Translations under genes and position numbers: made by a program
The notes under the pieces: generated by a model
What the model was told of the DNA's origin: nothing
Seen by the model: only the letters and a program-made list of their open reading frames with translations
The model's database searches: none
IMG/VR virus record: IMGVR_UViG_3300012987_000001
Span: 1-64,000 of that record
DNA from: a virus
Strand: one strand, 5' to 3'
Length of the DNA stretch: 64,000 nt
Part shown: positions 1-64,000 of the stretch, piece by piece
How the letters are laid out: each line of letters starts with the position of its first letter
Numbering within the stretch: position 1 is the first letter of the stretch

Positions 1-120
1 CAGCACGCTCAACGCCGAGTCGCGGGAGACCAGCACGCTCAACGCCGAGTCGCGGGAGACCAGCACGCTCAACGCCGAGTCGTGGGAGACCAGCACGCTC
101 AACGCCGAGTCGCGGGGGTA
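1..120 (+). repeat. Tandem direct repeat, 30-bp unit (CAGCACGCTCAACGCCGAGTCGCGGGAGAC), about 4 copies, cut by the window edge
   Basis: Copies 1-30 and 31-60 are identical, 61-90 has one mismatch, and 91-120 diverges in its last 4 nt. The period is a multiple of 3 and in frame with the downstream ORF, encoding the decapeptide STLNAESRET. Confidence 0.95.
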
Positions 121-622
121 CTCGCGGATCTGTCTGCGTGGCTCAGCAAAGGCGACGGCTGACAAGTGCGTGTCGGTGCTGCTCATCGGCGACAAGCCAC
201 AGGTAATAGGGGGCGGATTCGTGCAGCGCGTGGTCGTCAACACAGCGCAGGCTTGGTGCGACTACTACGGCGTCGCGATCGAGACCGAGCACGCCATCTT
301 ATTCAAGAGCCTCGACGCGAACTTCGTCGCGAAGTGGCGAGGGTTTCGCTACGAGCCTGGCACAGCACCCGAGTGTGACGACTGGGATCCGAAGCGCGAA
401 TGCGGCGGCGGCTTGCATTTTTCGCCGACCCCGCGTCACGCGCTGGAGTTCTACGATTCTCCCGGACGCCGTTTCGTCGCGTGCCGTGTCGCGCTCTCCG
501 ATATCGTCGTACACCCAGACGGGGAATACCCGCATAAATGCAAGGCTCCTCGCGTAGCGGAAATTTGGGAAGTCGATATCAATGGGAGAAGAATTGGGTT
601 ATCCGGCGGAGCCGCAGGATGA
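2..622 (+). CDS. 5'-truncated repeat protein: decapeptide repeats followed by a Cys-containing globular C-terminal domain (CGGGLHF motif, possibly DUF7666-like)
   Basis: Frame 2 is open from the window edge through the track ORF 170..622 with no stop. The repeats translate as STLNAESRET x3-4, then GYSRICLRGSAKATADKCVSVLLIGD. The C-terminal domain call rests on recalled motifs only. Confidence 0.7.
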   Translation, partial: STLNAESRETSTLNAESRETSTLNAESWETSTLNAESRGYSRICLRGSAKATADKCVSVLLIGDKPQVIGGGFVQRVVVNTAQAWCDYYGVAIETEHAILFKSLDANFVAKWRGFRYEPGTAPECDDWDPKRECGGGLHFSPTPRHALEFYDSPGRRFVACRVALSDIVVHPDGEYPHKCKAPRVAEIWEVDINGRRIGLSGGAAG

Positions 623-831
623 CTGTCGCCGCCACCTCCGGCTGGATCATCGAACACCAACACCAGGACTCCACCTGGAGCCGCGTCACCAAGGGGCTAC
701 CTGACGAGCTCTCCCAGGAGCAGGCACAGGCTTACGCAGATGCGCTGAGTCGAGAGGAGACGCTATTTCGATTTCGTGAGGGTGGGCGGTGTCGTGCAAT
801 GCTTTTGGTGAAGGAGAATGGTGATGGTTGA
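619..831 (+). CDS. Hypothetical protein (70 aa)
   Basis: Internal ATG of track ORF 538..831 forms an ATGA overlap with the stop of the upstream gene (620-622). Confidence 0.6.
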   Translation: MTVAATSGWIIEHQHQDSTWSRVTKGLPDELSQEQAQAYADALSREETLFRFREGGRCRAMLLVKENGDG

Positions 832-1675
832 GCAGAAATTCTATCAGTCACAGCCCGAGGTGTTGCCGGCGACGTTGCCGGCAGGCGCACGCAACTGCAA
901 CGGCATCGTGTTCCTGTCCGAGATGCGTCTGAACGGTGAATGCTACAACGGGCGCGTACGCTTCGTGAGTGGCGCCGAGGAAGTGGGCGACGTGCATATA
1001 CGAACCGTCGATTGGGCCTCGGTTCCCGTTGCGCAGCTCGAGCCCGCAGACCGCCCAATTCAAGCCGGCGATTGGGTGGAGTGTGTGAACCAGGGGACAG
1101 CGACATTTCTTCGACAGGGTGAGAAGTATCTCATAGAGAGCGTCCAGGCGCTCGATGGCAATCGCCGTCTGCAGCTGCTAGGAAGCGCCATCTTTTGGCG
1201 GGAGTTCCGCTTCAAGCGCGTCGAAGGCCCGCATTCTGAATCTGCGCCAGAGCGCGAGCCGTGCTGCATGGCCGACGCTGGAGGCTATGCGTGCTCCTGC
1301 CCACGGCCACGCCTGCATCCGGATAAGCTCTGCGCTGGCTGCGAGCAGCCCGTCGGCTACTGCGCAGAGAATTGCCCAGACAGGTCGCGCGAAAACTCAT
1401 CCGTCCCCGTAGGGACCGGGAATGCTCAGTCGTCGGGGATGGGTGAGAAGTGCCGCAGCTGCTCGTCGGGTGTCGCCCTGCCAAAGCACGACTACTGCGT
1501 CTACTGCTCGAACCGCTTCGAGAAGGACGAGGGCGCGTTCAGCTTCGACGATGACGACTCGACTGCGCTGTTTGTAGGCCTGGCCTCCGAACAACCCCGC
1601 GTGAGTGCGGCTACCCGAAAGATGCTCGCTGGTGGGCACCCTTGGGAAGAGTTTGATGAATTGGAGAGCCGATGA
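818..1675 (+). CDS. Hypothetical Cys-rich protein (several CxxC pairs in the C-terminal half)
   Basis: Track ORF with G/C-rich third codon positions. Its start overlaps the upstream stop (alternative ATG at 824). Motifs include CAGCEQP..YCAENC and CRSC..YCVYC. Confidence 0.7.
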   Translation: MVMVEQKFYQSQPEVLPATLPAGARNCNGIVFLSEMRLNGECYNGRVRFVSGAEEVGDVHIRTVDWASVPVAQLEPADRPIQAGDWVECVNQGTATFLRQGEKYLIESVQALDGNRRLQLLGSAIFWREFRFKRVEGPHSESAPEREPCCMADAGGYACSCPRPRLHPDKLCAGCEQPVGYCAENCPDRSRENSSVPVGTGNAQSSGMGEKCRSCSSGVALPKHDYCVYCSNRFEKDEGAFSFDDDDSTALFVGLASEQPRVSAATRKMLAGGHPWEEFDELESR

Positions 1676-2298
1676 CCACTTCGACAGAGCCATCGCCAAT
1701 CGTGCGCGCGTTCGGCGGTGCAACGGTTGGCTTCGAATGCCCGTCCTGCAAACGGATCCAGGTTGTGCCGGAGGCTGGCTTCCACTGGCTCAACGGCGAG
1801 CAACCAATGGACTGGGCGAAGCGGCAGTCGGCCGAGTGCTGCGGCCCTTGGCGATGCGATACGCATGGCAAGGAGCTGAAACGCGGCCATTCCTGTTCTG
1901 AGTGCCGCACGGCAGAGGACGCCGCCAAGCTTCAGAAGAAGTACGAATCGGCGACCAAACTAGCGTTGAGCGAGTACGATGGCACGTACCTGTACAGAGA
2001 GGGCTTCGGTCGCGAAGGGTTCTTTCGGGTCGATGACCTCGACGACATGAAGCGCAGCGGGGCTGTGCCGGATTGGGCGTTCGGCTGCGACGTGCGCACC
2101 GTCACGGAAGACGACTGCGATCTTGAGGACCACGTTGCGGAAGGCGTCCTCTCCGATCATCACGAGGACGCCTATGATTGGGTGGACGACGAGAAAGTGA
2201 AGGCTGCGTCGAAGCTAATTTTCGAGGCGTGCGCGGATATCAAGACGTACGACACCGACTACAGCTGCGTGGTGCTGCTTTCGGGAGAGCAAGGATGA
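1672..2298 (+). CDS. Hypothetical Cys-rich, acidic protein
   Basis: Track ORF with an ATGA overlap with the upstream stop. Motifs include CPSC..CC..C..CSEC. Confidence 0.7.
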   Translation: MTTSTEPSPIVRAFGGATVGFECPSCKRIQVVPEAGFHWLNGEQPMDWAKRQSAECCGPWRCDTHGKELKRGHSCSECRTAEDAAKLQKKYESATKLALSEYDGTYLYREGFGREGFFRVDDLDDMKRSGAVPDWAFGCDVRTVTEDDCDLEDHVAEGVLSDHHEDAYDWVDDEKVKAASKLIFEACADIKTYDTDYSCVVLLSGEQG

Positions 2299-2762
2299 CC
2301 AATCCCACAACCCCCACCCAAGTCGAACTAGATGAGCTGGAGGCGACCGTCAAAGCCGGTACACCTGGCCCATGGCATCGCGAGATGATCGAACTAGGAC
2401 CCGGCGGCCCCATGACGCTCGGAGTCGGCGCCCAGACGGCGCCCATCTGCATCGTCAACGGCATCGTCGAGTCGCCTCTCGGAAACCGCAACGTCGCGGC
2501 AATCGTCGCCATGCGCAACAGCATCGAAGCTCTGATAGCCGAGGTACGGGCGCATCGGTGGATTCCGTGCAGTGAGCGGATGCCGGAGCCGCTGGTCCGG
2601 GTTCTGGTAGCCGTTGACAGCGAGACGCACATCGGGTGCTGGGAAAGTAGTGCGTGGTGGTCACCGACAGCTGGTGATTATGACGGCCGCGTGCCCGTTG
2701 GCGAAGTTACCCACTGGATGCCGCTCCCCGCCCCACCCGCAGTGAAGGAGCCGACGCCGTGA
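2295..2762 (+). CDS. Ea22-like N-terminal region plus DUF551-like C-terminal domain protein
   Basis: Internal ATG (M40 of ORF 2178..2762) in an ATGA overlap. The C-terminus WIPCSERMPE...THWMPLPAPP matches the recalled DUF551 pattern. Confidence 0.7.
   Translation: MTNPTTPTQVELDELEATVKAGTPGPWHREMIELGPGGPMTLGVGAQTAPICIVNGIVESPLGNRNVAAIVAMRNSIEALIAEVRAHRWIPCSERMPEPLVRVLVAVDSETHIGCWESSAWWSPTAGDYDGRVPVGEVTHWMPLPAPPAVKEPTP
2739..2754 (+). repeat. Gene-junction cassette copy 1 (GCAGTGAAGGAGCCGA)
   Basis: Encodes the C-terminal AVKEP of the upstream gene and carries an AAGGAG Shine-Dalgarno 8 nt before the GTG start at 2759. Confidence 0.9.
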
Positions 2763-3004
2763 GTAAATATGCGCCCGACTCGCCTACGTTAGAAGACCGT
2801 CCGTGTGATGTCTGCGGCCGCGACCCGGAAGATTGCATTTGCCCCGAGTGCTCAGCTTGCAACAGTCCCGGCGATCCGCTGTGTCTCGTCAGCGGTGGCC
2901 CTGGCTGCGAAAGCCTATCCGACGAGTCCAAGCAAGCGCTTCGCGCGGTGGCGCGCGCTGCCCTCGCTCGATTGGCAGTGAAGGAGCCGACTAGTGGAAG
3001 TTGA
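2759..3004 (+). CDS. Hypothetical small Cys-rich protein (81 aa)
   Basis: Track ORF with a GTG start 8 nt after AAGGAG. Motif CDVC..CICPECSAC. Confidence 0.7.
   Translation: MSKYAPDSPTLEDRPCDVCGRDPEDCICPECSACNSPGDPLCLVSGGPGCESLSDESKQALRAVARAALARLAVKEPTSGS
2975..2990 (+). repeat. Gene-junction cassette copy 2 (GCAGTGAAGGAGCCGA)
   Basis: Same 16-mer, encoding ..AVKEPT near the C-terminus. AAGGAG lies 7 nt before the GTG start at 2994. Confidence 0.9.
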
Positions 3005-3176
3005 ACCGAAACCAGACGTGTATCTGGAGCTCAAATGCTGCTGCGGAGCCCAACTGTTCATCGAAGCTCGCAACAAGGGCACATTCGAGAGTTACCTGAG
3101 ACAGGTCGCGATCGACTTCATCGCCGCCCACAAGCACACGTGCGCAGGACCGCCCGCAGTGAAGGAGCCGAGGTGA
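2994..3176 (+). CDS. Hypothetical small protein (60 aa)
   Basis: Track ORF with a GTG start after a cassette copy. It ends in PPAVKEPR. Confidence 0.65.
   Translation: MEVEPKPDVYLELKCCCGAQLFIEARNKGTFESYLRQVAIDFIAAHKHTCAGPPAVKEPR
3156..3171 (+). repeat. Gene-junction cassette copy 3 (GCAGTGAAGGAGCCGA; 19-nt identity with copy 1)
   Basis: Same 16-mer. AAGGAG lies 5 nt before the GTG at 3173 and 8 nt before the ATG at 3176. Confidence 0.9.
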
Positions 3177-3412
3177 TGGCTGAAGCGATGCCATGGGTTT
3201 TTGGTCACAAGCTTGAGCACCACGCGCCATCGGGGCTGTTTATAGCCGATATCGGCACGCTGCGAATCGGCATCGAGAAGCAGACTCACTCCTATGCCTG
3301 GTTCGTTGGCCACGTGGCGCACGGGGTGGCGAACAGTCGGCTGCTCGCGGTCGACGCAATCAAAGATGAGATTCGCAAGCTTCGGGACCAGCTGCAGGAG
3401 ATAACCAAATGA
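3176..3412 (+). CDS. Hypothetical protein (78 aa)
   Basis: M48 of track ORF 3035..3412. The start overlaps the upstream TGA and follows a cassette SD. Confidence 0.65.
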   Translation: MAEAMPWVFGHKLEHHAPSGLFIADIGTLRIGIEKQTHSYAWFVGHVAHGVANSRLLAVDAIKDEIRKLRDQLQEITK

Positions 3413-3846
3413 CCGACTCAACCAAGCCCGGAGCCGGTGCGGCGGTGACGCGAACAAGCCTAGCCGCAGAGGCGCTGGCTTTGCTGACGGGATTCAGTGG
3501 CGCCCCGTTGTCACATGGTGACCTGACGATTATTCGCGCTGCGCTGACCGCGGCGAGCGGAGAGCAGCAGAGCGCCGTGCTCGACCTGGCGGCGGAATAC
3601 GTTCGCGGCCAACGATCCCGCGACGCTGAGGTGGAGAGGCTGACTCGGGAGCTGGCGGAGACGAAGGCTGGGTTAGCCCAACACGAAGCCATTCCCATGC
3701 TCGCTGAGATGAGTCGCGATCGACTGGCGAAAGACCTGGAGCTGGTCAACGATGCCATCAACTACGACACGCACCCGACTGCGGTACTGGCCTTCCAGCG
3801 GATTGAGGATTGCATCACCGCAGCCCTGGCTCGAGGTGGCAAATGA
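3409..3846 (+). CDS. Hypothetical protein (145 aa)
   Basis: Track ORF with an ATGA overlap with the upstream stop. Confidence 0.7.
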   Translation: MTDSTKPGAGAAVTRTSLAAEALALLTGFSGAPLSHGDLTIIRAALTAASGEQQSAVLDLAAEYVRGQRSRDAEVERLTRELAETKAGLAQHEAIPMLAEMSRDRLAKDLELVNDAINYDTHPTAVLAFQRIEDCITAALARGGK

Positions 3847-4274
3847 CCGAGACGGTGGAGAGATGCCCTATCTGCCGCAGACAGCTCGGCACCAACCCGC
3901 CCACGGTTGTTGGTTGCTGCTACGTCCACCTTTTCGAAGGTGACGAAGGTACCGCGGGCGCGCATAGGTGGGACTGCTACGAGAGGGGCGTTGCCATTCG
4001 TGACGCCGAACTCGCCACCCTTCGCGAGCGGGAGCGGCTGGAACCAATCGAGCTTCCGCCTGTCGATTCTTTGCCGCCGCTGAACGTCGACCCCGACGCT
4101 TTGCCAAAGCTGCGTGAACATGCGCGCCTCGCCCGTGAAGAGCGAGAGCTGGAAACTGCGGTGGTCGAGGCTGCTGTTGACTACGTCGGCTCGTTGGATG
4201 CCGGTACACCGCTGGACCGCGCAATCGACGCGCTTGTCGCTCATCGACAGAGGAACAACGATGGAAACCGCTGA
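3843..4274 (+). CDS. Hypothetical protein with an N-terminal CxxC...CC motif and a helical C-terminal part
   Basis: M12 of ORF 3810..4274 gives an ATGA overlap with the upstream stop. Confidence 0.65.
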   Translation: MTETVERCPICRRQLGTNPPTVVGCCYVHLFEGDEGTAGAHRWDCYERGVAIRDAELATLRERERLEPIELPPVDSLPPLNVDPDALPKLREHARLAREERELETAVVEAAVDYVGSLDAGTPLDRAIDALVAHRQRNNDGNR

Positions 4275-4539
4275 AGAGTTTGCTGTACGCCTCGTAACGC
4301 ATCTGGCTGATACGCTGATCGCGTCGCGCATGAGCCCTCGTGAAGCGAAAGCACATGCCATAGCGCTCATCGAAGCAGACCGCGCCGCCGTGGCGCTGGC
4401 GGCGAAGCGAGAGGTTCTGGAAGAGATTCGAGACTACACGGCTTCCGCGTACCCGAACTCTGGTGACTGGCAGCGTCGCTACGAAGCTTTGCTGAGTTTT
4501 CTCGACGCCAAGTACACGCGACACGGAGGCGTGAGGTGA
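4261..4539 (+). CDS. Hypothetical protein (92 aa)
   Basis: M50 of ORF 4114..4539 (METAEEF...). It overlaps the upstream 3' end by 14 nt. Confidence 0.6.
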   Translation: METAEEFAVRLVTHLADTLIASRMSPREAKAHAIALIEADRAAVALAAKREVLEEIRDYTASAYPNSGDWQRRYEALLSFLDAKYTRHGGVR

Positions 4540-4754
4540 GCAAGCGACAAGTGTGGGTCGTGGAATACAAGGCTCGCAACGGATGCTGGATGACTCAAAT
4601 CCCAGCCCATTCGCGCAAGCAAGCTCATGAGTACCTGAGCGAGTTTCGTCGCGTGAACCCGAAATTGGAATCCCGAGTTGAGCGCTATGTCCCATCGTCG
4701 TCTGACGCGGCGGTAGCGGCTACGCTGAGGAGCTGGCAACATGAAACCGAGTGA
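4536..4754 (+). CDS. Hypothetical protein (72 aa)
   Basis: Track ORF with a GTGA overlap with the upstream stop. Confidence 0.65.
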   Translation: MSKRQVWVVEYKARNGCWMTQIPAHSRKQAHEYLSEFRRVNPKLESRVERYVPSSSDAAVAATLRSWQHETE

Positions 4755-5817
4755 ACGCATTGCACAGCTTGCCGATTCTCTGCGCCCTCATCTGAAGGGG
4801 ACGAGTCTGGAAACCAGTGAGGTCGAGTTGCGCCTTTGCTGCGTCATCACCTACCTCGACGAGGCGGAAGAGCGGCGGCATCCGATTGCGAAGGCTCGCC
4901 CGGAGAAAGCACCAGAGACAAAGCTTCTCGTGTCCGATTCGTGGCAGCGAAGCAAAATAGCCAGCGACCCGGAGGTCGACACCGAAGCAGGGCTACCGCT
5001 TCCGCTGAAGTTCGAGCCGACGCCGATGATATCAGAGCCACTCTCACCGGAGAGCTTCGCGGCAGCTGCGGCGTTTCATGCTCACCCAGCGCCACCATCG
5101 TCACCGGGTGAGGACAAGCCGGAGCGCGCGCTGGAAGGCTGCGCGAAGCACGGGCACATCCACTGCACCGAATGCCAACGAGAGCATGCCGTTCGCAGAA
5201 TTCGTGAAGAGCGCGACCACTATCGGGATAAGAAGCAGGAAGGTGACCAGCGAGAAGCGTCGCTGTTGGACGACATCGGTCAGTTTCGCGAGGAGCTAGA
5301 GCGGGTCAGGGCGGAGAAGGCGAGGCTGGAGACGAAGCTGCGCGAGCATGCAGACGCAGATGGTATCCGGGCCGAGCTTGCGAAGCGTGAGGCGGAGCTC
5401 AAAAGCTTGTTCGTGGTGGCTGAGGCCGCGCGAGAGTTGAGCGGCACCTGTCGGAAATTGCAGTCGGTTGTGGAGGCAGCACGCTACATCGTTCGCTTGA
5501 AGCATCACCCCATGGGCGAGCAGCACGACGAGAATGCTATGGCGAGCCTGATGTTGCGATTGGACGAGCTCGACGACGCTGCCCTAGAGCAGCCTCAAGC
5601 TGAGCCGGAGAGGGAGATTGTGGTGGGGTTGACCTGCCAGTGGCACGAGGAGCACGAAGCCGACGACGGCACCATAACAACGGGGCCCGATTGCGGTGAG
5701 CCGGCTACCTACCGTTCCTGCATTCCGTACATGAACACGCCCACCTGCGCGCAGCACAAGTGCCGATGCGCCAAGCCGATCGCCAGCGACCCGCCGGTCA
5801 GCGAGGGGGAGGGGTGA
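4741..5817 (+). CDS. Hypothetical coiled-coil protein with Cys clusters (358 aa)
   Basis: Track ORF. The central region has heptad-like charged repeats (LEELERVRAEKARLETKLRE). CTEC and C..C motifs flank it. Confidence 0.75.
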   Translation: MKPSERIAQLADSLRPHLKGTSLETSEVELRLCCVITYLDEAEERRHPIAKARPEKAPETKLLVSDSWQRSKIASDPEVDTEAGLPLPLKFEPTPMISEPLSPESFAAAAAFHAHPAPPSSPGEDKPERALEGCAKHGHIHCTECQREHAVRRIREERDHYRDKKQEGDQREASLLDDIGQFREELERVRAEKARLETKLREHADADGIRAELAKREAELKSLFVVAEAARELSGTCRKLQSVVEAARYIVRLKHHPMGEQHDENAMASLMLRLDELDDAALEQPQAEPEREIVVGLTCQWHEEHEADDGTITTGPDCGEPATYRSCIPYMNTPTCAQHKCRCAKPIASDPPVSEGEG

Positions 5818-6098
5818 TGCCTCAACCCCAAACAATCACCCACGTGGCCATCAGGTTCCGAGGCGCAGTCTACTCGCTCCCGGCTCCCAATCGCCACCAC
5901 GACGTAATCCGGATGATCGTTGAACAGACTGGCGCCGAATGCGTCGACGCGCGCGATGACGACCAGGGATTCTTGATCGACGGCGAGCGCTATTGTCGCC
6001 GTCGTCCAGCGTTGCGAATCGCGCTGGAGTCTGGCCAGTGCAAGCCCGACGCGCTTGGGGTTCGGCTGGGTCGGCTTTTCTCGGAGGACGTGTGGTGA
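5817..6098 (+). CDS. Conserved-looking phage hypothetical protein (93 aa; motifs RHHD, QGFL, SEDVW)
   Basis: M20 of ORF 5760..6098, with a TGATG overlap with the upstream stop. Confidence 0.65.
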   Translation: MPQPQTITHVAIRFRGAVYSLPAPNRHHDVIRMIVEQTGAECVDARDDDQGFLIDGERYCRRRPALRIALESGQCKPDALGVRLGRLFSEDVW

Positions 6099-6286
6099 TG
6101 GTCCTGCTCCAAGTGTGGGCCTCCGGCATGCCCATCGCGTTCGGCGTGTACGTTTGGGCGTGCGGCACGGAGTTCTTCACCGATAGCGTCGAGGGCTTTC
6201 TAACGCTCGCGGCGACCGTCGTGCTCTGGCCGCTGTTCTTTACGGTCATTGTTGCGACGATGCTCCTCGGATGCGGTGACGGCTGA
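6098..6286 (+). CDS. Small membrane protein (62 aa, two hydrophobic helices)
   Basis: M36 of ORF 5993..6286, with a TGATG overlap. Hydrophobic stretches are MVLLQVWASGMPIAFGVYVWA and FLTLAATVVLWPLFFTVIVATMLL. Confidence 0.6.
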   Translation: MVLLQVWASGMPIAFGVYVWACGTEFFTDSVEGFLTLAATVVLWPLFFTVIVATMLLGCGDG

Positions 6287-6362
6287 TGCTCTCCCTCCGC
6301 GAAAACTTCCTCGCAGTCCACGTTGACGTCGACTACGAGGACTGGGGCACAAAAGCGAAAAG

Positions 6363-6387
6363 GCCACCGACGCCGAAGCGTGGTGGC
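6363..6387 (+). terminator. GC-rich hairpin after the + strand early operon (GCCACC-G-ACGC CGAA GCGT-GGTGGC)
   Basis: A 10-bp interrupted stem with a CGAA tetraloop lies about 75 nt after the stop at 6286. There is no U-tract, so terminator function is uncertain. Confidence 0.4.
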
Positions 6388-6425
6388 TAGCTGTCAGACT
6401 TCGCTAACTGAAGCGTCATTGAGAC

Positions 6426-6974
6426 ATGAGAAGCCGAATGAAACGAGCCGACGCTGTGATCGCACTTGGGATCGCCGGGTACCATAATGACCAGCATGCT
6501 TTCGTTCGGATCTACGTCGAGAACCGAATCAGCAGGGAGGTCGCCGAAAGAGCATTCCGTCGCGGCGCCGCACTCAAGCTTGCTGGCGTCGGGTGCACAT
6601 GTTTCGAGTGCAGGGAGTCAAAAAACATCATGAACAAGCCAACGTACGAATCCGATAAGCATCACGCGGTCCTCTCGGGTATGGCCAATCAGGCCGCAGC
6701 CGACTACGCCGCCCGGCTTCAGCAACACCCGTCGCGCGGCGCACAGGTACTCACTTCCCTGGACCGCGCAAGCCACGTCTTGGCGCTCGACACCTGGGCA
6801 GCCATCCATGAGCTTGGCTCTGTTCACCTTCAGCATCGGCGCAACATGTCCACCACTGAATCGCTCTTCCAGGTCGTGCTCACCGCGCGCGACAGCTTGG
6901 ACCTAGAGTCTGGGTGGTTCTCGACAGCGGACGAGGCGCGAGCGGCGATGATAGCGGCCCTCCAGGGGGAATAG
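6426..6974 (+). CDS. Hypothetical protein (182 aa), stand-alone gene
   Basis: Track ORF preceded by a 140-nt gap and followed by a strong hairpin. No domain was recognised. Confidence 0.65.
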   Translation: MRSRMKRADAVIALGIAGYHNDQHAFVRIYVENRISREVAERAFRRGAALKLAGVGCTCFECRESKNIMNKPTYESDKHHAVLSGMANQAAADYAARLQQHPSRGAQVLTSLDRASHVLALDTWAAIHELGSVHLQHRRNMSTTESLFQVVLTARDSLDLESGWFSTADEARAAMIAALQGE

Positions 6975-6987
6975 GCCGACAAAACGT

Positions 6988-7029
6988 GGTGACGCCCGCC
7001 AGACCCTTTCGGATCCCGCGGGCGTCACC
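6988..7029. terminator. Bidirectional terminator-like hairpin between convergent genes
   Basis: A perfect 12-bp stem (GGTGACGCCCGC / GCGGGCGTCACC) with an 18-nt loop sits between the + gene ending at 6974 and the - gene ending at 7045. Confidence 0.6.
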
Positions 7030-7044
7030 GTGCGTGCGCAAGCA

Positions 7045-7272
7045 CTACCCCTGATTCCTGTTGAAGCACTCCTCGGCGTACTTGAGGATCCGCCCCTGGT
7101 CTTCGTTTGAAGAGCCCGCGTAGTACCTCACGAGAAGGGCGGCTAGGTGCTCAATCCCCTTCGGCGTAGTGGGCGCCTCGGGGTCTATGAAGCGGCCCGC
7201 TTCGTGGTTTGGAGGTGCGGACGGGAGCGGGCTGCGCTTGCGCGGCGGGAGTGGCGGTGGGTTGTCCGCCAC
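7045..7272 (-). CDS. Hypothetical protein (75 aa, Pro-rich N-terminus)
   Basis: Track ORF, the last gene of the minus-strand block. Confidence 0.6.
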   Translation of the reverse strand: MADNPPPLPPRKRSPLPSAPPNHEAGRFIDPEAPTTPKGIEHLAALLVRYYAGSSNEDQGRILKYAEECFNRNQG

Positions 7273-7274
7273 GG

Positions 7275-7874
7275 CTACTTCGTCCGCTCGTTGAAGCGCT
7301 CGCGGAGTCTGTCCTGCGAATCCTGCAAACGGTCGACCTTGGTCTCTAGCCCGTCTAGCCGGTGGACGCTCGCGGCGTTCTGCGTGGTGAGCTCAGCGCG
7401 GAGAGCGGCCATCTCGTCGCGTACGGCTTTCAGCGCGGGCGTGGGGTCTTCCGCTGCCGGCTTATTGATCCAGGCAGTCACGGCGCCGCCAACGCACGCG
7501 ATCAGCGCGAGAGCGACGGCGCTGGGCATCGACATCGACCACTTGCCCTTGCCGAGCACGACCTGACCAGTGGGCGGTGGCTCTGAGCGCGAGCCAATCA
7601 CCGGCCGCATTGACTCCGGCGGAGGCGGGTTAACGGGCTCTGGCCGGCGTTCTGCGGGCGGGGCGAGGCCGAGTAGGGTCGGCTCGTCCCGATGGCTCTC
7701 CAAGCGCGGCCGTGGCCCCTCGTAGCCCTTGGGCGGGGCCATGCGCATCGGGGCCGGCGGAGGCTCGGTGGGGGCCTCCTGGCTCGGGATGGGGGTGTGC
7801 AGCCCGCGGGCCGCGTTGACCTCGGTGACATCCGGCGGCCAGCCGCGCTTGGGTGGGTCCTTGGGCGGCGGCAT
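7275..7874 (-). CDS. Pro-rich membrane protein with a central TM helix and a C-terminal coiled coil (lysis-associated, spanin-like?)
   Basis: Track ORF. It has a ~110-aa Pro-rich N-terminus, then MPSAVALALIACVGGAVTAWI, then heptad-like AALRAELTTQ...LQDSQDRLRERF. It lies in the lysis cassette. Confidence 0.6.
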   Translation of the reverse strand: MPPPKDPPKRGWPPDVTEVNAARGLHTPIPSQEAPTEPPPAPMRMAPPKGYEGPRPRLESHRDEPTLLGLAPPAERRPEPVNPPPPESMRPVIGSRSEPPPTGQVVLGKGKWSMSMPSAVALALIACVGGAVTAWINKPAAEDPTPALKAVRDEMAALRAELTTQNAASVHRLDGLETKVDRLQDSQDRLRERFNERTK

Positions 7875-7877
7875 GGC

Positions 7878-8405
7878 CTACTTGACCGCGATCGATACGA
7901 CCGACATGGCCAGCGAAATCAGTGAAATCCCAAGCGGGACCCAAATGGCAATGGTCTCGATTTTTGCCATGCGCGCGGCGAGCGCGCGGGTGTCGTCGCG
8001 TAGCTCGCGCACGACCTCGACGGCCATCATTGCCGAGTCTGCCGAGCTGCGGCAGTGGTCCTTGATGGCTCGCACGTCGGAGAAATGCTGCCGCATTTCG
8101 GCCACGTCCAGGCACAGCTGGTCCATTGGAGAGAGGATATGCTTGACCGGGGTCTCCTCGCTCCGTCGGTGATCCTGCTCGTTGGGCGCGATCGGCGGCG
8201 CCCGATCCGTGTCGCCAACGTCAGATGGTACGTGCGGAGCGCGCGGGATTCTCGGGATCGAGGCGAACGGATCCACGGGATCGGTCACCGGTTTCGCGAC
8301 GGCGATCTTGGGGCGCGAGTCCCATGCCTCTGGCGGAGTCACCGCGCGCGGGTAGTCGCTCTCGTGTGGATCGAACCGGCTGGGCTCTTTCGGCTTGTCG
8401 GTCAC
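7878..8405 (-). CDS. Pro-rich tail-anchored membrane protein (C-terminal TM), lysis-associated
   Basis: Track ORF with a GTGA overlap with the endolysin stop. The C-terminus is IAIWVPLGISLISLAMSVVSIAVK. Confidence 0.6.
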   Translation of the reverse strand: MTDKPKEPSRFDPHESDYPRAVTPPEAWDSRPKIAVAKPVTDPVDPFASIPRIPRAPHVPSDVGDTDRAPPIAPNEQDHRRSEETPVKHILSPMDQLCLDVAEMRQHFSDVRAIKDHCRSSADSAMMAVEVVRELRDDTRALAARMAKIETIAIWVPLGISLISLAMSVVSIAVK

Positions 8406-9217
8406 GTGTTGGGCTCCGTGGGTTCGTCGTCGTCTCGGTGGGTGAGGTCGAGGCCGGCGTAGAGATTGGCCGTCAGGTCGTCCCAGCGCGCATCATTCCG
8501 TGCCTGCTCTTCAAGTCGCATCACGACGAGCGCAGGCTGGGTCGCTGGCGCCTCCGGAGCGATCGGCGCAATGGTGTCGGTCGGATTCGTTTTCGCGAGC
8601 GGCAGTGGACCGTCAGCTACGTTCTGATCGAGCAGCATGGGCTTGATGGCGCCGCCGGGGCCGCCCGGGTTGTAGGGGCCAACCGTGCGCTGCCAGATGG
8701 CGTAGGGCTTGTTCCCCGGCGTCGCCGGCTTCTCGGCGTTCACGTAGTGCGCCACCCATAATGGCCTATCCAAGATCCAGGCGGGCTTGCCGAGCCGGCC
8801 GAAATCTCGTTGAGTGATGTAGACCATCGCTTCGCCGAACTCGGTCAACAGGCCATCGACGAAGGCGCTGATGCTCGGCTCCCACGACGGGTCGAGCTTC
8901 GCGGTCAGGTCGTCCTCGACGTCGATCGCGGGCGCGATGTCACCCATCCCGACGCCACATGTGATGGCTTGAGCGCAGAAGGCGTCGAGCTGCTCACCGA
9001 CTGGCTGCGTCGATCTGAAAAAATGATACAGCCCGACCTGGAGGCGAGCGGAGCGCGCGTTTTTGATGTGGGCTGGCGCGCTCGCGTCCTTCGATGTGCC
9101 ATAGGTCGCGCGCACGATCGCGAACTTGCTGGCCTGCGCGATCGTCGCCCACGACACGCCAGCGGGGGCAGTCGTATTCTGGAACTTCGAGACATCGACG
9201 CCGTAGATGCGGGACAT
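8402..9217 (-). CDS. Endolysin, GH25-type muramidase with a C-terminal extension
   Basis: M34 of ORF 8402..9316. The sequence IYGVDVSKFQ...FAIVRATYGT...GLYHFF fits the recalled GH25 signature (DVS...YHF). The start overlaps the upstream stop (TGATG). Confidence 0.85.
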   Translation of the reverse strand: MSRIYGVDVSKFQNTTAPAGVSWATIAQASKFAIVRATYGTSKDASAPAHIKNARSARLQVGLYHFFRSTQPVGEQLDAFCAQAITCGVGMGDIAPAIDVEDDLTAKLDPSWEPSISAFVDGLLTEFGEAMVYITQRDFGRLGKPAWILDRPLWVAHYVNAEKPATPGNKPYAIWQRTVGPYNPGGPGGAIKPMLLDQNVADGPLPLAKTNPTDTIAPIAPEAPATQPALVVMRLEEQARNDARWDDLTANLYAGLDLTHRDDDEPTEPNT

Positions 9218-9408
9218 CAGCGCGCCTTCCCTTTCGGCTTCTCGATCGGCTTCGGCCAAAACGGGTTCTGGTTTCGAGCCGCCCCAACCAGACCAAGCGA
9301 GATCCCTTCGTCGCACATCGAGAACGCGATCAGCTCGGCGTCCGCTCGGAGCTCAGGCGGGAATTTCGCGATCTTGGCGCGCGCTTCGGCGGAGGAGATG
9401 GGTTTCAC
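9217..9408 (-). CDS. Hypothetical small protein (63 aa) upstream of the endolysin
   Basis: The GTG start makes a GTGA overlap with the upstream stop, and the stop overlaps the endolysin ATG. It is the C-terminal part of track ORF 9217..9615. Confidence 0.5.
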   Translation of the reverse strand: MKPISSAEARAKIAKFPPELRADAELIAFSMCDEGISLGLVGAARNQNPFWPKPIEKPKGKAR

Positions 9409-9872
9409 TCGCTGTCGCCCTTCAGCAACGCCTCGAAAGCCTCTCGAGTCAGATGCATATCGCAGAGCCAGAAGCGCTTGAATTGACCCATCTTTGCGAA
9501 CGACGCCGTGAACTCTCCGCAGCCGGTGGCCGCGCAACGGTGCAGCGTCGGCGCTGAGTCCTTCGATCGCGCCTCGAGCTCGAGTTCGTTGTCGAGTTGG
9601 TATCGACAATGACACTCGTGGGCTTCGGCGGCCGTAGCGTGACCATCCGTGTGGTACTTCGCCTGGTGAGCGCGCAGCGCTTCGGTGTCGGCGTCCATCT
9701 GTTTGACGAAGCCCTCTCCGAATTGGCGCACGAGGCGCTCTCTGGCTTCACCGCTGGCCGGCCCCCTCCAGCCGGCGCAGTAGCCGATCGGGTATGGGCT
9801 CGAGCTTCCGGTGCCCGACGTGTAGTCCCATCGGCCATCGGTTCGCTGTAGTGGTCGCAAATAGGTGGTCAT
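9405..9872 (-). CDS. Conserved-looking phage hypothetical protein (155 aa; MTTYLRP..., YHTDGH, Cys/His-rich)
   Basis: Track ORF 9405..9890, with ATG at 9872 preferred (alternative TTG at 9890). Confidence 0.65.
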   Translation of the reverse strand: MTTYLRPLQRTDGRWDYTSGTGSSSPYPIGYCAGWRGPASGEARERLVRQFGEGFVKQMDADTEALRAHQAKYHTDGHATAAEAHECHCRYQLDNELELEARSKDSAPTLHRCAATGCGEFTASFAKMGQFKRFWLCDMHLTREAFEALLKGDSE

Positions 9873-9891
9873 GATCTTTTTTCTCGGCAAC

Positions 9892-10092
9892 TCAGCCCGA
9901 TACGGGCCGACAATACTCAGCCGCGGCCGCTACCCGCTCAGCTCGGTGACGACCCGACCGCCGACCGGAGAGATGGGTCCGCCGCAGGCCTTTTTTCAGC
10001 TTTTTCCACGCCCCCTGCATAGCCATGATCCGAATCGCCACGCCGATACCGACGGCGATCGCCAGCTCGATGGCTTGCTCGGCGCGGCTCAC
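9892..10092 (-). CDS. Holin candidate (66 aa, one TM helix, strongly basic C-terminus)
   Basis: Track ORF with a GTGA overlap upstream. The helix AIELAIAVGIGVAIRIMAM is followed by KKLKKGLRR... Confidence 0.45.
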   Translation of the reverse strand: MSRAEQAIELAIAVGIGVAIRIMAMQGAWKKLKKGLRRTHLSGRRSGRHRAERVAAAAEYCRPVSG

Positions 10093-10268
10093 TTCTGCTC
10101 CTTGAATGGCACACGGATCGCCTCTTTCGCGGCGATGATCGCGGCTTGGCGCTCGGCCTCAGCGACTGGATCGTCGTGCCGCAAGAGCGCCGTTACGATC
10201 TTGGTGATGGCAGGCACGATCTCGGGGAACTGACCCAGCAGCGCAATGAGCTCTTTCACTGGCCACAT
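10089..10268 (-). CDS. Hypothetical small protein (59 aa)
   Basis: M15 of ORF 10089..10310 (MWPVKELIALLG...). Confidence 0.5.
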   Translation of the reverse strand: MWPVKELIALLGQFPEIVPAITKIVTALLRHDDPVAEAERQAAIIAAKEAIRVPFKEQK

Positions 10269-10681
10269 GCCTTCTCGATCGCGGTATCGCAATCGGCGAG
10301 CGTTTCGCACTCAGCCTCGGACTTGCCAGCGTTGGCGCATTGCTGAGACTTGACGACGCAGGAAGCGACAACACCAGCGAGCCGGGCCTCGTCACACGGC
10401 GGCTTCGGGTTCGAGCAAGCTGAGGCATGGAGAGATGCGGCCAACAGAAGCACAGCCGCACCCGCCCCCGGGAACATCGGCGGCAGCTTCGGTTCGTCGC
10501 CCTTGGGCTTCGGTGTCTCGCGCACATTCACCGAGAATTTCGCGTTTGCCGCATAGCTGGCCAACCGGGCGAAAAACTGCGCATATTTCGCAGGCAGCGG
10601 AAGGTGCGCGAGTACCGCGCTGATCACGCCAATGGCGCCGAGCGCGGAGGTGACGTCGGTGAGGATTTGTTCGATGGGCAT
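10256..10681 (-). CDS. Membrane protein with an N-terminal TM helix and an internal lipoprotein-like signal followed by a Cys-rich tail (spanin-like?)
   Basis: M77 of ORF 10256..10909 (MPIEQIL...). The helix is ALGAIGVISAVLAHL. The in-frame internal segment is MFPGAGAAVLLLAASLHASAC followed by SNPKPPC... Confidence 0.55.
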   Translation of the reverse strand: MPIEQILTDVTSALGAIGVISAVLAHLPLPAKYAQFFARLASYAANAKFSVNVRETPKPKGDEPKLPPMFPGAGAAVLLLAASLHASACSNPKPPCDEARLAGVVASCVVKSQQCANAGKSEAECETLADCDTAIEKACGQ

Positions 10682-10776
10682 GGTTTTTGGTTGGGTGAGA
10701 CTCGAGACGCAGCAGGGCAGCGTCCACCCGCCGGGAGGGGGACCACCAAGTGAACGCCGCTCTGCTACGTCTTGGG

Positions 10777-11115
10777 TTAGGTATTGTCGCAGTGCAGCCG
10801 AACCGTCTTGTCGCTGCCGAGTTCCGGAGAGCCGGATAGCGTGTACCGACAGCGAAGCCGGTAGGTGGTGCCCGGCGTTCCGCCAGTCGCGAGGAACGAC
10901 ACGCCCCAAAGCGTGTCGCTGATCTGACCGGGAATCACCGAACTGATAACGAGCGAATCGCCGACCAACGCAGTGTCGTTGTCGTCAACAGCGGTCACGG
11001 TTGCTAGGGCCAGCGAGTCGCCGCTGTCTACGGGGATCTCGATCGTGTAATCCATCGATTGCCCAGATGGGTCGTGGACCCAAGGGCACAACGGGAAGAG
11101 CACTCTTACGCTCAC
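10777..11115 (-). CDS. Small beta-rich virion protein, fibre-tail adaptor-like
   Basis: Track ORF. The GTG at 11115 follows GGAAGG (alternative ATG at 11055). The pattern DYTIEIP..GDSL....V......L.......I....V.F...GG.PG..Y.L.C resembles the recalled fibre-adaptor family. Confidence 0.55.
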   Translation of the reverse strand: MSVRVLFPLCPWVHDPSGQSMDYTIEIPVDSGDSLALATVTAVDDNDTALVGDSLVISSVIPGQISDTLWGVSFLATGGTPGTTYRLRCRYTLSGSPELGSDKTVRLHCDNT

Positions 11116-11118
11116 AGC

Positions 11119-13305
11119 TCAGGCCTTCCAGCGCCGAGCGGCGCGCGTTGCAGATGTGGTGCGGATGCGCCGCTCGAATGGCGATCGGACGAAGCCACTC
11201 GTGCAGATTCCGCTCAACGAGCCGACTCCACCGATCAAGCAGGCGATCGATGCCAGCGCGGATCCGGTTCCGGTGATGGTCCCGACGCCGACGCAGGTGG
11301 CTATCAATGCGCCAGCGGGCGCAGTTGTGCCGGACAGTGTTCCGACGCCCGACATCGAGCAGGCTGCCGAAAGAACCCGCGCTCCGGTTCCCGTCAGGGC
11401 TCCCGCGCCGGCACTAGTTACGTTCAGTGCGCCGGGGGCGGTCAGTGTCGCGTTGACGCCACCAATGCCGGCAGCCGATGCGCTAACTGATGCGAGAGCG
11501 CTCCACGTCCCGGAAATCCCGCCAACACCCGCACAGGTACCGGTCGCGCTCCCCTGGACCATCGATCCGGACAGGGCGCCGACACCGGCCGCGATACCCG
11601 CGAGAGCGCCGAGCGCAGAGCTTGTGACCGACAGCGCGCCGGCTCCCGGGATCGTCGACGCAAGAGCGCCGCCCGCCGAAACGGTTGCCGCAGTTCCTCC
11701 GGCGCCAGCTGCGGTTCCCGCGAGTGTCCCGCGAGCGCTCGCGGTGCAGCTGAGCGCACCAATGCCGGCGCACGAGGCCGAAGCCGCACCAGGCGCCGTG
11801 AGCGTTCCGGAAAGGCCGCCAGCGCCCGCACAGGTTGCGTTGTTGCCTGGCTGAAGAACGGTCCCGGACAGGGCGCCAGCGCCCGCACACGAACACGCCA
11901 GCGCGCCTGGGGCCGTTGCTGCGCCAGAGAATGCACCAACGCCGGCTATCGTCGCAGCGGCCGCGCCTTGGGCCTGCGCAGTGCCCGCTAGGGCGCCCGT
12001 CCCTGCCGTCGTGCACGCTAGCGTGCCGGGTGCCGAAATGATGCCTGTCTGAGCACCGACGCCAGCGCACGCAGAGGCGAGCGCGCCAGGAGCGCTCGCC
12101 GTGCCCGCCAGCGCCCCGACTCCGGCGCAAGATGCCGCCAACGCCCCGGGCGCCGTAGCAGTCCCAGAAAGCGCCCCCGCGCCGGCAGCTGTGCCACCGA
12201 GGGCACCGAGCCCGCTCGGCGTTCCTGTCTCTGCCCCAGCGCCCGCCAATGTGCCGGCAAGCGCGCCGCCGGCTGAGGGTATCGCGGAGACGCTGCCCAT
12301 GCCCGCGCAAGTAGAGGAAATCGGTCCCGCCGAGACCGGTGAGGTAATCAGCAGGCCGGAGCCGAGCGTGGGGCGGGGTGGGCCCGGGAAATGTGTGCCG
12401 AGCGCCGCGGCATAAGCCATCGGCTGCGGTTGCGGCATGGGGGCCGCGATCGCTATGGAGATCGATCCAGAAAGCGCCCCGATGCTTGCGAGCGTTGCGG
12501 ATATCGGTGCTGCTGAGATGGTAGCAGCGAGCAGTCCGACACCGAGACGCGCTATTCCAGGCAACGGAGCGCGCGGCGGAAAGCCCTTGGCGCGTTGCTG
12601 TACAGAGCCAAGCATTCCCGGATCGGGAATGCTCGCCCCGGCACTGGCTCCTAGCTCATCAAATACCGCAAACGCGACCAAGTGCTCGACGTTGGCGCTT
12701 GCGGTGAACGTCGCCGCTTGCGAACCGATCGCGCTGATCGCCTTCCACTCAGCGCGACCACCGATCCCGATCCCGAACGTGCCGCCGGTAGCAAGCGAAG
12801 TGAACCCAGTTCCCGCTGCGGGCGCGCCGGTGAACGTCGAGAACGCGAAGCCAAAAACACCAGCGGGCTGCTTGGTATTGCTCGCCGCAGTCGCGACAAC
12901 GCCATCCGCGCCGGTGCCCGGAGTCGCACGAGAAACTGGGCCAGTGCCCGCATCAAACGATGCGACCGCGGCGCCCGATATTTTGATGTACGCGATGCAC
13001 TTGTACACAGTCGACGCGCTGAACGTCGCCGTGATCGTTGTGCTGCCAGAGGCACAATTCTGCTTGTAGAAAGTGGTGAGGTCTTGGCCGTTGGCATCGG
13101 AGACCTTCGTGCCGAGCGCGGTGTAGTTGCCCGCGTTTACGTTGTCCGCGACCGTGATCGTTGGCGCGTTGGAGTTGTCGCTCCAGACGCCCACGTAGAG
13201 CGTGTCGCCGGCCGCAACCGTGACCGTGATCGCTTGCGTCGTGCCGGCTGTACCTGGGCCGGTCGAGCCGTCGTCCGCAAATGCGGCTGTTGCGGAGAGG
13301 GCCAT
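11119..13305 (-). CDS. Tail fibre / receptor-binding protein: lectin-like N-terminal domain, then ~18.5 x 20-aa Gly/Ala/Cys repeats, then a basic C-terminal tail
   Basis: Track ORF (728 aa) placed in the fibre cluster. The repeat consensus is AG(A/V)GALSGTxxAPGALAxxC. Confidence 0.75.
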   Translation of the reverse strand: MALSATAAFADDGSTGPGTAGTTQAITVTVAAGDTLYVGVWSDNSNAPTITVADNVNAGNYTALGTKVSDANGQDLTTFYKQNCASGSTTITATFSASTVYKCIAYIKISGAAVASFDAGTGPVSRATPGTGADGVVATAASNTKQPAGVFGFAFSTFTGAPAAGTGFTSLATGGTFGIGIGGRAEWKAISAIGSQAATFTASANVEHLVAFAVFDELGASAGASIPDPGMLGSVQQRAKGFPPRAPLPGIARLGVGLLAATISAAPISATLASIGALSGSISIAIAAPMPQPQPMAYAAALGTHFPGPPRPTLGSGLLITSPVSAGPISSTCAGMGSVSAIPSAGGALAGTLAGAGAETGTPSGLGALGGTAAGAGALSGTATAPGALAASCAGVGALAGTASAPGALASACAGVGAQTGIISAPGTLACTTAGTGALAGTAQAQGAAAATIAGVGAFSGAATAPGALACSCAGAGALSGTVLQPGNNATCAGAGGLSGTLTAPGAASASCAGIGALSCTASARGTLAGTAAGAGGTAATVSAGGALASTIPGAGALSVTSSALGALAGIAAGVGALSGSMVQGSATGTCAGVGGISGTWSALASVSASAAGIGGVNATLTAPGALNVTSAGAGALTGTGARVLSAACSMSGVGTLSGTTAPAGALIATCVGVGTITGTGSALASIACLIGGVGSLSGICTSGFVRSPFERRIRTTSATRAARRWKA
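11194..12306 (-). repeat. Intragenic tandem repeat, ~60-nt (20-aa) unit, 18 full copies plus 1 partial
   Basis: Counted by hand over aa 334-704: 16 units of 20 aa, two of 19 aa and one of 13 aa. Cys recurs at or near the last position of many units. Confidence 0.85.
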
Positions 13306-14697
13306 TTAGTCAAGCACCAAAACGACGTCGCTCGTGCCATCCACGCGCGCGGACGGCTGGGTGAAATTCTGCGTTCCCGTGTTCGTGAGCGAGGCGGAAA
13401 TCAGGGTAAAGGTGCCCGCGGTCGGATCGAACCAGCGTGCGCGTTTGGCGCTTGAAAACTGCGACATCGCTACCGTGATCGTTGCGGCGGCCCCGCTTGG
13501 AAAATAGGCCGCCAGGCACGCCGCTGACGCGCGCGCGCTCACGTAACTCGAAGACGTGTACGTGCCGCGCCCCGCGGTGACGAAGGTGTTGCTCGAGTCC
13601 GGCGCCATCGTGGCCCACGGCAGCGCGGACCATAGTGCCCAGGTGTACCCGTGCTCGGTCGTGCCGGTAGTGCCCGTGACGTTGGCCGCGTAAACCCATC
13701 CCGTCGGACTCGTTCCGCCCCGTGCGTAGCACAGAGAGGCGCTCCCCTCGCACATGCCCGAGTGCTGTTTGGCGCGCAGCTCGAGCGTGGTGCTTTGCGC
13801 TGGGTCTCCCTCGTAGGACTCGTCAAGGAGCAGCGTCGGACGAGTCGGCGAGTGGCCGTATCCCGTGCGGATCCGGGTGTAGACGAGCGCGCCGGGGTTG
13901 TAGCCGTAGTGCGACCAGAGAAGCTGCGAGTAGCCTGCGAACGTGGCCTGATCGAACGCCAGATCACCGCCGTTGCCGCTGCCCGTGTCGCCGTCCCAGT
14001 GGGCTACCCAGAGCTTGTTCGGATCGACCGAGATCACGCCGTCGACCACGTGCTGAAGTCGACTCTCGAGCGTCGAAGCAACGGTGGGCCGCGCGTCTCC
14101 ACCCATGCCGTAGATCACGTTCGTGCAGCCGAGTAGGAGATTCCCGACGTACTGCCCGTACGTCGTCATGTGGGCGTCGGTGTCCGCCTGCATGACATCG
14201 CCCCAGCCTTCGCTGGTACCGCCCGCCACTGCGTTGTATCCGAGGTACGCGACCTGGACGATCGCCAGCATCCCGATCGATTGCAGGTACTGGACGCACG
14301 CCAGCGCGTGAGCGAAGTAGGTCGCGTTTGGCGTCGAGAAGTTGCCCGCGCTCGTGAACGGCGCGACCGTGCTGCCGTTGTTCCAGTTGGGGGCGGCGAA
14401 GTGGTTCCCGCTCGTGCTCGGGAATCTCAGCTGATCGTTGCTGATCAGGGAGACATGCAGGGCGTTGAACCCGCGCGCCTTCTGCGCGTCAGCAAACGAA
14501 ACGAAGTCCGCGTAGCTGATCGCTTGGATGTAGTCCCATGCGGCGGCCGCTACGTTCAGCAGCAGCGGCGCCCCGCCGGCCGTGGTCAGGGCTCGCGAAT
14601 CCACGGACATGGCGATCGGGAATGGCGACGCGGGCGGAGTGGTAGAGAGCGTGCCCGCGCCCAGTCTCGGCGGAACCAACGCTGAGCGCGGCGGCAT
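13306..14697 (-). CDS. Glycoside-hydrolase-like tail protein (DUF4038/GH140-like catalytic region plus a C-terminal collagen-binding-like beta domain)
   Basis: Track ORF (463 aa). It has a TIM-barrel-like pattern and the C-terminal motif RWFDPTAGTF, recalled from the PF12904-type domain. The stop abuts the next start (TAAATG). Confidence 0.55.
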   Translation of the reverse strand: MPPRSALVPPRLGAGTLSTTPPASPFPIAMSVDSRALTTAGGAPLLLNVAAAAWDYIQAISYADFVSFADAQKARGFNALHVSLISNDQLRFPSTSGNHFAAPNWNNGSTVAPFTSAGNFSTPNATYFAHALACVQYLQSIGMLAIVQVAYLGYNAVAGGTSEGWGDVMQADTDAHMTTYGQYVGNLLLGCTNVIYGMGGDARPTVASTLESRLQHVVDGVISVDPNKLWVAHWDGDTGSGNGGDLAFDQATFAGYSQLLWSHYGYNPGALVYTRIRTGYGHSPTRPTLLLDESYEGDPAQSTTLELRAKQHSGMCEGSASLCYARGGTSPTGWVYAANVTGTTGTTEHGYTWALWSALPWATMAPDSSNTFVTAGRGTYTSSSYVSARASAACLAAYFPSGAAATITVAMSQFSSAKRARWFDPTAGTFTLISASLTNTGTQNFTQPSARVDGTSDVVLVLD

Positions 14698-14703
14698 GCG
14701 CTC

Positions 14704-15276
14704 TCAGAACATCTTCTGTTCGTGATCGATGTCGTAGATCTGGACACCGTTGCCGGCATTCGAGATCGAGAAACCGACCCAGAAATCCAGGATATTCGCG
14801 ATTGTCGAATCGAAGCCAGTGCCGACTGCCGGAGCGGTAGCGGGAACCGGGAACGAGCCGACGACAGTGGTCGAGTCCGCGCCAGCGCCGACCGTGAACA
14901 TGATGCCGTTCAGCGTGCCGCCACCGATCAGTTTCGCCGCGGTCCCAGCTCCGATGGAATCGACGCGATTGGTGATATCCAGCGTGAACGGGATCAGTGT
15001 GTGCGCAGTCGTTGACATCTGGATTGCGCCAGATGTCCAAGCGACGATCGAGCCCATCATGAGCTGAAACGTCACCGTGCCAGGAGTGGTCACGATGTTT
15101 GAAAGTCCACCCCAAACCCGAGTTCGGATTTTGCTACCGACGGTCAGATAGTTCGCTGGCAACGTCTGAAGTTCGGTCGCGTTGATGACGCTCTTCGCGG
15201 TCGTGTAGGTGTTGAATAGGGTGCCGGCCGCGCGTTGCGACTGGAGAACCTGAGGGAAAACAGGTACGCCGGACAT
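14704..15276 (-). CDS. Hypothetical virion/fibre-associated beta-rich protein (190 aa)
   Basis: Track ORF in the fibre cluster. No motif was recognised. Confidence 0.65.
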   Translation of the reverse strand: MSGVPVFPQVLQSQRAAGTLFNTYTTAKSVINATELQTLPANYLTVGSKIRTRVWGGLSNIVTTPGTVTFQLMMGSIVAWTSGAIQMSTTAHTLIPFTLDITNRVDSIGAGTAAKLIGGGTLNGIMFTVGAGADSTTVVGSFPVPATAPAVGTGFDSTIANILDFWVGFSISNAGNGVQIYDIDHEQKMF

Positions 15277-15279
15277 GGA

Positions 15280-15720
15280 TCAGTCCTCCGTCGCGACGAG
15301 CGCGCCGATTGCGAATTGCGGGGTGATGCCAGTCGAGACCAACAGCGAGGCACTGAGTGCGCCCGAGTAGAGGATCGCGGTTGCGCCGGAGGTTGCGACG
15401 CCGAGGGATACGTGGGTGATCGTGTTCGTGCCGCCCGTACACGCGGGGAATGCGATCAGTGCCGCGTTGACCGCCTGCGCCGGGCTCGTGCCGGAACACG
15501 TCCAGCCGCCGGTCGTGCGCGCAACCGACACGCGCGCGTAGCTCGTGTACGTGGCTTCGCTCGTGGCCTGCGTCCCGGAGTCACCAGGATCCGCGGTGTG
15601 GAGCGCCACGAAAAGGTTCGTGAGCGGGCTCGATGCTGCGTTGTCGGCGATGTTCGCCCACGCCGTCGCGTTGAACAGCAGCTTGAGCATGTTCAGCTCT
15701 GCCGTATCTGATTTAGACAT
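15280..15720 (-). CDS. Tail-fibre-associated protein (conserved LHTADPGD family)
   Basis: M16 of ORF 15280..15765. The sequence AELNMLKLLF...VALHTADPGDSG...YARV resembles a recalled phage fibre-protein family. Confidence 0.6.
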   Translation of the reverse strand: MSKSDTAELNMLKLLFNATAWANIADNAASSPLTNLFVALHTADPGDSGTQATSEATYTSYARVSVARTTGGWTCSGTSPAQAVNAALIAFPACTGGTNTITHVSLGVATSGATAILYSGALSASLLVSTGITPQFAIGALVATED

Positions 15721-15936
15721 ACGTGTCCCTTTGCAGCGCGTGGGCTGCGGTTGTCTGTCGTGCACCGAGCAGAGCTCGGCCCTTGCGGAGCGGGGTCCGC
15801 GGGTGGTCTTGATGGGCGCGTCAGGATCGCTAGCTACGCGACAGCGGGAAACCCCCGCATCGTAGCTACGCTGGACAGCGCTTTAGTTGTGACAGCTAAG
15901 GGCGTGTTTTAGTGGGCGCCCCGGGTCTTCAGCGCA

Positions 15937-16164
15937 CTAGCGGGCCAGCGATATGACGTATTGGCGCCGATGGCGAAGGGACAAGCTCTCGGCGAGTTCG
16001 CGCGCCTCTGCAATCGGCAGCGGCTCAGCATTCTCTCGCGCGCCGGTCGGAGCTGTAACGTTGAAGCGGTCGCTTGGGCCCGCGACGCCGGAGGCAGCGA
16101 ACGCAAGGGTGCGCTCCTGGAACAGCTGGTCTTGCTCGTGCTCTGTCAGGTGCGCCGTCGCCAT
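15937..16164 (-). CDS. Hypothetical small protein (75 aa)
   Basis: Track ORF filling the gap after the large upstream gene. Third codon positions are G/C-rich and the RBS is weak. Confidence 0.45.
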   Translation of the reverse strand: MATAHLTEHEQDQLFQERTLAFAASGVAGPSDRFNVTAPTGARENAEPLPIAEARELAESLSLRHRRQYVISLAR

Positions 16165-16180
16165 CCGGCAACCCTAGCCG

Positions 16181-19100
16181 CTAGTGCCCGTCGAGGCCAG
16201 ATGGCACCATCATTTGCGCAGGATCGTAGGCAAAAACGTTCGGGCAATTCTCGAGATAGGGCATCAGCGTCAGAAGTGTCGTCTGGATCCCAGTGAATGA
16301 CCACACGGCGCCATCGCGACCAGGGGCTACGGTTGCCTCCCATTGCTGGTAACCAACGGTCGTCGCAACAGTGGCTCCGGTGTCGTCGTAGAACTGAATG
16401 CCTGGGCCGGAATCAAAACTGAGCAGCACCTTCGTTGTGCCAAGCGGTACGTAGAAATAGATCCGGACCGCGCTGCCGTCGTAGTTCACGAAGGGCGCGT
16501 TGCCGTTGATCTGAACGAACGGGTTACGCTGCTGGAACAGCACCGACAGGCCTTCACCGGCCGACGGAATCAGGTCGAGTAGGTAGTTGCCCGCTGCCGC
16601 CGTAACAGTGCACGTCGTGTCCGTGTTGGAGAACTGAGCGCCAGCAGCGCTCACGGCAAAGTCGTTGACGATCACACCAGTCGTCGCGTTTCGAACGACG
16701 CACCGACTCGGCACACCGCTAGGCGATGCCGAGAATTGGAACGCCCGAAACGTGAAGGTCAGATCGGCAGCACCCTTGCGGAACACGTAGCTTTGCGGCT
16801 GCTGTGAGTTGGCGCACGACTGGACGAGCGTTGTTGATGCACTCGTCGTGAGCGGGACGAGTGTTTCGCTGAATTGGCGCCGCGCTTTGGCAGCGTCGAA
16901 CGGGTAGGCGGCGGCTCCGCTGGCGAGCACAGCCGCGATCGCCGCGGACGAAGGCTCGGCAACGCTGGCGAATCCGGAGCCCGGAGTCGAGCTGTTCCAT
17001 TTGTTGATCAGGAGCCAGTTGATCGCGAAAACGTAGGTCGTCGCGAAATTCACGAGCCCCGGGAACGTGACCGTGACGCCAGTGCCAGCGAGCGCGTTGC
17101 CAGCTGGGTTGGTGAGCACGCCGCTGGTCCAACTACCCCCCCCATCAGTGGACCAACGAAACTGCGCCGTACCAACGAGCCCGGCGGTAGTGACTTCGAT
17201 CCTGAGCTTGTCGACGACGGGCGTGCCCGCGATCGCTAGTAGCGTAGCGCCGGACGTGAAGTTCGTGATCCCGCCGCCGGCTACGCCGTTGACGAGTTCA
17301 TTGAACCACACGGAAAACGCTACGTGATTGCTGTGAATCGCGTTCGTCGTGGCGATGTTCCACGCCCACGACTGGCATGCATCGGCGGCAGTCCAAAAAG
17401 CTGCTTCGTTTGCCGTCGTGGGGCTGCGCTGAAATGCCCTGCGCGCCGAGCGGTGCTCGTACAGCACGCGAAACCACTGAAGATCGGCGATCACCTGATC
17501 GAAGCGGGACTGTGCGGCAGCATCGGGTGCCGCATTTAGCGCCGTCTGTGCGTCGGTGAGGTTTTTGAAACTCTGCGCGAGTTCGTTTGCGTTCAGCGTG
17601 AATTGGTCGAATTGCGCACGCGGTGGCGTGTACCACCAGCGTTCGAACATCGCCCGCGCGTTCGTGGCGGCGGCCCCGAGCTTCGAAAAAAGTTCGTCAA
17701 GATATCCGTCGATCGTTGTAGTCGAGTCCCAGACCAAGCGCGCGATCGCGGCAAACCCGATCCCAACAGAGAAGCTCGAGCACGACGTTTGCGCGATCAT
17801 CGAGGTCACGCCGGCAGCGATGTACGCCTTGGCTTCCGCGAACATCGTCCGCGGTGACATGCGGGGCAGGTCCAAGTTTGTTCCGCCCAGCAACCACGAC
17901 GGCTGCATGCCGAGCTCGAACGCGCCGAGTGGGTTCGTTGCGAGTTTGGCGGCCCAGTCCGCAAGGAACTCCTCGCGCAACCGCAGGTAAAATACCTGGT
18001 ACGTGTCGGGCAGCGCCATCACGAGCGCGTTGCTGTCGATCGGAATATTCGGCGGTGCCGCGTGCTCGCCGTACGCGAGCCAGCACGCTTTTGCGGTCGT
18101 GGTTCCGTGGAACCAGTATGCGAGATAGCTCGCCTGGAAGTTCGCCAGGTGCGTGACGCGATCGGAGATCGTCGAGTCCTGCGTTTGCTGCGCGGGGCTT
18201 AGGTAGGCGCTCCACGGTCCATTGCGCAGCAGATTGACGCACGACGTGCACGCGCAGTGCGAAGTCCCGTCGTTCGGCTCGGCTGAGACGTATTTGGCGA
18301 TCGGATGGTTCGGGCGATTCGTGTTGATCCTGACGCACAACACGTCACGCTTGAGCCGCGCTTCGTCGCGGGCGACACCAGAGAACGACACGTAGTCGGT
18401 TTGCACCAGATCGGCAGCGCTATCCGTGTTGGGGTCCGGGTCGAGCGCGCCGGCAGACAGACCCGAGATCGCCTCTTGATTTGCCTGCGTTGTCCCGGGG
18501 GCGGCAACCGTCACACCGACCCAAGGCGTTGAGCCAACACCAGCCGCGTCGCGCGCAACGCCCGGCGTACCGTGGTGGGTGTAGTTGACTTTGCAGAGCT
18601 GCTCGGCGGTGAAATATGCCGCGGGGTAATTGCCGCTCGTCGCGTTCCAGCCCCGTGGGTGACCAGCATTCCACGCAAGGCGCGTGTGGTCGTGACGGTC
18701 GAACCACTGCGAGTGGATGGTGAAGTTCTCGTCGCCGTCAAAGCCGGCTTGCCAGCTCGCAGGCCAGCGATTGCGCGCGTAGTAGTCGAACCAAAACGTC
18801 TGGCTCTGGGCCTGGTTCGGGATGTTCGGGGCGCCGGTTTTTGGCAGATAGTTGCCGTTGCCAGCGGCCGCGAACGTGCGGAACGCCGGCGCAACCACGC
18901 CCGAGTGCTGGAGCGCATTCACGTTCGTGCCCGAGGGTTGCACGATCCACGCGCTGTGGGGCAGGTACTGGCGATATCCGAGCGCGAAGAGCCAGTGATA
19001 CAGCCCAGAGCGCAGAGCCTCAGGCTCGGGCGCGACGATCCAAACATCGCCGCCGAGCACGGCGTCGAAAACGAAGCGATCGCCGTAAAACGGATCGATG

Positions 19101-19384
19101 GTTGCCGCATCCGTCACCACGCGGCTGGGCGCGCTGGACATGAGCGAGCTCGTGCTCAGGCAGACGTGCACCGTGCGCACGCCAAGCCGCGCCTGTCGCC
19201 GCACGACCGCGGAAGCGCGCGACACCATGCCGTTGATGGTCGGCAGGATGTAGGCGTCGACGAACGAGCTCAGCACCTGGCCGTCCGTGTAGAGAACCTG
19301 GCCCGCCGTGTCCGTCGGCAGCACCAGCTCATCGAACCGCGTAATCAGCCGGCTTGCGTCGCGGACTGGCACAATTGACGTCAC
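16181..19384 (-). CDS. Large tail-associated protein with a glycosidase-like region (DUF4838-like motif SAEPNDGTSHCACTSC)
   Basis: Track ORF 16181..19498. The GTG at 19384 forms a GTGA overlap with the upstream stop and gives 1067 aa. The function call rests on one recalled motif. Confidence 0.6.
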   Translation of the reverse strand: MTSIVPVRDASRLITRFDELVLPTDTAGQVLYTDGQVLSSFVDAYILPTINGMVSRASAVVRRQARLGVRTVHVCLSTSSLMSSAPSRVVTDAATIDPFYGDRFVFDAVLGGDVWIVAPEPEALRSGLYHWLFALGYRQYLPHSAWIVQPSGTNVNALQHSGVVAPAFRTFAAAGNGNYLPKTGAPNIPNQAQSQTFWFDYYARNRWPASWQAGFDGDENFTIHSQWFDRHDHTRLAWNAGHPRGWNATSGNYPAAYFTAEQLCKVNYTHHGTPGVARDAAGVGSTPWVGVTVAAPGTTQANQEAISGLSAGALDPDPNTDSAADLVQTDYVSFSGVARDEARLKRDVLCVRINTNRPNHPIAKYVSAEPNDGTSHCACTSCVNLLRNGPWSAYLSPAQQTQDSTISDRVTHLANFQASYLAYWFHGTTTAKACWLAYGEHAAPPNIPIDSNALVMALPDTYQVFYLRLREEFLADWAAKLATNPLGAFELGMQPSWLLGGTNLDLPRMSPRTMFAEAKAYIAAGVTSMIAQTSCSSFSVGIGFAAIARLVWDSTTTIDGYLDELFSKLGAAATNARAMFERWWYTPPRAQFDQFTLNANELAQSFKNLTDAQTALNAAPDAAAQSRFDQVIADLQWFRVLYEHRSARRAFQRSPTTANEAAFWTAADACQSWAWNIATTNAIHSNHVAFSVWFNELVNGVAGGGITNFTSGATLLAIAGTPVVDKLRIEVTTAGLVGTAQFRWSTDGGGSWTSGVLTNPAGNALAGTGVTVTFPGLVNFATTYVFAINWLLINKWNSSTPGSGFASVAEPSSAAIAAVLASGAAAYPFDAAKARRQFSETLVPLTTSASTTLVQSCANSQQPQSYVFRKGAADLTFTFRAFQFSASPSGVPSRCVVRNATTGVIVNDFAVSAAGAQFSNTDTTCTVTAAAGNYLLDLIPSAGEGLSVLFQQRNPFVQINGNAPFVNYDGSAVRIYFYVPLGTTKVLLSFDSGPGIQFYDDTGATVATTVGYQQWEATVAPGRDGAVWSFTGIQTTLLTLMPYLENCPNVFAYDPAQMMVPSGLDGH

Positions 19385-20130
19385 GACACGAACCCCGCCC
19401 AGCCGGTGAAAAGAGTCGAGCAGTAGGCGTCCAATTTGGCGATCAATTGATCGGCTGCAGTGGCGCTCGGAGCGGTGAATACCCCGCCGCACGACCACGC
19501 CGCGTTCGCAAACGTGCTTGCCGCTGCGTTACGGGAGAGAATCGAGAAGCCGCTTTGCGCCGCCGATGCCCCGCTCGCGCCCGTGGTGGTAGCCGCGCCC
19601 CATTGCATGCGGTCCGTCGATTGATTGCTGAACAGCGATACCGCGCGCTTGGGTGTGCCTTGCGTGTAGCCCGTCGTAACGGTCAGGGCGACACCGTTCG
19701 TGCACGTGATGCCAGCGCCGCTAAACCCAAGTAGACAACGCGGCGTGGTTCCGGAGCCAGCTGACCAAATCGTGTTGAATCCGGTTGCAGACGCGATGCC
19801 CTTGCCCACCCAGTAAACGAACACGACAGACAGCGGGGAATTGCTGATCGCAGGGAATGCGAACGATGTCTGAATCAAAGTCTTCGCGGTGCCATCGCCG
19901 ACCCATGCCGCGCGCCCGCCGACGGACGCAGCAGTGAGCGCCGGCCCGGTCGTGTTCCGGGCGAGGACGTCAGCCGGATTGCGCAGTGACGCGGCGGTGA
20001 GTACCTCACTACCGCTCAGCGTTTGCGCGCTCAGCACCGCGTCCCACCAGCCGAGGCAATTTGGGCTCGTCCAGGGCTTGAACGAGGGTGGCTTAGTGCC
20101 AATCGCGAGAGTGTTCAGCCCGAGGATCAT
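19381..20130 (-). CDS. Hypothetical fibre-cluster protein (249 aa, jelly-roll/LamG-like impression)
   Basis: M81 of ORF 19381..20370, with an ATGA overlap with the upstream stop. Confidence 0.6.
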   Translation of the reverse strand: MILGLNTLAIGTKPPSFKPWTSPNCLGWWDAVLSAQTLSGSEVLTAASLRNPADVLARNTTGPALTAASVGGRAAWVGDGTAKTLIQTSFAFPAISNSPLSVVFVYWVGKGIASATGFNTIWSAGSGTTPRCLLGFSGAGITCTNGVALTVTTGYTQGTPKRAVSLFSNQSTDRMQWGAATTTGASGASAAQSGFSILSRNAAASTFANAAWSCGGVFTAPSATAADQLIAKLDAYCSTLFTGWAGFVS

Positions 20131-21014
20131 CGGCCCACAGCAGCTCCGACGATGCCTACGCAGTTGGTCGTCCCTGCTTGCAGCATTTTGATCTGAAGAC
20201 ACAGTGCGGTACCGACGACGAACCACCGAGCGTCGAAATACGGACCGGAGCCATCGTCGATAATATCGACTGGGCTCGATGCTGCGGGAGCGCCCGCAGT
20301 CGGTGTCGCGCTGCACGTCATCACAACGCGCATGCGCGCTTCTGATTCTTTCGACCCATCGACGAGCCAAATCAGGGCATTGACCACGAGGCGCCCGGAG
20401 GTGTATCCGCGAGCGGGGAAGTCAAATGACCAAATCGTGTGGTAGCTGCCGTCATTCGTGAACGCTTGCTTCGGGATCCCCGGATTCGTGATCAATGGGA
20501 TACCGAGCGCATCGGGCGCGAAGTCGGTGAGCGTGTAGACGCCTTGGATCAGTCCCGAGCTGCCGCCTTGGGCGATCGAGATCGCTCCCGTGGTGTATTT
20601 CCACGTGGAGTTGAGGAGGTTGATCCCCTCGGTGACCGTGATGAGACCGTTCTCTGGGGGCTGAGTCGCCACTTCAGTGTAGACTGTGCCCGTGACGAGG
20701 TAGAGCTTGTTGTGCGCAGTATTCGACTGATTGGCGAGGGCGACGATCTTACCATTCAGCGACACGCCATCATTTGATGTGGGTCCCGATGCCAAGCTCG
20801 CCACTTCCGCGACGATGACTGTCGCGACGGGGGTCATTTGGAGCGGATCACCGCCGCTTCCGCCGCCGGAGCCAGATGGCTTCGATGTCACCACGACATC
20901 CAGCGGAGATCCTGGACCTGGGAATAGAGCGCCGACCCGATCAGGCTCTCCCGACAACCACACATAGAGCTGCCCATCGCTGGATGAGCGCGCCTGCATC
21001 TTATACTGCGCCAT
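20127..21014 (-). CDS. Hypothetical tail/fibre protein (295 aa)
   Basis: Track ORF, coupled to both neighbours. Confidence 0.65.
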   Translation of the reverse strand: MAQYKMQARSSSDGQLYVWLSGEPDRVGALFPGPGSPLDVVVTSKPSGSGGGSGGDPLQMTPVATVIVAEVASLASGPTSNDGVSLNGKIVALANQSNTAHNKLYLVTGTVYTEVATQPPENGLITVTEGINLLNSTWKYTTGAISIAQGGSSGLIQGVYTLTDFAPDALGIPLITNPGIPKQAFTNDGSYHTIWSFDFPARGYTSGRLVVNALIWLVDGSKESEARMRVVMTCSATPTAGAPAASSPVDIIDDGSGPYFDARWFVVGTALCLQIKMLQAGTTNCVGIVGAAVGR

Positions 21015-21421
21015 TAGACTCCAGCCGGTGCCGCGCGAAGGATGTGGCCGAAATAGCTTGCGCCGGAAGCGCCCACGACTTGCGCGTGCACTTGATAGCG
21101 ATGGTTGCCAATTACTGTGAATGTTGCAGAGAAGGCTTGGGCATCGAGCAAGCTGGTAATGTTCACCTCAGACCCAGCGACGGGCCCCTCGTGTCCGCTC
21201 GTGATATCGTAGAGCCTGACGGTTAAAGTGAGCGCGGCGTCCGAAACAGACCCAAGCACATCAAGTCGGATATCCGCGGTCGCAGGTATCGGGAACGCGC
21301 CGATCGCCTCCCAACCGGGCGCGGAGGTGACCGCATCGATCCGCTCTTCGGCGGTCGCGTAGACCGATAGGATCTCAATCGTCTCCTCTTTCGTTAGCGC
21401 GAGTCCTGAAAGTCCGGGCAT
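21014..21421 (-). CDS. Hypothetical tail/fibre-associated protein (135 aa)
   Basis: Track ORF with a 1-nt overlap with the downstream start. Confidence 0.6.
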   Translation of the reverse strand: MPGLSGLALTKEETIEILSVYATAEERIDAVTSAPGWEAIGAFPIPATADIRLDVLGSVSDAALTLTVRLYDITSGHEGPVAGSEVNITSLLDAQAFSATFTVIGNHRYQVHAQVVGASGASYFGHILRAAPAGV

Positions 21422-21425
21422 TAGC

Positions 21426-22703
21426 TCAGATCTCCCCTCCGGGCGCGCCCAGGATACCGCTACGAAACAGCTGACCTAGCCCCGTGGCATACACTCGGCC
21501 GTTGATTGATCGCAGGCACGACGTCACAAGCGAGCCCTTGATAAAATAGTGATAGTTCCAGCTGGACCCCTCGTTGAGACTGTATGCAATGCCGCTGAAT
21601 GTGCTGTAAGCGCTGGTGTAGCTCGTCGGTTTCACTAGTGCTGGCCCCACAGCCAGCAGGGTGCCGCGGCCGTTCAGGAATCCATTTGCTGCGGTCAACC
21701 CAGAGCGCACAAGCGTCCAAGATGCGCCGTCAACGGATGACACGAGTCCGCCGCCATCGTCCCAGTAAAAGAACTTACCGTGATGCTGGGAATACACGAC
21801 ATTGCAATGGGCAGCAGAGCCGCCGCTCGCTAGGCATAGCACCCACGTCGCACCGCCGTTGGTTGATCGATAGCAGGCGCAGCTACCGGAACCCGCATTA
21901 GTCCTTCCGGCGATCATGATCACCGAGCCATTGTCAGTGAACTCTACCTCGTCGTCGTCAAATGACAGACCTCCAGGCGTCGGGATAGTTCCTGTCGTTG
22001 GGGTTGCCAATAAGCTAGCGATCGAGTTGGCACGAATATAGAAGACAGAAGAGTTGGTGATCACCGCGTGATAGCCAGCCGCAGCACCAACCGGCACGTA
22101 GTGCACGGCCTGCACCTTGGGCGGCCCAGAAAGCGTGATCGTCGAAGCCGACCAGGTGTTGGTGCTAGTAGTCGAGTACGCAAGTACGTTGTTGTTGTTG
22201 AATAGTATCAACTCGCCGGGCGCTCCGGGGGCGGAGAACACCGGAGACACGAAAGAGGCGATCGAGTCGAGCCGCGGCGGCGACGGCTCTATGTATGATC
22301 CGTCGGTCGCGTGCGCTATGCGCGCCTTATTGGAGGCGCCGGCATCGCGACCTACCACTATCACCTCGCGCTGCGTGTCGTCCGTCAGACCAAACCCGCG
22401 TGCGATGCGCATGCCTACGACGCTTTCATAGGCATCAGTGCCAACGATCGGAATGGGTTGATTCGCCCACTGCGTAAGCGCTGCGTGCGCGAGCACCTGC
22501 GCGTGTAGCGCGAGCGAGTCGCCGATGGTTCCGAGTTTGTAATTTTCAACCTGTGCAGGCGGCTGCTGGTTCGGGGCAGCGCCCGCTGCCAGGTACGGAG
22601 AACCGGGGTTGATGCGCGTCAGCCCGCCGCTCCATGGGAGAGCGCCCGCGGGATAGGTTGGGTCAGTCGCCCATGGAGCGGGGTTGATTTTGATAGGATT
22701 CAT
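21426..22703 (-). CDS. Tail fibre with BNR/Asp-box beta-propeller-like repeats
   Basis: Track ORF (425 aa). Asp-box-like motifs are STNGGATW, SVDGASW and SLNEGSSW. The N-terminus (PWATDPTYPAG...) is typical of fibre attachment regions. Confidence 0.65.
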   Translation of the reverse strand: MNPIKINPAPWATDPTYPAGALPWSGGLTRINPGSPYLAAGAAPNQQPPAQVENYKLGTIGDSLALHAQVLAHAALTQWANQPIPIVGTDAYESVVGMRIARGFGLTDDTQREVIVVGRDAGASNKARIAHATDGSYIEPSPPRLDSIASFVSPVFSAPGAPGELILFNNNNVLAYSTTSTNTWSASTITLSGPPKVQAVHYVPVGAAAGYHAVITNSSVFYIRANSIASLLATPTTGTIPTPGGLSFDDDEVEFTDNGSVIMIAGRTNAGSGSCACYRSTNGGATWVLCLASGGSAAHCNVVYSQHHGKFFYWDDGGGLVSSVDGASWTLVRSGLTAANGFLNGRGTLLAVGPALVKPTSYTSAYSTFSGIAYSLNEGSSWNYHYFIKGSLVTSCLRSINGRVYATGLGQLFRSGILGAPGGEI

Positions 22704-23308
22704 GCGTAGGCGCTGGCGTAAACGCCACCGTAGGAGGTGCTGCCGTAGTGGCCGTAGCCAAGGCCCGCGACATCTGGGTCGCCGTAGTTGCTGTAGGTGA
22801 AGACGCTGTCGGCTTCGGTACCGGGCGGTGCGGCAACGAGAAGCAGCTGGACGCCCGCGGCGATCGCGAGCTTCGCTAGGTCGATCAGGATCAGCGGCGA
22901 CGTTGCGGGCCCATCGGTGTAATCGATCCGCGCCGACGCGGGGTAGTACTCAGTCCAGGCAGGGATCCCTGCGTCGACTAGCATTAGGACGTCGATCGCG
23001 TCGTCCGCGTGTCCCTGCGATCGGTTGATACGGATCCGCGCGGTGATGTAAGCCCTGTAGACCGAATCACTCTGGCCGCCGCGCGACTGACCGACGATCT
23101 TGCCGATGGTGTCGAGCTGCGCATTCTCGGCGTTGTCAATCATCCGCTTCAGGATCACGTCCCAAGCGGCGTTCTCGAGTTCTTGGCAGCGACGAACGTA
23201 CGAGAGGATTAGCGCGAGCAAGCGCGGCTTGTCGCGGTACTGGCTGATCGGGCGTTCGCTCGCCTCATCGGCGTAGTCGTCGATGTACGCGAGTTGCGGA
23301 AGTGTCAT
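22700..23308 (-). CDS. Baseplate wedge protein (DUF2612-like, Mu gp48 / P2 gpI position)
   Basis: Track ORF. It has the motif ...ISQYRDKPRL...AENAQLDTIGKIVGQSRGG and sits directly after the J-like gene. Confidence 0.65.
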   Translation of the reverse strand: MTLPQLAYIDDYADEASERPISQYRDKPRLLALILSYVRRCQELENAAWDVILKRMIDNAENAQLDTIGKIVGQSRGGQSDSVYRAYITARIRINRSQGHADDAIDVLMLVDAGIPAWTEYYPASARIDYTDGPATSPLILIDLAKLAIAAGVQLLLVAAPPGTEADSVFTYSNYGDPDVAGLGYGHYGSTSYGGVYASAYA

Positions 23309-23311
23309 GGG

Positions 23312-24538
23312 TCAGTGGTTGACGACGATTCGAACGCTGTCGAAGGTGGCGATTTGGCGAATGCCAATGGCTACATCGGAGCTCGACACTGGTGAGGCCG
23401 AAGTGCCGAACGTCAACACGGTCACCTTTGCGCCGAGACCCTGCGTCGCAAGCGTGATGTCGTAGGCGGTGACATCGGTGCCCGTCGCATACGGTTCGAG
23501 GATGACATCCCGGTTGCCTTGGTCGTCTGTAACGACGACGCCATCGGATAGGTAGCGCGCGACTGTCTGCGCGAACAGCGAGTCGCCGACATAGCCAGGG
23601 CGAGCCGCGACCGTCATCGTGATCCAGATGGGCACCACGGTCGCGCGGCTGAAGTTCACGAGTTGTATCGCGCCCGCCTTGTCGACGGCATTGCCGCTTA
23701 CGCTGCCGTAGGCGCGGATCCCCGCCGGCTTGCTGTCCCAGATCGTCTGGGCAATTTGGTCGTTCGTGATCGCGCCGGACGGGTCCCACACGACCATTTC
23801 AAACGAGTGCGGCGGGAGGCCGTTGCCATCAATCGCGTCGGTAACGTTGTTGAACGAGGCGACGCTAGCTCCCGGAATGTCCTCGAGCAGAACAACAAGC
23901 TTCGCGCGGATTGCATCGATAGTGCTCGAGCCCGCGCGCGTTAGCTCGCGCTGGCGCGTGAGGCGCAGCTGCGCGTCGCTGGCGACGTTGGCGCCGGGGT
24001 GAGCATCACCAGGATTGTTGACGGCGGCCCAACCAACGACAGGGGTTGCAATGATTGTCAGCTGATCATGTGGCGCTTGAATGGGCCCAGTGCTCTCAGC
24101 CTCGAAAAGCACATTCGGGTTTGCGCCGTCGATCGTCGCAGTGAAATTCTCGGCGGGAGTAAACTTCACATCTGGTTTGCCGCTCACGCTTGCGAAGTGC
24201 GTGCCCGCAAGCAGAACGGTCCCAAGGCTCGCTGTTACCGTAACCAGCACCGTGCTCTTGGTTGCTGCGGCTCGTGGTGTGCCGGTCAACTTTGCCAGCA
24301 TGGTCAGAAGCGTGTCCTCGGCCTTGTCCGGGTCGAAGCCGCTGTAGCAAGCAGCGAGTGCTTCCCAGCCTTGAGCCAGGTAGTTCGCAAAGATGCCGTT
24401 GTTCTGTCCGATCGGCGACTCGGCAGACACATCGAGCGCGGGCGAGATCCCGGCGAGCTGGTCGGCTTCGATCAGGTCGAGCAGGTCTCGAACGCTGGGC
24501 GCGACAAAGCCCTCTGGGGTGAGGCCAAAGGTGGGCAT
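23312..24538 (-). CDS. Baseplate J-like protein (Mu gp47 / P2 gpJ family)
   Basis: M28 of ORF 23312..24619. Its size, position and sequence pattern are typical of Baseplate_J. Confidence 0.75.
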   Translation of the reverse strand: MPTFGLTPEGFVAPSVRDLLDLIEADQLAGISPALDVSAESPIGQNNGIFANYLAQGWEALAACYSGFDPDKAEDTLLTMLAKLTGTPRAAATKSTVLVTVTASLGTVLLAGTHFASVSGKPDVKFTPAENFTATIDGANPNVLFEAESTGPIQAPHDQLTIIATPVVGWAAVNNPGDAHPGANVASDAQLRLTRQRELTRAGSSTIDAIRAKLVVLLEDIPGASVASFNNVTDAIDGNGLPPHSFEMVVWDPSGAITNDQIAQTIWDSKPAGIRAYGSVSGNAVDKAGAIQLVNFSRATVVPIWITMTVAARPGYVGDSLFAQTVARYLSDGVVVTDDQGNRDVILEPYATGTDVTAYDITLATQGLGAKVTVLTFGTSASPVSSSDVAIGIRQIATFDSVRIVVNH

Positions 24539-24578
24539 TCGTTTTTGACTCGGCGTCGAGCGCCGTTTCTTCGGTGGG

Positions 24579-25232
24579 CTAGTTGCAGATGTACTTGCAA
24601 TTAGAAGGGCAGACCCCACCAGGGGAGTCGTAGCTCTTCACTGTCGCCGTAGCGCCGACCTTGAGCAGGATCGTCGACGACTTGCTTGTGCTCGTCCAAG
24701 AAGCGCAGGTTGAACAGTGGTCGCGGGATACGATGCTGGAGGCTGAACACGTGGCGGCATCCGTTTGCTGCTCGTAGTCACCGGTCACCGCCAGACACGT
24801 ATTCACGGGCACGACGTATTCCGCGAACCCCGAGCACACCGCAGGCCCTGACCCGGCCTGCGCCGCGCCTGCCGATCCGCCCTGAGGCTCGCCGGCTGTG
24901 CCGCCCAAGCCGCCCTGCGCTCGACCACCAGCGCCTGCCAGCGCGCCGCCCGAACCAGCGTGACCCGCTCCGCCGCCGCTGCCAGCAACCGCAGGAGCCA
25001 CCGCGCGCGCCTGCTCGCCCGCGAGGCCAGCGCTGCCGGCTTCGCCCGCGGACGCCCCGCCGGTGGCCTGTAGCGCTCCGGCAAAGCCCGCCGAACCTCC
25101 ACCAGCCTGCGCTCCGCCAGACGCCGCTGCGACCCCGGCAGAGCCGCCCTGGTTGCCTTGCAGCGGCTCCTGAACCGCCGCCGACCCTGAGCACCCGAAC
25201 GCGAACACGACCAACAGACCCAGCCCTCGCAT
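24579..25232 (-). CDS. Secreted lipoprotein: lipobox signal, ~120-aa Gly/Ala/Ser-rich linker, 8-Cys C-terminal domain (moron inside the baseplate module)
   Basis: Track ORF. The N-terminus MRGLGLLVVFAFGCSG is a signal with Cys at +1. GGSAG-type low complexity follows, then a CxxxxxxxC-rich domain. It has short gaps on both sides instead of coupling. Confidence 0.75.
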   Translation of the reverse strand: MRGLGLLVVFAFGCSGSAAVQEPLQGNQGGSAGVAAASGGAQAGGGSAGFAGALQATGGASAGEAGSAGLAGEQARAVAPAVAGSGGGAGHAGSGGALAGAGGRAQGGLGGTAGEPQGGSAGAAQAGSGPAVCSGFAEYVVPVNTCLAVTGDYEQQTDAATCSASSIVSRDHCSTCASWTSTSKSSTILLKVGATATVKSYDSPGGVCPSNCKYICN

Positions 25233-25256
25233 CCTACCAAGGTACGAGGGCGCCGA

Positions 25257-25637
25257 TTAGGCCGCAAGGTCGAGAATGAAATCCTGGTCTTCGGGGGCGA
25301 CAGACACCACCCCGCCGGTCACCATGGCCTGAAACCGAAACGTCAACTGCCGAGCCGATTCGTCGAAGGAAAGCGAGTAGCTGGCTAGGGACAGCACGCC
25401 CGGGCAGCCCAGGATCACTTTTTTGAAAAGCGACCGAACCACGTCCAGATTGGGGTTCTTGGTGAAGACGTCGCGGTAGTAGGGGATGCCCTGTCGCTGG
25501 TCTAGGAACCACTCGGCGAGGAAAAACTTGAAGCGGGCGGAGAGCTTTTGGCGGATGGCGTCTGGGCCTTCGACCAGCTTCACTGTTCCGCCGAAGAGGG
25601 CTAGATCTCCGGCTGGTATCACGCGAAGGACTGCCAC
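25257..25637 (-). CDS. Baseplate protein, gp25/gpW-like
   Basis: Track ORF 25257..25682. The GTG at 25637 overlaps the upstream TAG by 1 nt. The motif is DAIRQKLSARFKFFLAEWFLDQRQGIPYY. Confidence 0.65.
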   Translation of the reverse strand: MAVLRVIPAGDLALFGGTVKLVEGPDAIRQKLSARFKFFLAEWFLDQRQGIPYYRDVFTKNPNLDVVRSLFKKVILGCPGVLSLASYSLSFDESARQLTFRFQAMVTGGVVSVAPEDQDFILDLAA

Positions 25638-26299
25638 TATTCGGCCTTGAGTTTGGTTGCGGCTACGGTCGGTCCGGGCCATGACGAGAGCGCGCCGTTG
25701 AGTGCGCTCATTCCGCCGAGCCCGCCCGCTCCGGATTCGGTTCCCGCTGCAGTCGTGATTGCCGACTTGAGCTGCGCGAGCGCTTGATCGACTTTCTGTG
25801 CGAGCGCAACGAGCGTCGCAGCCGGTCCACCCACACGGAAAACGCCGCCGCCTGGGACGCCGAACACCGCCTCTCCGCTCGCGGGCGCGTCAGACAGCTT
25901 GGCCTTGTCCGGTGCCGCTCCCGGCAGCGCGAAGGGATAGGAGAGCGAACCGCGTCGCAGATCGCCTGGGTCGGATACCTCACCGGTCGCCCGCCACTGC
26001 GCGATCGATGCCTCGTTGAACACGAGCCACACGTGGTCGCCGGCTGCGAGCGGAAGGTGCAGGTAGTAGCCGCCGCCGCGGGGCCACGCCACGGGGACAT
26101 TGGGGATTACCGGCAGATCCTCATGAATCGTCTCGCCCTCGGCATCCGGGATCGTGCCGCGCAAACAAGGCACAACGTCCGCGACCTGCTTAGCCGCGTC
26201 GTAGCTCTTCACGCGCCCAGGCATGCACGTGTGGAGCTCGCCCAGGATCGCCTGGCGATGGTCGTCGAGGACCTCTGCGAGTGTGGGCTCGAGCGGCAT
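25637..26299 (-). CDS. Baseplate central spike protein (Gp138_N / gpV-like)
   Basis: Track ORF. The sequence HTCMPGRVKSYD...VVP...LPVIPNVPVAWPRGGG...AGDHVWLVFNEASI fits the recalled Gp138 N-terminal pattern. Confidence 0.7.
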   Translation of the reverse strand: MPLEPTLAEVLDDHRQAILGELHTCMPGRVKSYDAAKQVADVVPCLRGTIPDAEGETIHEDLPVIPNVPVAWPRGGGYYLHLPLAAGDHVWLVFNEASIAQWRATGEVSDPGDLRRGSLSYPFALPGAAPDKAKLSDAPASGEAVFGVPGGGVFRVGGPAATLVALAQKVDQALAQLKSAITTAAGTESGAGGLGGMSALNGALSSWPGPTVAATKLKAE

Positions 26300-27144
26300 C
26301 AGTACCTGCTTGCGTTGATCTCACAGAACCAGTCGTCGCCGTGGCGCTCACCGGTCCAGGAGCATTTCTCGACGCGGTACGTTCCCTTCACGAAACGCGA
26401 GTCTACGGTGACGAGTGATCCGCAATGGAGCCCCGCGATCATGAGTGTCTTCGCAGTGAGCACACCTTTCTGATCGACCGTCGGTGATTCGATGAGCCCC
26501 GTGTCCGCGCTGAGTCTGACTGCTGTGCCGGCCGCCGCCTTGTTCAGGTCGAGAAACTGTAGGGCGCTATCCTGGATCGATACCTCGAGCCCAGCTGAGC
26601 GCGCGAGCTCGGTAAGGTGTGTCGAGGCGGCGCCCGATATCACCACGCCGTGCGAGAAGATAGCTGCGCCAGCTATCTTGAGTTTGCTGACCGTCTTGGC
26701 AAGGTTGCCCTCGCTCACTCCGAGCGCCCGAGCGATAGCGCGGAAAGCCGTGTCGATTGCTGTCTGCGGGCCGTAGCTGACGTGGATGCGGCCGTTCTGC
26801 CAGCCGCGCTCGCCGTCGCCCGATGTGAGCTTGGTCAGGAAGTCGGGGCCCTCGCGCGTGGTCTCGACCGTGCGCAAGTCGCCGAGCCAGATCTGCGAGA
26901 CGGAGTCCTTGTACCCAGCTTCGATCTTACAGGGGATCCCCTTGGTCGCTTGCGCCACCTTGGGATTCATCTGCTGGAGTTGCTGCCGGTGCTCCTCGTT
27001 GAGGTTCCACACCGTGAGTTCGCATGTGTTCGGCTGCGGCTTCAGCGTCTTGACGACGGTGAATTGAGCATCGAGCGCATCGAATTGGATCGTATCGAGG
27101 GTGATCCGGCACTGTCGATCGAACAGGGTCTCGGGCGTCGGCAT
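26299..27144 (-). CDS. Baseplate hub / tail protein (gpD / Mu gp44 position)
   Basis: Track ORF (281 aa), called from its position between the tape-measure-proximal genes and the spike. Confidence 0.6.
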   Translation of the reverse strand: MPTPETLFDRQCRITLDTIQFDALDAQFTVVKTLKPQPNTCELTVWNLNEEHRQQLQQMNPKVAQATKGIPCKIEAGYKDSVSQIWLGDLRTVETTREGPDFLTKLTSGDGERGWQNGRIHVSYGPQTAIDTAFRAIARALGVSEGNLAKTVSKLKIAGAAIFSHGVVISGAASTHLTELARSAGLEVSIQDSALQFLDLNKAAAGTAVRLSADTGLIESPTVDQKGVLTAKTLMIAGLHCGSLVTVDSRFVKGTYRVEKCSWTGERHGDDWFCEINASRY

Positions 27145-27145
27145 T

Positions 27146-27481
27146 TCACAGGGTCCCCGCTTCGAAGTAGATCAGCTGCACACGCAATCCTTCGCCGAGC
27201 TCGTTCAGCCCAGGCGGGCTATCGTCGGTCGTGAGCGTGCTCGCCATCAGTTCGCCGGGTGGCACACGCGGGTCGAACCGGTAGGCTTGCAAGAGCGGCC
27301 AATTCGTCACGAGCTTCAGCCCGGTCAGGATTGGCACCTCTTCGGCGTCGGCAATCGACAGGTACCAGCGATCCTCGCGTTGGCTGTGCCGAAAGCTGAG
27401 CACGTAGTCCACGCCATCAAGCCGCGTTTTCTGCGTGTAGAACGGCACACCTGGTGTGGTGGGAACCAACAGCGTCGCCAT
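27146..27481 (-). CDS. Small baseplate/tail assembly protein (111 aa)
   Basis: Track ORF. The motif FYTQKTRLDGVDYVLSFRHSQREDRWYLSIAD resembles a recalled conserved phage tail family. Confidence 0.6.
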   Translation of the reverse strand: MATLLVPTTPGVPFYTQKTRLDGVDYVLSFRHSQREDRWYLSIADAEEVPILTGLKLVTNWPLLQAYRFDPRVPPGELMASTLTTDDSPPGLNELGEGLRVQLIYFEAGTL

Positions 27482-28299
27482 CAGAATGAGCCAATTGCGT
27501 TACCGAGCGCGTCGTACATCACGTGCGCGACCGACTCATGCTCAGCCGCTTTGTTCGCTGGCTTGGTGCCCTGCGAGCCCTTCTTCTGCGTCGTGTTGGC
27601 GCGCGTGCTATCCGCGGCCGGCTTCGGAGCCGCTACCGTCTGCGAGCTGGCAATCCGAATCTGCTTGAAGTCGATTTGGAACTTCGCCGAGAGCCCGTCT
27701 TCGGTCGCGCGCGGCTGGCTCACCCGCGTCACCATCATGTCGGTGTAGTCGCGGTAAGCGGTCTGGATCAGGTCGAGGCGCACATGCTGGGACTTGAGCA
27801 GCAATAGCTTGTCGTAAACATCTCGCGGTCGATTGCGCGTAGCGTCTTGCTGATACGCGCGCGCGGTGACGTTGTTGGTTTGGCCGCTCGTAGGTCCAAG
27901 CGATGTCGCTTTGGGCGCGCCGAAGATGGCTTTCTTGAGCGCGCCAATTCCGGCCTGCACCAGACCAGATTCGCTGAACTGAATGGGCGGCGTCGGGATA
28001 TCTAGCGTGAATGTCTTCGTGCTCGGCGCGCTGCGTATGTCGACCTTGAGATCGACGCCACGCAGCGAAACGTCCGCGTCTAGCTGCGGGTTCGGCGTTT
28101 CAGAAACAACCGCCTCGATGCTCAGCATCGCCGGGTCATCACGCGCGTGGTCCGCAACGTTCGAGCCATCTTCGACCGGGTGATCGGTGACGGTTACCGT
28201 GTCGTCCTTTGTCTCGCCCGTGACAGCATCGAACTGCAGCGAAAGCGACTCGCCGCTGTCCGGGTCGGTCCAAAGCAGGCTCGTCTTGCTCAGAGCCAT
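27481..28299 (-). CDS. Tail/baseplate protein after the tape measure (Dit-like / DNA-circulation position)
   Basis: Track ORF with 1-nt overlaps on both sides. The motif is TVTDHPVEDGSNVADH. Confidence 0.6.
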   Translation of the reverse strand: MALSKTSLLWTDPDSGESLSLQFDAVTGETKDDTVTVTDHPVEDGSNVADHARDDPAMLSIEAVVSETPNPQLDADVSLRGVDLKVDIRSAPSTKTFTLDIPTPPIQFSESGLVQAGIGALKKAIFGAPKATSLGPTSGQTNNVTARAYQQDATRNRPRDVYDKLLLLKSQHVRLDLIQTAYRDYTDMMVTRVSQPRATEDGLSAKFQIDFKQIRIASSQTVAAPKPAADSTRANTTQKKGSQGTKPANKAAEHESVAHVMYDALGNAIGSF

Positions 28300-30065
28300 C
28301 AGCCGCCTTTCTTCGAGACCGCCGCCTGCGTCGCAAGTAGATCGCTACCCTTCTGCACGCCTTGCTTGGCGCCTTCGCTGGCTGCCTTCTGTATCTCTTC
28401 GGGCGTGTCCACGTAGAAATTCTGCTTGATTTCGGTGCGCACCGATTGATTGATCTCAGGCGCTTTGTCGGACGAAATGACGGGAGCAGTCGCGACGCTT
28501 GGCGCCAGCAGGTACGAAGCGTCACTCAGGTTGCTGCTGAGCGCCTCGGCAGCCTTCCCAGCTTTCTGCTTGATGCCCGAGTTCGCTGCATCCGCAACCT
28601 GCTGCGAGTCGATCCCGGTGAGCGCGCCGATCGCTTTCAGGTACCAGGGCTGATCGTAGTCTTCGGCTGCGGCGCGCCTACCTGGGTTACCGCGCAGCGC
28701 CGCGTCCCCGCGCGCCGCATCATTTGCTACTGTGTCACTCGCACTGAACAGTAGCTTGCCAATTGGATTGATGACCGCATTTTGCCCGACCCACTCGACC
28801 GCCCCGATAACCCACTTGAGCACCTTCGCCACCTTGTCGATGGCGACCGCGATGTCTCCGGCCGCGGCCACGATGGCGAGCATCGAATCAGCCATCTCGC
28901 CGAAGTCAGCTTTGAATTGCGGCTTCAGCGTGCCATTGATGTAGTCATTGAGCTGCTTCAGCTTCTCGTCGAGCGGCTTTCCATTCGTGAAGATCGAGAG
29001 CACCTCGCTGACGACAGGTCCGAAATCTTCGCTGAGTGCTTTCGCAAACGCCTGCACCTTGGCCACGGCGTCTGGCCCGAAGAATTTGGTGATCAGGTCG
29101 CCCGTGACCGACTTGCCACCGGTGAGGAACGTCCACACGTCCTCGATCGCCAGGAAGCCGAGCACGAGCGGAGCCAACTCGAGCAGGAGCCCGCGCAGGC
29201 CCGACTTCAGGAAGCCGGCTTTCTGGGCGAGCGCGACCATCGCCGAGATGGCCTTGGCTGCGCCTACCGCACCGAACACGAGCAGGCCAGCCTTAACAGC
29301 CTCCGAGTGGCGCTCGATCTCGATCAGCCACTTGATTAGCTCGACGCTCTTTTTGCTCATTTCGGTGAGCGTCGGGAGCAGTGGCTTGATCGCCTGAATG
29401 GCGAGTCCGCGGAATCCGCTAGTCAGGCGGTCTACGTTGTCGTTGACCTCCTGGGCGTCCGCGAGAAATGCATCGTCGAACGAGTTCCCTAGTTCATCAA
29501 CCTCGGCTCGGAGCTTCCGAACGCCATCCGCGCCCTCAAGTAGTAGCGGCGCTAGCCTATTGCCCGACTTGCCGAACAGCGCCATCGCCGCAGCGGTGCG
29601 CTTGGCCGGGTCCTCGACCTTGCCGAAGCCATCGGCAACAAGCTCGAGCGCCTCAGACGGCGACTTGTTCTTGACGTCTTGTGCCGTTACACCGAACAGC
29701 TTCAGCGCGTCGGCGGCAGGGCCTGCGCCCTTGGACGCCTCGGCCAGGTTTCGATTGAACTTGGTGAACGCCCCAGTGAACTCTTCCGCGCTCGATCCGG
29801 ATAGCTTGGCCGCCCACTGCCAGCCCTGCAGATCGGAAGTCGCCACGTTGAGCGACTGCGCTTGCTTGGCCAGGACGTCGGCGCTTTCGAGAACCTCTTT
29901 GGTGAAGTCGACGATCTTGTGGATGGCGAACGCGCCAACCAGCGCCTCGCCCATCTCGCCGAGCGTCTTCTTGAAAGACTCGACGCCGGCTTCGCCTTTC
30001 TTTAGGCCCGAGTCATCTACCTCGGTCCCAAAAATCGCCAATATTTCGCGGAGCGCGCCAGACAT
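28299..30065 (-). CDS. Tail tape measure protein
   Basis: Track ORF (588 aa), helical and Ala/Gly/Lys-rich. It lies immediately downstream of the frameshifted chaperone pair. Confidence 0.85.
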   Translation of the reverse strand: MSGALREILAIFGTEVDDSGLKKGEAGVESFKKTLGEMGEALVGAFAIHKIVDFTKEVLESADVLAKQAQSLNVATSDLQGWQWAAKLSGSSAEEFTGAFTKFNRNLAEASKGAGPAADALKLFGVTAQDVKNKSPSEALELVADGFGKVEDPAKRTAAAMALFGKSGNRLAPLLLEGADGVRKLRAEVDELGNSFDDAFLADAQEVNDNVDRLTSGFRGLAIQAIKPLLPTLTEMSKKSVELIKWLIEIERHSEAVKAGLLVFGAVGAAKAISAMVALAQKAGFLKSGLRGLLLELAPLVLGFLAIEDVWTFLTGGKSVTGDLITKFFGPDAVAKVQAFAKALSEDFGPVVSEVLSIFTNGKPLDEKLKQLNDYINGTLKPQFKADFGEMADSMLAIVAAAGDIAVAIDKVAKVLKWVIGAVEWVGQNAVINPIGKLLFSASDTVANDAARGDAALRGNPGRRAAAEDYDQPWYLKAIGALTGIDSQQVADAANSGIKQKAGKAAEALSSNLSDASYLLAPSVATAPVISSDKAPEINQSVRTEIKQNFYVDTPEEIQKAASEGAKQGVQKGSDLLATQAAVSKKGG

Positions 30066-30756
30066 CAGTTCTTTCTTTGTGCTTCAGCGCGGCGCTTGTT
30101 TTCGGCATGCACCTTTGTTGCCAGCTCATCCACTATGTCCAAACCCATATGAAACTTGGCTAGGTCCGGCAGGCTGTAGACGGTCTCAAGCTCGTGAAGC
30201 GTGCACTGCTGCCGCTCGTGCAAGATCGGTCTCCATATGTACCAATCGAGATCTTCTGGGATCTCGACCGTTACGCTGTCGGCTCCGGCTGGGCGGCGCT
30301 TGCCGCGCTGCCCAATTTGGCTAAAAAACCGTTCACCTTGAGGCACTGAAAGAGCCAGCCGATCATGTCGACGTACTTGCCAGCAAAGTGCTCATCGAAC
30401 AGGTCGGATAATTTCTGCGGCGTGGCTGGTTTCCCGGCCAACACCGTCGTCGATTGGCTGAACGTCTCGCACAGCTCCTCGAATAGGTCCTGCGGCAGGT
30501 CTTCGATCGTACGAATCAGGTAGGGTCCGACGATGGGCGCAACCGCGATAGCTAGCTTGTCGAACGTCTCTCCCTCGGGCAGCTCACCAATCAGCTTTTG
30601 CAGGTCTTTGAATACAGACCCTGAAACAGCATCACGCAGCAAGGGGCTCATCGCGGTCACGAACTTTTTGAAAAGCCCGCGTCCCGCGACAGCTCCGAGC
30701 TGCGTGATTGCGTATTGCGAGCCACCAATGGTGACTCGCTTCGTCTCTAGTGCCAT
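30065..30756 (-). CDS. Tail assembly chaperone frameshift product (gpGT analogue, -1 frameshift at 30328..30322)
   Basis: After T_TTT_TTA the -1 frame reads FFSQIGQRGKRR..., which is exactly the track ORF 30065..30346. Confidence 0.75.
30271..30756 (-). CDS. Tail assembly chaperone (gpG analogue)
   Basis: Track ORF between the tube and tape measure genes. It contains a slippery heptamer near its 3' end. Confidence 0.8.
   Translation of the reverse strand: MALETKRVTIGGSQYAITQLGAVAGRGLFKKFVTAMSPLLRDAVSGSVFKDLQKLIGELPEGETFDKLAIAVAPIVGPYLIRTIEDLPQDLFEELCETFSQSTTVLAGKPATPQKLSDLFDEHFAGKYVDMIGWLFQCLKVNGFLAKLGSAASAAQPEPTA
30322..30328 (-). other. Programmed -1 ribosomal frameshift slippery site T_TTT_TTA
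   Basis: The zero frame reads AAC GGT TTT TTA GCC (..NGFLA..). This is an X_XXY_YYZ heptamer. Coordinates were calibrated against both track ORFs. Confidence 0.75.
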
Positions 30757-30801
30757 CTAAACTCCCTCTCAATTCGTGGCAGGTGCTGGATCGGTCGCCG
30801 C

Positions 30802-31239
30802 TTAGTGCGATCCAGCAAAGGTGTCGGGGTCAGCCATTAGGAAGACCCACACCGTGACGCCGGCTTCCTTTGCCGCGCCCGTGTCGGGCATGCGAGTGAG
30901 CATTGCCGCGGGACTGAACTCCTTCGTGGTACCGAGTCCGTCCTTGGCGAACAGCGGCGCGGGCAGCCCGCCGGGTACCTTGCGACTCGCATTCAGGTAC
31001 GCGGAAAGGACCGCGTTGCCCTTCGACGTTTCGAGCAGGGTAAGCGTGCACTTCCGGATTCGCCCCGGGTTCACGCTGAACACGGCCTCGCCGTCGAGTC
31101 CGGACTTCGCCGTAACTTCGTCCTCCTGCTGCTCGAACTTGAGGAACTCGTCGGGACCCTTTCCGGTCGCGATGCTGAGTCCCGCGTAATTGAAAGACCA
31201 AGCGTCTGCGGAGTAGGTGGTAACTGCGCTGCCAGACAT
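30802..31239 (-). CDS. Tail tube protein (DUF3277-like)
   Basis: Track ORF (145 aa) directly after the sheath gene. The pattern is recalled for DUF3277. Confidence 0.75.
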   Translation of the reverse strand: MSGSAVTTYSADAWSFNYAGLSIATGKGPDEFLKFEQQEDEVTAKSGLDGEAVFSVNPGRIRKCTLTLLETSKGNAVLSAYLNASRKVPGGLPAPLFAKDGLGTTKEFSPAAMLTRMPDTGAAKEAGVTVWVFLMADPDTFAGSH

Positions 31240-31262
31240 CGTGTTTGCTCGCTTTCCTCAGA

Positions 31263-32588
31263 TCAGACCGACAGCGTTCCGCTGATGTTCACGCCGTGAA
31301 GCGCGCCCGATAGGCGACCAGTGAACTTAGCCGAGCGCATGATTCGATCCGCGCGGTCGGCGACCGCTTGCTCGCTGGGCGGCAGGATCGTGACGACCGG
31401 ATCGACATCCGTTGTCAGTCCGTTGTTTGGCTCGCGCTGCCCACGCTTCAGCGTGTCGAGCATCGCGCCTTCGACCAAAGAGAACCCGCCGCGGTCGTAT
31501 GCGACCTTTGGGTTCTGATAGAGCACGGTGAACACCGCGAGTTGCATGGTAGCTCGGAGCCAGTCGACGAACCGGGTGACGTCGATGAATCGCTTGCTCG
31601 GCGTGCGACCTTCGAAGGTGATATTGAGTCCGCCTTGCGGCATGTAGCGCGAGAGGCGCTTGGTCTTGATGCCAGCCTTTTGACCGGCGCTGAGCTTGTC
31701 TGCCGAGATACCGGCGAGCGTCTTGAATGCTGCTGTGGCGTTGCCCGGCTCGAAGCTCAGGATCGAGGATAGCCAAGCGGCATCGATCCACTCAGTGCCA
31801 GCGACGTAGCCGTGCCACATGACGGCCGTGCGGGTGTACGCGAGCGTGACCAGCTCGGTTCCGACATCGCCCGACGTGACGCTGGCATCGGCGGCGTTCC
31901 AGTCGGCTGTCTTGCCGATGAAAATCTTGCCGTTCGCTTCCGCGTAGGCGCCGGCCGCCTTCACGTACACGCGCGACTGCGGCGCAATCGCCATGGCGTA
32001 CCAGGCGTTGTCTTCGGCTGCGATTGCTGCGAGTTCTGCTGCGAGACCAGCATCCGCTGTCACGTCGAGAAGGTTGATTCCCTTGCCCGGAACGAAGGAG
32101 ATCAGCTTGCCGGGCGTGCCCGCTGTGCAGACGATCTTGGTGCCCGAGGCGCCGGTTGCCGTGGTGCCTGCAGTGAGTCCGTTGATGAGCGCCGCAATGG
32201 CCGTGCAGACGCTGGCGATCGTGGCCGAGCCAGGAACGGTGTACGTCCACGAAAGGCCACCGACCGAGCCGCCCTTGTAGACGAAACCCTGCGTGGCACT
32301 CGTCGGGACTAGCTCGATAACCTGCGTGTAGACATGTGTGAGCCGACCGATTTTCACGGTCTGCGGCGCGTTGGGCTGCGACTTGAACGCCTGCATCATC
32401 AGATACAGGTCGTCCGTCACCAGAAACCCGTCCGTCAGCATGTCTGCCGCGGTGTCGTAGTCGCGCACCAGGTCGTCGACCCAGGCTGTGTGGTAACCGC
32501 ACAGCAGAGCAGTGTCGAAACTGGGCGCGTCGGGAACCGTGTCCTGGACAACGATGTCCACGCCTACGATGTCGTCGATATCGGACAT
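31263..32588 (-). CDS. Contractile tail sheath protein (DUF3383-like)
   Basis: Track ORF (441 aa) upstream of the tube gene. The pattern is recalled for DUF3383. Confidence 0.75.
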   Translation of the reverse strand: MSDIDDIVGVDIVVQDTVPDAPSFDTALLCGYHTAWVDDLVRDYDTAADMLTDGFLVTDDLYLMMQAFKSQPNAPQTVKIGRLTHVYTQVIELVPTSATQGFVYKGGSVGGLSWTYTVPGSATIASVCTAIAALINGLTAGTTATGASGTKIVCTAGTPGKLISFVPGKGINLLDVTADAGLAAELAAIAAEDNAWYAMAIAPQSRVYVKAAGAYAEANGKIFIGKTADWNAADASVTSGDVGTELVTLAYTRTAVMWHGYVAGTEWIDAAWLSSILSFEPGNATAAFKTLAGISADKLSAGQKAGIKTKRLSRYMPQGGLNITFEGRTPSKRFIDVTRFVDWLRATMQLAVFTVLYQNPKVAYDRGGFSLVEGAMLDTLKRGQREPNNGLTTDVDPVVTILPPSEQAVADRADRIMRSAKFTGRLSGALHGVNISGTLSV

Positions 32589-32651
32589 GCTTCTCCGTTC
32601 GCGTCGGCGCGATGGCCAACGCTCTTGAATCGCTCAGGCGCGAATGGGCGC

Positions 32652-33278
32652 TCAGGGCGTAGTGACTGTTGTGGTGAAGTTCGGCGGCTGCGGCATCACC
32701 GCTCCGTCCGTGTCTTCGAGTAGGCTAGTGATTTCGACCTTGGCGAGGACGCCGGTCACGACTGGATCACGGTCGCTCGCGACCATTGTCAGCAACACGT
32801 CCATGTTCGCGCGCGAGAGCGTATGCGCGCGCGCCTTACTCGAGATGTCTCGGGCCGCGAGGATGTCGATCACACCCACGTTCAGGTCCAGCAATCGGTC
32901 AGTGACGCGCCCTCGCGACATCCGCGTGCGAATGCGCTCCAGGATCGACATGGGCCACTGGGCGTCGCTAGGCTGGCTCGACTCGCATTGCAGGTTGAGC
33001 GTCACCTTGCGCAGGCCGTAGATGGTCTCCTGTAGGTCCTGGCCGGCTTCCTCGTAGCGAATCTCGTCCCCGCTGCCGACGCCGACGATCGTGGTGATTC
33101 TCAGGGTGAGCGTGACGCCGTGGAGCAGGCCAGAATTTGTGGCGGCCTTACGCGGTCCGTCCTGCCACTCCGCCTTCCACTCGGGCGCCTGGATCCCGCG
33201 CGGGTTCTGCGCGAGCTCAGTGAACAGCTCGATCAGCCCGGGACGGATCTCACTCCAGCAAGGGCCGCTGTCGTTCAT
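32652..33278 (-). CDS. Neck / tail-completion protein (hypothetical)
   Basis: Track ORF (208 aa) between the head-completion genes and the sheath gene. Confidence 0.6.
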   Translation of the reverse strand: MNDSGPCWSEIRPGLIELFTELAQNPRGIQAPEWKAEWQDGPRKAATNSGLLHGVTLTLRITTIVGVGSGDEIRYEEAGQDLQETIYGLRKVTLNLQCESSQPSDAQWPMSILERIRTRMSRGRVTDRLLDLNVGVIDILAARDISSKARAHTLSRANMDVLLTMVASDRDPVVTGVLAKVEITSLLEDTDGAVMPQPPNFTTTVTTP

Positions 33279-33814
33279 TCGGAGCTTTCGCTACTGCCCG
33301 TCGTGACTTGGTGGGTGATGCTGGACAAGAGCTGCCCCTGATCGATCAGTGGCGTCGACGAGCCCTTGCGAGCGATCGTGCTCTCCGCGTTCTCGGGCTC
33401 GATGCCGGCGATCATGCGTTTCTGCACGTCACCGACGAAACGCAGACCGAGGCGCTCGAGCGCAACTTCCGTGCTTGGGAGCGTGCCCTTGATCACAGCC
33501 TTCTGCGATCGCCGGAGTAGCTCCTTGTGCTCGTCGGCGTTCTCGTCCGCCCAATCAGCGACGAAGCTGCGGCGGGGCGGATTGCCGTTCTCGCCACCGA
33601 ACTCATTGAAGATGGCGACGTCGAGCACGGTGGTCTCCCCGTCTTCCGACTGCGCGCCCTCGGCCTCGTGCACGCCTACGGACAGGCGCGCTGCGGCGGC
33701 CTTGCCAATGCGAGCTTTGAGCGCCTCGAATCCGCGATCGGTATCCTTGAAGCGGACGCCGCCCTTACCACCGGACCCCTTGATGAAGCGGCCGCTGGAG
33801 TCGCGCTGGGCCAC
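33275..33814 (-). CDS. Head-tail joining protein, HK97 gp10-like
   Basis: Track ORF 33275..33934. The GTG at 33814 overlaps the upstream TAG by 1 nt. The motif is FNEFGGENGNPPRRSF. Confidence 0.65.
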   Translation of the reverse strand: MAQRDSSGRFIKGSGGKGGVRFKDTDRGFEALKARIGKAAAARLSVGVHEAEGAQSEDGETTVLDVAIFNEFGGENGNPPRRSFVADWADENADEHKELLRRSQKAVIKGTLPSTEVALERLGLRFVGDVQKRMIAGIEPENAESTIARKGSSTPLIDQGQLLSSITHQVTTGSSESSE

Positions 33815-34092
33815 TACAGCACCATGAACTTCGGCGCACACTCCCGGCGAATGCGCTGGAACTTCGTCAGGAAGTCGCTGGTGCCCGCCTGATCCGACTC
33901 TCCGCGAAGCGGCATCCCAGCCGGACTCACCCACAGCTCGTGCGCCGTCAGCGCACCGTGAGCGGCATCGAGCCTCGCCCCGTAAACCGTGGCATCGAGC
34001 CCAAGCAGGGTTTCCGCTAGCTGTGCCTCAACGATATCCGGGTCCAGCGTGCTGAACTGCGAATAGAGGGTGAGGAAGGCGTCGCGGGTCAT
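33814..34092 (-). CDS. Head-tail connector (DUF4054-like)
   Basis: Track ORF (92 aa), called from the pattern F..LYSQFS.......AQL........A..ALTAHEL. Confidence 0.6.
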   Translation of the reverse strand: MTRDAFLTLYSQFSTLDPDIVEAQLAETLLGLDATVYGARLDAAHGALTAHELWVSPAGMPLRGESDQAGTSDFLTKFQRIRRECAPKFMVL

Positions 34093-34098
34093 GGCGGG

Positions 34099-34455
34099 TC
34101 AGTGCTGTTTGCCGTCGTCGATCGGAAGCTTCGGGGCCGTCCAGGAGTGAGCCTTGCCCTCGCCGTCGATCCGTTCGACCTTGATCACCTCGTCGGCGAT
34201 CAGTTTCGCGTAGACCTTGGCCACCTCTTCGGGCACGTCGCCCTCGAAGTGGTTGGCTCCCTCGACGAGCGACCAGGCGGCGTTGGGGCTGTCGATGCGC
34301 CGCTTGTCGGCGCTCGTCACCTTGATCAGCTTCAGCTTGGTCTTGGCGTCCTGGGCCTCCTTAGCGGCGGCCTCGGCGTCCGCTTTGGCTTTCGCCGCGG
34401 CGGGGTCTTCGGCTGCCACGGGCGGCGCTTCGCACTTGGTGGCCACGGTGGTCAC
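34099..34455 (-). CDS. Hypothetical head-module protein (118 aa, Ala/Lys-rich N-terminus)
   Basis: Track ORF with a GTGA overlap with the upstream stop. Confidence 0.6.
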   Translation of the reverse strand: MTTVATKCEAPPVAAEDPAAAKAKADAEAAAKEAQDAKTKLKLIKVTSADKRRIDSPNAAWSLVEGANHFEGDVPEEVAKVYAKLIADEVIKVERIDGEGKAHSWTAPKLPIDDGKQH

Positions 34456-34802
34456 CGTCGCTGCTCACCACGCTTGGCCTGTTCCGGATCCTTGGCGGGT
34501 TCCGGAGCGGACTGGGCGGGTTGCGACTGCGTGAGGCTTTCCAGCGTAGCCGCCGGTGGCTTCACGGAGGACTTGCGCGGGAAGTGCTTGTCGGCTGCGT
34601 CGGCGAGCGCGGTGCTCGGCTTGTAGCCCGAGATTGGGGCCGGGATTGGCGTCCCGGTTGCGTCGATCCCCGGCTTGCTCAAGTGCAACAGCTTGGCGTG
34701 CGCCGAGAGCGGGATCTTGTTCTCGTCGATCTCGTTCTCGCCAACAGCGAGCGCGAAGCCGAGGTGGGGCCACACGTACGGAAATGCGGATACGATCTTC
34801 AT
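34452..34802 (-). CDS. Hypothetical head-module protein (116 aa)
   Basis: Track ORF just downstream of the capsid gene. Confidence 0.6.
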   Translation of the reverse strand: MKIVSAFPYVWPHLGFALAVGENEIDENKIPLSAHAKLLHLSKPGIDATGTPIPAPISGYKPSTALADAADKHFPRKSSVKPPAATLESLTQSQPAQSAPEPAKDPEQAKRGEQRR

Positions 34803-34828
34803 GGTTCAGGTCCTCGCGGCGACTGGGC

Positions 34829-35818
34829 TCACGGCTGGAAGTCGGCGTAGCGAACAGCTGCCGGCTGGTAGATCTTCACGCCACCGCAGCGCGCGCGGCA
34901 CGGCACCACGAACTCTAGGTTGCGGGCCTGCGGGGCCTCCTGGCGGAAATCCATCGGAATGACTGCCTCGAGCACGCTCTTGTCGCGCTTGTAGATGACG
35001 GCGCGATCCGTCGTGCCGCCAGCGCCAGCGCCCGTGAGGCGATACCACTGGTCGATGTTCTTGATGTACGGGTTGTTCAGCAAGAAGCTGCGCAGCACCG
35101 TCATCTGATTGTTGTCGGTGCCAACCGGGGTCGACGCCAACAGTGAGAACTGCGCGGGGGCGAACAGGATCGTGTCCGGGATGAACGACTGACTGTTCGC
35201 GTTCACGATGGTGTTCATCATCGTGTTGAGATCCGCAAGCATCTCAGCAGCCGTAGGAGTGGTACTCCACGGGTCGTTCGCCGGGTTGATGATGCCTTGC
35301 GACACCACGTCCGCGTTGTTGAGTAGACCCGTGATACCGAAGTCCTTGCCGACCTGACTCGGGTGCGTCGTGGTCCCGAGGCAGAGCACCTCGTCGATCG
35401 CGCGCTCGATGGCTTCGCGGGCAGCCTCGGCTTTTTGGGCCGAGAGCGGTCTGCCGACGCGGGCCGCTTCGGCCATCTCGTCCAGGTCCCACCCGTACGA
35501 GTCGCCGATGCGACGCACCTTGCCGTCACGCTCGGTAGAGCTCACGTCGATGCGTGGAAGATCGTCGGTCCCGTTGGCGATGATCTTCGCCTTACCAACC
35601 GTGTCCGCCACGAAATAGACGTACGAGTCCGCCGTCTCGGGGATGTCGTTTGCCACCGGCAGGTAGCTGCGGGCTTTCAGATCGGGGTAAACGATCTTGA
35701 AAGTCTCGGCGCGAACGAACTCGAGCTGTCGCGCGAGGAATGCGGTTTCGTTCGCATCGAAGCGCGTCGCAAGTTGCTGCTGGGTGATCTGGTTGATCAC
35801 TGCATTTCGATTCTTCAT
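34829..35818 (-). CDS. Major capsid protein (DUF2184-like, HK97 fold family)
   Basis: M10 of ORF 34829..35845, preceded by GGAGAAAG. Called from its size, position and recalled DUF2184 pattern. Confidence 0.8.
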   Translation of the reverse strand: MKNRNAVINQITQQQLATRFDANETAFLARQLEFVRAETFKIVYPDLKARSYLPVANDIPETADSYVYFVADTVGKAKIIANGTDDLPRIDVSSTERDGKVRRIGDSYGWDLDEMAEAARVGRPLSAQKAEAAREAIERAIDEVLCLGTTTHPSQVGKDFGITGLLNNADVVSQGIINPANDPWSTTPTAAEMLADLNTMMNTIVNANSQSFIPDTILFAPAQFSLLASTPVGTDNNQMTVLRSFLLNNPYIKNIDQWYRLTGAGAGGTTDRAVIYKRDKSVLEAVIPMDFRQEAPQARNLEFVVPCRARCGGVKIYQPAAVRYADFQP

Positions 35819-35918
35819 TTGGTGCTTTCTCCGAACTTCGGGCACACGCCCGCGTGAGCGCGCGCAGCGAGGCGCGAACCCGAAGGAGCCCTGATGGGCT
35901 CAGTCAGCTATTGGGCGA

Positions 35919-36407
35919 TCAGGTGCCCTTGGGGTGGTTGACGGTGACGACGGCCAGGCCTGCGCCCGTCACGCCGATGAAGTAGTTGCAGCCCGGGGCC
36001 GCTACGGCGTTTGCGGTATCGGCGTCCGCTCGGAACGCGCCCTTCACCTCGGTCGTGGCGATGAGTCCACGAACGAAGGCCGGGTCGGACTGCGCAACCG
36101 TCTGCTCGGTCTGCACCCATACGCGGCCGCGCACGAGTACGCGAATTGCGTCACCCGCTAGGTAGCCGACGCCGCTCTTGGCCGTCGCGTCGATGAGGGC
36201 CACACCGCCATCGTTCGCCGTGATCTCGGCCAAAGAATCAGGCAGCTCCCAATCGCCTTCGGCGCTTCGCACCACGTAGCGTCCAAACGGAATGTCTTCC
36301 GCGGCACGCCCGCTCACGACGTCGTTGAAGCCGCAGTCGTACTCCTGACCGGGAGCACCAGCCGCAGGCCCCGTAGAGACAACGGAACTTTGAATTGCAG
36401 TAGCCAT
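35919..36407 (-). CDS. Head decoration / cement-like protein
   Basis: Track ORF (162 aa) between the protease-scaffold and capsid genes, the usual position for cement proteins in DUF2184-type head modules. Confidence 0.55.
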   Translation of the reverse strand: MATAIQSSVVSTGPAAGAPGQEYDCGFNDVVSGRAAEDIPFGRYVVRSAEGDWELPDSLAEITANDGGVALIDATAKSGVGYLAGDAIRVLVRGRVWVQTEQTVAQSDPAFVRGLIATTEVKGAFRADADTANAVAAPGCNYFIGVTGAGLAVVTVNHPKGT

Positions 36408-36434
36408 GTTGGTTTCTCCGTCCGGGTTGGAGCC

Positions 36435-38198
36435 TCAGCCCCGCGCCTGGTCCTTGCTGGCGGCGAGCGGCTTGTTGAACATCTCGCGGTTGTTCTTCTT
36501 CATCTCCGCCTCGGCCTGCGAGACGATGTCATCCGCGGCGTCGACACGGGACACGGCCTTGTGCGCAGCCACGACGGAATCGATCCCGTCGGTGCGCGTG
36601 AACGTCTTGGACACGCTATCGAAGAGCGCCTGGACGTAATCGTCGGACTTGCCGTCGAACTTCTCTTCTTTCCAGTTCGCATCGGCGTTGATGCACTTGA
36701 TCATGATCTCGCGATCAGTCAGGCCATCGCACTTTTCTTCCGGGTCCTCGTCGTCCATCAGGAACTTAGCGGCGCGCTGGAGCAAGCGCAGGCGGGCGCG
36801 TACGCGGGCCTTTCCCTTCTCGCCCTTCTCCTGCTCGAGCTCGTCCTCGGCCATCTTCTTGGCCTTGGCGGCGGCGTCGAACTTGGCCTCGGCCTCATCC
36901 TTGGCCTTGATCGCGTCGGCTGCCTTCTTGTCGGCCTCCGCTGCATCGCTCTTGAACTTGGCGATCTGCGCGTTGTGCAGCTCGTCGATCTTGGCGAGGT
37001 GAGCGTCCGAGCCGACCTCGAAGTCTTTACCATCCAGGCGGATAGTCTTCATGATTTGGGTTTCCTCGTTGTCGACGCAGAAGGCGTCATGTGAATCCAA
37101 ACGGACCCCGACATCGGTGCCGGCGCGTCCTCGTCCCTTGGGCAGCACCGCTACATGGTTGTAGCGAATGTCCCGTTGAATCGCGTCGTAGCGCTCGCCG
37201 TCGAACACCCCTGGCGTGAAGTCGAGTTTGCACTCGTACCCACACGAGATGTCGGAGAGCTTCCCGTTCTCGACGTCGGCGACGGTAGCCGCGTCGTTGA
37301 TCACGAGCTCGCCTTCGACGTACCGCGCATCGGAGCGGACATTCTCGGTGTGCCCGAGGTTCGCCTCTTTCCAATTGTGCGGACCGATCAGCGATCGGTG
37401 GTGCGCCAGGTCGGTGACTGGTGCGCTCTGCAGCGTGGCCAGCGAGTCGGCGTTGAATACTTCGTCGGGGTGCCGCAGCTCGCGCCGGACTGAGCCATCG
37501 GCGAGCGTGTAGGGCAGGACGCCGATGCGGGTCAGGCGGGCATCGACACGGACGCCACCGACTTGGGTACGACGCACGCGGCCAGCGCGGCCCATCACGT
37601 CGAAGCGCTGAACAGCCTCGTCCGCGTCGGACTTACCGTATCGGTGCATGCTGAGAGCGCGCCCGGCCTCACTGGCCTTCTTGCGGCGCGCGGCCTCGGC
37701 TTCTTCCGGGCTGGGCTCAGTCGCGACAGCTGGATCCTGCGTTGCTAGCGCGCCAGCGTCCGCTGGCACGGTCACCACGCTAACTTCGGCGAGTTCGTTG
37801 TCTCGAAAGACAGCGACGCCGTTTTCTTCGGATTGATCGCCGTAGTCGAATCCGACCGAAATCCCGCGGACCTGCTTGGTGCGAACCAGGTCCCACACTT
37901 CCTCCGCGCGCGCGTTGCGCTCGTTGGCGAACGGGAACTGAATCCACAGCTCTAGCCCGCCATCGTTGGTGGGCTTGATGTCGACGCCTTTGCCGATCGG
38001 CGGCTTCTTGTCTTCGTGCGCCCAGAGAATTACTGGGTTGTCGAGAAACCGCTGAAGCTTCCAGCCGCGGAGCGACTCCAGCCGTTGCTGCCCATTGTCG
38101 TCGAACCCTTTGACGGGATCGCTCGTCGAGGCCACGACGTGGACGCGCCGCTGCCCCTCGTCGATACCTTCGAGGTTGAATGTTCGGCGTTTGGCCAT
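36435..38198 (-). CDS. Prohead protease (S78/HK97-like) fused to a DUF2213-like domain and a coiled-coil scaffold tail
   Basis: Track ORF (587 aa). The N-terminus has ..ILWAHEDKKPPIGKG..RGISVGF... The middle has ISCGYECKLDFTPGVFDGERYDAIQRDIRYNHVAVLPKGRGRAG. The C-terminal ~180 aa are charged and heptad-like. Confidence 0.75.
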   Translation of the reverse strand: MAKRRTFNLEGIDEGQRRVHVVASTSDPVKGFDDNGQQRLESLRGWKLQRFLDNPVILWAHEDKKPPIGKGVDIKPTNDGGLELWIQFPFANERNARAEEVWDLVRTKQVRGISVGFDYGDQSEENGVAVFRDNELAEVSVVTVPADAGALATQDPAVATEPSPEEAEAARRKKASEAGRALSMHRYGKSDADEAVQRFDVMGRAGRVRRTQVGGVRVDARLTRIGVLPYTLADGSVRRELRHPDEVFNADSLATLQSAPVTDLAHHRSLIGPHNWKEANLGHTENVRSDARYVEGELVINDAATVADVENGKLSDISCGYECKLDFTPGVFDGERYDAIQRDIRYNHVAVLPKGRGRAGTDVGVRLDSHDAFCVDNEETQIMKTIRLDGKDFEVGSDAHLAKIDELHNAQIAKFKSDAAEADKKAADAIKAKDEAEAKFDAAAKAKKMAEDELEQEKGEKGKARVRARLRLLQRAAKFLMDDEDPEEKCDGLTDREIMIKCINADANWKEEKFDGKSDDYVQALFDSVSKTFTRTDGIDSVVAAHKAVSRVDAADDIVSQAEAEMKKNNREMFNKPLAASKDQARG

Positions 38199-38214
38199 AT
38201 ATAATTGCGGCTAT

Positions 38215-38300
38215 CCCGCGCCGTGAGAGCAGGGGGTTGGTTGCCCCTGGACTAGGCAAAATACGTAAGCCCCATCGGTTCGAATCCGAGGCGGCGCGGG
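38215..38300 (+). other. tRNA-like structured element (acceptor-like closing stem plus T-arm with a TTCGAAT loop), not a canonical tRNA
   Basis: CCCGCGCCG (38215-23) pairs with CGGCGCGGG (38292-300). The internal hairpin is CAGGGG-GTTGGTTG-CCCCTG (38230-49). The T-arm-like part is ATCGG-TTCGAAT-CCGAG (38274-90). There is no D-arm and no convincing anticodon arm. Confidence 0.45.
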
Positions 38301-38303
38301 GCT

Positions 38304-39170
38304 CTACTCGCTGTCGTCTTCGAGCTCAGGGACAACGAAGTACGGAACGCACCTGCAGCTGTAATCTTCGCCGGGTAGGTTCGTGTCGCCCGCTTCGTTG
38401 GTCACAGGCGGATCGTCGATGTCGAATGTCTGACCATCGAGGTCGTCATGCATAGGGCGCACGCGCTCATCACCCGCCGTTGTCCAAACGAACTGCGTAA
38501 CGCCAGCCGACTGCGCGCGCCCTACCGCGATCTGCGAGTTGAGCCGGTTGCCCTGGCTCCGCGCGATCGTCTCGGCGTGCCGAGTCGTGATGTCGAAGCG
38601 ATCCTCGATATCCTTCGCCAGCGCTTCGTACGTGCGGCCCGCGCCGTCACGCAGCAGCGCCTCAAGCTTGGCCTGCTCGGACTTGAACATCGTCTTGGTG
38701 AGAGCGACGTTCTCCTTGCGCCACTTGGGCACGTACTTGGCGACGCCAGGAGCCGAGTCCTTGAGCTTGATCCCGATACGCTTGAACTGCGCGTCGGAAT
38801 GCCGCTCAACGTCGGTTGCGACCCCACCGAGGCGCTTGGTGAACCAATCGGCTTCGGCCGTTGAGCTGTAGTCGCTCAGGTTAGCGTCGATTGATTCGGG
38901 CGCCTCATCCTTGGCATCCGCGCGGTCCTCGGGCTTGGCGATCTTCTTGGCGAGCGCGAGAGCTTGGGGTCCTACCCGCTTCCACCACTGCGCGACCAGT
39001 TGCCGCATGGCGACGCGATAGCGAATGACCGGGCCGTCTGGCGGCTGGACCGCTTTGGCGTAGCGAGCGGCGCGCGGGAGCTTGCGGCGGAGTTTGCGGG
39101 TGGGCTTTCGAATCGCCTTCCGCGTGAGCGCCTGAGACTTGGCAAGCGGCCGGCGGCGAGCGACCGCCAC
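38304..39170 (-). CDS. Head morphogenesis protein (Mu F / SPP1 gp7 family)
   Basis: Track ORF. The C-terminal motif TAGDERVRPMHDDLDGQTF......PGEDYSCRCV is typical of Phage_Mu_F. Confidence 0.8.
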   Translation of the reverse strand: MAVARRRPLAKSQALTRKAIRKPTRKLRRKLPRAARYAKAVQPPDGPVIRYRVAMRQLVAQWWKRVGPQALALAKKIAKPEDRADAKDEAPESIDANLSDYSSTAEADWFTKRLGGVATDVERHSDAQFKRIGIKLKDSAPGVAKYVPKWRKENVALTKTMFKSEQAKLEALLRDGAGRTYEALAKDIEDRFDITTRHAETIARSQGNRLNSQIAVGRAQSAGVTQFVWTTAGDERVRPMHDDLDGQTFDIDDPPVTNEAGDTNLPGEDYSCRCVPYFVVPELEDDSE

Positions 39171-41575
39171 TATTCCACCTCGGGTTCTTCGTGGTTTTCG
39201 ATCGCTACAGACAGAGCCTTTTCGCGTTCTACGAGCTCTGCATGGCGCTGCGTTGCCTCGGCCGCCTTACGTTCGCTGTGCTGCAACGCCTTTTCGCGAA
39301 TGGCGACTCTGCGCTCAGCTTTGACCACAGACTCTCGTGCCTTGGCGGCGTCTTGGATTGCGGTCGACGTGTGATCGACTTCCCCAAGGGAAGAGCCACC
39401 GAAGGACGGCTCTTCCGGCAAGCCTTCGAGATCCGTGTTGTTGGCCAGGTGCGAGATGAGCGGCGTTGCGCGGTTGAACTTGGCCTCGAGTTTGGCGGCC
39501 GTCTTGAAGTCGCCCTTCTCGGCTGCCTCGCGCGCCTGGGTAAGAATGGGGCCGATCTTGTCCGACTTTTTGAGCTCTTTCTCGATGGCCTTCCGATCGT
39601 ACCGGAGATCGTTTGCCCTCTCGAGCGCTGCGGCGCGGCTCTCGTATGTTCCGTTGCTGTCCTTCGCCGCTGCTCTAGATTCATCCTCTGCGCTCTTCAG
39701 CTCGGAAATCTTAGCCGTGGCCAACTGGCGCGCCTTCGCGTCGTTTGCGAAGTGCTCGCGCTCAGACTCAACAAGATCCCGCGTAGCCGCGGCACGCGCT
39801 TGCTCCTCAGCGTGCGCTTCAGTTTGGAGCATCTCGTGCTCCTCGCGGGCCTCGGATAGGCTATCCCTGGCCTCTTCAAGACGATCCCGAGAAACCTCTA
39901 CGCGCTCGCGCGCTGCGTCGGCTGCGTAGTCAGCTTTATGGGCTGCTTCCGAAACCTCTTCGTGCTGAGACTCGAGGTGCTCAAGCGTTGGCGCGCTTGA
40001 TACTCCACTGCCTTTTCCTGATGCGCCAGAGTCGCCACCTCCGTCGGAAGAGGCGAAGCGTCCATTGTCATCGCGGGGTTGGTCGTCAGCGTCGGAACGG
40101 CCGAAGCCGCCTCCGCCACCAAACCCACCACCGCCGTCATTCGGCGGCGGAGCACGCTCTTCGGGCGGCTTGGACAGGTCCTCCAGGTCACCCTTGAGTT
40201 CGGCCTCGCGTGCGGCTTTGCCCTCGTCGGTGAGTTGGATCTCGGAGTCGAATCCGTTGGGTTCGCCGAAGCGCTTGTTGGCCACCTCAGACGCGACCAG
40301 GATGCCGTTGGTCGTTGCAACCGCGTCGCCTTCCAGGATCGTCTTGCGAGTCTGCGCCGCAGTAAGCGGCGGCTCGGTCCAGAGCGGCGGGAAGCGAATA
40401 TCGATCCGCTCCGGCTTGGCGTTGAAGGCCTTGGTGGCCAGCATCACCTTGACGATGCGGCGGATCTTCGGCGCGAGCTTGCGGGTCTGCTCGCTGCGGA
40501 TGCGGTCGTAGAACCAGCGGAAGTCGCTGTCGCCGGTGGCGTTCATGCCCGCGGGCGACTGGCCCATCAGGATCGTGACCGGGATCTGAACGGCTGCGGC
40601 GAGGCGCAGCATGAACTTGTCGAGCGTCGCCGGGATGTCCGAGAACGACACCGATTGGCGGGTGAAGTCTTCTTTTGCCGAACCATCAGCGTCACCAGCG
40701 TCGACGACGATCGCGCGCATGACCGATCGACATAGGTCGATCATCTGCATGCGCTTTCGCATCTCCGTTTCGCCGTTCGCGCCGAGCAACTCAGCGAGCC
40801 CGGACATCTTGAAGACGGCCTGATTGGCGTCGGTGAGCAGGAGCTCGACCGCCTTCCAGCCGGTGTTGAACGCGGCGAGCGGCTGTACCGCGCGCTGTAG
40901 GACCGAGTGGTCCCAAGAGTTGTTTTGCTCGCGCTCGAGCGAGCCCGTGGTCGCGCCGCCGAAGAGCACTAGGCGGCTCTCATGCACGACCGCGATACCC
41001 ATGCCCGACGCATGCGAGGACACGGCCGAGACCATGTACGTCTCGGGCTGTCCAAGCTTCGGGCTGGCGGGGTCGGTGTAGTACGTGAGCGGCCACAGGT
41101 AGCGCCGATCGAGCACGTGCACGAACGCCAGCGACTTGGCCTTCTCTGGCACCAGCGGCGTCGCGGCAGAGCGGCCGTCGTCAGCCCCGAGCACGAGCGC
41201 GGCGCCACCGTAGAGGCGCCCCCAGCGCCAGGCGTCGGCTAGTTTGGCGTCGATTCCGAGCGCTTCGAGCTGGTCGGAGAATTCGGAGTTTAGGCCAGCG
41301 TCGCCCAGGTCGAGCGTGAAGCCCTCGCGCAGGAGCTCGTCCGGCACGATATCGATCATGCGCGCGGCTAGATCATCGCCGTGATACAGGTTCGAAAGAG
41401 CCTGATCGGAGAGGCGAATGCTGCCGACGTACTGCGTATACGTCGTTTTATCGATCGACGTGCCGAAGCCGGTGACCTGGTTCTGCCAGTCGTCGAGGCG
41501 GGTCGTCACGTCAGAGAGCTTCGTGATTGCTTCACGGCTCAGGCCTCGGAGGGCTTGGATCAGCTTCGAGGACAT
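39170..41575 (-). CDS. Portal protein (DUF1073-like core) with a ~350-aa Gly-rich and coiled-coil C-terminal extension
   Basis: Track ORF (801 aa) immediately after TerL. A portal-like core covers aa 1-450, followed by GGGGFGGGGGFG and a long charged helical region. Confidence 0.8.
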   Translation of the reverse strand: MSSKLIQALRGLSREAITKLSDVTTRLDDWQNQVTGFGTSIDKTTYTQYVGSIRLSDQALSNLYHGDDLAARMIDIVPDELLREGFTLDLGDAGLNSEFSDQLEALGIDAKLADAWRWGRLYGGAALVLGADDGRSAATPLVPEKAKSLAFVHVLDRRYLWPLTYYTDPASPKLGQPETYMVSAVSSHASGMGIAVVHESRLVLFGGATTGSLEREQNNSWDHSVLQRAVQPLAAFNTGWKAVELLLTDANQAVFKMSGLAELLGANGETEMRKRMQMIDLCRSVMRAIVVDAGDADGSAKEDFTRQSVSFSDIPATLDKFMLRLAAAVQIPVTILMGQSPAGMNATGDSDFRWFYDRIRSEQTRKLAPKIRRIVKVMLATKAFNAKPERIDIRFPPLWTEPPLTAAQTRKTILEGDAVATTNGILVASEVANKRFGEPNGFDSEIQLTDEGKAAREAELKGDLEDLSKPPEERAPPPNDGGGGFGGGGGFGRSDADDQPRDDNGRFASSDGGGDSGASGKGSGVSSAPTLEHLESQHEEVSEAAHKADYAADAARERVEVSRDRLEEARDSLSEAREEHEMLQTEAHAEEQARAAATRDLVESEREHFANDAKARQLATAKISELKSAEDESRAAAKDSNGTYESRAAALERANDLRYDRKAIEKELKKSDKIGPILTQAREAAEKGDFKTAAKLEAKFNRATPLISHLANNTDLEGLPEEPSFGGSSLGEVDHTSTAIQDAAKARESVVKAERRVAIREKALQHSERKAAEATQRHAELVEREKALSVAIENHEEPEVE

Positions 41576-41581
41576 TGGTGA

Positions 41582-42922
41582 TTACTTGGTTCCGCTCGCT
41601 TTCTGCAGAGCGGCGAACATGCGGCTCATGCGACCGGCTGCGTGATTTGCGAGCATCAGAGCCCAGGCGCGATCGGCGTGACCTGCAGCTGTGCGCGGCG
41701 CGTCGTAGCGAACATTTCCCGCGGCAGTGACGAGCCGCCGAATCGCGTACACGTCGTCACGGAGTAACGGGATCTCGTCGACCCCGTTGAAGATGTAAGA
41801 TGCGGGAAGCTCAAGTTCCTCCGACTGAATCACGTCGTAGAGCCCGGTGGCTAAGTCTTCTTTGGCACCAAGAGAGAAGTCGACTTGCTCGATCTTGGAT
41901 CCGTAGGTGTTACGGATGCGCTTTGACGGGAACAGCCCGAGCCCGGTCTTATCGATCGCGAGACGCTGGCACTTGTATATGCCGATCGCCTTGGCTGAGA
42001 GGTCGTCTAGCAGCTTGTCGTCGGTGAGCTTGTGCGACTCGAGGTGGACCAGCCTACGGCGGTCACCGATTCGCTTCACTACGGCAAGTGTCGTGCGGTC
42101 GCGTGACTCGCCAATGTCGAGCCCGCCATACGCGATACCTTCGTCGACAATCGCTGCGACGAATCGCTTCGCGAATAGGTCGCTCGGGATGTACTGCAGA
42201 TCATTGTCGAGGAACTTGCAGCGAAACCACTGGTCGAAGATGCGCGCGTCGCCCTTCGCCATCGCCCAACACTTGGCGAGGTCGACGGGGTATCCCTGCG
42301 CGATCGCATCGTCGATCGAGACTTCGAAATGCTTCCAGCCCTTGATCTTGCCCTTGAGGACACCGACCCAAAGCTGCTCGAATTCGTTCCCGATGCCGTT
42401 GGGCGTGGAGACGACTCGGAGGCGCCCGCCGAGCATCGTGACAGCGGCGGCCGCGTCCCAAACCTTGCCCGCGTGCTGCTGGTAGGCGTACTCGTCTAGG
42501 AAAACGTTTCCAGAGAAGCTTCGACCGCCGCTCGCCGGCAGGGCCTTGATGCGGCCACCCGACGCAAAGACGATCTCCTCAGCGTTCTCGCGAACGATGA
42601 TGGCCATCTTCGATCCCAGTGCAACAAGTACCTGGGCATGGAGCTTGGCCTTAAGCAGAACCTCTTTCGACTCGCGGTCACCAACACTGATGACGGTGGT
42701 CAGCTCGCCGTGGAACGCGCCCCACAACACGGCAACCGCCGCCGTCGTGTGACTAAATCCGGTCTGGCGAGCCTTGAGGCAAATCGCATAGGCGCAGAGC
42801 TCGAGCAGCCATTCGAGCTGGAACTTTTTGAACGTTGAAAACCACGCGGCTAGCGCGGAAAACTCATTCTGGGGGAGACTCTTCCGGTATCGCGGGAGGC
42901 TCGGATGAGTCTTCAGATCCAC
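41582..42922 (-). CDS. terL: Terminase large subunit
   Basis: Track ORF with a GTG start. Walker A-like is LKARQTGFS and Walker B-like is NVFLDEYA. It sits between TerS and the portal. Confidence 0.85.
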   Translation of the reverse strand: MDLKTHPSLPRYRKSLPQNEFSALAAWFSTFKKFQLEWLLELCAYAICLKARQTGFSHTTAAVAVLWGAFHGELTTVISVGDRESKEVLLKAKLHAQVLVALGSKMAIIVRENAEEIVFASGGRIKALPASGGRSFSGNVFLDEYAYQQHAGKVWDAAAAVTMLGGRLRVVSTPNGIGNEFEQLWVGVLKGKIKGWKHFEVSIDDAIAQGYPVDLAKCWAMAKGDARIFDQWFRCKFLDNDLQYIPSDLFAKRFVAAIVDEGIAYGGLDIGESRDRTTLAVVKRIGDRRRLVHLESHKLTDDKLLDDLSAKAIGIYKCQRLAIDKTGLGLFPSKRIRNTYGSKIEQVDFSLGAKEDLATGLYDVIQSEELELPASYIFNGVDEIPLLRDDVYAIRRLVTAAGNVRYDAPRTAAGHADRAWALMLANHAAGRMSRMFAALQKASGTK

Positions 42923-43355
42923 CGATCACCTTGTCTCCAAATGCTTCACGAACGAGGCGAGACGCGGCGGCTGGGCTGGCGGCAGTTACGCCAAGCTCTT
43001 GCTTGATCGGTGCCTTAGCCCCAGCTACGTCTGCCCAAAGATCGCCCATCATCTTAGCAGCCTTGGCGTCGCCGTTGTTTACGGCGTCGATGTACAGGCG
43101 ACGGGCGCCGACGCTGATGTCCCTGACTGCTTCATCTCGGTCGGCCACCATGCGCCGGTGAGCTTCAGCCGAATAGTTCTCGACCGTCGAGACCGAGCAT
43201 CCCCATGTCTTCGCAAGTTCTCGCGCCGACTTGCCGCGCTGCCATTCGAGTCGCTCCATCATTCCCGCGATGTGGTCGACTCGCTCGGCTACCGACATCG
43301 GCGCCTCGCGCGCGGGTGACTCCGAGGATTCGGGGGCTGACTGGTCCGCTGTCAT
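42864..43355 (-). CDS. terS: Terminase small subunit (HTH-containing)
   Basis: M5 of ORF 42864..43367 (ATGA overlap upstream). The HTH-like segment is SARELAKTWGCSVSTVENY. It lies upstream of TerL. Confidence 0.65.
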   Translation of the reverse strand: MTADQSAPESSESPAREAPMSVAERVDHIAGMMERLEWQRGKSARELAKTWGCSVSTVENYSAEAHRRMVADRDEAVRDISVGARRLYIDAVNNGDAKAAKMMGDLWADVAGAKAPIKQELGVTAASPAAASRLVREAFGDKVIGGSEDSSEPPAIPEESPPE

Positions 43356-43600
43356 CGCCTCGCCCACTTCCGAGCGTCCCGAAACTCCTCTTCGACCTCG
43401 GCCTGCCGACTCAGCCGCGACCGCTCAACCGGGGTTGCCGGCGGGCTTGCGAACACTCGCTCCAGCGCTCGCGACACCGCGCGATCGAATTCGATCCGCT
43501 CCAGCAACCCAGAGGGCACGCTGGCCTGCCGTCGGAGCGGCAACTGTAGTGGCGCGTCTTGTCGCCGGATTGGGCCCGTAGTCGTAGCGGATGACTGCAC
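43352..43600 (-). CDS. Hypothetical protein (82 aa)
   Basis: Track ORF with a GTG start, coupled to the TerS start. Confidence 0.45.
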   Translation of the reverse strand: MQSSATTTGPIRRQDAPLQLPLRRQASVPSGLLERIEFDRAVSRALERVFASPPATPVERSRLSRQAEVEEEFRDARKWARR

Positions 43601-43642
43601 TGTCGATCGATTCAGCGTGTAACAGCGGCATGTTCCGTTCGG

Positions 43643-43960
43643 TCAGGCCGCGGCGGACTCGCCCGTTGGCGGCGTCGCGATGGGTAGGTCTTGCGGGCTC
43701 GGGAGGCAGGGTCGACTCGGGTCGAACACCTGCCCGTCGCGGTAGCCCGCTGGCACCGTGTGCACGCCGCGTTCTGCGCAGGCTTCACACAGCACCGTAT
43801 GGCAGTCGGGACAGGCGAACCCAGACCCGATCGGCGCTTCGCATTCTCCACACGCCCATTTGCCGGCCAGCGGATGCTCGACCGGAAGCAGCGTGGGTGC
43901 GCGCGACACTAAGAGTATGCCGCGCCCCCTGGCACGCCGTGACACAGTTTCCCTACACAT
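43643..43960 (-). CDS. Hypothetical zinc-ribbon protein (CGEC...CPDC...CEAC)
   Basis: M10 of ORF 43643..43987. Confidence 0.5.
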   Translation of the reverse strand: MCRETVSRRARGRGILLVSRAPTLLPVEHPLAGKWACGECEAPIGSGFACPDCHTVLCEACAERGVHTVPAGYRDGQVFDPSRPCLPSPQDLPIATPPTGESAAA

Positions 43961-44264
43961 GAACGCCGACTTTCTTCCCGATGGCATGAACCCCGCGGAA
44001 GAGCCTTTCCAGCACGAGTTTCAGCCCCTGCAGTTCGTCACCGATCCCCTGTAATTCTGGGATGATTGGCAGTTCCCCGTATCGGTCGTTCGCGATGATT
44101 TTGAACACCCGCGCGGAGTCCACTTCAAGGCGCCCTTTTGACCCGTCAGAAAAAACCGCAAACTGGCGCAGCCGACGGTACGCTGTGCGCCTGGAGCAGC
44201 CCATGATTTTGGCCGCGGCCGCCAATCGGATCCGTGTCGGGGTCACGTGCTTCTTGGTGCTCAC
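43953..44264 (-). CDS. HTH DNA-binding protein (103 aa)
   Basis: Track ORF. The HTH-like segment is RLAAAAKIMGCSRRTAYRRLRQ. Confidence 0.6.
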   Translation of the reverse strand: MSTKKHVTPTRIRLAAAAKIMGCSRRTAYRRLRQFAVFSDGSKGRLEVDSARVFKIIANDRYGELPIIPELQGIGDELQGLKLVLERLFRGVHAIGKKVGVHV

Positions 44265-44791
44265 GTCCCGAACTCCCGGTCGAAGCGGGCCATGAGGGCA
44301 GCTGTTCTGCGCGGGCGCTCCCGCGGCGCCACCTGCTGCGCCGCCTCCAGGTACGCCGCCTTGGCCGCCTTGAGCAGGTGCTCGCCTCCTGGGGCAGAGT
44401 CGTCGTACTTGCAGGCCTGGTTGCCGTACGCAGCGCGCAGCACCTGGCTCGCGCTTGGCCGATCCCTCCCGAGCGGGACCTGTGCATCAATCTTGGACGG
44501 GCCCCAGATGGTAGGCGTCTCGACCACATGTAGCTCGTAGCGCACGGTCTGCATCGGCATTATTTGATCGGCCACGCGGAACCGATCGAGCACCGTGCCC
44601 ATCGTGGTGGCATCCGCCCCGGGCGAGTAGCTCAGCATCTTCGATTCAAACCCACCGCCTCCGTTTGAGTCGAGGTTACAGCTTGCGGTTCCAGGCTCGT
44701 GCCAACAATAGTGCGCAACCTCGGGCTCGACGTCGGACCACGTTTGCGGTTGATGGGGGGCGCGAGTCTTTTGGGCTGTTTGTCCAGACAT
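44261..44791 (-). CDS. Hypothetical protein (176 aa)
   Basis: Track ORF, coupled downstream. Confidence 0.6.
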   Translation of the reverse strand: MSGQTAQKTRAPHQPQTWSDVEPEVAHYCWHEPGTASCNLDSNGGGGFESKMLSYSPGADATTMGTVLDRFRVADQIMPMQTVRYELHVVETPTIWGPSKIDAQVPLGRDRPSASQVLRAAYGNQACKYDDSAPGGEHLLKAAKAAYLEAAQQVAPRERPRRTAALMARFDREFGT

Positions 44792-44866
44792 GGGCGTGCT
44801 ACTCCTTGTGAATCGGCGGCAATCGATCCAAGGAGCTCTCGGCGCGAGTCGGGGGCTTTTTGCGTC

Positions 44867-45259
44867 TCAGTGGTCCGGCTTCGGGGCTTCTCGAAACGGG
44901 TTCTCGGGATCGCCGACGCCGCAATCGCCTATGCGTTGACCAGAGCAGCACGAGGCTTGCTCGAGCTCTTTCCGGAACGCCTGCACACCGAGATCGAACC
45001 CGATGCTCAACACCGATCGGTAGTGCTCCTCGGCGTAGAGCGGGACGGTGAGGTTCACGTCGCGCAGAGTGCGGGACTTGTCGCGCGCTTCGTTGGCCTC
45101 GTCGATCGCTCGCAACGCTTCCCCGATTTCAACACTATACGCTTTCCCCTCCTCGAGGGTGAACCCATGTCCGGTTTGCGCAAGCAACCCAATCTCGAGC
45201 AGCCTGCGCACTTTGGCCCTGATGATCTCAGTCTCGGTCGGTTTCTTCTCTTCACCCAT
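44867..45259 (-). CDS. Hypothetical protein (130 aa)
   Basis: Track ORF. Confidence 0.6.
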   Translation of the reverse strand: MGEEKKPTETEIIRAKVRRLLEIGLLAQTGHGFTLEEGKAYSVEIGEALRAIDEANEARDKSRTLRDVNLTVPLYAEEHYRSVLSIGFDLGVQAFRKELEQASCCSGQRIGDCGVGDPENPFREAPKPDH

Positions 45260-45269
45260 GTTCGCCTCC

Positions 45270-45572
45270 TCAGATTGAAATAGTGCCTTCGATCACGACC
45301 CGCTCAGCCCAGTCGCGAGCGAGAAACCCGTCTCGAACGGAGCGCGCCAGCGATTCGGCAATCAACTTGCCGATGTCGACCTGAACGTTGCGCAGATTGC
45401 CTTCCGCATCGATCAGAAAATCGCCGTCATGATCTCGCCGCCGATCGTCCAACACCGGCTCCCACACGTACTGCTCAGGCCTCGCCCAAATGAACGAATA
45501 CACCCGCCGCGGCTCGACGATCGCCGCAGGGACGAACAGGGCACCGAGGCGGAGGAAGTTGCGGCGGTTCAC
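45270..45572 (-). CDS. Hypothetical protein with a twin-arginine (Tat)-like N-terminus
   Basis: Track ORF 45270..45590. The GTG at 45572 makes a GTGA overlap with the upstream stop and yields (M)NRRNFLRLGALFVPAAIV... Confidence 0.55.
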   Translation of the reverse strand: MNRRNFLRLGALFVPAAIVEPRRVYSFIWARPEQYVWEPVLDDRRRDHDGDFLIDAEGNLRNVQVDIGKLIAESLARSVRDGFLARDWAERVVIEGTISI

Positions 45573-45775
45573 GACGTCCACCCATCGCACTCGGTGACCA
45601 CGTTCAGCTGCAGCGGCTCGGCACTCATGCGCTCAACCGAGAACTCGCGCTTCGCGTCCGATGCCTTGAAGAGCGCGAGTGCTATCTCGATCGCGGCGTC
45701 CTTGGTCGGCGCCTCGACGAACACAGCCTCGGAGCCATTGCCCATCCAACCTGAGAAGACTAGCCAGGTGGTCAT
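45569..45775 (-). CDS. Hypothetical small protein (68 aa)
   Basis: Track ORF, coupled on both sides. Confidence 0.55.
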   Translation of the reverse strand: MTTWLVFSGWMGNGSEAVFVEAPTKDAAIEIALALFKASDAKREFSVERMSAEPLQLNVVTECDGWTS

Positions 45776-46467
45776 TCTTCGGACTCCACTGGATCGGCGT
45801 CGTAGCGGCTGGTGCCTGGATCAGTGATCGGCATAGCGAGCCCAAACCCGCTCGGCTTTGGGTTCGTCCAGTCGAGCGGCCCAATCGCCGGTAGCGCCTT
45901 CAGCGCCCAACTCGGCGTGGACTCGTCCGGATCGGCGACCCCGCGCGCGCGCCGGATCGCGCACTCGCTCGACGCAAACTCGTTGCGCAATTCGTGCGGT
46001 AGGTTGCACCACATCTCAAGCGTTCGCCCGGGCGCCATCGCAATCCACTTGTCGGCGGCGATGGTCCAATCGACCGAGAACCAGGCGCGTGGACCGATTG
46101 GGATATCGACAATAACCAGAGGTCCCGGAGCGTTGCCTACTTGCTCCGTATCGGCTGCATTCTTCTGCCGACCCCATGCCTGCACAAACGCAACTTCCTG
46201 CCAGTCTGGGTCGCACACTGTGTCACCGATCGGCCATTCGAAGACTGATGCCTGCCTGATGCTCCACCCGTCACGCTCGAAGTCGTACTCGATGCGGATG
46301 TCATCGGCCGCGCGCACGTCGACCAGGCCGACTATCACTGCGACCGGGTTATCGAAGCTCCGCGGGCTGTCGGGATCGTTCTTGCTTCTCGGGTACCACA
46401 GATCAACCGAGAGCGTGTCGTCTCGGAAGCGAAGGTCACCTGGTGCCGTTGGCTTTTCTTTCATCAT
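45772..46467 (-). CDS. Hypothetical protein (231 aa)
   Basis: M23 of ORF 45772..46533, with an ATGA overlap with the DnaB stop. Confidence 0.6.
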   Translation of the reverse strand: MMKEKPTAPGDLRFRDDTLSVDLWYPRSKNDPDSPRSFDNPVAVIVGLVDVRAADDIRIEYDFERDGWSIRQASVFEWPIGDTVCDPDWQEVAFVQAWGRQKNAADTEQVGNAPGPLVIVDIPIGPRAWFSVDWTIAADKWIAMAPGRTLEMWCNLPHELRNEFASSECAIRRARGVADPDESTPSWALKALPAIGPLDWTNPKPSGFGLAMPITDPGTSRYDADPVESEE

Positions 46468-47906
46468 CTCTCCCTCCAATCGTCGGGTGGTTCGTGGCTC
46501 TGCTGCTGCTGATAATCGAAGCTTGCGCCCCACTCGTCGTGCTCGTCCGCCGGCTCTTGCGTGTCGACGTACTTCGTCGCTTTCGGAATGAACTCGACGT
46601 TCACGGTGCCAGATCTGCCCGCGCGCGCCTTCGCGACAATCAGTTCGCCCTTGTTGTCCTTGGTGTCGCCGGGCTTTCGGTACTGATCTTCGCGGTACAG
46701 GAAAATCACGTTGAACGAGTCCTGCTCAATCGCTCCGGAAGAGCGCAAATCGCCAAGGTTAGGCCGCTTATCAGCGCGCTTCTCGACTTCGCGATTCAGC
46801 TGCGAGAGTAGCACGATGGGCACGTCGAAGTCCTTCGCCACCGCGCACAATCCGCGCATGACGTGCTCAAGCTGGTCGTTCGTGTTCATGCCTCGCGGCA
46901 GATCTCCGAAGCCCATCAACTGCAGGTAGTCGATCGCGACGATCCCCAATCGCACCGGAAACAGTGATCGCTGGTGGCGCCTCAGCGCAGATCGGATCTC
47001 GGTCACCGTGATCGATGCCTTGTCATCGATGATGATCGGCATCTGCCGAATCGCGTTCGCTGAGTCCATAACCTTCACGAGATCCGGACCGCTGATGACG
47101 CCGGTGTCGATGCTGCGCGTATCGACCAAAGACCACTGCGCCATGAGCTTGTTGCCGATCTGATCCTTCGGCATCTCGAGCGAGAACATCACGCCGCCCG
47201 TGGCCTCGCTGTTGTCGCTTGCGCCTTGGACGAGCAGCTCGGTGACGAACGAAGTTTTGCCCATGCCAGGACGGGCGGCGACCGTCGTCACTGTGCCGCG
47301 CTTCAGGCCGGCAATGAGCCGGTTCAGCCCCTTGTAAGGTGTGAGTTTGCCGCTTGGGATCTCACCGCGGCGCTTGCGGTGCAGGTCCGCAATGCAGCCG
47401 GTCAAGATGTCTTTGACGCGCGCGCCAGTCTCCGTGCGCACGCTATCCTGGCTGATGGCGTACATCTGCGATTCGGTCGCCTCGATGAACGCCTGCACGT
47501 CTCCGACGTCCGGCCCGTATCCCGTGGCCTCGACGCGCTGGCAAAGGGCGATCAACTGCCGAAGGCGGTACTTCTCGCGGATGCGTTTGGCGTGCGGCGC
47601 GACGTTGGCCACCGACGGCACGCAGTCCGACAGCATCGCGATGTAGGGCGTGCCGCCGATCTGATCCAGCCGGCCGGCGTCCCGAAGCCAGCCGGCGACG
47701 CTCACGTAGTCGACCGGCTTGCCCGTCGCCTGCAGTGCGAGCGCCGCTTCGTAGATCCGCCGGTTGGCGTCGGCGTAGAAGTGCTCGGGGCCCAAGATCT
47801 CGGAGGCAACCAACAGGGAGTCGGGGTCGAGCAGGGCAGCCGAGAGCACGGCGGCTTCGGCGTCGAGGTCCGAAGGCGGGACGCGACCGGGGGCGGGGGC
47901 GCTCAT
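46464..47906 (-). CDS. dnaB: Replicative DNA helicase DnaB
   Basis: Track ORF (480 aa). The N-terminal motif is PPSDLDAEAAVLSAALLD. Walker A is ARPGMGKTSF, followed by DYLQLM and RSSGAIEQD. Confidence 0.93.
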   Translation of the reverse strand: MSAPAPGRVPPSDLDAEAAVLSAALLDPDSLLVASEILGPEHFYADANRRIYEAALALQATGKPVDYVSVAGWLRDAGRLDQIGGTPYIAMLSDCVPSVANVAPHAKRIREKYRLRQLIALCQRVEATGYGPDVGDVQAFIEATESQMYAISQDSVRTETGARVKDILTGCIADLHRKRRGEIPSGKLTPYKGLNRLIAGLKRGTVTTVAARPGMGKTSFVTELLVQGASDNSEATGGVMFSLEMPKDQIGNKLMAQWSLVDTRSIDTGVISGPDLVKVMDSANAIRQMPIIIDDKASITVTEIRSALRRHQRSLFPVRLGIVAIDYLQLMGFGDLPRGMNTNDQLEHVMRGLCAVAKDFDVPIVLLSQLNREVEKRADKRPNLGDLRSSGAIEQDSFNVIFLYREDQYRKPGDTKDNKGELIVAKARAGRSGTVNVEFIPKATKYVDTQEPADEHDEWGASFDYQQQQSHEPPDDWRER

Positions 47907-48793
47907 TGGAGCCTCGCTGGCGCTGGCGGCGGCTCGGAACGGCGCTCGGGTCGTCCGGCACCGAGATCGCTCGCTGGTGGGGCAGCCAGTGGCCCGCGCT
48001 GTGCCAGCCTAGCGATCCTTTGCGCCTCAGCTCGTTGCTCAGCCGCTAGAGCGCTCGCGCGCCGTCGCGCAATCTCGTCGGGATTGGGAGCAGCGACCGA
48101 GAGAGTTTGCTGATGACCGCCGCCGCGCTCTTTGCGCCACTTCACCGCGTTGACCAACCGCGTCGTGAACGTGCCGTTCCAACTCGCCGCGGTGCGACCT
48201 TCCGCCCAGGCGACCAGGCCAACGACCTCAAGGTCCAGATCCAGCCCATGCTGCGCGCAGAACGCGCGGTGCTTGTCCGTTGGCACGAACGGGTTTGGGA
48301 TCGGGAGCTCTGGAAGTACCGGTCGTCTTTTTCGCCCCTTGGGGGGCTTAGGGGGATCCTCTGCTAGGCTAGGCTTGGCTAGGCTAGGAGTGACAGGTTG
48401 TGACTCGCTGTGACTAGAGGTGACATCTGTCACGTTTTCACCAAGCGCGTCACCACGCCTTTTGTCTCGTGATTCCCGCTGCCTAGCGCGATCTGAGCGC
48501 CGACAACTCTGCGCGTGAACGAACTTCGGCCAGACCAACTTGCCATCGCGGAGCACCCACGTGCGGGACTTAAGTAGTCGTTCTAAGCCAACCGTCGTGA
48601 CGTGCTCAGGTACGCCAGTGACGAGTGTGACAGCCTGTGACGGATCGTGACCGTCGCAGTCGAACACACCGGCACGATCGAACTTCCCGTGAAGCATCAA
48701 CGCGAGGACGGTCTGACCTTCCCACCCGAGGGCGCGCCAACTCACGGTGTCCCGTGTGTAGTAGCGAACGTAGTCTTCGTCTTCGTAATTCAC
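47903..48793 (-). CDS. Replication initiator / replisome organiser-like protein containing iteron clusters
   Basis: Track ORF 47903..48823. The GTG at 48793 gives a GTGA overlap upstream. It lies directly upstream of dnaB and carries phased GTGAC repeats. Confidence 0.6.
   Translation of the reverse strand: MNYEDEDYVRYYTRDTVSWRALGWEGQTVLALMLHGKFDRAGVFDCDGHDPSQAVTLVTGVPEHVTTVGLERLLKSRTWVLRDGKLVWPKFVHAQSCRRSDRARQRESRDKRRGDALGENVTDVTSSHSESQPVTPSLAKPSLAEDPPKPPKGRKRRPVLPELPIPNPFVPTDKHRAFCAQHGLDLDLEVVGLVAWAEGRTAASWNGTFTTRLVNAVKWRKERGGGHQQTLSVAAPNPDEIARRRASALAAEQRAEAQRIARLAQRGPLAAPPASDLGAGRPERRSEPPPAPARLQ
48390..48433 (+). repeat. Iteron cluster A: GTGAC x4 at exact 10-bp spacing plus one inverted copy
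   Basis: GTGAC occurs at 48390, 48400, 48410 and 48420, with GTCAC at 48429. Positions were calibrated against codons of the overlapping ORF. Confidence 0.7.
48618..48651 (+). repeat. Iteron cluster B: GTGAC x4 at 9-10-bp spacing
   Basis: GTGAC occurs at 48618, 48627, 48637 and 48647. Confidence 0.7.
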
Positions 48794-49032
48794 GTGACTT
48801 CCGCCCCTTCCGTCTTCGACCACCCCATCCGATCACCAGGCGCCGCGTTCGCCTTCAGCTCCTCCGCCAGCGCCCGCATACCCTTCTGAATCACCGCGAT
48901 CTCGACACCGCGACGGCACGCGGACGGCTCCTCGCGATGCGCCAGCGCATACTCGGTGACGAGGCGATCGAGAGCCAGCTCGAGCCCCGGCGGCACTTCG
49001 ATCGTGGTCTTTTCTTCGATTTTCGCGTTCAC
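48790..49032 (-). CDS. Hypothetical small protein (80 aa)
   Basis: Track ORF, coupled to both neighbours. Confidence 0.55.
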   Translation of the reverse strand: MNAKIEEKTTIEVPPGLELALDRLVTEYALAHREEPSACRRGVEIAVIQKGMRALAEELKANAAPGDRMGWSKTEGAEVT

Positions 49033-49391
49033 GCCGCACCTCTCTTCGCCTCAAAAACAGCCACCAACGCCTCGCTGATCGAGCGCACCACCGCGTGCTT
49101 CGCGCCGTTCACTCGCGCCCACTGCTCCCAGAGCAGCTGCTCCTTTGACTGCTTGCTGGTCTTCGTTTTGACCTCAAGCCACACATGCTCGGCGCGGAAT
49201 CCTGGAATGATCACGAGCAGATCTGGCGTGCCCTTCGGAGCGCAATGCACGTACGCCGTCTTGCCGCCCTTGAGCACGGGCAGAACCCCAGACTGGATCC
49301 TCACGACTCGACAACCATTTGCGGTGAGAACCTGTTGGACAGCCTTGGAGAGACTCGTTTCCTCGGCTCTGCGTTTGCGTCTCGTCGGCAT
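49029..49391 (-). CDS. VRR-NUC domain nuclease
   Basis: M24 of ORF 49029..49460. The motif is GTPDLLVIIPG...VWLEVKTKTSKQSKEQLLW...GAKHAVVRS. Confidence 0.7.
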   Translation of the reverse strand: MPTRRKRRAEETSLSKAVQQVLTANGCRVVRIQSGVLPVLKGGKTAYVHCAPKGTPDLLVIIPGFRAEHVWLEVKTKTSKQSKEQLLWEQWARVNGAKHAVVRSISEALVAVFEAKRGAA

Positions 49392-49762
49392 CACGCCGCC
49401 CTTTCGCAGTGCCCGCAGGATACGTGCCCGACGAGAAAGAAACTCGCGCCACACGAGCACTTGCGCTCGGTGACGACCGTGCTCGTCGGTGGCAGCTTCT
49501 TGCGCAGCGACGGTGCGTATTGCTGACCGAGATCGGTCAAGGTCACGGTGCGGCTTTGGGCGTGACCTCGGTGCCTTCGCGGACCGTTCCGCAGCACAAG
49601 CCCTTTGCGCTCGAGCGCAGACAAGTGATCGCGCACGGCGTTGAGTGACACGCGGGCGATGCCGAGCGCATCGCAGGCCTCCCTAACGGAAGGCGGGTAC
49701 CCGCGCGCGTCGATGAAGTCGCGCCAGAACCCGAGAAGCTCGAGCTGTCGCTTGGTCGACAC
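49391..49762 (-). CDS. LexA-type winged-helix DNA-binding domain protein with a C-terminal zinc ribbon and no peptidase domain
   Basis: Track ORF. The sequence STKRQLELLGFWRDFIDARGYPPSVREACDALGI..SLNAVRDHLSALERKGLV matches the recalled LexA_DNA_bind pattern. The C-terminus is CSCG...CGHC. Confidence 0.65.
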   Translation of the reverse strand: MSTKRQLELLGFWRDFIDARGYPPSVREACDALGIARVSLNAVRDHLSALERKGLVLRNGPRRHRGHAQSRTVTLTDLGQQYAPSLRKKLPPTSTVVTERKCSCGASFFLVGHVSCGHCERAA

Positions 49763-49977
49763 TACTCAATCCCTCCCACCACAACCTCAATCCTCCGAAA
49801 CGCCTCCGCCAAGTCTTCGCGGCCGTGACGACGCCACTCGTTCTGCCGCTGTCGGAGCTCGAAGGTGGTGAGTTCGATGGCGAGGGAGAGGGCCTCGTTT
49901 CCGCTCCGTTGTGCCTGTGCGGCGGTAATGCGACCACGTGAACGGATGTTTTCCGTGGGGCAAAAAAGGGGCGTCAT
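49762..49977 (-). CDS. Hypothetical small protein (71 aa)
   Basis: Track ORF, coupled on both sides. Confidence 0.5.
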   Translation of the reverse strand: MTPLFCPTENIRSRGRITAAQAQRSGNEALSLAIELTTFELRQRQNEWRRHGREDLAEAFRRIEVVVGGIE

Positions 49978-50276
49978 CGGGGCGCCGCCTCGCTCGACGC
50001 CGGGAACGCAAGTACCGACAACCGCTCCGATTCCCTGAACGACCGAGTAATCTCGTCATGCTTTGCGAGCCACGCTTCTCGACCGGCGTTGGTCTTGGTG
50101 TCGATGCTGTCGGCCTCGCTTTCGAGCCTTTTTCGCTTGTCGCTATTCTCTTGCAGCAAGCGCCTCGCGGCTTCGATTTCTGCCGCGGCGCGAATCAGGC
50201 CCCATGCCTTTTTGCCATCAGTAAAGTGATGATCGAGCGCCTTCTCGTAGTCGCAGTCTTGGATCGCGATCTTCAT
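49974..50276 (-). CDS. Hypothetical protein (100 aa; start uncertain)
   Basis: M112 of ORF 49974..50609 (MKIAIQDCDYEK...). The upstream part of the track ORF looks like low-complexity read-through. Confidence 0.45.
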   Translation of the reverse strand: MKIAIQDCDYEKALDHHFTDGKKAWGLIRAAAEIEAARRLLQENSDKRKRLESEADSIDTKTNAGREAWLAKHDEITRSFRESERLSVLAFPASSEAAPR

Positions 50277-50403
50277 CTCCGCCCCCGCAACGCCTTCGCC
50301 AACGCCCGAAACTCCGCCAGCAACCGCCTCGACGCACGCATCACCTCCCCAGCTATTGAGAGGGCTAGGGAGTGGTGGGGGAGGCGCAACGGAATCGGAA
50401 CTG

Positions 50404-50631
50404 TCACCATTCCGGCCTCTCGGCGTCGTCAGCCATGCATCCGCCGCAGCGCCAATGGGTGTCGCCGTCGTAGCAAGTGGTCCATCGCCACCCCTTCCGG
50501 TGCGCGGATCGCTCGGACCACGAAGTTTCGCGGCACACGACGCAGATAGGTCCGCACAGCACCTGAAGCGCGCAGACGAAGCCCCACCAGACGAATCCGA
50601 GCTTGTCACAGAAATGGTCCCAGCGGCTCAT
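50404..50631 (-). CDS. Small Cys-rich membrane protein (75 aa)
   Basis: Track ORF. The hydrophobic segment is LGFVWWGFVCALQVLCGPICVVC, followed by C...CGGC. It has an ATGA overlap upstream. Confidence 0.55.
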   Translation of the reverse strand: MSRWDHFCDKLGFVWWGFVCALQVLCGPICVVCRETSWSERSAHRKGWRWTTCYDGDTHWRCGGCMADDAERPEW

Positions 50632-50975
50632 GATTTCCTCCCCAGCTCGCCACCCGCCCGCTTGCTCGAGACTTGAGAGCGGAGAGCGCGATCGGTCATC
50701 TTTTCCGAGTGCCTTCGAACAGCCTCCGCCGCCCGCGGGCTATCGGGGGGAACGAATACCCCTCGGCCGACTCCGATCATGCACGAGGGGCCGGGCCGGA
50801 GCGCGAGCGATTCAGTTGGGACGTATCGAGTTGACCCAGCCTCGAACCACTTCCGGCTCCAGCGAAGCCGGTGAACGAGTCTCACACGGGAGCGCTTGGG
50901 ACCTCGGGAGAGGACACGCACCGGGGTGGCTAGGCCGCCAAAGAGTCCGTCCATGTGGAGCCAGGCGCTGGTCAT
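50628..50975 (-). CDS. Hypothetical basic protein (115 aa)
   Basis: Track ORF, coupled on both sides. Confidence 0.5.
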   Translation of the reverse strand: MTSAWLHMDGLFGGLATPVRVLSRGPKRSRVRLVHRLRWSRKWFEAGSTRYVPTESLALRPGPSCMIGVGRGVFVPPDSPRAAEAVRRHSEKMTDRALRSQVSSKRAGGELGRKS

Positions 50976-51148
50976 GATTTCATCCCGCGGTTAGCGCGCC
51001 GCTCTTCCTTAATTGCCGTCAGCGGCGCGAGAACCAAGCAAGCCGCGAGCAACACGGCGTAAACAGCGGCGCGCGCCCAGGCGTGGACAATCACTGCGGA
51101 AGTGAGACACACGGACCAGCAAAACGTCTGAAACAACAGGTAGCTCAT
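50972..51148 (-). CDS. Small two-TM membrane protein (58 aa, below the track cutoff)
   Basis: Hand translation gives MSYLLFQTFCWSVCLTSAVIVHAWARAAVYAVLLAACLVLAPLTAIKEERRANRGMKS. It has ATGA overlaps at both ends with track ORFs. Confidence 0.55.
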   Translation of the reverse strand: MSYLLFQTFCWSVCLTSAVIVHAWARAAVYAVLLAACLVLAPLTAIKEERRANRGMKS

Positions 51149-51582
51149 CGGCTGGCCTCTCTCCCGCGGGGCTTCAGGTCGGCCCCGAGCTCCCGCTTGT
51201 ACTTGCGCGGGCTGAGCTTCTTCAGCATCGCGATCCCTGGATTCGAGACGTGGAAGTAGACGAGGCCGCTACTCGAGTCACCGCGGCCGTGATTGGCGAG
51301 TCCGAGCCCGACCAGCAGCTCCCACGATTCCCAGTCGGGCCCGTGCGGCTCAGCCGCGAAGTAGTTGCGGTGGCCGCGTTTGCCGACCGCATGGCGGAGC
51401 AGTTCCAGCATCTCGGCGCCGCTCTTCTCTGTGTACACGCGGTCCGCTTCGTCGAGCAGCTCCAGCACCGTCTCCCAGCCGAAGCAGGCCTGGAGGTGGC
51501 GCAACGCTTCCGGAGTTGTTCCCGGCGCCGCGTCTCGGACGCGCTCCGCGGCTTGGCGGAGTAGGGACTTGTCGAGGGTCAT
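51145..51582 (-). CDS. Hypothetical protein (145 aa)
   Basis: Track ORF. Confidence 0.6.
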   Translation of the reverse strand: MTLDKSLLRQAAERVRDAAPGTTPEALRHLQACFGWETVLELLDEADRVYTEKSGAEMLELLRHAVGKRGHRNYFAAEPHGPDWESWELLVGLGLANHGRGDSSSGLVYFHVSNPGIAMLKKLSPRKYKRELGADLKPRGREASR

Positions 51583-51953
51583 TCGGCGGCCTGCGCTTTC
51601 TGGCTGAGCAATTTCAGTACTCGTTCACGAAAGCCGGCTGGATCTGCGTTTGGATCCTTGCGAATGAGCCGTAGGTCATTCTTGTTCGAGCGCTGAAGCG
51701 CCAAGCACCGGTCGCACTTGACGCTTCCTGCGGCCCGTTGACGTTTGCCACACATCGAGCACAGGCCGGCGGTCTCGAGTCGAACAAGGCGCTTCGCTCG
51801 CCAGATCTTCCAAGAACTCTGGGCGCGTTCGATTGCTTCGGTTCGGTCGTTGGCCTCGACGTAGCAGATGAGGGCTCCGTCTTTTAGGTGGCTCTCAACC
51901 TCGGAACACGAAGCAACTGACCCATCCTTGCGAAACTCTACTCGGTAGATCAC
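51579..51953 (-). CDS. Hypothetical protein with a zinc ribbon (CSMC...CDRC)
   Basis: Track ORF, coupled. Confidence 0.6.
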   Translation of the reverse strand: MIYRVEFRKDGSVASCSEVESHLKDGALICYVEANDRTEAIERAQSSWKIWRAKRLVRLETAGLCSMCGKRQRAAGSVKCDRCLALQRSNKNDLRLIRKDPNADPAGFRERVLKLLSQKAQAAE

Positions 51954-52225
51954 GACCGACCTCCAGCCGAGCCATCAGCCCGAAGCTCACCCGATCCGCC
52001 GCAGCGCCAGCAGGGAACCGGAAAGCGATCGAAAAGGTCTCCAGACCCTTTGCATTCCGGACAATCGTGGTTGCGCTCAGGCGCCCCGAGAGCGCCGCTA
52101 GACTTCGCTCGGGCTTCGATGGGGAGCTCGGTGCGGAGACAGTTGCAGAGCGGATAGTGAACGAAGTGGCGGACGAGCGGGTTGACGTAGCAAGTCCGCA
52201 GGCCAGTCGAGCGTTCGGCGGTCAC
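51950..52225 (-). CDS. Small protein with two DnaJ-type CxxCxGxG zinc-finger motifs
   Basis: Track ORF. The motifs are CPECKGSG and CWRCGGSG. Confidence 0.6.
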   Translation of the reverse strand: MTAERSTGLRTCYVNPLVRHFVHYPLCNCLRTELPIEARAKSSGALGAPERNHDCPECKGSGDLFDRFPVPCWRCGGSGELRADGSAGGRS

Positions 52226-52518
52226 TTGGGGGCCGCCTCTCCGAACTCGGGCGCGGCGATCTTCGGGACGAATCCGCCAGTGTCGAGCGCGGCGACAAGG
52301 CCGAGGTCAGCCGCCAACCGATCGATGCCCTCGTCGGGAGCGTGGAACCAAGCGGTCGATGCCTCGACGACAGGACGCATTCGGGCGATGGTCAGCTGGG
52401 CGCACTTGAGCTGGTGCGTGATTGGCCCCCGGCCGCTCGCGCACCGCTCGCCGGGGTTTTCCCCGAACGGAATCCACTTGGGCCGCCCGAAATCCGGGCA
52501 GGTGTCCGGGGTGGTCAT
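52222..52518 (-). CDS. Hypothetical protein (98 aa)
   Basis: M9 of ORF 52222..52542, with an ATGA overlap upstream. Confidence 0.55.
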   Translation of the reverse strand: MTTPDTCPDFGRPKWIPFGENPGERCASGRGPITHQLKCAQLTIARMRPVVEASTAWFHAPDEGIDRLAADLGLVAALDTGGFVPKIAAPEFGEAAPK

Positions 52519-52895
52519 TTGGATACCGCCTCTTCTGGCCACTCGGCGGCCATGGCCTCGGCTACCTGCTCAGGGTCGATTCCGAGCTCGAGCTCGAGGT
52601 AGCCGGCCATCATGGGGCGTTCTGCGTTCGGCAGCGTGCGTATGAAGCCGATCAGCCGGTGCATCTCCTCCACGTCGATCGGGATGTCGTTGTCTTGCTC
52701 TGGGCGCTGCGGCTTCCAGTAGCCGGGGCTCTCCTTGGCAGCCGTTCGGACATCGGCCAGCGGGGCCGCGGCGGTCTCAGCTAGCCCCGCCTTTCGCAGC
52801 GCGCAGACGAAGCGCCCGAGTACGCACGATGCGCGCAGACAAGAGACGCACACCGTCACTGGATCATTGAACGGGACTTGGGCGGGGAGTTTCAC
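52515..52895 (-). CDS. Hypothetical protein (126 aa)
   Basis: Track ORF. Confidence 0.6.
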   Translation of the reverse strand: MKLPAQVPFNDPVTVCVSCLRASCVLGRFVCALRKAGLAETAAAPLADVRTAAKESPGYWKPQRPEQDNDIPIDVEEMHRLIGFIRTLPNAERPMMAGYLELELGIDPEQVAEAMAAEWPEEAVSK

Positions 52896-53509
52896 GCTCC
52901 ACCTCCCACCCCAGCCACGAACCCGGTGGGGTGGCCGCGCAGTCCGTCCGAAGCTGCTTCACTGAGCGCGATGGCGAAAGCTTCAGCTTCTGGATCGGGG
53001 AAGTTGAGAGCGGCGAAGGGTCCGAAGACTTCCAGCGCCTTGTGGTCGTAGGCGCGCGCGGCCTCTACCGGATCGGTGAAGACTCCAAGGTAGAGCTGGC
53101 GCCGCTTCCCGTTGGCTTTGATCTCGCCGCCGCAGATCGAGGCCTGCCATTTGGCGGCCGCTTTGTTCCACGTAACCCCCTTGTAGCCGCCGAGCTTCTG
53201 GCGCTTGGAGCTGGTGACGTTGGTCGCGTTCTCGCGGTGGGTGGCGAAGCGGAGATTGCTCCGACGGTTGTCGAGCCCGTCACCGTTCTCGCGGTCGACC
53301 CATTGGCTCGATTCCACGCCAAGAATGAAGTGGTGCAGCGCCTGCTTCGAGCGTCGCCCGGGCAGATCGCGCTGGGCGTAGCAGCGGCCCGGATCGGACG
53401 GCTTGCGCTTTACGTGCCACTTGAGCGCCAGCACGCGTTCGGCGTCGGCAGCATCGACTAGGGCGAACAGGCCGGTGCGCCCGAGGCGGACCTGGATCGG
53501 CCCGGTCAC
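52892..53509 (-). CDS. HNH_3-like plus AP2 DNA-binding domain protein (homing-endonuclease-like; first HNH His replaced by Arg)
   Basis: Track ORF with a GTGA overlap with the integrase stop. The motifs are WVDRENGDGLDNRRSNLRFATHRENATN and YKGVTWNKAAAKWQASI...YLGVFTDPVEAARAYD. Confidence 0.7.
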   Translation of the reverse strand: MTGPIQVRLGRTGLFALVDAADAERVLALKWHVKRKPSDPGRCYAQRDLPGRRSKQALHHFILGVESSQWVDRENGDGLDNRRSNLRFATHRENATNVTSSKRQKLGGYKGVTWNKAAAKWQASICGGEIKANGKRRQLYLGVFTDPVEAARAYDHKALEVFGPFAALNFPDPEAEAFAIALSEAASDGLRGHPTGFVAGVGGGA

Positions 53510-54795
53510 TTGACGCCCCCGATCCGCTGGCCTTCGATCGCGACCAGTTCGAGCACCCTGGCGCGGGCCAGCCGGTCGGTGCCCATCCGGTAGGCGAGCC
53601 GTGTGGCCTCCAAAACATTGGCCGCCTGCTCGCTGGATTCACCCGTGGAACGCTTGTGGAATTCCTCTACCGCAAGCCCCGAGAACCCTTGCAAGTTCCG
53701 AGGATTCGTAAACCGCAGGTCTCGAGTTCGAATCTCGAAGTCGGCTCTGGAGTTACGCGACTCCGTAACCTCGCCGTGGAATCCCGTGCCGGCGCCCGCT
53801 TTCTTGAGGGTCTCGGCGAGGAAGTGCGCGTAGCGCTCAGTGACTTTCACGCTCGAGTGACCGAGCATTTGGCAAACCTCGTCGAGCGACCACTTGCGGC
53901 CCCACCAGCCGGCAAGCAGTGATGTCGCGCACGTGTGGCGCAGGTCGTACCAACGAACCGGACGCTTGATGCCGGCCGCCTTGAGCCAGCGTGACCAACC
54001 GCTCGGGTGACTGTCGTGCCAGCGAGCCTCATTCGTTCGCGGGGAAGGGAAGGCGAGGAGGCATTTGCGCTTTTGGCGATCGACCGCTTCCCGGGCGGCT
54101 TCGAAGCCCACGCCGAACAGTGGGACCCGGCGGATCTTCTTGTTCTTCGTCTTGCGGAAAATGACCTCGCGCCGATCTAGGTCTACGTCGGACAGCAGCA
54201 GGCGCCACTGCTCGGAATTGCGGGCGCCGCAGCCGAGCGCGAACGCAGCCGTATGCCACTCCTCGACCGGGACCGCGTTGAGAAGCGAGAGTTGTTCGTC
54301 CGGATAGAGGATGGTCCAGGACTCTTCTTCCTGGGCTTCTTTGCGGCGACCTACCCGGACTGTGCTCGCGACGTTCTCGGTCACCAGTTCGCGGTCGAGT
54401 GCCTCGGTGAGCGAGACGCGCAGGAGCGACAACGCGTTCTTGCGCGTTTGGTGATCCAGGGCGAGGGATGTCTCGAGCCACTCCAGCCAATCTAGAACGT
54501 GGACGCGACGAAGATCGCGAAGCGGCGCAGGGCCGAGGGCGCTGCCGTCGATGTAGAGCTTCCAGCGGTTCTCATCGTTCGACCAATCGGATACTTTCAG
54601 ACGGCGGCGCGTTAGGAACGCGGTGCCGAACTCGGACAGCGAAAGCCCGCCCTTTTTGGGTAGCGGCCGCGTGAGTGCGAGCTCTGCCTCTTCTTTGGTC
54701 GGGAAGGTGCCGAGCGGCACGTACCGCTTGGTAAGCGGATCCTTTTTGCGCGCGCGCCACCGACCAGACGGAAGTTCTTCAAGTGCTCCGCTCAT
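53506..54795 (-). CDS. int: Tyrosine integrase with a ~107-aa extension after the catalytic Tyr
   Basis: Track ORF (429 aa). The N-terminal arm-type segment is GRWRARKKDP..LGTFPTKEEAE. The catalytic region is WYDLRHTCAT...LGHSSVKVTERYAHF. Confidence 0.9.
   Translation of the reverse strand: MSGALEELPSGRWRARKKDPLTKRYVPLGTFPTKEEAELALTRPLPKKGGLSLSEFGTAFLTRRRLKVSDWSNDENRWKLYIDGSALGPAPLRDLRRVHVLDWLEWLETSLALDHQTRKNALSLLRVSLTEALDRELVTENVASTVRVGRRKEAQEEESWTILYPDEQLSLLNAVPVEEWHTAAFALGCGARNSEQWRLLLSDVDLDRREVIFRKTKNKKIRRVPLFGVGFEAAREAVDRQKRKCLLAFPSPRTNEARWHDSHPSGWSRWLKAAGIKRPVRWYDLRHTCATSLLAGWWGRKWSLDEVCQMLGHSSVKVTERYAHFLAETLKKAGAGTGFHGEVTESRNSRADFEIRTRDLRFTNPRNLQGFSGLAVEEFHKRSTGESSEQAANVLEATRLAYRMGTDRLARARVLELVAIEGQRIGGVK
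53705..53746 (+). other. attP-core candidate: 3' half of a tRNA-Thr(CGU)-like sequence, antisense inside the int ORF
   Basis: TTCGTAA / ACCGC / AGGTC / TCGAG-TTCGAAT-CTCGA / AGTCGGC / T corresponds to anticodon loop, stem 3' strand, variable loop, a perfect T-arm, acceptor 3' strand and discriminator. The 5' acceptor partner is absent. Coordinates were calibrated on int codons. Confidence 0.6.
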
Positions 54796-55037
54796 TCGCC
54801 TTCGCTTTCTAAAACCGAGAGCGCCTTTCGGCAGTCAGTCAGCACCAGCCCCGCCGCGCTCGTGGGTGAGCTGGCTATTTCGCCCAGCTTCACGATCGCA
54901 TCGACCAGCGGAGCCTTGGCGGCGTGGACTCTGCGCTGGAGGTCCAAGTGATCGTCGCAGCCGCAGCGACGCGAGTCGATCAGGCGCGATGCGGCGCGGC
55001 TCGCGGGAAGTGGGGACGCGCGGTTCACTGGATCCAC
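54792..55037 (-). CDS. Hypothetical small protein upstream of int (81 aa; excisionase role not supported by motifs)
   Basis: Track ORF with an ATGA overlap with the int start. Confidence 0.5.
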   Translation of the reverse strand: MDPVNRASPLPASRAASRLIDSRRCGCDDHLDLQRRVHAAKAPLVDAIVKLGEIASSPTSAAGLVLTDCRKALSVLESEGE

Positions 55038-55291
55038 TTCCCGTCATCGAGCTTTGCAAACTCAGCATCGAGTAAAGGAGCCAGAGAGCCCGGCCTATCA
55101 CCGGTGTCCGGAGACAGGAGCACCGCCGCAAGGTGCGCGCGAGCAGCGTTTTCGCAGCCGGCGACGCCTGCCTCGATGATTATCTGGCACATTGCCGAGA
55201 TGAATGTGTTGATTACGTCGGCAGCGCTCTCGCCCAAAATGACGGCGTTCACGCGCTCCCAGATCTTCTTGTTTGGCTTGAACCCGCGCAT
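55025..55291 (-). CDS. Hypothetical protein (88 aa)
   Basis: M20 of ORF 55025..55348, with a TGATG overlap upstream. Confidence 0.5.
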   Translation of the reverse strand: MRGFKPNKKIWERVNAVILGESAADVINTFISAMCQIIIEAGVAGCENAARAHLAAVLLSPDTGDRPGSLAPLLDAEFAKLDDGKWIQ

Positions 55292-55617
55292 CAGGTGCCG
55301 ACCTTTTTGCCATCGAGCTGCAACTCGCCCGGACTTTCGGGAACCCAAGTGAATTCGCCGTCAGCTCCGACGGGGAAGTGTCCGCGGCAGGCAACGCAAA
55401 ACGTGCCCGAGTAGAAGAAGGGATTCGCGGCGTAGGTCTCAGCAAGCGCCTGACCCATTGTGGTGACGGTGCCGCACTTGTCGTGGCGGTACGCGCGACA
55501 CACGGGCCGCACGAAACCCTTCGCGCGCTCTTCATCCGAAAGCACGAGGTAGTTCTTCTGCATGCCATCGGCGCCGATGGTTGTGTCGAGGTCTTTGCGA
55601 TCGCTGACTACGGACAT
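55291..55617 (-). CDS. Conserved-looking phage hypothetical protein (108 aa; CG..T...C..C motif)
   Basis: Track ORF. The pattern LSDEERAKGFVRP..RAYRHDKCGTVTTM...ETYAANPFFYSGTFCVAC is recalled from other phages. Confidence 0.6.
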   Translation of the reverse strand: MSVVSDRKDLDTTIGADGMQKNYLVLSDEERAKGFVRPVCRAYRHDKCGTVTTMGQALAETYAANPFFYSGTFCVACRGHFPVGADGEFTWVPESPGELQLDGKKVGT

Positions 55618-56205
55618 TTAGAGAGCCCTCCGAACCCGCGCCAGCAGTTGCATCCGCATCTCTTCCCCGCTGTACGGCGCCATACAGCCCCGACCCGAAA
55701 GCACCCTGAACATCCCGACCTCAGGCTGCACCCCGCGAAACTTGCGGCACTCAGCCAACGCGCCGAGCTGCATCGCACGCGCGGCTCGAGCTTGCGTCAG
55801 CAGGTCGTCGGAGCCCCACACGTCTGCGTTGTGCAGCGACTTGTGCTGCTGCCAGGTGCCCCAAGCCCGATGAACGCGAACACCGTCGCGGTTCACGTAG
55901 GCGTCGCCCTGGTGCGGCAAGTACTCGGAGCGGGCGACGGCGGAGGAAAGCCCCGACTCCGCGATCGCCATCGTCACCAGCCGAGCGACACACTCGCGGT
56001 CGTGCTTGCACGCGGTGTCGACGGCTTCGGCGAACTCGTTAGCGTCTACCGGATCGACCTTCTTGGAGGCGTAGCGCGGGACCAGGGCGGCGATGCGGGC
56101 GGTGAGGGGTGGGGTATCACCCCGAGCAGCAGCAGAGAACGCGAGCGCGATGGCGACGCAGCCACCGATCACGAGCCAGCCGATGGTGTTTGCCGACACC
56201 CTCAC
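55618..56205 (-). CDS. Membrane-anchored or secreted protein, possibly lytic transglycosylase-like
   Basis: Track ORF with a GTG start. The N-terminal hydrophobic segment is IGWLVIGGCVAIALAFSAAA. The AIAESGL motif is only weakly reminiscent of the SLT E-S motif. Confidence 0.45.
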   Translation of the reverse strand: MRVSANTIGWLVIGGCVAIALAFSAAARGDTPPLTARIAALVPRYASKKVDPVDANEFAEAVDTACKHDRECVARLVTMAIAESGLSSAVARSEYLPHQGDAYVNRDGVRVHRAWGTWQQHKSLHNADVWGSDDLLTQARAARAMQLGALAECRKFRGVQPEVGMFRVLSGRGCMAPYSGEEMRMQLLARVRRAL

Positions 56206-56375
56206 ACGGCACCCGCGATGCGTTCGAGCTGTCCACGCAGTTCACCGAGCTTCGCCGCAAGTGCAGTCTTTGCGATCCGCTCGGTGAGGCCCGACGCCTC
56301 GACGTCACCAAGGCGTGCAGTCCAAACGAGCGTTGGTCGATCGAATGAAGTCGACCAGGCGTTTTGAGTTTTCAT
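56202..56375 (-). CDS. Hypothetical small protein (57 aa, below the track cutoff)
   Basis: Hand translation gives MKTQNAWSTSFDRPTLVWTARLGDVEASGLTERIAKTALAAKLGELRGQLERIAGAV. It has an ATGA overlap upstream and a GTGA overlap downstream. Confidence 0.5.
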   Translation of the reverse strand: MKTQNAWSTSFDRPTLVWTARLGDVEASGLTERIAKTALAAKLGELRGQLERIAGAV

Positions 56376-56785
56376 TTCTTCGCATCCCTTTCAGCCAACG
56401 CATCGACGAACGACGCGAGAAACGCAGCGGCCGCATCGGGCCCTTTCGTGCGAACGATCTCCCGCAGCATCGACACCCAATCGCGCAGCGGGCCGAGATC
56501 GACTTGTCCCCGTTCGCGACGCCCGAGCGTGATCGGATGCGTATCAACGAGGGACGCCGTGCGCTCCTGCGTGATGTCGAGCTCATTGCGTGACTGGCGC
56601 AGCAAAGTCGTTGCGATGCGGTGACAAGAATCCGGGGCATCGGAATCAAGCGCGGGCGCTCTGTTGCGAATCACCCCCGTGGGTAGACTCTTCCCATGGT
56701 CACGAGAAAGATATTTCGGGCGCTCGTGTTGAAGCGGCGACGGAGAAGAAGAGGCGACTAGCGAAGGGGGGCTCGAGGACTTCAT
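56372..56785 (-). CDS. XRE-family HTH transcriptional regulator
   Basis: Track ORF. The HTH segment is RQSRNELDITQERTASLVDTHPITLGRRERGQ. The start is uncertain. Confidence 0.6.
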   Translation of the reverse strand: MKSSSPPSLVASSSPSPLQHERPKYLSRDHGKSLPTGVIRNRAPALDSDAPDSCHRIATTLLRQSRNELDITQERTASLVDTHPITLGRRERGQVDLGPLRDWVSMLREIVRTKGPDAAAAFLASFVDALAERDAKK

Positions 56786-56812
56786 GAAAACCAGAAGAGT
56801 GAGAGAAACCGA

Positions 56813-57040
56813 CTACGCCTGAAGATTTGAACGCACCGCTGGTCGCACTCGAATGCGCCAAGCGGGCTGCGAGAGCGCGATCCCAGCGGCGACACGCGCC
56901 CTGTATTCGCTGATCGCCATCACCTGAACCTCGACGCTCGGCCGCGCGACGTCGTACGCAACCCAGGCCTGCTCTTGGTAAGCCAAGTGCTGCTCGTGGA
57001 GCTGCGGCGAGCCGATGCGGGACGGGCGGAGGGTGGGCAT
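56813..57040 (-). CDS. Hypothetical small protein (75 aa)
   Basis: M20 of ORF 56813..57097, with a TAATG overlap upstream. Confidence 0.5.
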   Translation of the reverse strand: MPTLRPSRIGSPQLHEQHLAYQEQAWVAYDVARPSVEVQVMAISEYRARVAAGIALSQPAWRIRVRPAVRSNLQA

Positions 57041-57573
57041 TACGCGGCGCCTCGCAGAGGAGCGCCAGTTGCACGCTCTTCGCCTGTCACCAACCACTCA
57101 ACGGAGCACTCCAGCGCCCTGGCGATCATCACCGCGGTTTCGGCGGATACGTGCGGCCGATTGCCGGTTTCGAGCCTACACAATTGACCCTGCGACAGGC
57201 CAATGCGGCGGCTAACATCCAACTGGCTCAGGCCGAGCGCGGTGCGGCGATCGAGACACCGCTTTCCGATTCCAGGAAAGCGAGGCTGTCGAGGCTTAGA
57301 GCGACGGGTGTCGACGCTAACGCTACCATTCAGCAATCCCGGAGACAGCCGCTTGACCCATTCCTGCTCCAACACTGCGCATTCGGTTTGGTCTTCTGTT
57401 TGCGCCAAAATGCGCAAGGTCACTCGGCCCGACATTCCGGCAATCCACGCGCGGACCGGTGCGGCTGCGGACGCCGATCGATGGCTATCCAGACGACGCG
57501 CAGGATTCGTGCTCTTCCCTACGTAACGTATCGGGCCGTCGTCCTCAGCGAGACCGTAGACGTAGTGAGTCAC
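57040..57573 (-). CDS. GIY-YIG-like N-terminal domain fused to a C-terminal XRE-type HTH
   Basis: Track ORF with a GTG start. The N-terminal motifs are HYVYGL..DGPIRYVGKSTNPARRLDSH...EQEWV...LLN. The C-terminal HTH is RTALGLSQLDVSRRIGLSQGQLCRLETG. Confidence 0.65.
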   Translation of the reverse strand: MTHYVYGLAEDDGPIRYVGKSTNPARRLDSHRSASAAAPVRAWIAGMSGRVTLRILAQTEDQTECAVLEQEWVKRLSPGLLNGSVSVDTRRSKPRQPRFPGIGKRCLDRRTALGLSQLDVSRRIGLSQGQLCRLETGNRPHVSAETAVMIARALECSVEWLVTGEERATGAPLRGAA

Positions 57574-57815
57574 GCCGCCTCCGGATCCGGCGCAGAAGCC
57601 GGTTCGGCCAGTGGCTCCTCATCCCACCAAGCCGAAGCGATCCCGACCTTGGCCAGCGCGTTAGCTGTCTTTCGGCCCGGGGAGCGCTTCAGGTTGACCA
57701 ACAGGCTGAGCACCGCCTGTGGGACGCCTGTCTCAGCCGCGAGCTCTTGCTGCGTCTTCTTCGACAGCACTTCCGACAGGGCTTGCGAGCCTCGTGTCTT
57801 TCGTACGGGTTGCAC
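57570..57815 (-). CDS. Cro-like HTH protein, first gene of the leftward block
   Basis: Track ORF. The HTH-like segment is KKTQQELAAETGVPQAVLSLLVN. The GTG start lies 8 nt after a TATAGT hexamer. Confidence 0.6.
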   Translation of the reverse strand: MQPVRKTRGSQALSEVLSKKTQQELAAETGVPQAVLSLLVNLKRSPGRKTANALAKVGIASAWWDEEPLAEPASAPDPEAA

Positions 57816-57858
57816 CCGGCCAAACTATAACGATTCGAATATATTGCAAGGATAATAA
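57816..57858. promoter_or_regulatory. Divergent AT-rich control region between the Cro-like and repressor-like genes
   Basis: A 43-nt gap that is much more AT-rich than its surroundings. It contains ATTCGAAT, TTGCAATATATTCGA (minus strand, 57849-57835) and TATAGT (57829-57824). Confidence 0.6.
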
Positions 57859-58326
57859 ATGGGCAGCGGTAGCCTGCGCAAAGGGAACGCCACGAAATCA
57901 TTCGGGATGCCGCGCGCGAAAAAAATCAAACAGGTGCCGCTCACTACTGGCGAGGGCGTACCTCCTGAAATGCAAGAACTCGCGCAGCGAGTTGATCGGG
58001 CAATGCGCCGGCGCAAGCCGCGAAAGTGGACGCAGGACGAGCTCATGGCGAAGTCCGGGGTCTCACAGCCAACGATCAGCAATCTGCTCAACGGAGCCGA
58101 CCCCAAAGCCAGTACGGTTGCGCGCATCGCGCTGGCACTCGGCGTCTCTACCGACTGGATGCTGCTCGGCTCAGGTGACTCTATTCCCCTGCTACTACCA
58201 CCAGTCGGCGCTCCCCAGATCCGGATCGCCGAGGGGAAGGACGAGTTGCCCGAAGCCCCGGAGAAGCCACCCGAGGCGCCGTCTGAACGCCCCACCGCTG
58301 CTGGCAAATCGAAACGGCGTGGGTGA
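57859..58326 (+). CDS. XRE/CI-type HTH repressor-like protein without a peptidase domain
   Basis: Track ORF. The HTH segment is WTQDELMAKSGVSQPTISNLLNG. The C-terminal tail is Pro/Glu-rich. Confidence 0.7.
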   Translation: MGSGSLRKGNATKSFGMPRAKKIKQVPLTTGEGVPPEMQELAQRVDRAMRRRKPRKWTQDELMAKSGVSQPTISNLLNGADPKASTVARIALALGVSTDWMLLGSGDSIPLLLPPVGAPQIRIAEGKDELPEAPEKPPEAPSERPTAAGKSKRRG

Positions 58327-58466
58327 CGTAGGCGCGCGACCCGCGAGCCTCAAGAACGGCTCTCGGCTCGATGCCGCCCTCCACCACGTACACGCGGGCA
58401 ACCCAGTTCGCTCCCGCCCCAGTAACGCTCGCCACGATCATTAAGCCTCCCAGCTACGCAACGCTC

Positions 58467-58481
58467 TAGCCACCGTGGCTA
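58467..58481. promoter_or_regulatory. Perfect 15-bp palindrome TAGCCAC-C-GTGGCTA in a non-coding gap
   Basis: Hand-read. It is followed by ATTCG and the hairpin CCCCTA-CGCC-TAGGGG (58489-58504). Confidence 0.5.
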
Positions 58482-58620
58482 TTCGGAACCCCTACGCCTA
58501 GGGGCGTCGGAGGGGTAGTCCATTCGCAGGGGGCTATGACATTGATCGTCGCTCTGTCGATTTTGCGCGCGTCGTAAGCATGCGTAACCGCTACGGCTTT
58601 CGCCGCTCTGGCTCGGGTTC

Positions 58621-58680
58621 GCTAATTCGAGCGAATAATTCGTCTTGTAATATATTCGACTTCGAATAATAGTGCCTCTC
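58621..58680 (+). promoter_or_regulatory. AT-rich promoter/operator region for the rightward early operon
   Basis: Contains TTGTAATATATTCGA (58645-59), the palindromes ATTCG-AG-CGAAT (58625-36) and TATTCGA-CT-TCGAATA (58653-68), and TAATAG 8 nt before the ATG at 58681. Confidence 0.6.
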
Positions 58681-59193
58681 ATGAACAGCGCAGCCCTCCC
58701 GCCCGCCCTGCTTCCGGCGGCCGCCAACGACGCCCGCCCCTTCCGCGCCGTCTACCAAACCCACGACGGCGCCCGCTCAGCCGCCCAGCGCGCCGCCCGC
58801 GCCGAGTCCCCGGTCAACCTGTGCGAGCGGGTGATCGACCTCGGTGGCATCGAAGTCTGGGCCGCCATCGACGGTGACGCCCGGTTCATCGTCGAGCTCG
58901 ACACCATCGGCGGCGACATGATCGCCCGCCCGATCTCGCTGACCGAGGTCGCGCGACGCCAGCAAGCCCACCTGCGCAGCGAAGCCGCCGGGTACCTGGA
59001 AGAGGCGGCCCGGTGCACGGCTGAGGCGCTAAAGCGGCCCGAGACGAGCGCTGTCCGTCGCGAGCTCCTGCGGCGCGCGGTCGAGATGCGGGACTGGGCG
59101 CGGCGCACTGAGCTGAAGGTGATTCTGGGCACGGTGATCGACTGCGAGCTCACGTCGAGTGAGCGCGACTCGCGCGCGGAGGCGAGCCGATGA
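58681..59193 (+). CDS. Hypothetical protein (170 aa)
   Basis: Track ORF 58672..59193, with the ATG at 58681 preferred (alternative GTG at 58672). Confidence 0.6.
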   Translation: MNSAALPPALLPAAANDARPFRAVYQTHDGARSAAQRAARAESPVNLCERVIDLGGIEVWAAIDGDARFIVELDTIGGDMIARPISLTEVARRQQAHLRSEAAGYLEEAARCTAEALKRPETSAVRRELLRRAVEMRDWARRTELKVILGTVIDCELTSSERDSRAEASR

Positions 59194-59636
59194 AGATCGC
59201 GATTAACACCTGCTACGGCGGTTTTAGCCTCTCGCCGGAGGCAACGCTGGAGCTTTGGAAGCGCGGCGGCCCAGTCGAGGCTACGCCGATCGACGAGTAT
59301 TTCGGCGTCGACAAGGGCAAAAGCCCGGGTGAGCCGTGTGGGAAAAACGAATCACTCGCTCGGTGGCGTGAGTACCTCGCGTCGGATCGCAAGCGTTCAT
59401 CTTTTGTCACGGTGTTCTCGCCAGACGAATCACTTGCGCTGTACGCGGGCCGCTTGAGCGGCGATGCGATGCGCGCCGATCCGATCCTGGTGAAGCTCAT
59501 CGAGGAGATGGGCGACGCGGCGAACGGAGACTGTGCCGAGATCAAAATCGTCGATGTCCCGGATGGTGTCGATTGGGAGATCTCCGAATACGACGGACTC
59601 GAACACGTGGCCGAGAAACACAGGAGCTGGTCATGA
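59190..59636 (+). CDS. Conserved-looking phage hypothetical protein (NTCYGGFSLS ... IVDVPDGVDWEISEYDGLEHV)
   Basis: Track ORF with an ATGA overlap upstream. Confidence 0.65.
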   Translation: MKIAINTCYGGFSLSPEATLELWKRGGPVEATPIDEYFGVDKGKSPGEPCGKNESLARWREYLASDRKRSSFVTVFSPDESLALYAGRLSGDAMRADPILVKLIEEMGDAANGDCAEIKIVDVPDGVDWEISEYDGLEHVAEKHRSWS

Positions 59637-60004
59637 CCCACCACGAAGACTCACCGCCCGCCACTCCCTACCGCTCGGTCTTCGAGCGCGCCCAAGACAT
59701 CTGCATGGCCGCACGCAAAGCCCGCGCGCGTCACGCCTACAACGTTTTCGGAGCCGCTGTTGAGGCCGAGCGCAAAGCCGCACTGGCCTGCCCGTATCAG
59801 GTTCACCACGGGCTCTACCAGGGCAAGGTCGAGGGGTTCGCCGAGTTCGCGGATGCGTTGGCCTGTTTCATCGACCACCTCGCAGATGGAGGCGGCTCGG
59901 CCTGGTACGCGCCGAAGCTGCTCGGCGAAAGCCACGATGACAAGTCGACCGGGCTGACCGACGACGAAAACGAAGCGGCCGAGCTGGCGCAGGCGGTCGG
60001 CTGA
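59633..60004 (+). CDS. Hypothetical protein (123 aa)
   Basis: M21 of ORF 59573..60004, with an ATGA overlap upstream. Confidence 0.6.
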   Translation: MTHHEDSPPATPYRSVFERAQDICMAARKARARHAYNVFGAAVEAERKAALACPYQVHHGLYQGKVEGFAEFADALACFIDHLADGGGSAWYAPKLLGESHDDKSTGLTDDENEAAELAQAVG

Positions 60005-60177
60005 TGGACAGCGAGACCGAACTGAAGCACTTGCGCGAAGCCGCGCGCTTGCTCTCGCTATGCGTCCGCATCGATTCCGGCGACGTGCCGGATCAAGAGC
60101 TGCTGACCTACTCGCTCGACCTGGCGAACTGGCTCGACGCCGAAGATAAGCGGCAGAAGGCGGGGGTGCTGTCATGA
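60004..60177 (+). CDS. Hypothetical small protein (57 aa, below the track cutoff)
   Basis: Hand translation gives MDSETELKHLREAARLLSLCVRIDSGDVPDQELLTYSLDLANWLDAEDKRQKAGVLS. It has a TGATG overlap upstream and an ATGA overlap downstream. Confidence 0.5.
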   Translation: MDSETELKHLREAARLLSLCVRIDSGDVPDQELLTYSLDLANWLDAEDKRQKAGVLS

Positions 60178-60410
60178 ACGCCGCCCTGGAAATCCAACTC
60201 GACACGGCAGAGGACGTCACCGAAGCCTACGACGCGCTAGCCCGCAACCCAAGCATCGAAATGAAGGTCCGCGAGACCGGACTTGGCGCCACCATGGTAC
60301 TGCTGTTTCAGCACGGTCAGCAGATCGCGGTCGGGCGTGGGCGTGGGCTGGTCAATGCGCTCGCGAACGCGCTGGAAGAGGTGGGGAGTGCGGGGGAGGA
60401 ACCGAGATGA
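60174..60410 (+). CDS. Hypothetical small protein (78 aa)
   Basis: Track ORF, coupled. Confidence 0.55.
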   Translation: MNAALEIQLDTAEDVTEAYDALARNPSIEMKVRETGLGATMVLLFQHGQQIAVGRGRGLVNALANALEEVGSAGEEPR

Positions 60411-60664
60411 ACGCATGGCAAGCAAAGGACGTAGTGGTCGCGCGCGAGATTCAGTTGCAACTGGTTCGCGTGCTGAAGAGTAGCGGATGCGATCATGCAC
60501 AGTGCGCGACAGCCGCGATCGTAGCCGCAGCTCAGGTGTGCTCAGAATTCTCCGGCGAGCCGATGTCGGTCAGTTTGATGCACGTATCGAACGCTGCCAG
60601 CGCGATGTCAGAGGCCCAGGCGCAAGCCGAGGCAAAGACGAAGCTCGGAGGGCGACCGTCGTGA
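60407..60664 (+). CDS. Hypothetical small protein (85 aa)
   Basis: Track ORF, coupled. Confidence 0.55.
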   Translation: MNAWQAKDVVVAREIQLQLVRVLKSSGCDHAQCATAAIVAAAQVCSEFSGEPMSVSLMHVSNAASAMSEAQAQAEAKTKLGGRPS

Positions 60665-60834
60665 TCTGCTCCTGTGGCCTCCAAGTCGAGTTCACGTCGG
60701 CAACTGCGGTCGGACCGATGCTCTCGGACTTCGCATACCTGTTCTTGGTGAACTGCAAACACTGCCACAGCACCAGGGCGGCATTGCTTTGGGAAGCGGC
60801 GGACGACGACGAGCAGCCGATCGCGGCGGAGTAG
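60661..60834 (+). CDS. Small zinc-ribbon-like protein (57 aa; CSC...CKHC)
   Basis: The GTG at V59 of ORF 60487..60834 forms a GTGA overlap with the upstream stop. Confidence 0.5.
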   Translation: MICSCGLQVEFTSATAVGPMLSDFAYLFLVNCKHCHSTRAALLWEAADDDEQPIAAE

Positions 60835-60930
60835 CGAAACACGTTTGCGGCAGCCTGGCTGGCGGTTTCCCAAACCCCATCCCGTTAGTCAGGCTGCCTC
60901 AAGCGCGCATCGCGCTAGATGGGAGAATTG

Positions 60931-61665
60931 ATGTCCGATTTCAAAACGTATTGGGATTTCGAAGAAGCGGAACGTGCGGCGCTGACTCGCGAAGAGGTAG
61001 AGCGCTTCCTCGATGCTGAGCTCATGACGAAAGGCGTGCTCAAAGTCGCGCCGCTCGCACTCGACGAAGAGCCGCAGATCGATGATTTGGCCACAACCGC
61101 CTACTGCTGGGTCGACGGCTTCCCGAACGTCCTGTTCGCCACGTCGGAAGCCGCATCGGCGTTCGTGGCGCTCAAACCGACCCAGCTGGGCTCCGAGTAT
61201 CTTTGCGGCGACTACCGTCAGTCGGTGAAATTCGCGAAGCTGCCCGAGGGCACCGACATCAATCAGGTCAGCGTCGCAACGCAAGACGAATTCATGCGGT
61301 GCCGGTCGAACCTCGAGAAGCGCGCCACTGTCCGATCCTCGAACAGCAAGCGGCGTGAGCAGTACGATAACGACACCAAGGCCCAAAGCAAGGTTCTGGC
61401 TGGCGTGTGGGAGGACTGGGCGCGCTGCCGCAACATCGATCAGGCCCACCGCCGCGTCGTCACTACGTTCCGCGACTACGTGAAGACGGCTGGCGATGAG
61501 CTGACCGCTGCACGCTTTCTCGTCAAGGTGTTCACGTTCGAACAGATCGACGAGGCGCGGAAGTGGCTCGGAGCTGACATTCCGGACGTAATCGCCGATA
61601 GCGAGTTCGCGGAAGTCGAGCCGGCGCCCACGAAGAAAGAGGCGCCCGAGGAGTTGTGTTTCTGA
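60931..61665 (+). CDS. Hypothetical protein (244 aa)
   Basis: Track ORF 60919..61665. The ATG at 60931 follows GGGAGA by 5 nt. It runs in the same direction as the operon. A full-length antisense ORF was rejected. Confidence 0.6.
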   Translation: MSDFKTYWDFEEAERAALTREEVERFLDAELMTKGVLKVAPLALDEEPQIDDLATTAYCWVDGFPNVLFATSEAASAFVALKPTQLGSEYLCGDYRQSVKFAKLPEGTDINQVSVATQDEFMRCRSNLEKRATVRSSNSKRREQYDNDTKAQSKVLAGVWEDWARCRNIDQAHRRVVTTFRDYVKTAGDELTAARFLVKVFTFEQIDEARKWLGADIPDVIADSEFAEVEPAPTKKEAPEELCF

Positions 61666-61904
61666 TGACCAACCTCCTAACCCCAATCCTCGACGACCTC
61701 GATTACGAGATCGACGAGAAGCTCGACGAAACGATCAGCGCTATTCAGGGCATCGTTCGCCGCCAACGTGAGCTCCTCAACGCCCGTATCGCCCTGGCCC
61801 AAACCAACATCCTCGCTGAGTTCGCTGGCGTTGCCGCGGTCGCTGCTCCGCGCGTGTACCCGCGGGCGAAGAGCAAGGCGAAGAAACTGGGGAGGGCGCG
61901 GTGA
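61665..61904 (+). CDS. Hypothetical small protein (79 aa)
   Basis: M4 of ORF 61656..61904, with a TGATG overlap upstream. Confidence 0.55.
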   Translation: MTNLLTPILDDLDYEIDEKLDETISAIQGIVRRQRELLNARIALAQTNILAEFAGVAAVAAPRVYPRAKSKAKKLGRAR

Positions 61905-62131
61905 CACGCCGCAACCGAGAGCCCGTCCGCGTTGATTGCGCGGAGGTAAGGCGTGCCAAGTACCTCAACGTGCAGGCCATCCGCGAGTCGGATTTCGCGG
62001 TCACACCGGCCATCCTGCGCGCCCCATTCCCCCAGTCGAGTGCGGAGCTGCGGGCGGCTGCTGATCGCGCGCTGAAGGCGGAGCTCGAGGCGGCGGTTGC
62101 GGTTGCAGCGGCGATGGAGCCGAAGAAATGA
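61901..62131 (+). CDS. Hypothetical small protein (76 aa)
   Basis: Track ORF with a GTGA overlap upstream. Confidence 0.55.
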   Translation: MTRRNREPVRVDCAEVRRAKYLNVQAIRESDFAVTPAILRAPFPQSSAELRAAADRALKAELEAAVAVAAAMEPKK

Positions 62132-62781
62132 TCAAGTTCTTCAATACACCATGGGCCTCGGTCCCAATCATTTCGATCGACACCGAGTGCACCGGCAAAC
62201 AACCGGGCAAGGACCGAGCGGTGTCGGTGGGGCTCTCCCGCTTCGAAAACGGCATCTGCGTCGGCACCTTTGAACAGTTCGTGAACCCGGGAATGCCGAT
62301 CTCAGAAGAGGCGATCGGTGTCCACAAGATCACTGACGCAATGGTGGCGAGCGCGCCGACGATTCACGAGGTTTTCTCCATGCCCTCAGTCGTAGAACTG
62401 CTCGCTGGCGCGCAGCCGTGCGGCTACAACTCAGCCTTCGATCGGCACTTCGTCCCGCCGTTCGGTGATGACTGGACGTGGCCCTGGCTCGACGCGCTTG
62501 CGCTCGTCCGCAAACAGGACCGGTACGCGAAGGGCAACGGACGCCACAAGCTCGAAGCCGCGTGCGCGCGCCACGGTGTGACGCTACTCGAAGCGCACAG
62601 CGCTGGGGCCGATGCCCGGGCGGCGGGTGAGCTACTGATCAAACTCGGGCGCGAGCTGTTCCCGAAAGGCTACACGCTTGGTGATGCGCTCGGCTGGTGT
62701 CGACGCGCCGAGGCCGAAGAGTGGTTTCGGTTCAACGCGTGGCTTTCGGTACAGCCGCAGCGAGAGGCTGGCGCAGCGTGA
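62128..62781 (+). CDS. DnaQ-like 3'-5' exonuclease (DEDDh family)
   Basis: Track ORF. The motifs are ISIDTECTG, GYNSAFDRHF and EAHSAGADA. Confidence 0.8.
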   Translation: MIKFFNTPWASVPIISIDTECTGKQPGKDRAVSVGLSRFENGICVGTFEQFVNPGMPISEEAIGVHKITDAMVASAPTIHEVFSMPSVVELLAGAQPCGYNSAFDRHFVPPFGDDWTWPWLDALALVRKQDRYAKGNGRHKLEAACARHGVTLLEAHSAGADARAAGELLIKLGRELFPKGYTLGDALGWCRRAEAEEWFRFNAWLSVQPQREAGAA

Positions 62782-63641
62782 GTGGCCGTCTCTACACGCG
62801 CAAGGAGTGCTCCTACTCCGATCTCAAGGGGGTACACATCACCGGCCTAAAGGAGATGCGCAAGTCGCCCAAGCACTACAAGCACCGGCTTGCCAAGCCA
62901 CGAAAAATCACCAACGCGCTCGCGTTCGGCTCAGCCGCGCACGTGGCGGTTCTGGAGCCCGAACGCTTCATTCGAGACTACGCGATCTGGGAGAGCAAAT
63001 ACGATCATGGTGGCGCGCGACCGCGCAACGGAGGAGCGTGGGAGGAGTTCAAGAAGCTGAACGCTGGGCGCTCGATCATTCTCGATACCGAGTTCGACGA
63101 GGCGTGCGCGTTCAAGGATGCCGTGCGCCAAGACGCGGTGGCAATGCGCTACCTCGCAACTGGGCGCCCTGAGATCGCGATGACATGGAAGGACGCCGAG
63201 ACAGGGGTCGATTGCGTGGGTCGAATCGATTGGGAGACAAAGGTCGACAGGCATCCCGCCGTGGTTGATCTCAAGTCGACGCGCGATGCTGGCGAAACCT
63301 GGTTTTCGCGTGACGTCGCGAAGCTCGACTATCACCTACAACTGGCGTTCTACGCGGACGGATATCAAGCCATCACTGGTAAGATGCCGCGCATGGTGGT
63401 GGTCGCGGTCGAGTCGGTCGAGCCGTACGACGCCGTGACCTACATCGTGCCTGAAGAGGTTCTCGAGATCGGCAGAGACGCTTATCGCGAGCTGCTGATC
63501 AAGTTCAAGCAGTGCACCGAGGCGGACGAGTGGCCCGGCCAGGGCGGCACCGAAGAGAAGATCTTGCAGCTGCCCAGCTGGGCAGTCCCGGAAGAAGAGA
63601 GCGACGACATGTCCGATCTGGACTGGAGCGAATCAGCATGA
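62778..63641 (+). CDS. PD-(D/E)XK nuclease (RecE / Cas4-like recombination exonuclease family)
   Basis: The GTG at V28 of ORF 62697..63641 forms a GTGA overlap. The motifs are GSAAHVAVLEP, GRIDW...VVDLKST and YHLQLAFYADG. Confidence 0.7.
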   Translation: MSGRLYTRKECSYSDLKGVHITGLKEMRKSPKHYKHRLAKPRKITNALAFGSAAHVAVLEPERFIRDYAIWESKYDHGGARPRNGGAWEEFKKLNAGRSIILDTEFDEACAFKDAVRQDAVAMRYLATGRPEIAMTWKDAETGVDCVGRIDWETKVDRHPAVVDLKSTRDAGETWFSRDVAKLDYHLQLAFYADGYQAITGKMPRMVVVAVESVEPYDAVTYIVPEEVLEIGRDAYRELLIKFKQCTEADEWPGQGGTEEKILQLPSWAVPEEESDDMSDLDWSESA

Positions 63642-64000
63642 GCAACGATGAAAAACAGGTGAAGCGCCCGAGTAGCTGGGACGAGATGTTCCCGGGTCGG
63701 TTCCTGAAAGCGGGGCTATTCAAGGGCAAGGCCGTGACGCTCGAAATCAGCGACGTCACACTGGAGGAGCTGCCGAGCGACAAGGGACCGGATCAGACCC
63801 GCGGCGTGCTCTCTTTCAAGCAGACGCCGTTGCAGCTGGCGATCAATAAGACGAACGGCCTGTGCCTGCGCAAGATGTTTGGAACCAAGCCGGTCGAGTG
63901 GATCGGTAAGCGCGTTACTTTCGTGCCAGAGCTGGACAAGTTCGGCAAGGAGACGGTCGACGCGATCCGCATCCAAGGCAGCCCCGACATCGAGAGCGCG
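63638..64000 (+). CDS. 3'-truncated hypothetical protein (runs off the window)
   Basis: An ATGA overlap with the upstream stop. The frame is open for 121 codons to the window end (MSNDEKQVKRPSSWDEMFPGRFLKAG...). It is not in the track because no stop is reached. Confidence 0.6.
   Translation, partial: MSNDEKQVKRPSSWDEMFPGRFLKAGLFKGKAVTLEISDVTLEELPSDKGPDQTRGVLSFKQTPLQLAINKTNGLCLRKMFGTKPVEWIGKRVTFVPELDKFGKETVDAIRIQGSPDIESA

Follow-up and report, generated by a model that had tools for sequence, protein, structure and literature searches.

Organization of the integrase locus

The window, by which we mean the whole stretch of 64,000 nucleotides that was analysed, shows a temperate phage of Polyangia (Myxococcota) in its free form, and this phage is myovirus-like, with tail sheath and baseplate genes. 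The region of interest is built around an integrase gene and its immediate neighbours, laid out as follows.

53506-54795, minus strand: tyrosine integrase gene (int) of 429 aa, in its attP form as carried by the free phage; no other long ORF lies there
53830-53832, minus strand: codon of the catalytic Tyr322 (in ERYAHF), located from the translation and followed by 107 aa
53683-53781, minus strand: predicted disordered linker, aa 339-371, which holds a tRNA-derived peptide
53521-53679, minus strand: predicted C-terminal three-helix module, aa 373-425, expected to be separated from int upon integration
52892-53509, minus strand: HNH/AP2 endonuclease gene, with a 4-nt overlap between its start and the int stop
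54792-55037, minus strand: 81-aa ORF overlapping the start of int, a candidate directionality factor by position only

The protein belongs to PHROG 1 (integrase), its Pfam Phage_integrase domain covers aa 182-325, and 436 database proteins are homologous to it at E<=1e-20. Foldseek ranks Tn1549 Int and full-length lambda Int first, with sequence identities of 15-18%, while the N-terminus is AP2-like, Pfam PF26003 being precomputed for close homologues. Structurally, it is an enzyme of the lambda/Tn1549 type with an N-terminal arm-binding domain. Tyr322 is invariant in an alignment of 42 sequences, and AlphaFold2, run with such an alignment, leaves residues 339-371 below a pLDDT of 50 and devoid of secondary structure. 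Further on, helices are predicted at 373-382, 386-401 and 408-425, with pLDDT values of 66-92 over blocks of 10 residues. Neither Pfam nor PHROG finds a known domain in this C-terminal tail; it is kept in the 42 aligned full-length relatives, down to about 42% identity, and the dN/dS of the three-helix module (0.18) denotes purifying selection.

On one side of int lie the HNH/AP2 gene and genes for DnaB, terminase and virion proteins, and on the other side an exonuclease and a PD-(D/E)XK nuclease, so that the unintegrated gene order seen in the preliminary description of this DNA, with int intact and phage genes on both sides, was read correctly. The HNH/AP2 gene matches two Pfam families, AP2 and HNH_3, each with a score under the curated cut-off, and PHROG 99 (HNH endonuclease) with an E value of 2e-26; L031 shows this gene order too, and the HNH/AP2 gene would be the first downstream gene to be detached from int by integration. 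The 81-aa ORF at the other end has no match in Pfam or PHROG; it is 45% identical to its counterpart in the lysogen L004, and the small upstream ORF is not conserved throughout the family.

A tRNA 3′ part within the integrase gene

Antisense to the codons that follow the catalytic tyrosine lies a second, entirely different text.

53705-53747, plus strand: attP core, copy of the 3′ part of tRNA-Thr(CGU), antisense to int codons 350-364

On the plus strand, 53705-53746 reads TTCGTAA ACCGC AGGTC TCGAG TTCGAAT CTCGA AGTCGGC T, letter for letter as first reported. The likeness to a tRNA had been taken to end there; it holds up to this point, and its true end is one base further, at 53747, with the first C of CCA. 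The segment corresponds in this way to tRNA-Thr(CGU) positions 31-73, beginning with the anticodon loop and ending, after the discriminator, on the first C of CCA. Its sequence is identical over 43/43 positions to the 3′ part of a tRNA-Thr(cgt) called by ARAGORN in a lysogen (L004), and over 41/43 positions to the native tRNA of an empty site (L032). In the group of the window phage the identity block covers tRNA positions 31-73 or 31-74, and in other groups 30-74 or wider.

This is a tRNA 3′ part that has neither 5′ acceptor strand nor D-arm, and not a genuine tRNA gene, as the preliminary description had already argued. ARAGORN finds no tRNA gene over the whole window, the 5′ acceptor partner GCCGACT is absent upstream of the segment, and GAGGA, which would be the 5′ strand of the anticodon stem, pairs with ACCGC at 3/5 positions. 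The Rfam tRNA model, when the search starts at 53705, recognizes 53705-53746 as a 5′-truncated tRNA (model positions 31-71 of 71) with 21.2 bits and an E value of 0.011, below the gathering score of 29; with the segment placed inside a longer sequence it gives no match. A single copy of the 17-nt T-arm is present in the window, against an expectation of 0.02, and the core as a whole is likewise present only once. With respect to the protein, codons 350-364 lie 28-42 codons past Tyr322, inside the 107-aa extension, which agrees with the placement originally given, and the catalytic residues together with the whole Pfam domain (aa 182-325) are all upstream of residue 363/364, where the gene would be split.

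Selection acts on the DNA sequence of this core. Its dS is 0.054 as against 1.1-1.3 in the rest of int, a drop of more than 20-fold, and third codon positions, variable in 315/427 codons overall, vary in 1/16 of codons 350-365. The longest invariant run in int (45 nt, 53695-53739, in a comparison of five relatives in which int otherwise has a dS of about 1.2) sits on the core. Among 11 distinct phage cores the T-stems are 100% paired, with compensatory changes in 4/5 pairs, and these variants track different host tRNAs. Among relatives the core is antisense to int in all three frames, and it is found in the sense orientation in one subfamily, while the tail beyond it is wholly different between subfamilies. 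According to our motif classification, 88 of the best 120 homologues (of 436) carry a peptide derived from tRNA-Thr.

Host target and integrated relatives

The anatomy of the site and the host target can be seen directly, and so can the junction in three independent integrated relatives (L002/L003, L004 and L016), where a homologous int runs antisense into a full tRNA-Thr(CGU) and stops in its D-loop. The integrated-form proteins end with ...RFTKPLLYH or ...VYESTALPLS before the stop codon; C-termini terminated in this manner by a tRNA are found in 6 of the best 120 family proteins (of 436), and the KPLLYH ending was observed in P0032, P0046 and P0047. Beyond the tRNA, both L002 and L004 continue with the host genes, argJ and a PDZ gene. 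Unoccupied tRNA-Thr(CGU) genes adjoining argJ are present in three Polyangia contigs (L032, L034 and L035), where they match the core at 41/43 positions, 25 of them uninterrupted, and the native tRNAs found differ from the core at two T-loop bases. One of these contigs, L032 (SRR13842641), comes from the host of L004 (SRR13842642) and has its site unoccupied: the argJ-side flanks are identical at 161/162 positions and the ArgJ proteins at 100%. The side of L032 where the reciprocal junction would be expected (8382-9764) is marked by a trypsin-like gene. The lysogen combines the host 5′ half with a phage-type T-loop (TTCGAAT), where the native L032 T-loop is TTCAAGT, and the crossover must therefore have taken place between the anticodon loop and the T-loop.

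Comparison of free and integrated forms leads to the same neighbourhood. DNA homology between L022 (free) and L002 (integrated) stops exactly where the anticodon loop begins on its 5′ side, and the protein C-termini of L012/L013 (free) and L016 (integrated) diverge at this very boundary, as would be expected from the divergence of free and integrated C-termini that had been foreseen at the outset. The preliminary description had further anticipated a host tRNA sharing about 30 nt or more with the segment, and junctions of integrated relatives located there with a rewritten 3′ end of int. Both were encountered, the former in the empty-site tRNAs (41/43) and in the L004 junction (43/43), the latter in all three integrated relatives. 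The integrated examples are relatives at 40-55% identity to the window phage, and no lysogen of that phage itself was found among the relatives retrieved. As for the host, all named ArgJ homologues come from Polyangia-type taxa (labelled 'Polyangi' or 'Pol'), and the closest relative of the phage (L001) originates from a Polyangiaceae MAG.

Of the two junctions expected of an integrated relative, the one on the int side was mapped within tRNA-Thr; the reciprocal one, in which the C-terminal remnant of int would adjoin the displaced 3′ fragment of the tRNA, did not come to light in the following searches. A scan of IMG/VR with the L016 core yielded one copy per contig, and the 79-aa C-terminal piece, used as a protein query, returned only P0121, a complete int interrupted by the end of its contig. 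Three free forms were retrieved with a profile built on the C-terminal module, together with L036, which can be assigned to neither the free nor the integrated form because its contig starts inside the T-arm. Candidates obtained from IMG/VR with a pattern for the 5′ part of tRNA-Thr were rejected, three as unrelated phage tRNA arrays (L026, L027 and L029) and two as contig-end tRNAs without this int (L028 and L030). A 34-nt core pattern identified no tRNA gene in 185,579 species-representative genomes, where it matched only the related phage fragment L001; it found nothing in IMG/VR, and in JGI metagenomes only the attP-form relatives L005 and L006. The known-phage collection contained no close relative, by DNA or by protein.

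A scenario for integration

The letters that surround the core suggest how recombination may be organized.

53705-53729, plus strand: strand-exchange block, 25 nt, from the anticodon loop TTCGTAA to the first three T-loop bases
53705-53711, plus strand: likeliest overlap region, the 7-nt anticodon loop, by analogy with anticodon-type tDNA sites (PMC4383910)
53695-53704, plus strand: phage-specific flank GTTCCGAGGA, candidate core-type integrase-binding half-site, in the 45-nt invariant run
53643-53650, plus strand: left copy of the CCGTGGAA repeat, candidate arm-type site, in the third-longest invariant run (53643-53655)
53656-53665, plus strand: related GTGGAATTCC, near the left CCGTGGAA copy
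53774-53781, plus strand: right copy of the CCGTGGAA repeat, candidate arm-type site, in the second-longest invariant run (53774-53790)
53506-53704, minus strand: DNA predicted to move to the far prophage end, encoding Int residues 364-429

Within the block where strands are exchanged, the anticodon loop itself is the most likely place for the exchange, if comparable tRNA sites are a guide. The GTTCCGAGGA flank, which stands in place of the 5′ strand of the anticodon stem, may be a core-type binding half-site for the integrase. The CCGTGGAA motif occurs four times in the 64 kb, two of these occurrences flanking the core, and the pair recurs, with its spacing unchanged, in L001, L005, L006, L023 and L024. 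The right copy is in another codon phase than the left one and lies on the side that remains with int; at the L004 junction, the int side has one copy. Conservation and position make these repeats candidate arm-type sites.

By far the most probable explanation of the whole is that the window phage carries its attP core within its own int and integrates there. As a copy of the tRNA-Thr 3′ part lies inside int, insertion of the phage at the host tRNA gene should exchange the last 66 residues of the integrase for six. Int would recombine the core with the chromosomal tRNA-Thr(CGU) gene, and a working tRNA would result, its 5′ part coming from the host and its 3′ part from the phage. From the junction on, the int ORF would read antisense into the 5′ part of the tRNA and stop in the D-loop, residues 364-429 giving way to KPLLYH in a prophage form of 369 aa, a length predicted by joining the attP of the window to the attB of L032. 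The three-helix module, with all the genes downstream, would be carried to the opposite end of the prophage. We infer from its relatives that the window phage itself follows this route.

Meaning of the exchanged C-terminus and rival readings

By analogy with Mx8, loss of the C-terminal module may alter the activity or the directionality of the enzyme in the lysogen. One might go further and see in this gene the first member to be recognised of an extensive family of Polyangia-phage integrases not described before, in which the attP core is lodged in a disordered linker that tolerates three frames and both orientations, and in which the three-helix module would be a sensor of the integrated state, its removal switching the enzyme from proficiency in integration to dependence on a directionality factor. 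We put forward this extended proposal as a tentative one, to be entertained rather than believed.

A sober alternative, which is also somewhat doubtful while deserving serious attention, retains the attachment site as described and denies regulatory meaning to the swap: int would just read through the site, with a tail either dispensable for recombination or devoted to an unrelated role. The complete difference of the tail between subfamilies fits this idea, as does the existence of sense-orientation relatives, where integration would change only the residues past the end of the tRNA; besides, the catalytic domain needs no part of the tail to be complete, and no known domain is recognized in that tail. 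It accounts less well for a tail that is under purifying selection, is predicted to fold and is conserved across the 42 aligned relatives, and the equivalent change in Mx8 does alter integrase behaviour (PMC6070905).

That the conserved DNA would be mainly an RNA element, either a structure resembling a tRNA or a regulator acting antisense on int, rather than a recombination site, is very improbable. The T-arm can fold and the tRNA sense is on the strand opposite to int, but only half of a tRNA is present and the borders of conservation are those of the identity block with the host tRNA and of the observed junctions. Moreover, the orientation of the core relative to int flips in one subfamily, which makes a poor fit to a fixed antisense regulator. 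We give still less credence to a chance resemblance or to a scar, by now inert, left by some past recombination with a tRNA gene and no longer used for attachment: the silence of ARAGORN here, and that of Rfam on the embedded segment, might be invoked in its favour, yet it has to face the perfect identity with the 3′ part of a real tRNA, a fall of dS exactly at the core, covariation of T-stems that follow different host tRNAs and relatives integrated precisely at this point. Finally, although the source contig is metagenomic and some 2.8 kb of it lie outside the window (the longest contig has 66,840 nt), an integrated prophage with the segment as its attL or attR remnant is highly improbable as well, given a full-length Int with its conserved tail, phage genes extending for tens of kb on both sides and no host genes next to 53705-53747, the absence of the tRNA 5′ half and the single copy of the core. 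These last three readings, RNA-only function, chance resemblance and prophage junction, are rejected on this evidence.

The preferred reading, attachment of the phage through a core placed within int, has practical consequences. Annotators should consider integrases ending in '...KPLLYH' beside a tRNA-Thr as genes in their prophage form, and not as pseudogenes. The relatives, with their free and integrated forms, empty site, three frames and two orientations, constitute a comparison set for the overlap between coding sequence and recombination site. Sorangium-type bacteria are hard to engineer, and the current tools are of the Mx8/Mx9 type. The integrase, about 450 bp of attP (roughly 53500-53950) and the tRNA-Thr(CGU) attB make up a candidate site-specific integration tool for Polyangia of that type, for which existing tools have been reviewed (PMC11610982).

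Comparison with known systems

Lambda Int and Tn1549 Int resemble the present enzyme as heterobivalent tyrosine recombinases, the lambda match spanning the N-terminal arm-binding domain. We know of no disordered linker of about 35 aa followed by a three-helix module after the tyrosine helix in either of them. Integration sites in tRNA genes have been sorted in the Williams classification, which is the source of the label 'A' for the anticodon-loop class. The site described here resembles that class, where identity begins at the anticodon loop and continues as far as the tRNA 3′ end, the element carries the 3′ fragment and the tRNA is regenerated (PMC4383910). Most elements of this class have attP outside int, overlap with int being regarded in the Islander database as an exception, for which Mx8 and SSV are named (PMC4383910).

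The 'suicidal' integrases of the archaeal SSV type likewise have their att site within int, so that integration splits the gene (PMC8371274). There the split partitions the enzyme and may leave it inactive, and the arrangement has been described as exclusive to archaea (PMC8371274). Here, in contrast, the split falls 42 codons past the catalytic tyrosine and the whole catalytic domain stays intact. A further likeness is found in the integration-dependent immunity of mycobacteriophage BPs and its relatives, where attP is inside a phage gene and integration changes the C-terminus of its product, signalling the integrated state (PMC4557955, PMC3694055); that gene encodes a repressor, whereas here it is int, and the circuit here is only hypothetical.

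The closest precedent is Mx8 (with Mx9 Int), named as the case where attP is inside int and where integration into a tRNA gene rewrites the 3′ end of int. A passage of PMC4383910, citing Tojo 1996, places attP within Mx8 int, and integration gives that gene a new C-terminus (PMC6070905). The resemblance to Mx8 suggested in the preliminary description is a sound one: in Mx8 Int, too, the tRNA piece is antisense and lies past the catalytic region (PMC6070905), with a T-arm (ACGGG TTCAAGT CCCGT) followed by ACTCCTC G CCA at aa 415 of 533. Both are tyrosine integrases of myxobacterial phages with a tRNA 3′ piece antisense in int after the catalytic tyrosine, and in both a small ORF overlaps the start of int. 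Several features of the Mx8 type are found here, with a tyrosine integrase from a temperate phage, a core located in int past the tyrosine and an attB within a host tRNA gene, in its 3′ part; the shorter new C-terminus is seen in relatives and predicted for the window phage, and a changed activity or specificity of the prophage form, as in Mx8 (PMC6070905), may go with it.

The differences are no less instructive. The two integrases have no detectable similarity (BLASTP E 0.67, and Mx8 is absent among the tblastn matches in the phage collection), and the 81-aa ORF, in which no similarity to Mx8 Uoi was found, is unrelated to it. The target is tRNA-Thr(CGU) here and tRNA-Asp for Mx8. The identity block starts here from the anticodon loop, whereas the Mx8 piece is without anticodon loop in the stretch inspected, and the phage is myovirus-like where Mx8 is P22-like. 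Placing attP inside int was already known from Mx8, and it is not confined to a single lineage of Myxococcus phages. What is new is that the device recurs in an integrase family without detectable similarity in sequence to the Mx8 enzyme, spread through uncultured phages of Polyangia.

A tRNA half embedded in the integrase gene

The plus-strand segment 53705-53746, reading TTCGTAA ACCGC AGGTC TCGAG TTCGAAT CTCGA AGTCGGC T, lies within the minus-strand ORF of a 429-aa tyrosine integrase (int, 53506-54795), where it spans codons 350-364, beyond the Pfam Phage_integrase domain (aa 182-325) and the codon of the catalytic Tyr322 (53830-53832). ARAGORN calls no tRNA gene in the whole window, and the T-arm 17-mer is present there in one copy, as against 0.02 expected. 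Presented with a stretch that starts at 53705, the Rfam tRNA model fits 53705-53746 to its positions 31-71 of 71, as a tRNA truncated at the 5' end (21.2 bits, E 0.011; the gathering score, 29, is not reached); set within a longer stretch, the segment is not reported by this model. The preliminary description of the segment as half of a tRNA-Thr(CGU) lying antisense within int, a tRNA 3' half and not a tRNA gene, is therefore accurate; that observation is confirmed, and the interpretation built upon it is supported overall.

We are dealing with a myovirus-like phage in which int is found mid-genome, with phage genes on both sides, so that the order is the unintegrated one, as had been proposed. 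The listed virion, replication, lysis and HNH genes lie downstream of int, each of them on the minus strand. No close relative of the phage was present in the phage collection searched.

Phage genes on either side of int
8402-9316, minus strand: lysozyme (GH25)
23312-24619, minus strand: baseplate wedge
28299-30065, minus strand: tape measure
31263-32588, minus strand: tail sheath
36435-38198, minus strand: head protease / major head
39170-41575, minus strand: portal
41582-42922, minus strand: large terminase
46464-47906, minus strand: DnaB helicase
52892-53509, minus strand: HNH/AP2 endonuclease, its start overlapping the int stop
62-63.6 kb, plus strand: exonuclease and PD-(D/E)XK nuclease

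The start of the homing-type HNH/AP2 gene precedes the int stop by 4 nt, and the matching overlap in the related contig L031 (4271-4813) is 8 nt. The N-terminus of the window Int shows a weak AP2 match (aa 10-40), and the DnaB helicase of L022, a related free phage, contains an intein with a homing endonuclease (20787-21155 and beyond; Hom_end_hint and weak LAGLIDADG_3 matches).

Integrated relatives

Among the 436 homologues of the window Int (E<=1e-20), P0032, P0046 and P0047 end in ...IRT[RP]DLRFTKPLLYH and a stop, where full-length homologues instead run on ...DLRFTNPRNLQGFSGLAVEEF... In the contigs that carry P0046 (L002 and L003) and P0047 (L004), ARAGORN places a tRNA-Thr(cgt) on the strand opposite int, where it overlaps the 3' end of int; beyond the tRNA, L002 and L004 carry bacterial argJ and a PDZ gene, with phage genes upstream. 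The KPLLYH terminus results from reading the 5' anticodon-stem strand and the D-arm of the tRNA in antisense, the stop codon falling in the D-loop, and the L004 tRNA, GCCGACTTAGCTCAGTGGTAGAGCAGCGGT-TTCGTAAACCGCAGGTCTCGAGTTCGAATCTCGAAGTCGGCTCCA, is identical at positions 31-73 to window 53705-53747, the attP core. In a fourth integrated case, L016/L021, int ends ...SRLSDLNRRPVLYES followed by TALPLS and a stop, entering a tRNA at the contig end, while the free counterparts L012 and L013 read ...VLYES followed by AGEGKE... The free L022 (P0040), flanked on both sides by phage genes, runs colinear with the integrated L002 as far as ...GGTTTACGAA, and all similarity ceases precisely at the anticodon loop's 5' edge. 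A search of relatives for integrated copies has thus located int junctions inside tRNA-Thr (L002/L003, L004, L016/L021), and the rewriting of the int C-terminus on integration that had been proposed is seen in these relatives and predicted for the window phage.

The searches turned up no lysogen of the window phage itself, nor did IMG/VR scans with the L016 core and a tRNA-Thr 5'-part pattern, or C-terminal protein and profile searches, recover the reciprocal junction. The viral contig L036 (1-223; IMGVR_UViG_3300037797_000104) starts inside the core T-arm and continues into an int C-terminal module that has the same sequence as the P0016 C-terminus; this start stems either from assembly breaking off at the shared att core or from trimming of a prophage end, the two being indistinguishable from the contig.

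Host target and empty site

L032, a 56.8-kb contig of the sister sample SRR13842641, encodes an ArgJ 100% identical to the one in the L004 lysogen (SRR13842642), and its tRNA has bacterial genes on both flanks, as an empty site does; the argJ-side flanks of L032 and L004 are identical at 161/162 positions. Two more empty sites (L034, L035) are marked by a 96% identical ArgJ. Named ArgJ homologues all come from Polyangia-type taxa, and L001, the closest phage relative, is binned in a Polyangiaceae MAG. The T-loop is TTCAAGT in the native tRNA of L032 and TTCGAAT in the lysogen, the latter form being carried by the window, L001, L006, L023 and L024; the window core thus agrees at 41/43 positions with the native tRNA and at 43/43 with the lysogen's chimeric one. 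The former figure bears out the expectation that a host tRNA-Thr(CGU) would share about 30 nt or more with the segment. Judging from the sequences, strand exchange must be confined to the 25 nt that run from the first base of the anticodon loop through the third of the T-loop, which fits the anticodon-type class of tRNA-gene sites (Islander, PMC4383910). Lysogeny also alters the host tRNA-Thr(CGU), the native T-loop giving way to the phage type (L032 9765-9838 versus L004 11110-11184).

A scan of 185,579 species-representative genomes with the exact 34-nt core pattern returned no matching tRNA. In large viral contigs that are unrelated (L026 8957-10033, L027 4659-5735, L029 2301-3007), arrays of 7-13 tRNA genes include a tRNA-Thr(CGU) that fits a degenerate 39-nt pattern spanning the D-arm to the anticodon arm. 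Two contigs from IMG/VR, L028 (6230-6304) and L030 (55-126), terminate at a tRNA-Thr(CGU), and their fetched DNA encodes no relative of the window Int; the same tRNA may there serve another integrase family. The antisense tRNA-derived motif is also present in P0111, annotated from a betaproteobacterial (Methylibium sp.) MAG: the integrase family may reach beyond Myxococcota, or this contig may be mis-binned.

Constraint on the core

Within the core, constraint acts on the DNA and not on the peptide. In the silent-site comparison set (n=5: window, L001, L006, L023, L024) the third codon position is variable in 315/427 codons overall versus 1/16 in codons 350-365; the longest invariant run of int is 45 nt (53695-53739), and dS (Nei-Gojobori) is 0.054 in the core versus 1.1-1.3 in the N-terminal, core-binding and catalytic parts (codons 1-336). 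Eleven distinct phage-borne cores display seven different T-stems (TCGAG/CTCGA, CGGGG/CCCCG, GTGAG/CTCAC, GTCGG/CCGAC, CCGGG/CCCGG, GCGAG/CTCGC, TGGGG/CCCCA), with 55/55 cells paired, compensatory changes in four of the five pairs and a covariation score reached by 0/500 shuffles; the phage copies thus follow functional host tRNAs.

The second- and third-longest invariant runs (53774-53790, 53643-53655) flank the core, and both hold CCGTGGAA, in different codon phases. These CCGTGGAA / GTGGAA repeats (53643-53650, 53656-53665, 53774-53781), about 131 nt apart around the core and with the same pair spacing in L001, L005, L006, L023 and L024, may serve as arm-type binding sites for the integrase. 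Another motif, GTTACG/CTTACG, is the anticodon-loop CGTAA in reverse complement and is found 3-5 nt past the tRNA 3' end at 53751-53756 and at the equivalent position in L001, L006, L009, L016, L023 and L024, recurring in several attP regions that are otherwise divergent.

Reading frames and the protein

In our motif classification of the best 120 of the 436 family members, the antisense core is read in the window's frame in 73, in a second frame in 5 and in the third by P0095, an integrated form whose reading of the tRNA 5' half gives ...CGLRNRCSTTELSRP. P0049 and P0056 align along their entire length and have a conserved tail in common; their frames differ across the core and the common frame is regained afterwards, frame 2 of the P0049 DNA (L031 3001-4278) yielding the P0056 peptide. 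All three antisense frames are thus used for the tRNA-derived stretch (P0049 versus P0056; L012, L013, L015, L016; P0095). At least 10 of the best 120 members have a sense-strand peptide, and the L018 DNA has this same 3' part of tRNA-Thr in the sense direction within int (2997-3040; int 1884-3194, plus strand). This subfamily also comprises P0067, P0068, P0083, P0118 and P0119, with peptides such as GKFVKHRSSVQIRQSAP; integration would alter only the residues past the tRNA 3' end.

The AlphaFold2 model of the window Int (42-sequence alignment; mean pLDDT 83.8) gives residues 339-371 a pLDDT <50 and no secondary structure, followed by three C-terminal helices (373-382, 386-401, 408-425; 10-residue-block pLDDT 66-92). 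The tRNA-derived peptide (350-364) is accordingly modelled within a flexible linker, which accounts for the tolerance of frame changes. With a dN/dS of 0.18, the C-terminal module is under selection as a protein part of the enzyme in the free phage. In structure, the window Int matches Tn1549 Int and full-length lambda Int best, and the lambda match extends over the arm-binding domain.

Predicted outcome of integration

Joining the window attP to an L032-type attB would give ...CGG TTT ACG AAA CCG CTG CTC TAC CAC TGA, hence a prophage Int of 369 aa, Int(1-363)+KPLLYH, in which 6 residues replace 66. Integration would carry the three-helix module, together with the HNH/AP2 gene and the genes for replication and the virion, to the far prophage end, adjoining the displaced native 3' tRNA fragment; the lysogen's tRNA-Thr(CGU) would gain the phage T-loop and, in the case of this phage, have TCT in place of TCC after its acceptor stem. 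We infer from Mx8 that the C-terminal swap changes integrase activity: in this Myxococcus phage, whose attP is inside its own int, integration creates a new int 3' end and the behaviour of the enzyme is modified, not abolished (review, PMC6070905).

Comparison with known systems

The principle of an attP within int being already known from Mx8, the window is a further case of it, and the main value of the present one is the breadth of the comparative evidence, together with a possible genetic tool for Polyangia. In Mx8 Int the tRNA piece is also antisense and past the catalytic region (aa 415 of 533), yet the two integrases have no sequence similarity (E 0.67), the Mx8 piece lacks, in the stretch inspected, the anticodon loop that the window core has, and the small Mx8 protein Uoi is unrelated to the window's 81-aa ORF. 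The window case therefore works like Mx8 without being a detectable member of its IntP protein family. Archaeal SSV-type integrases also have att inside int, but there integration partitions the enzyme itself (PMC8371274), whereas the window Int keeps its catalytic domain whole; mycobacteriophage BPs applies the same logic to its repressor gene (PMC4557955).
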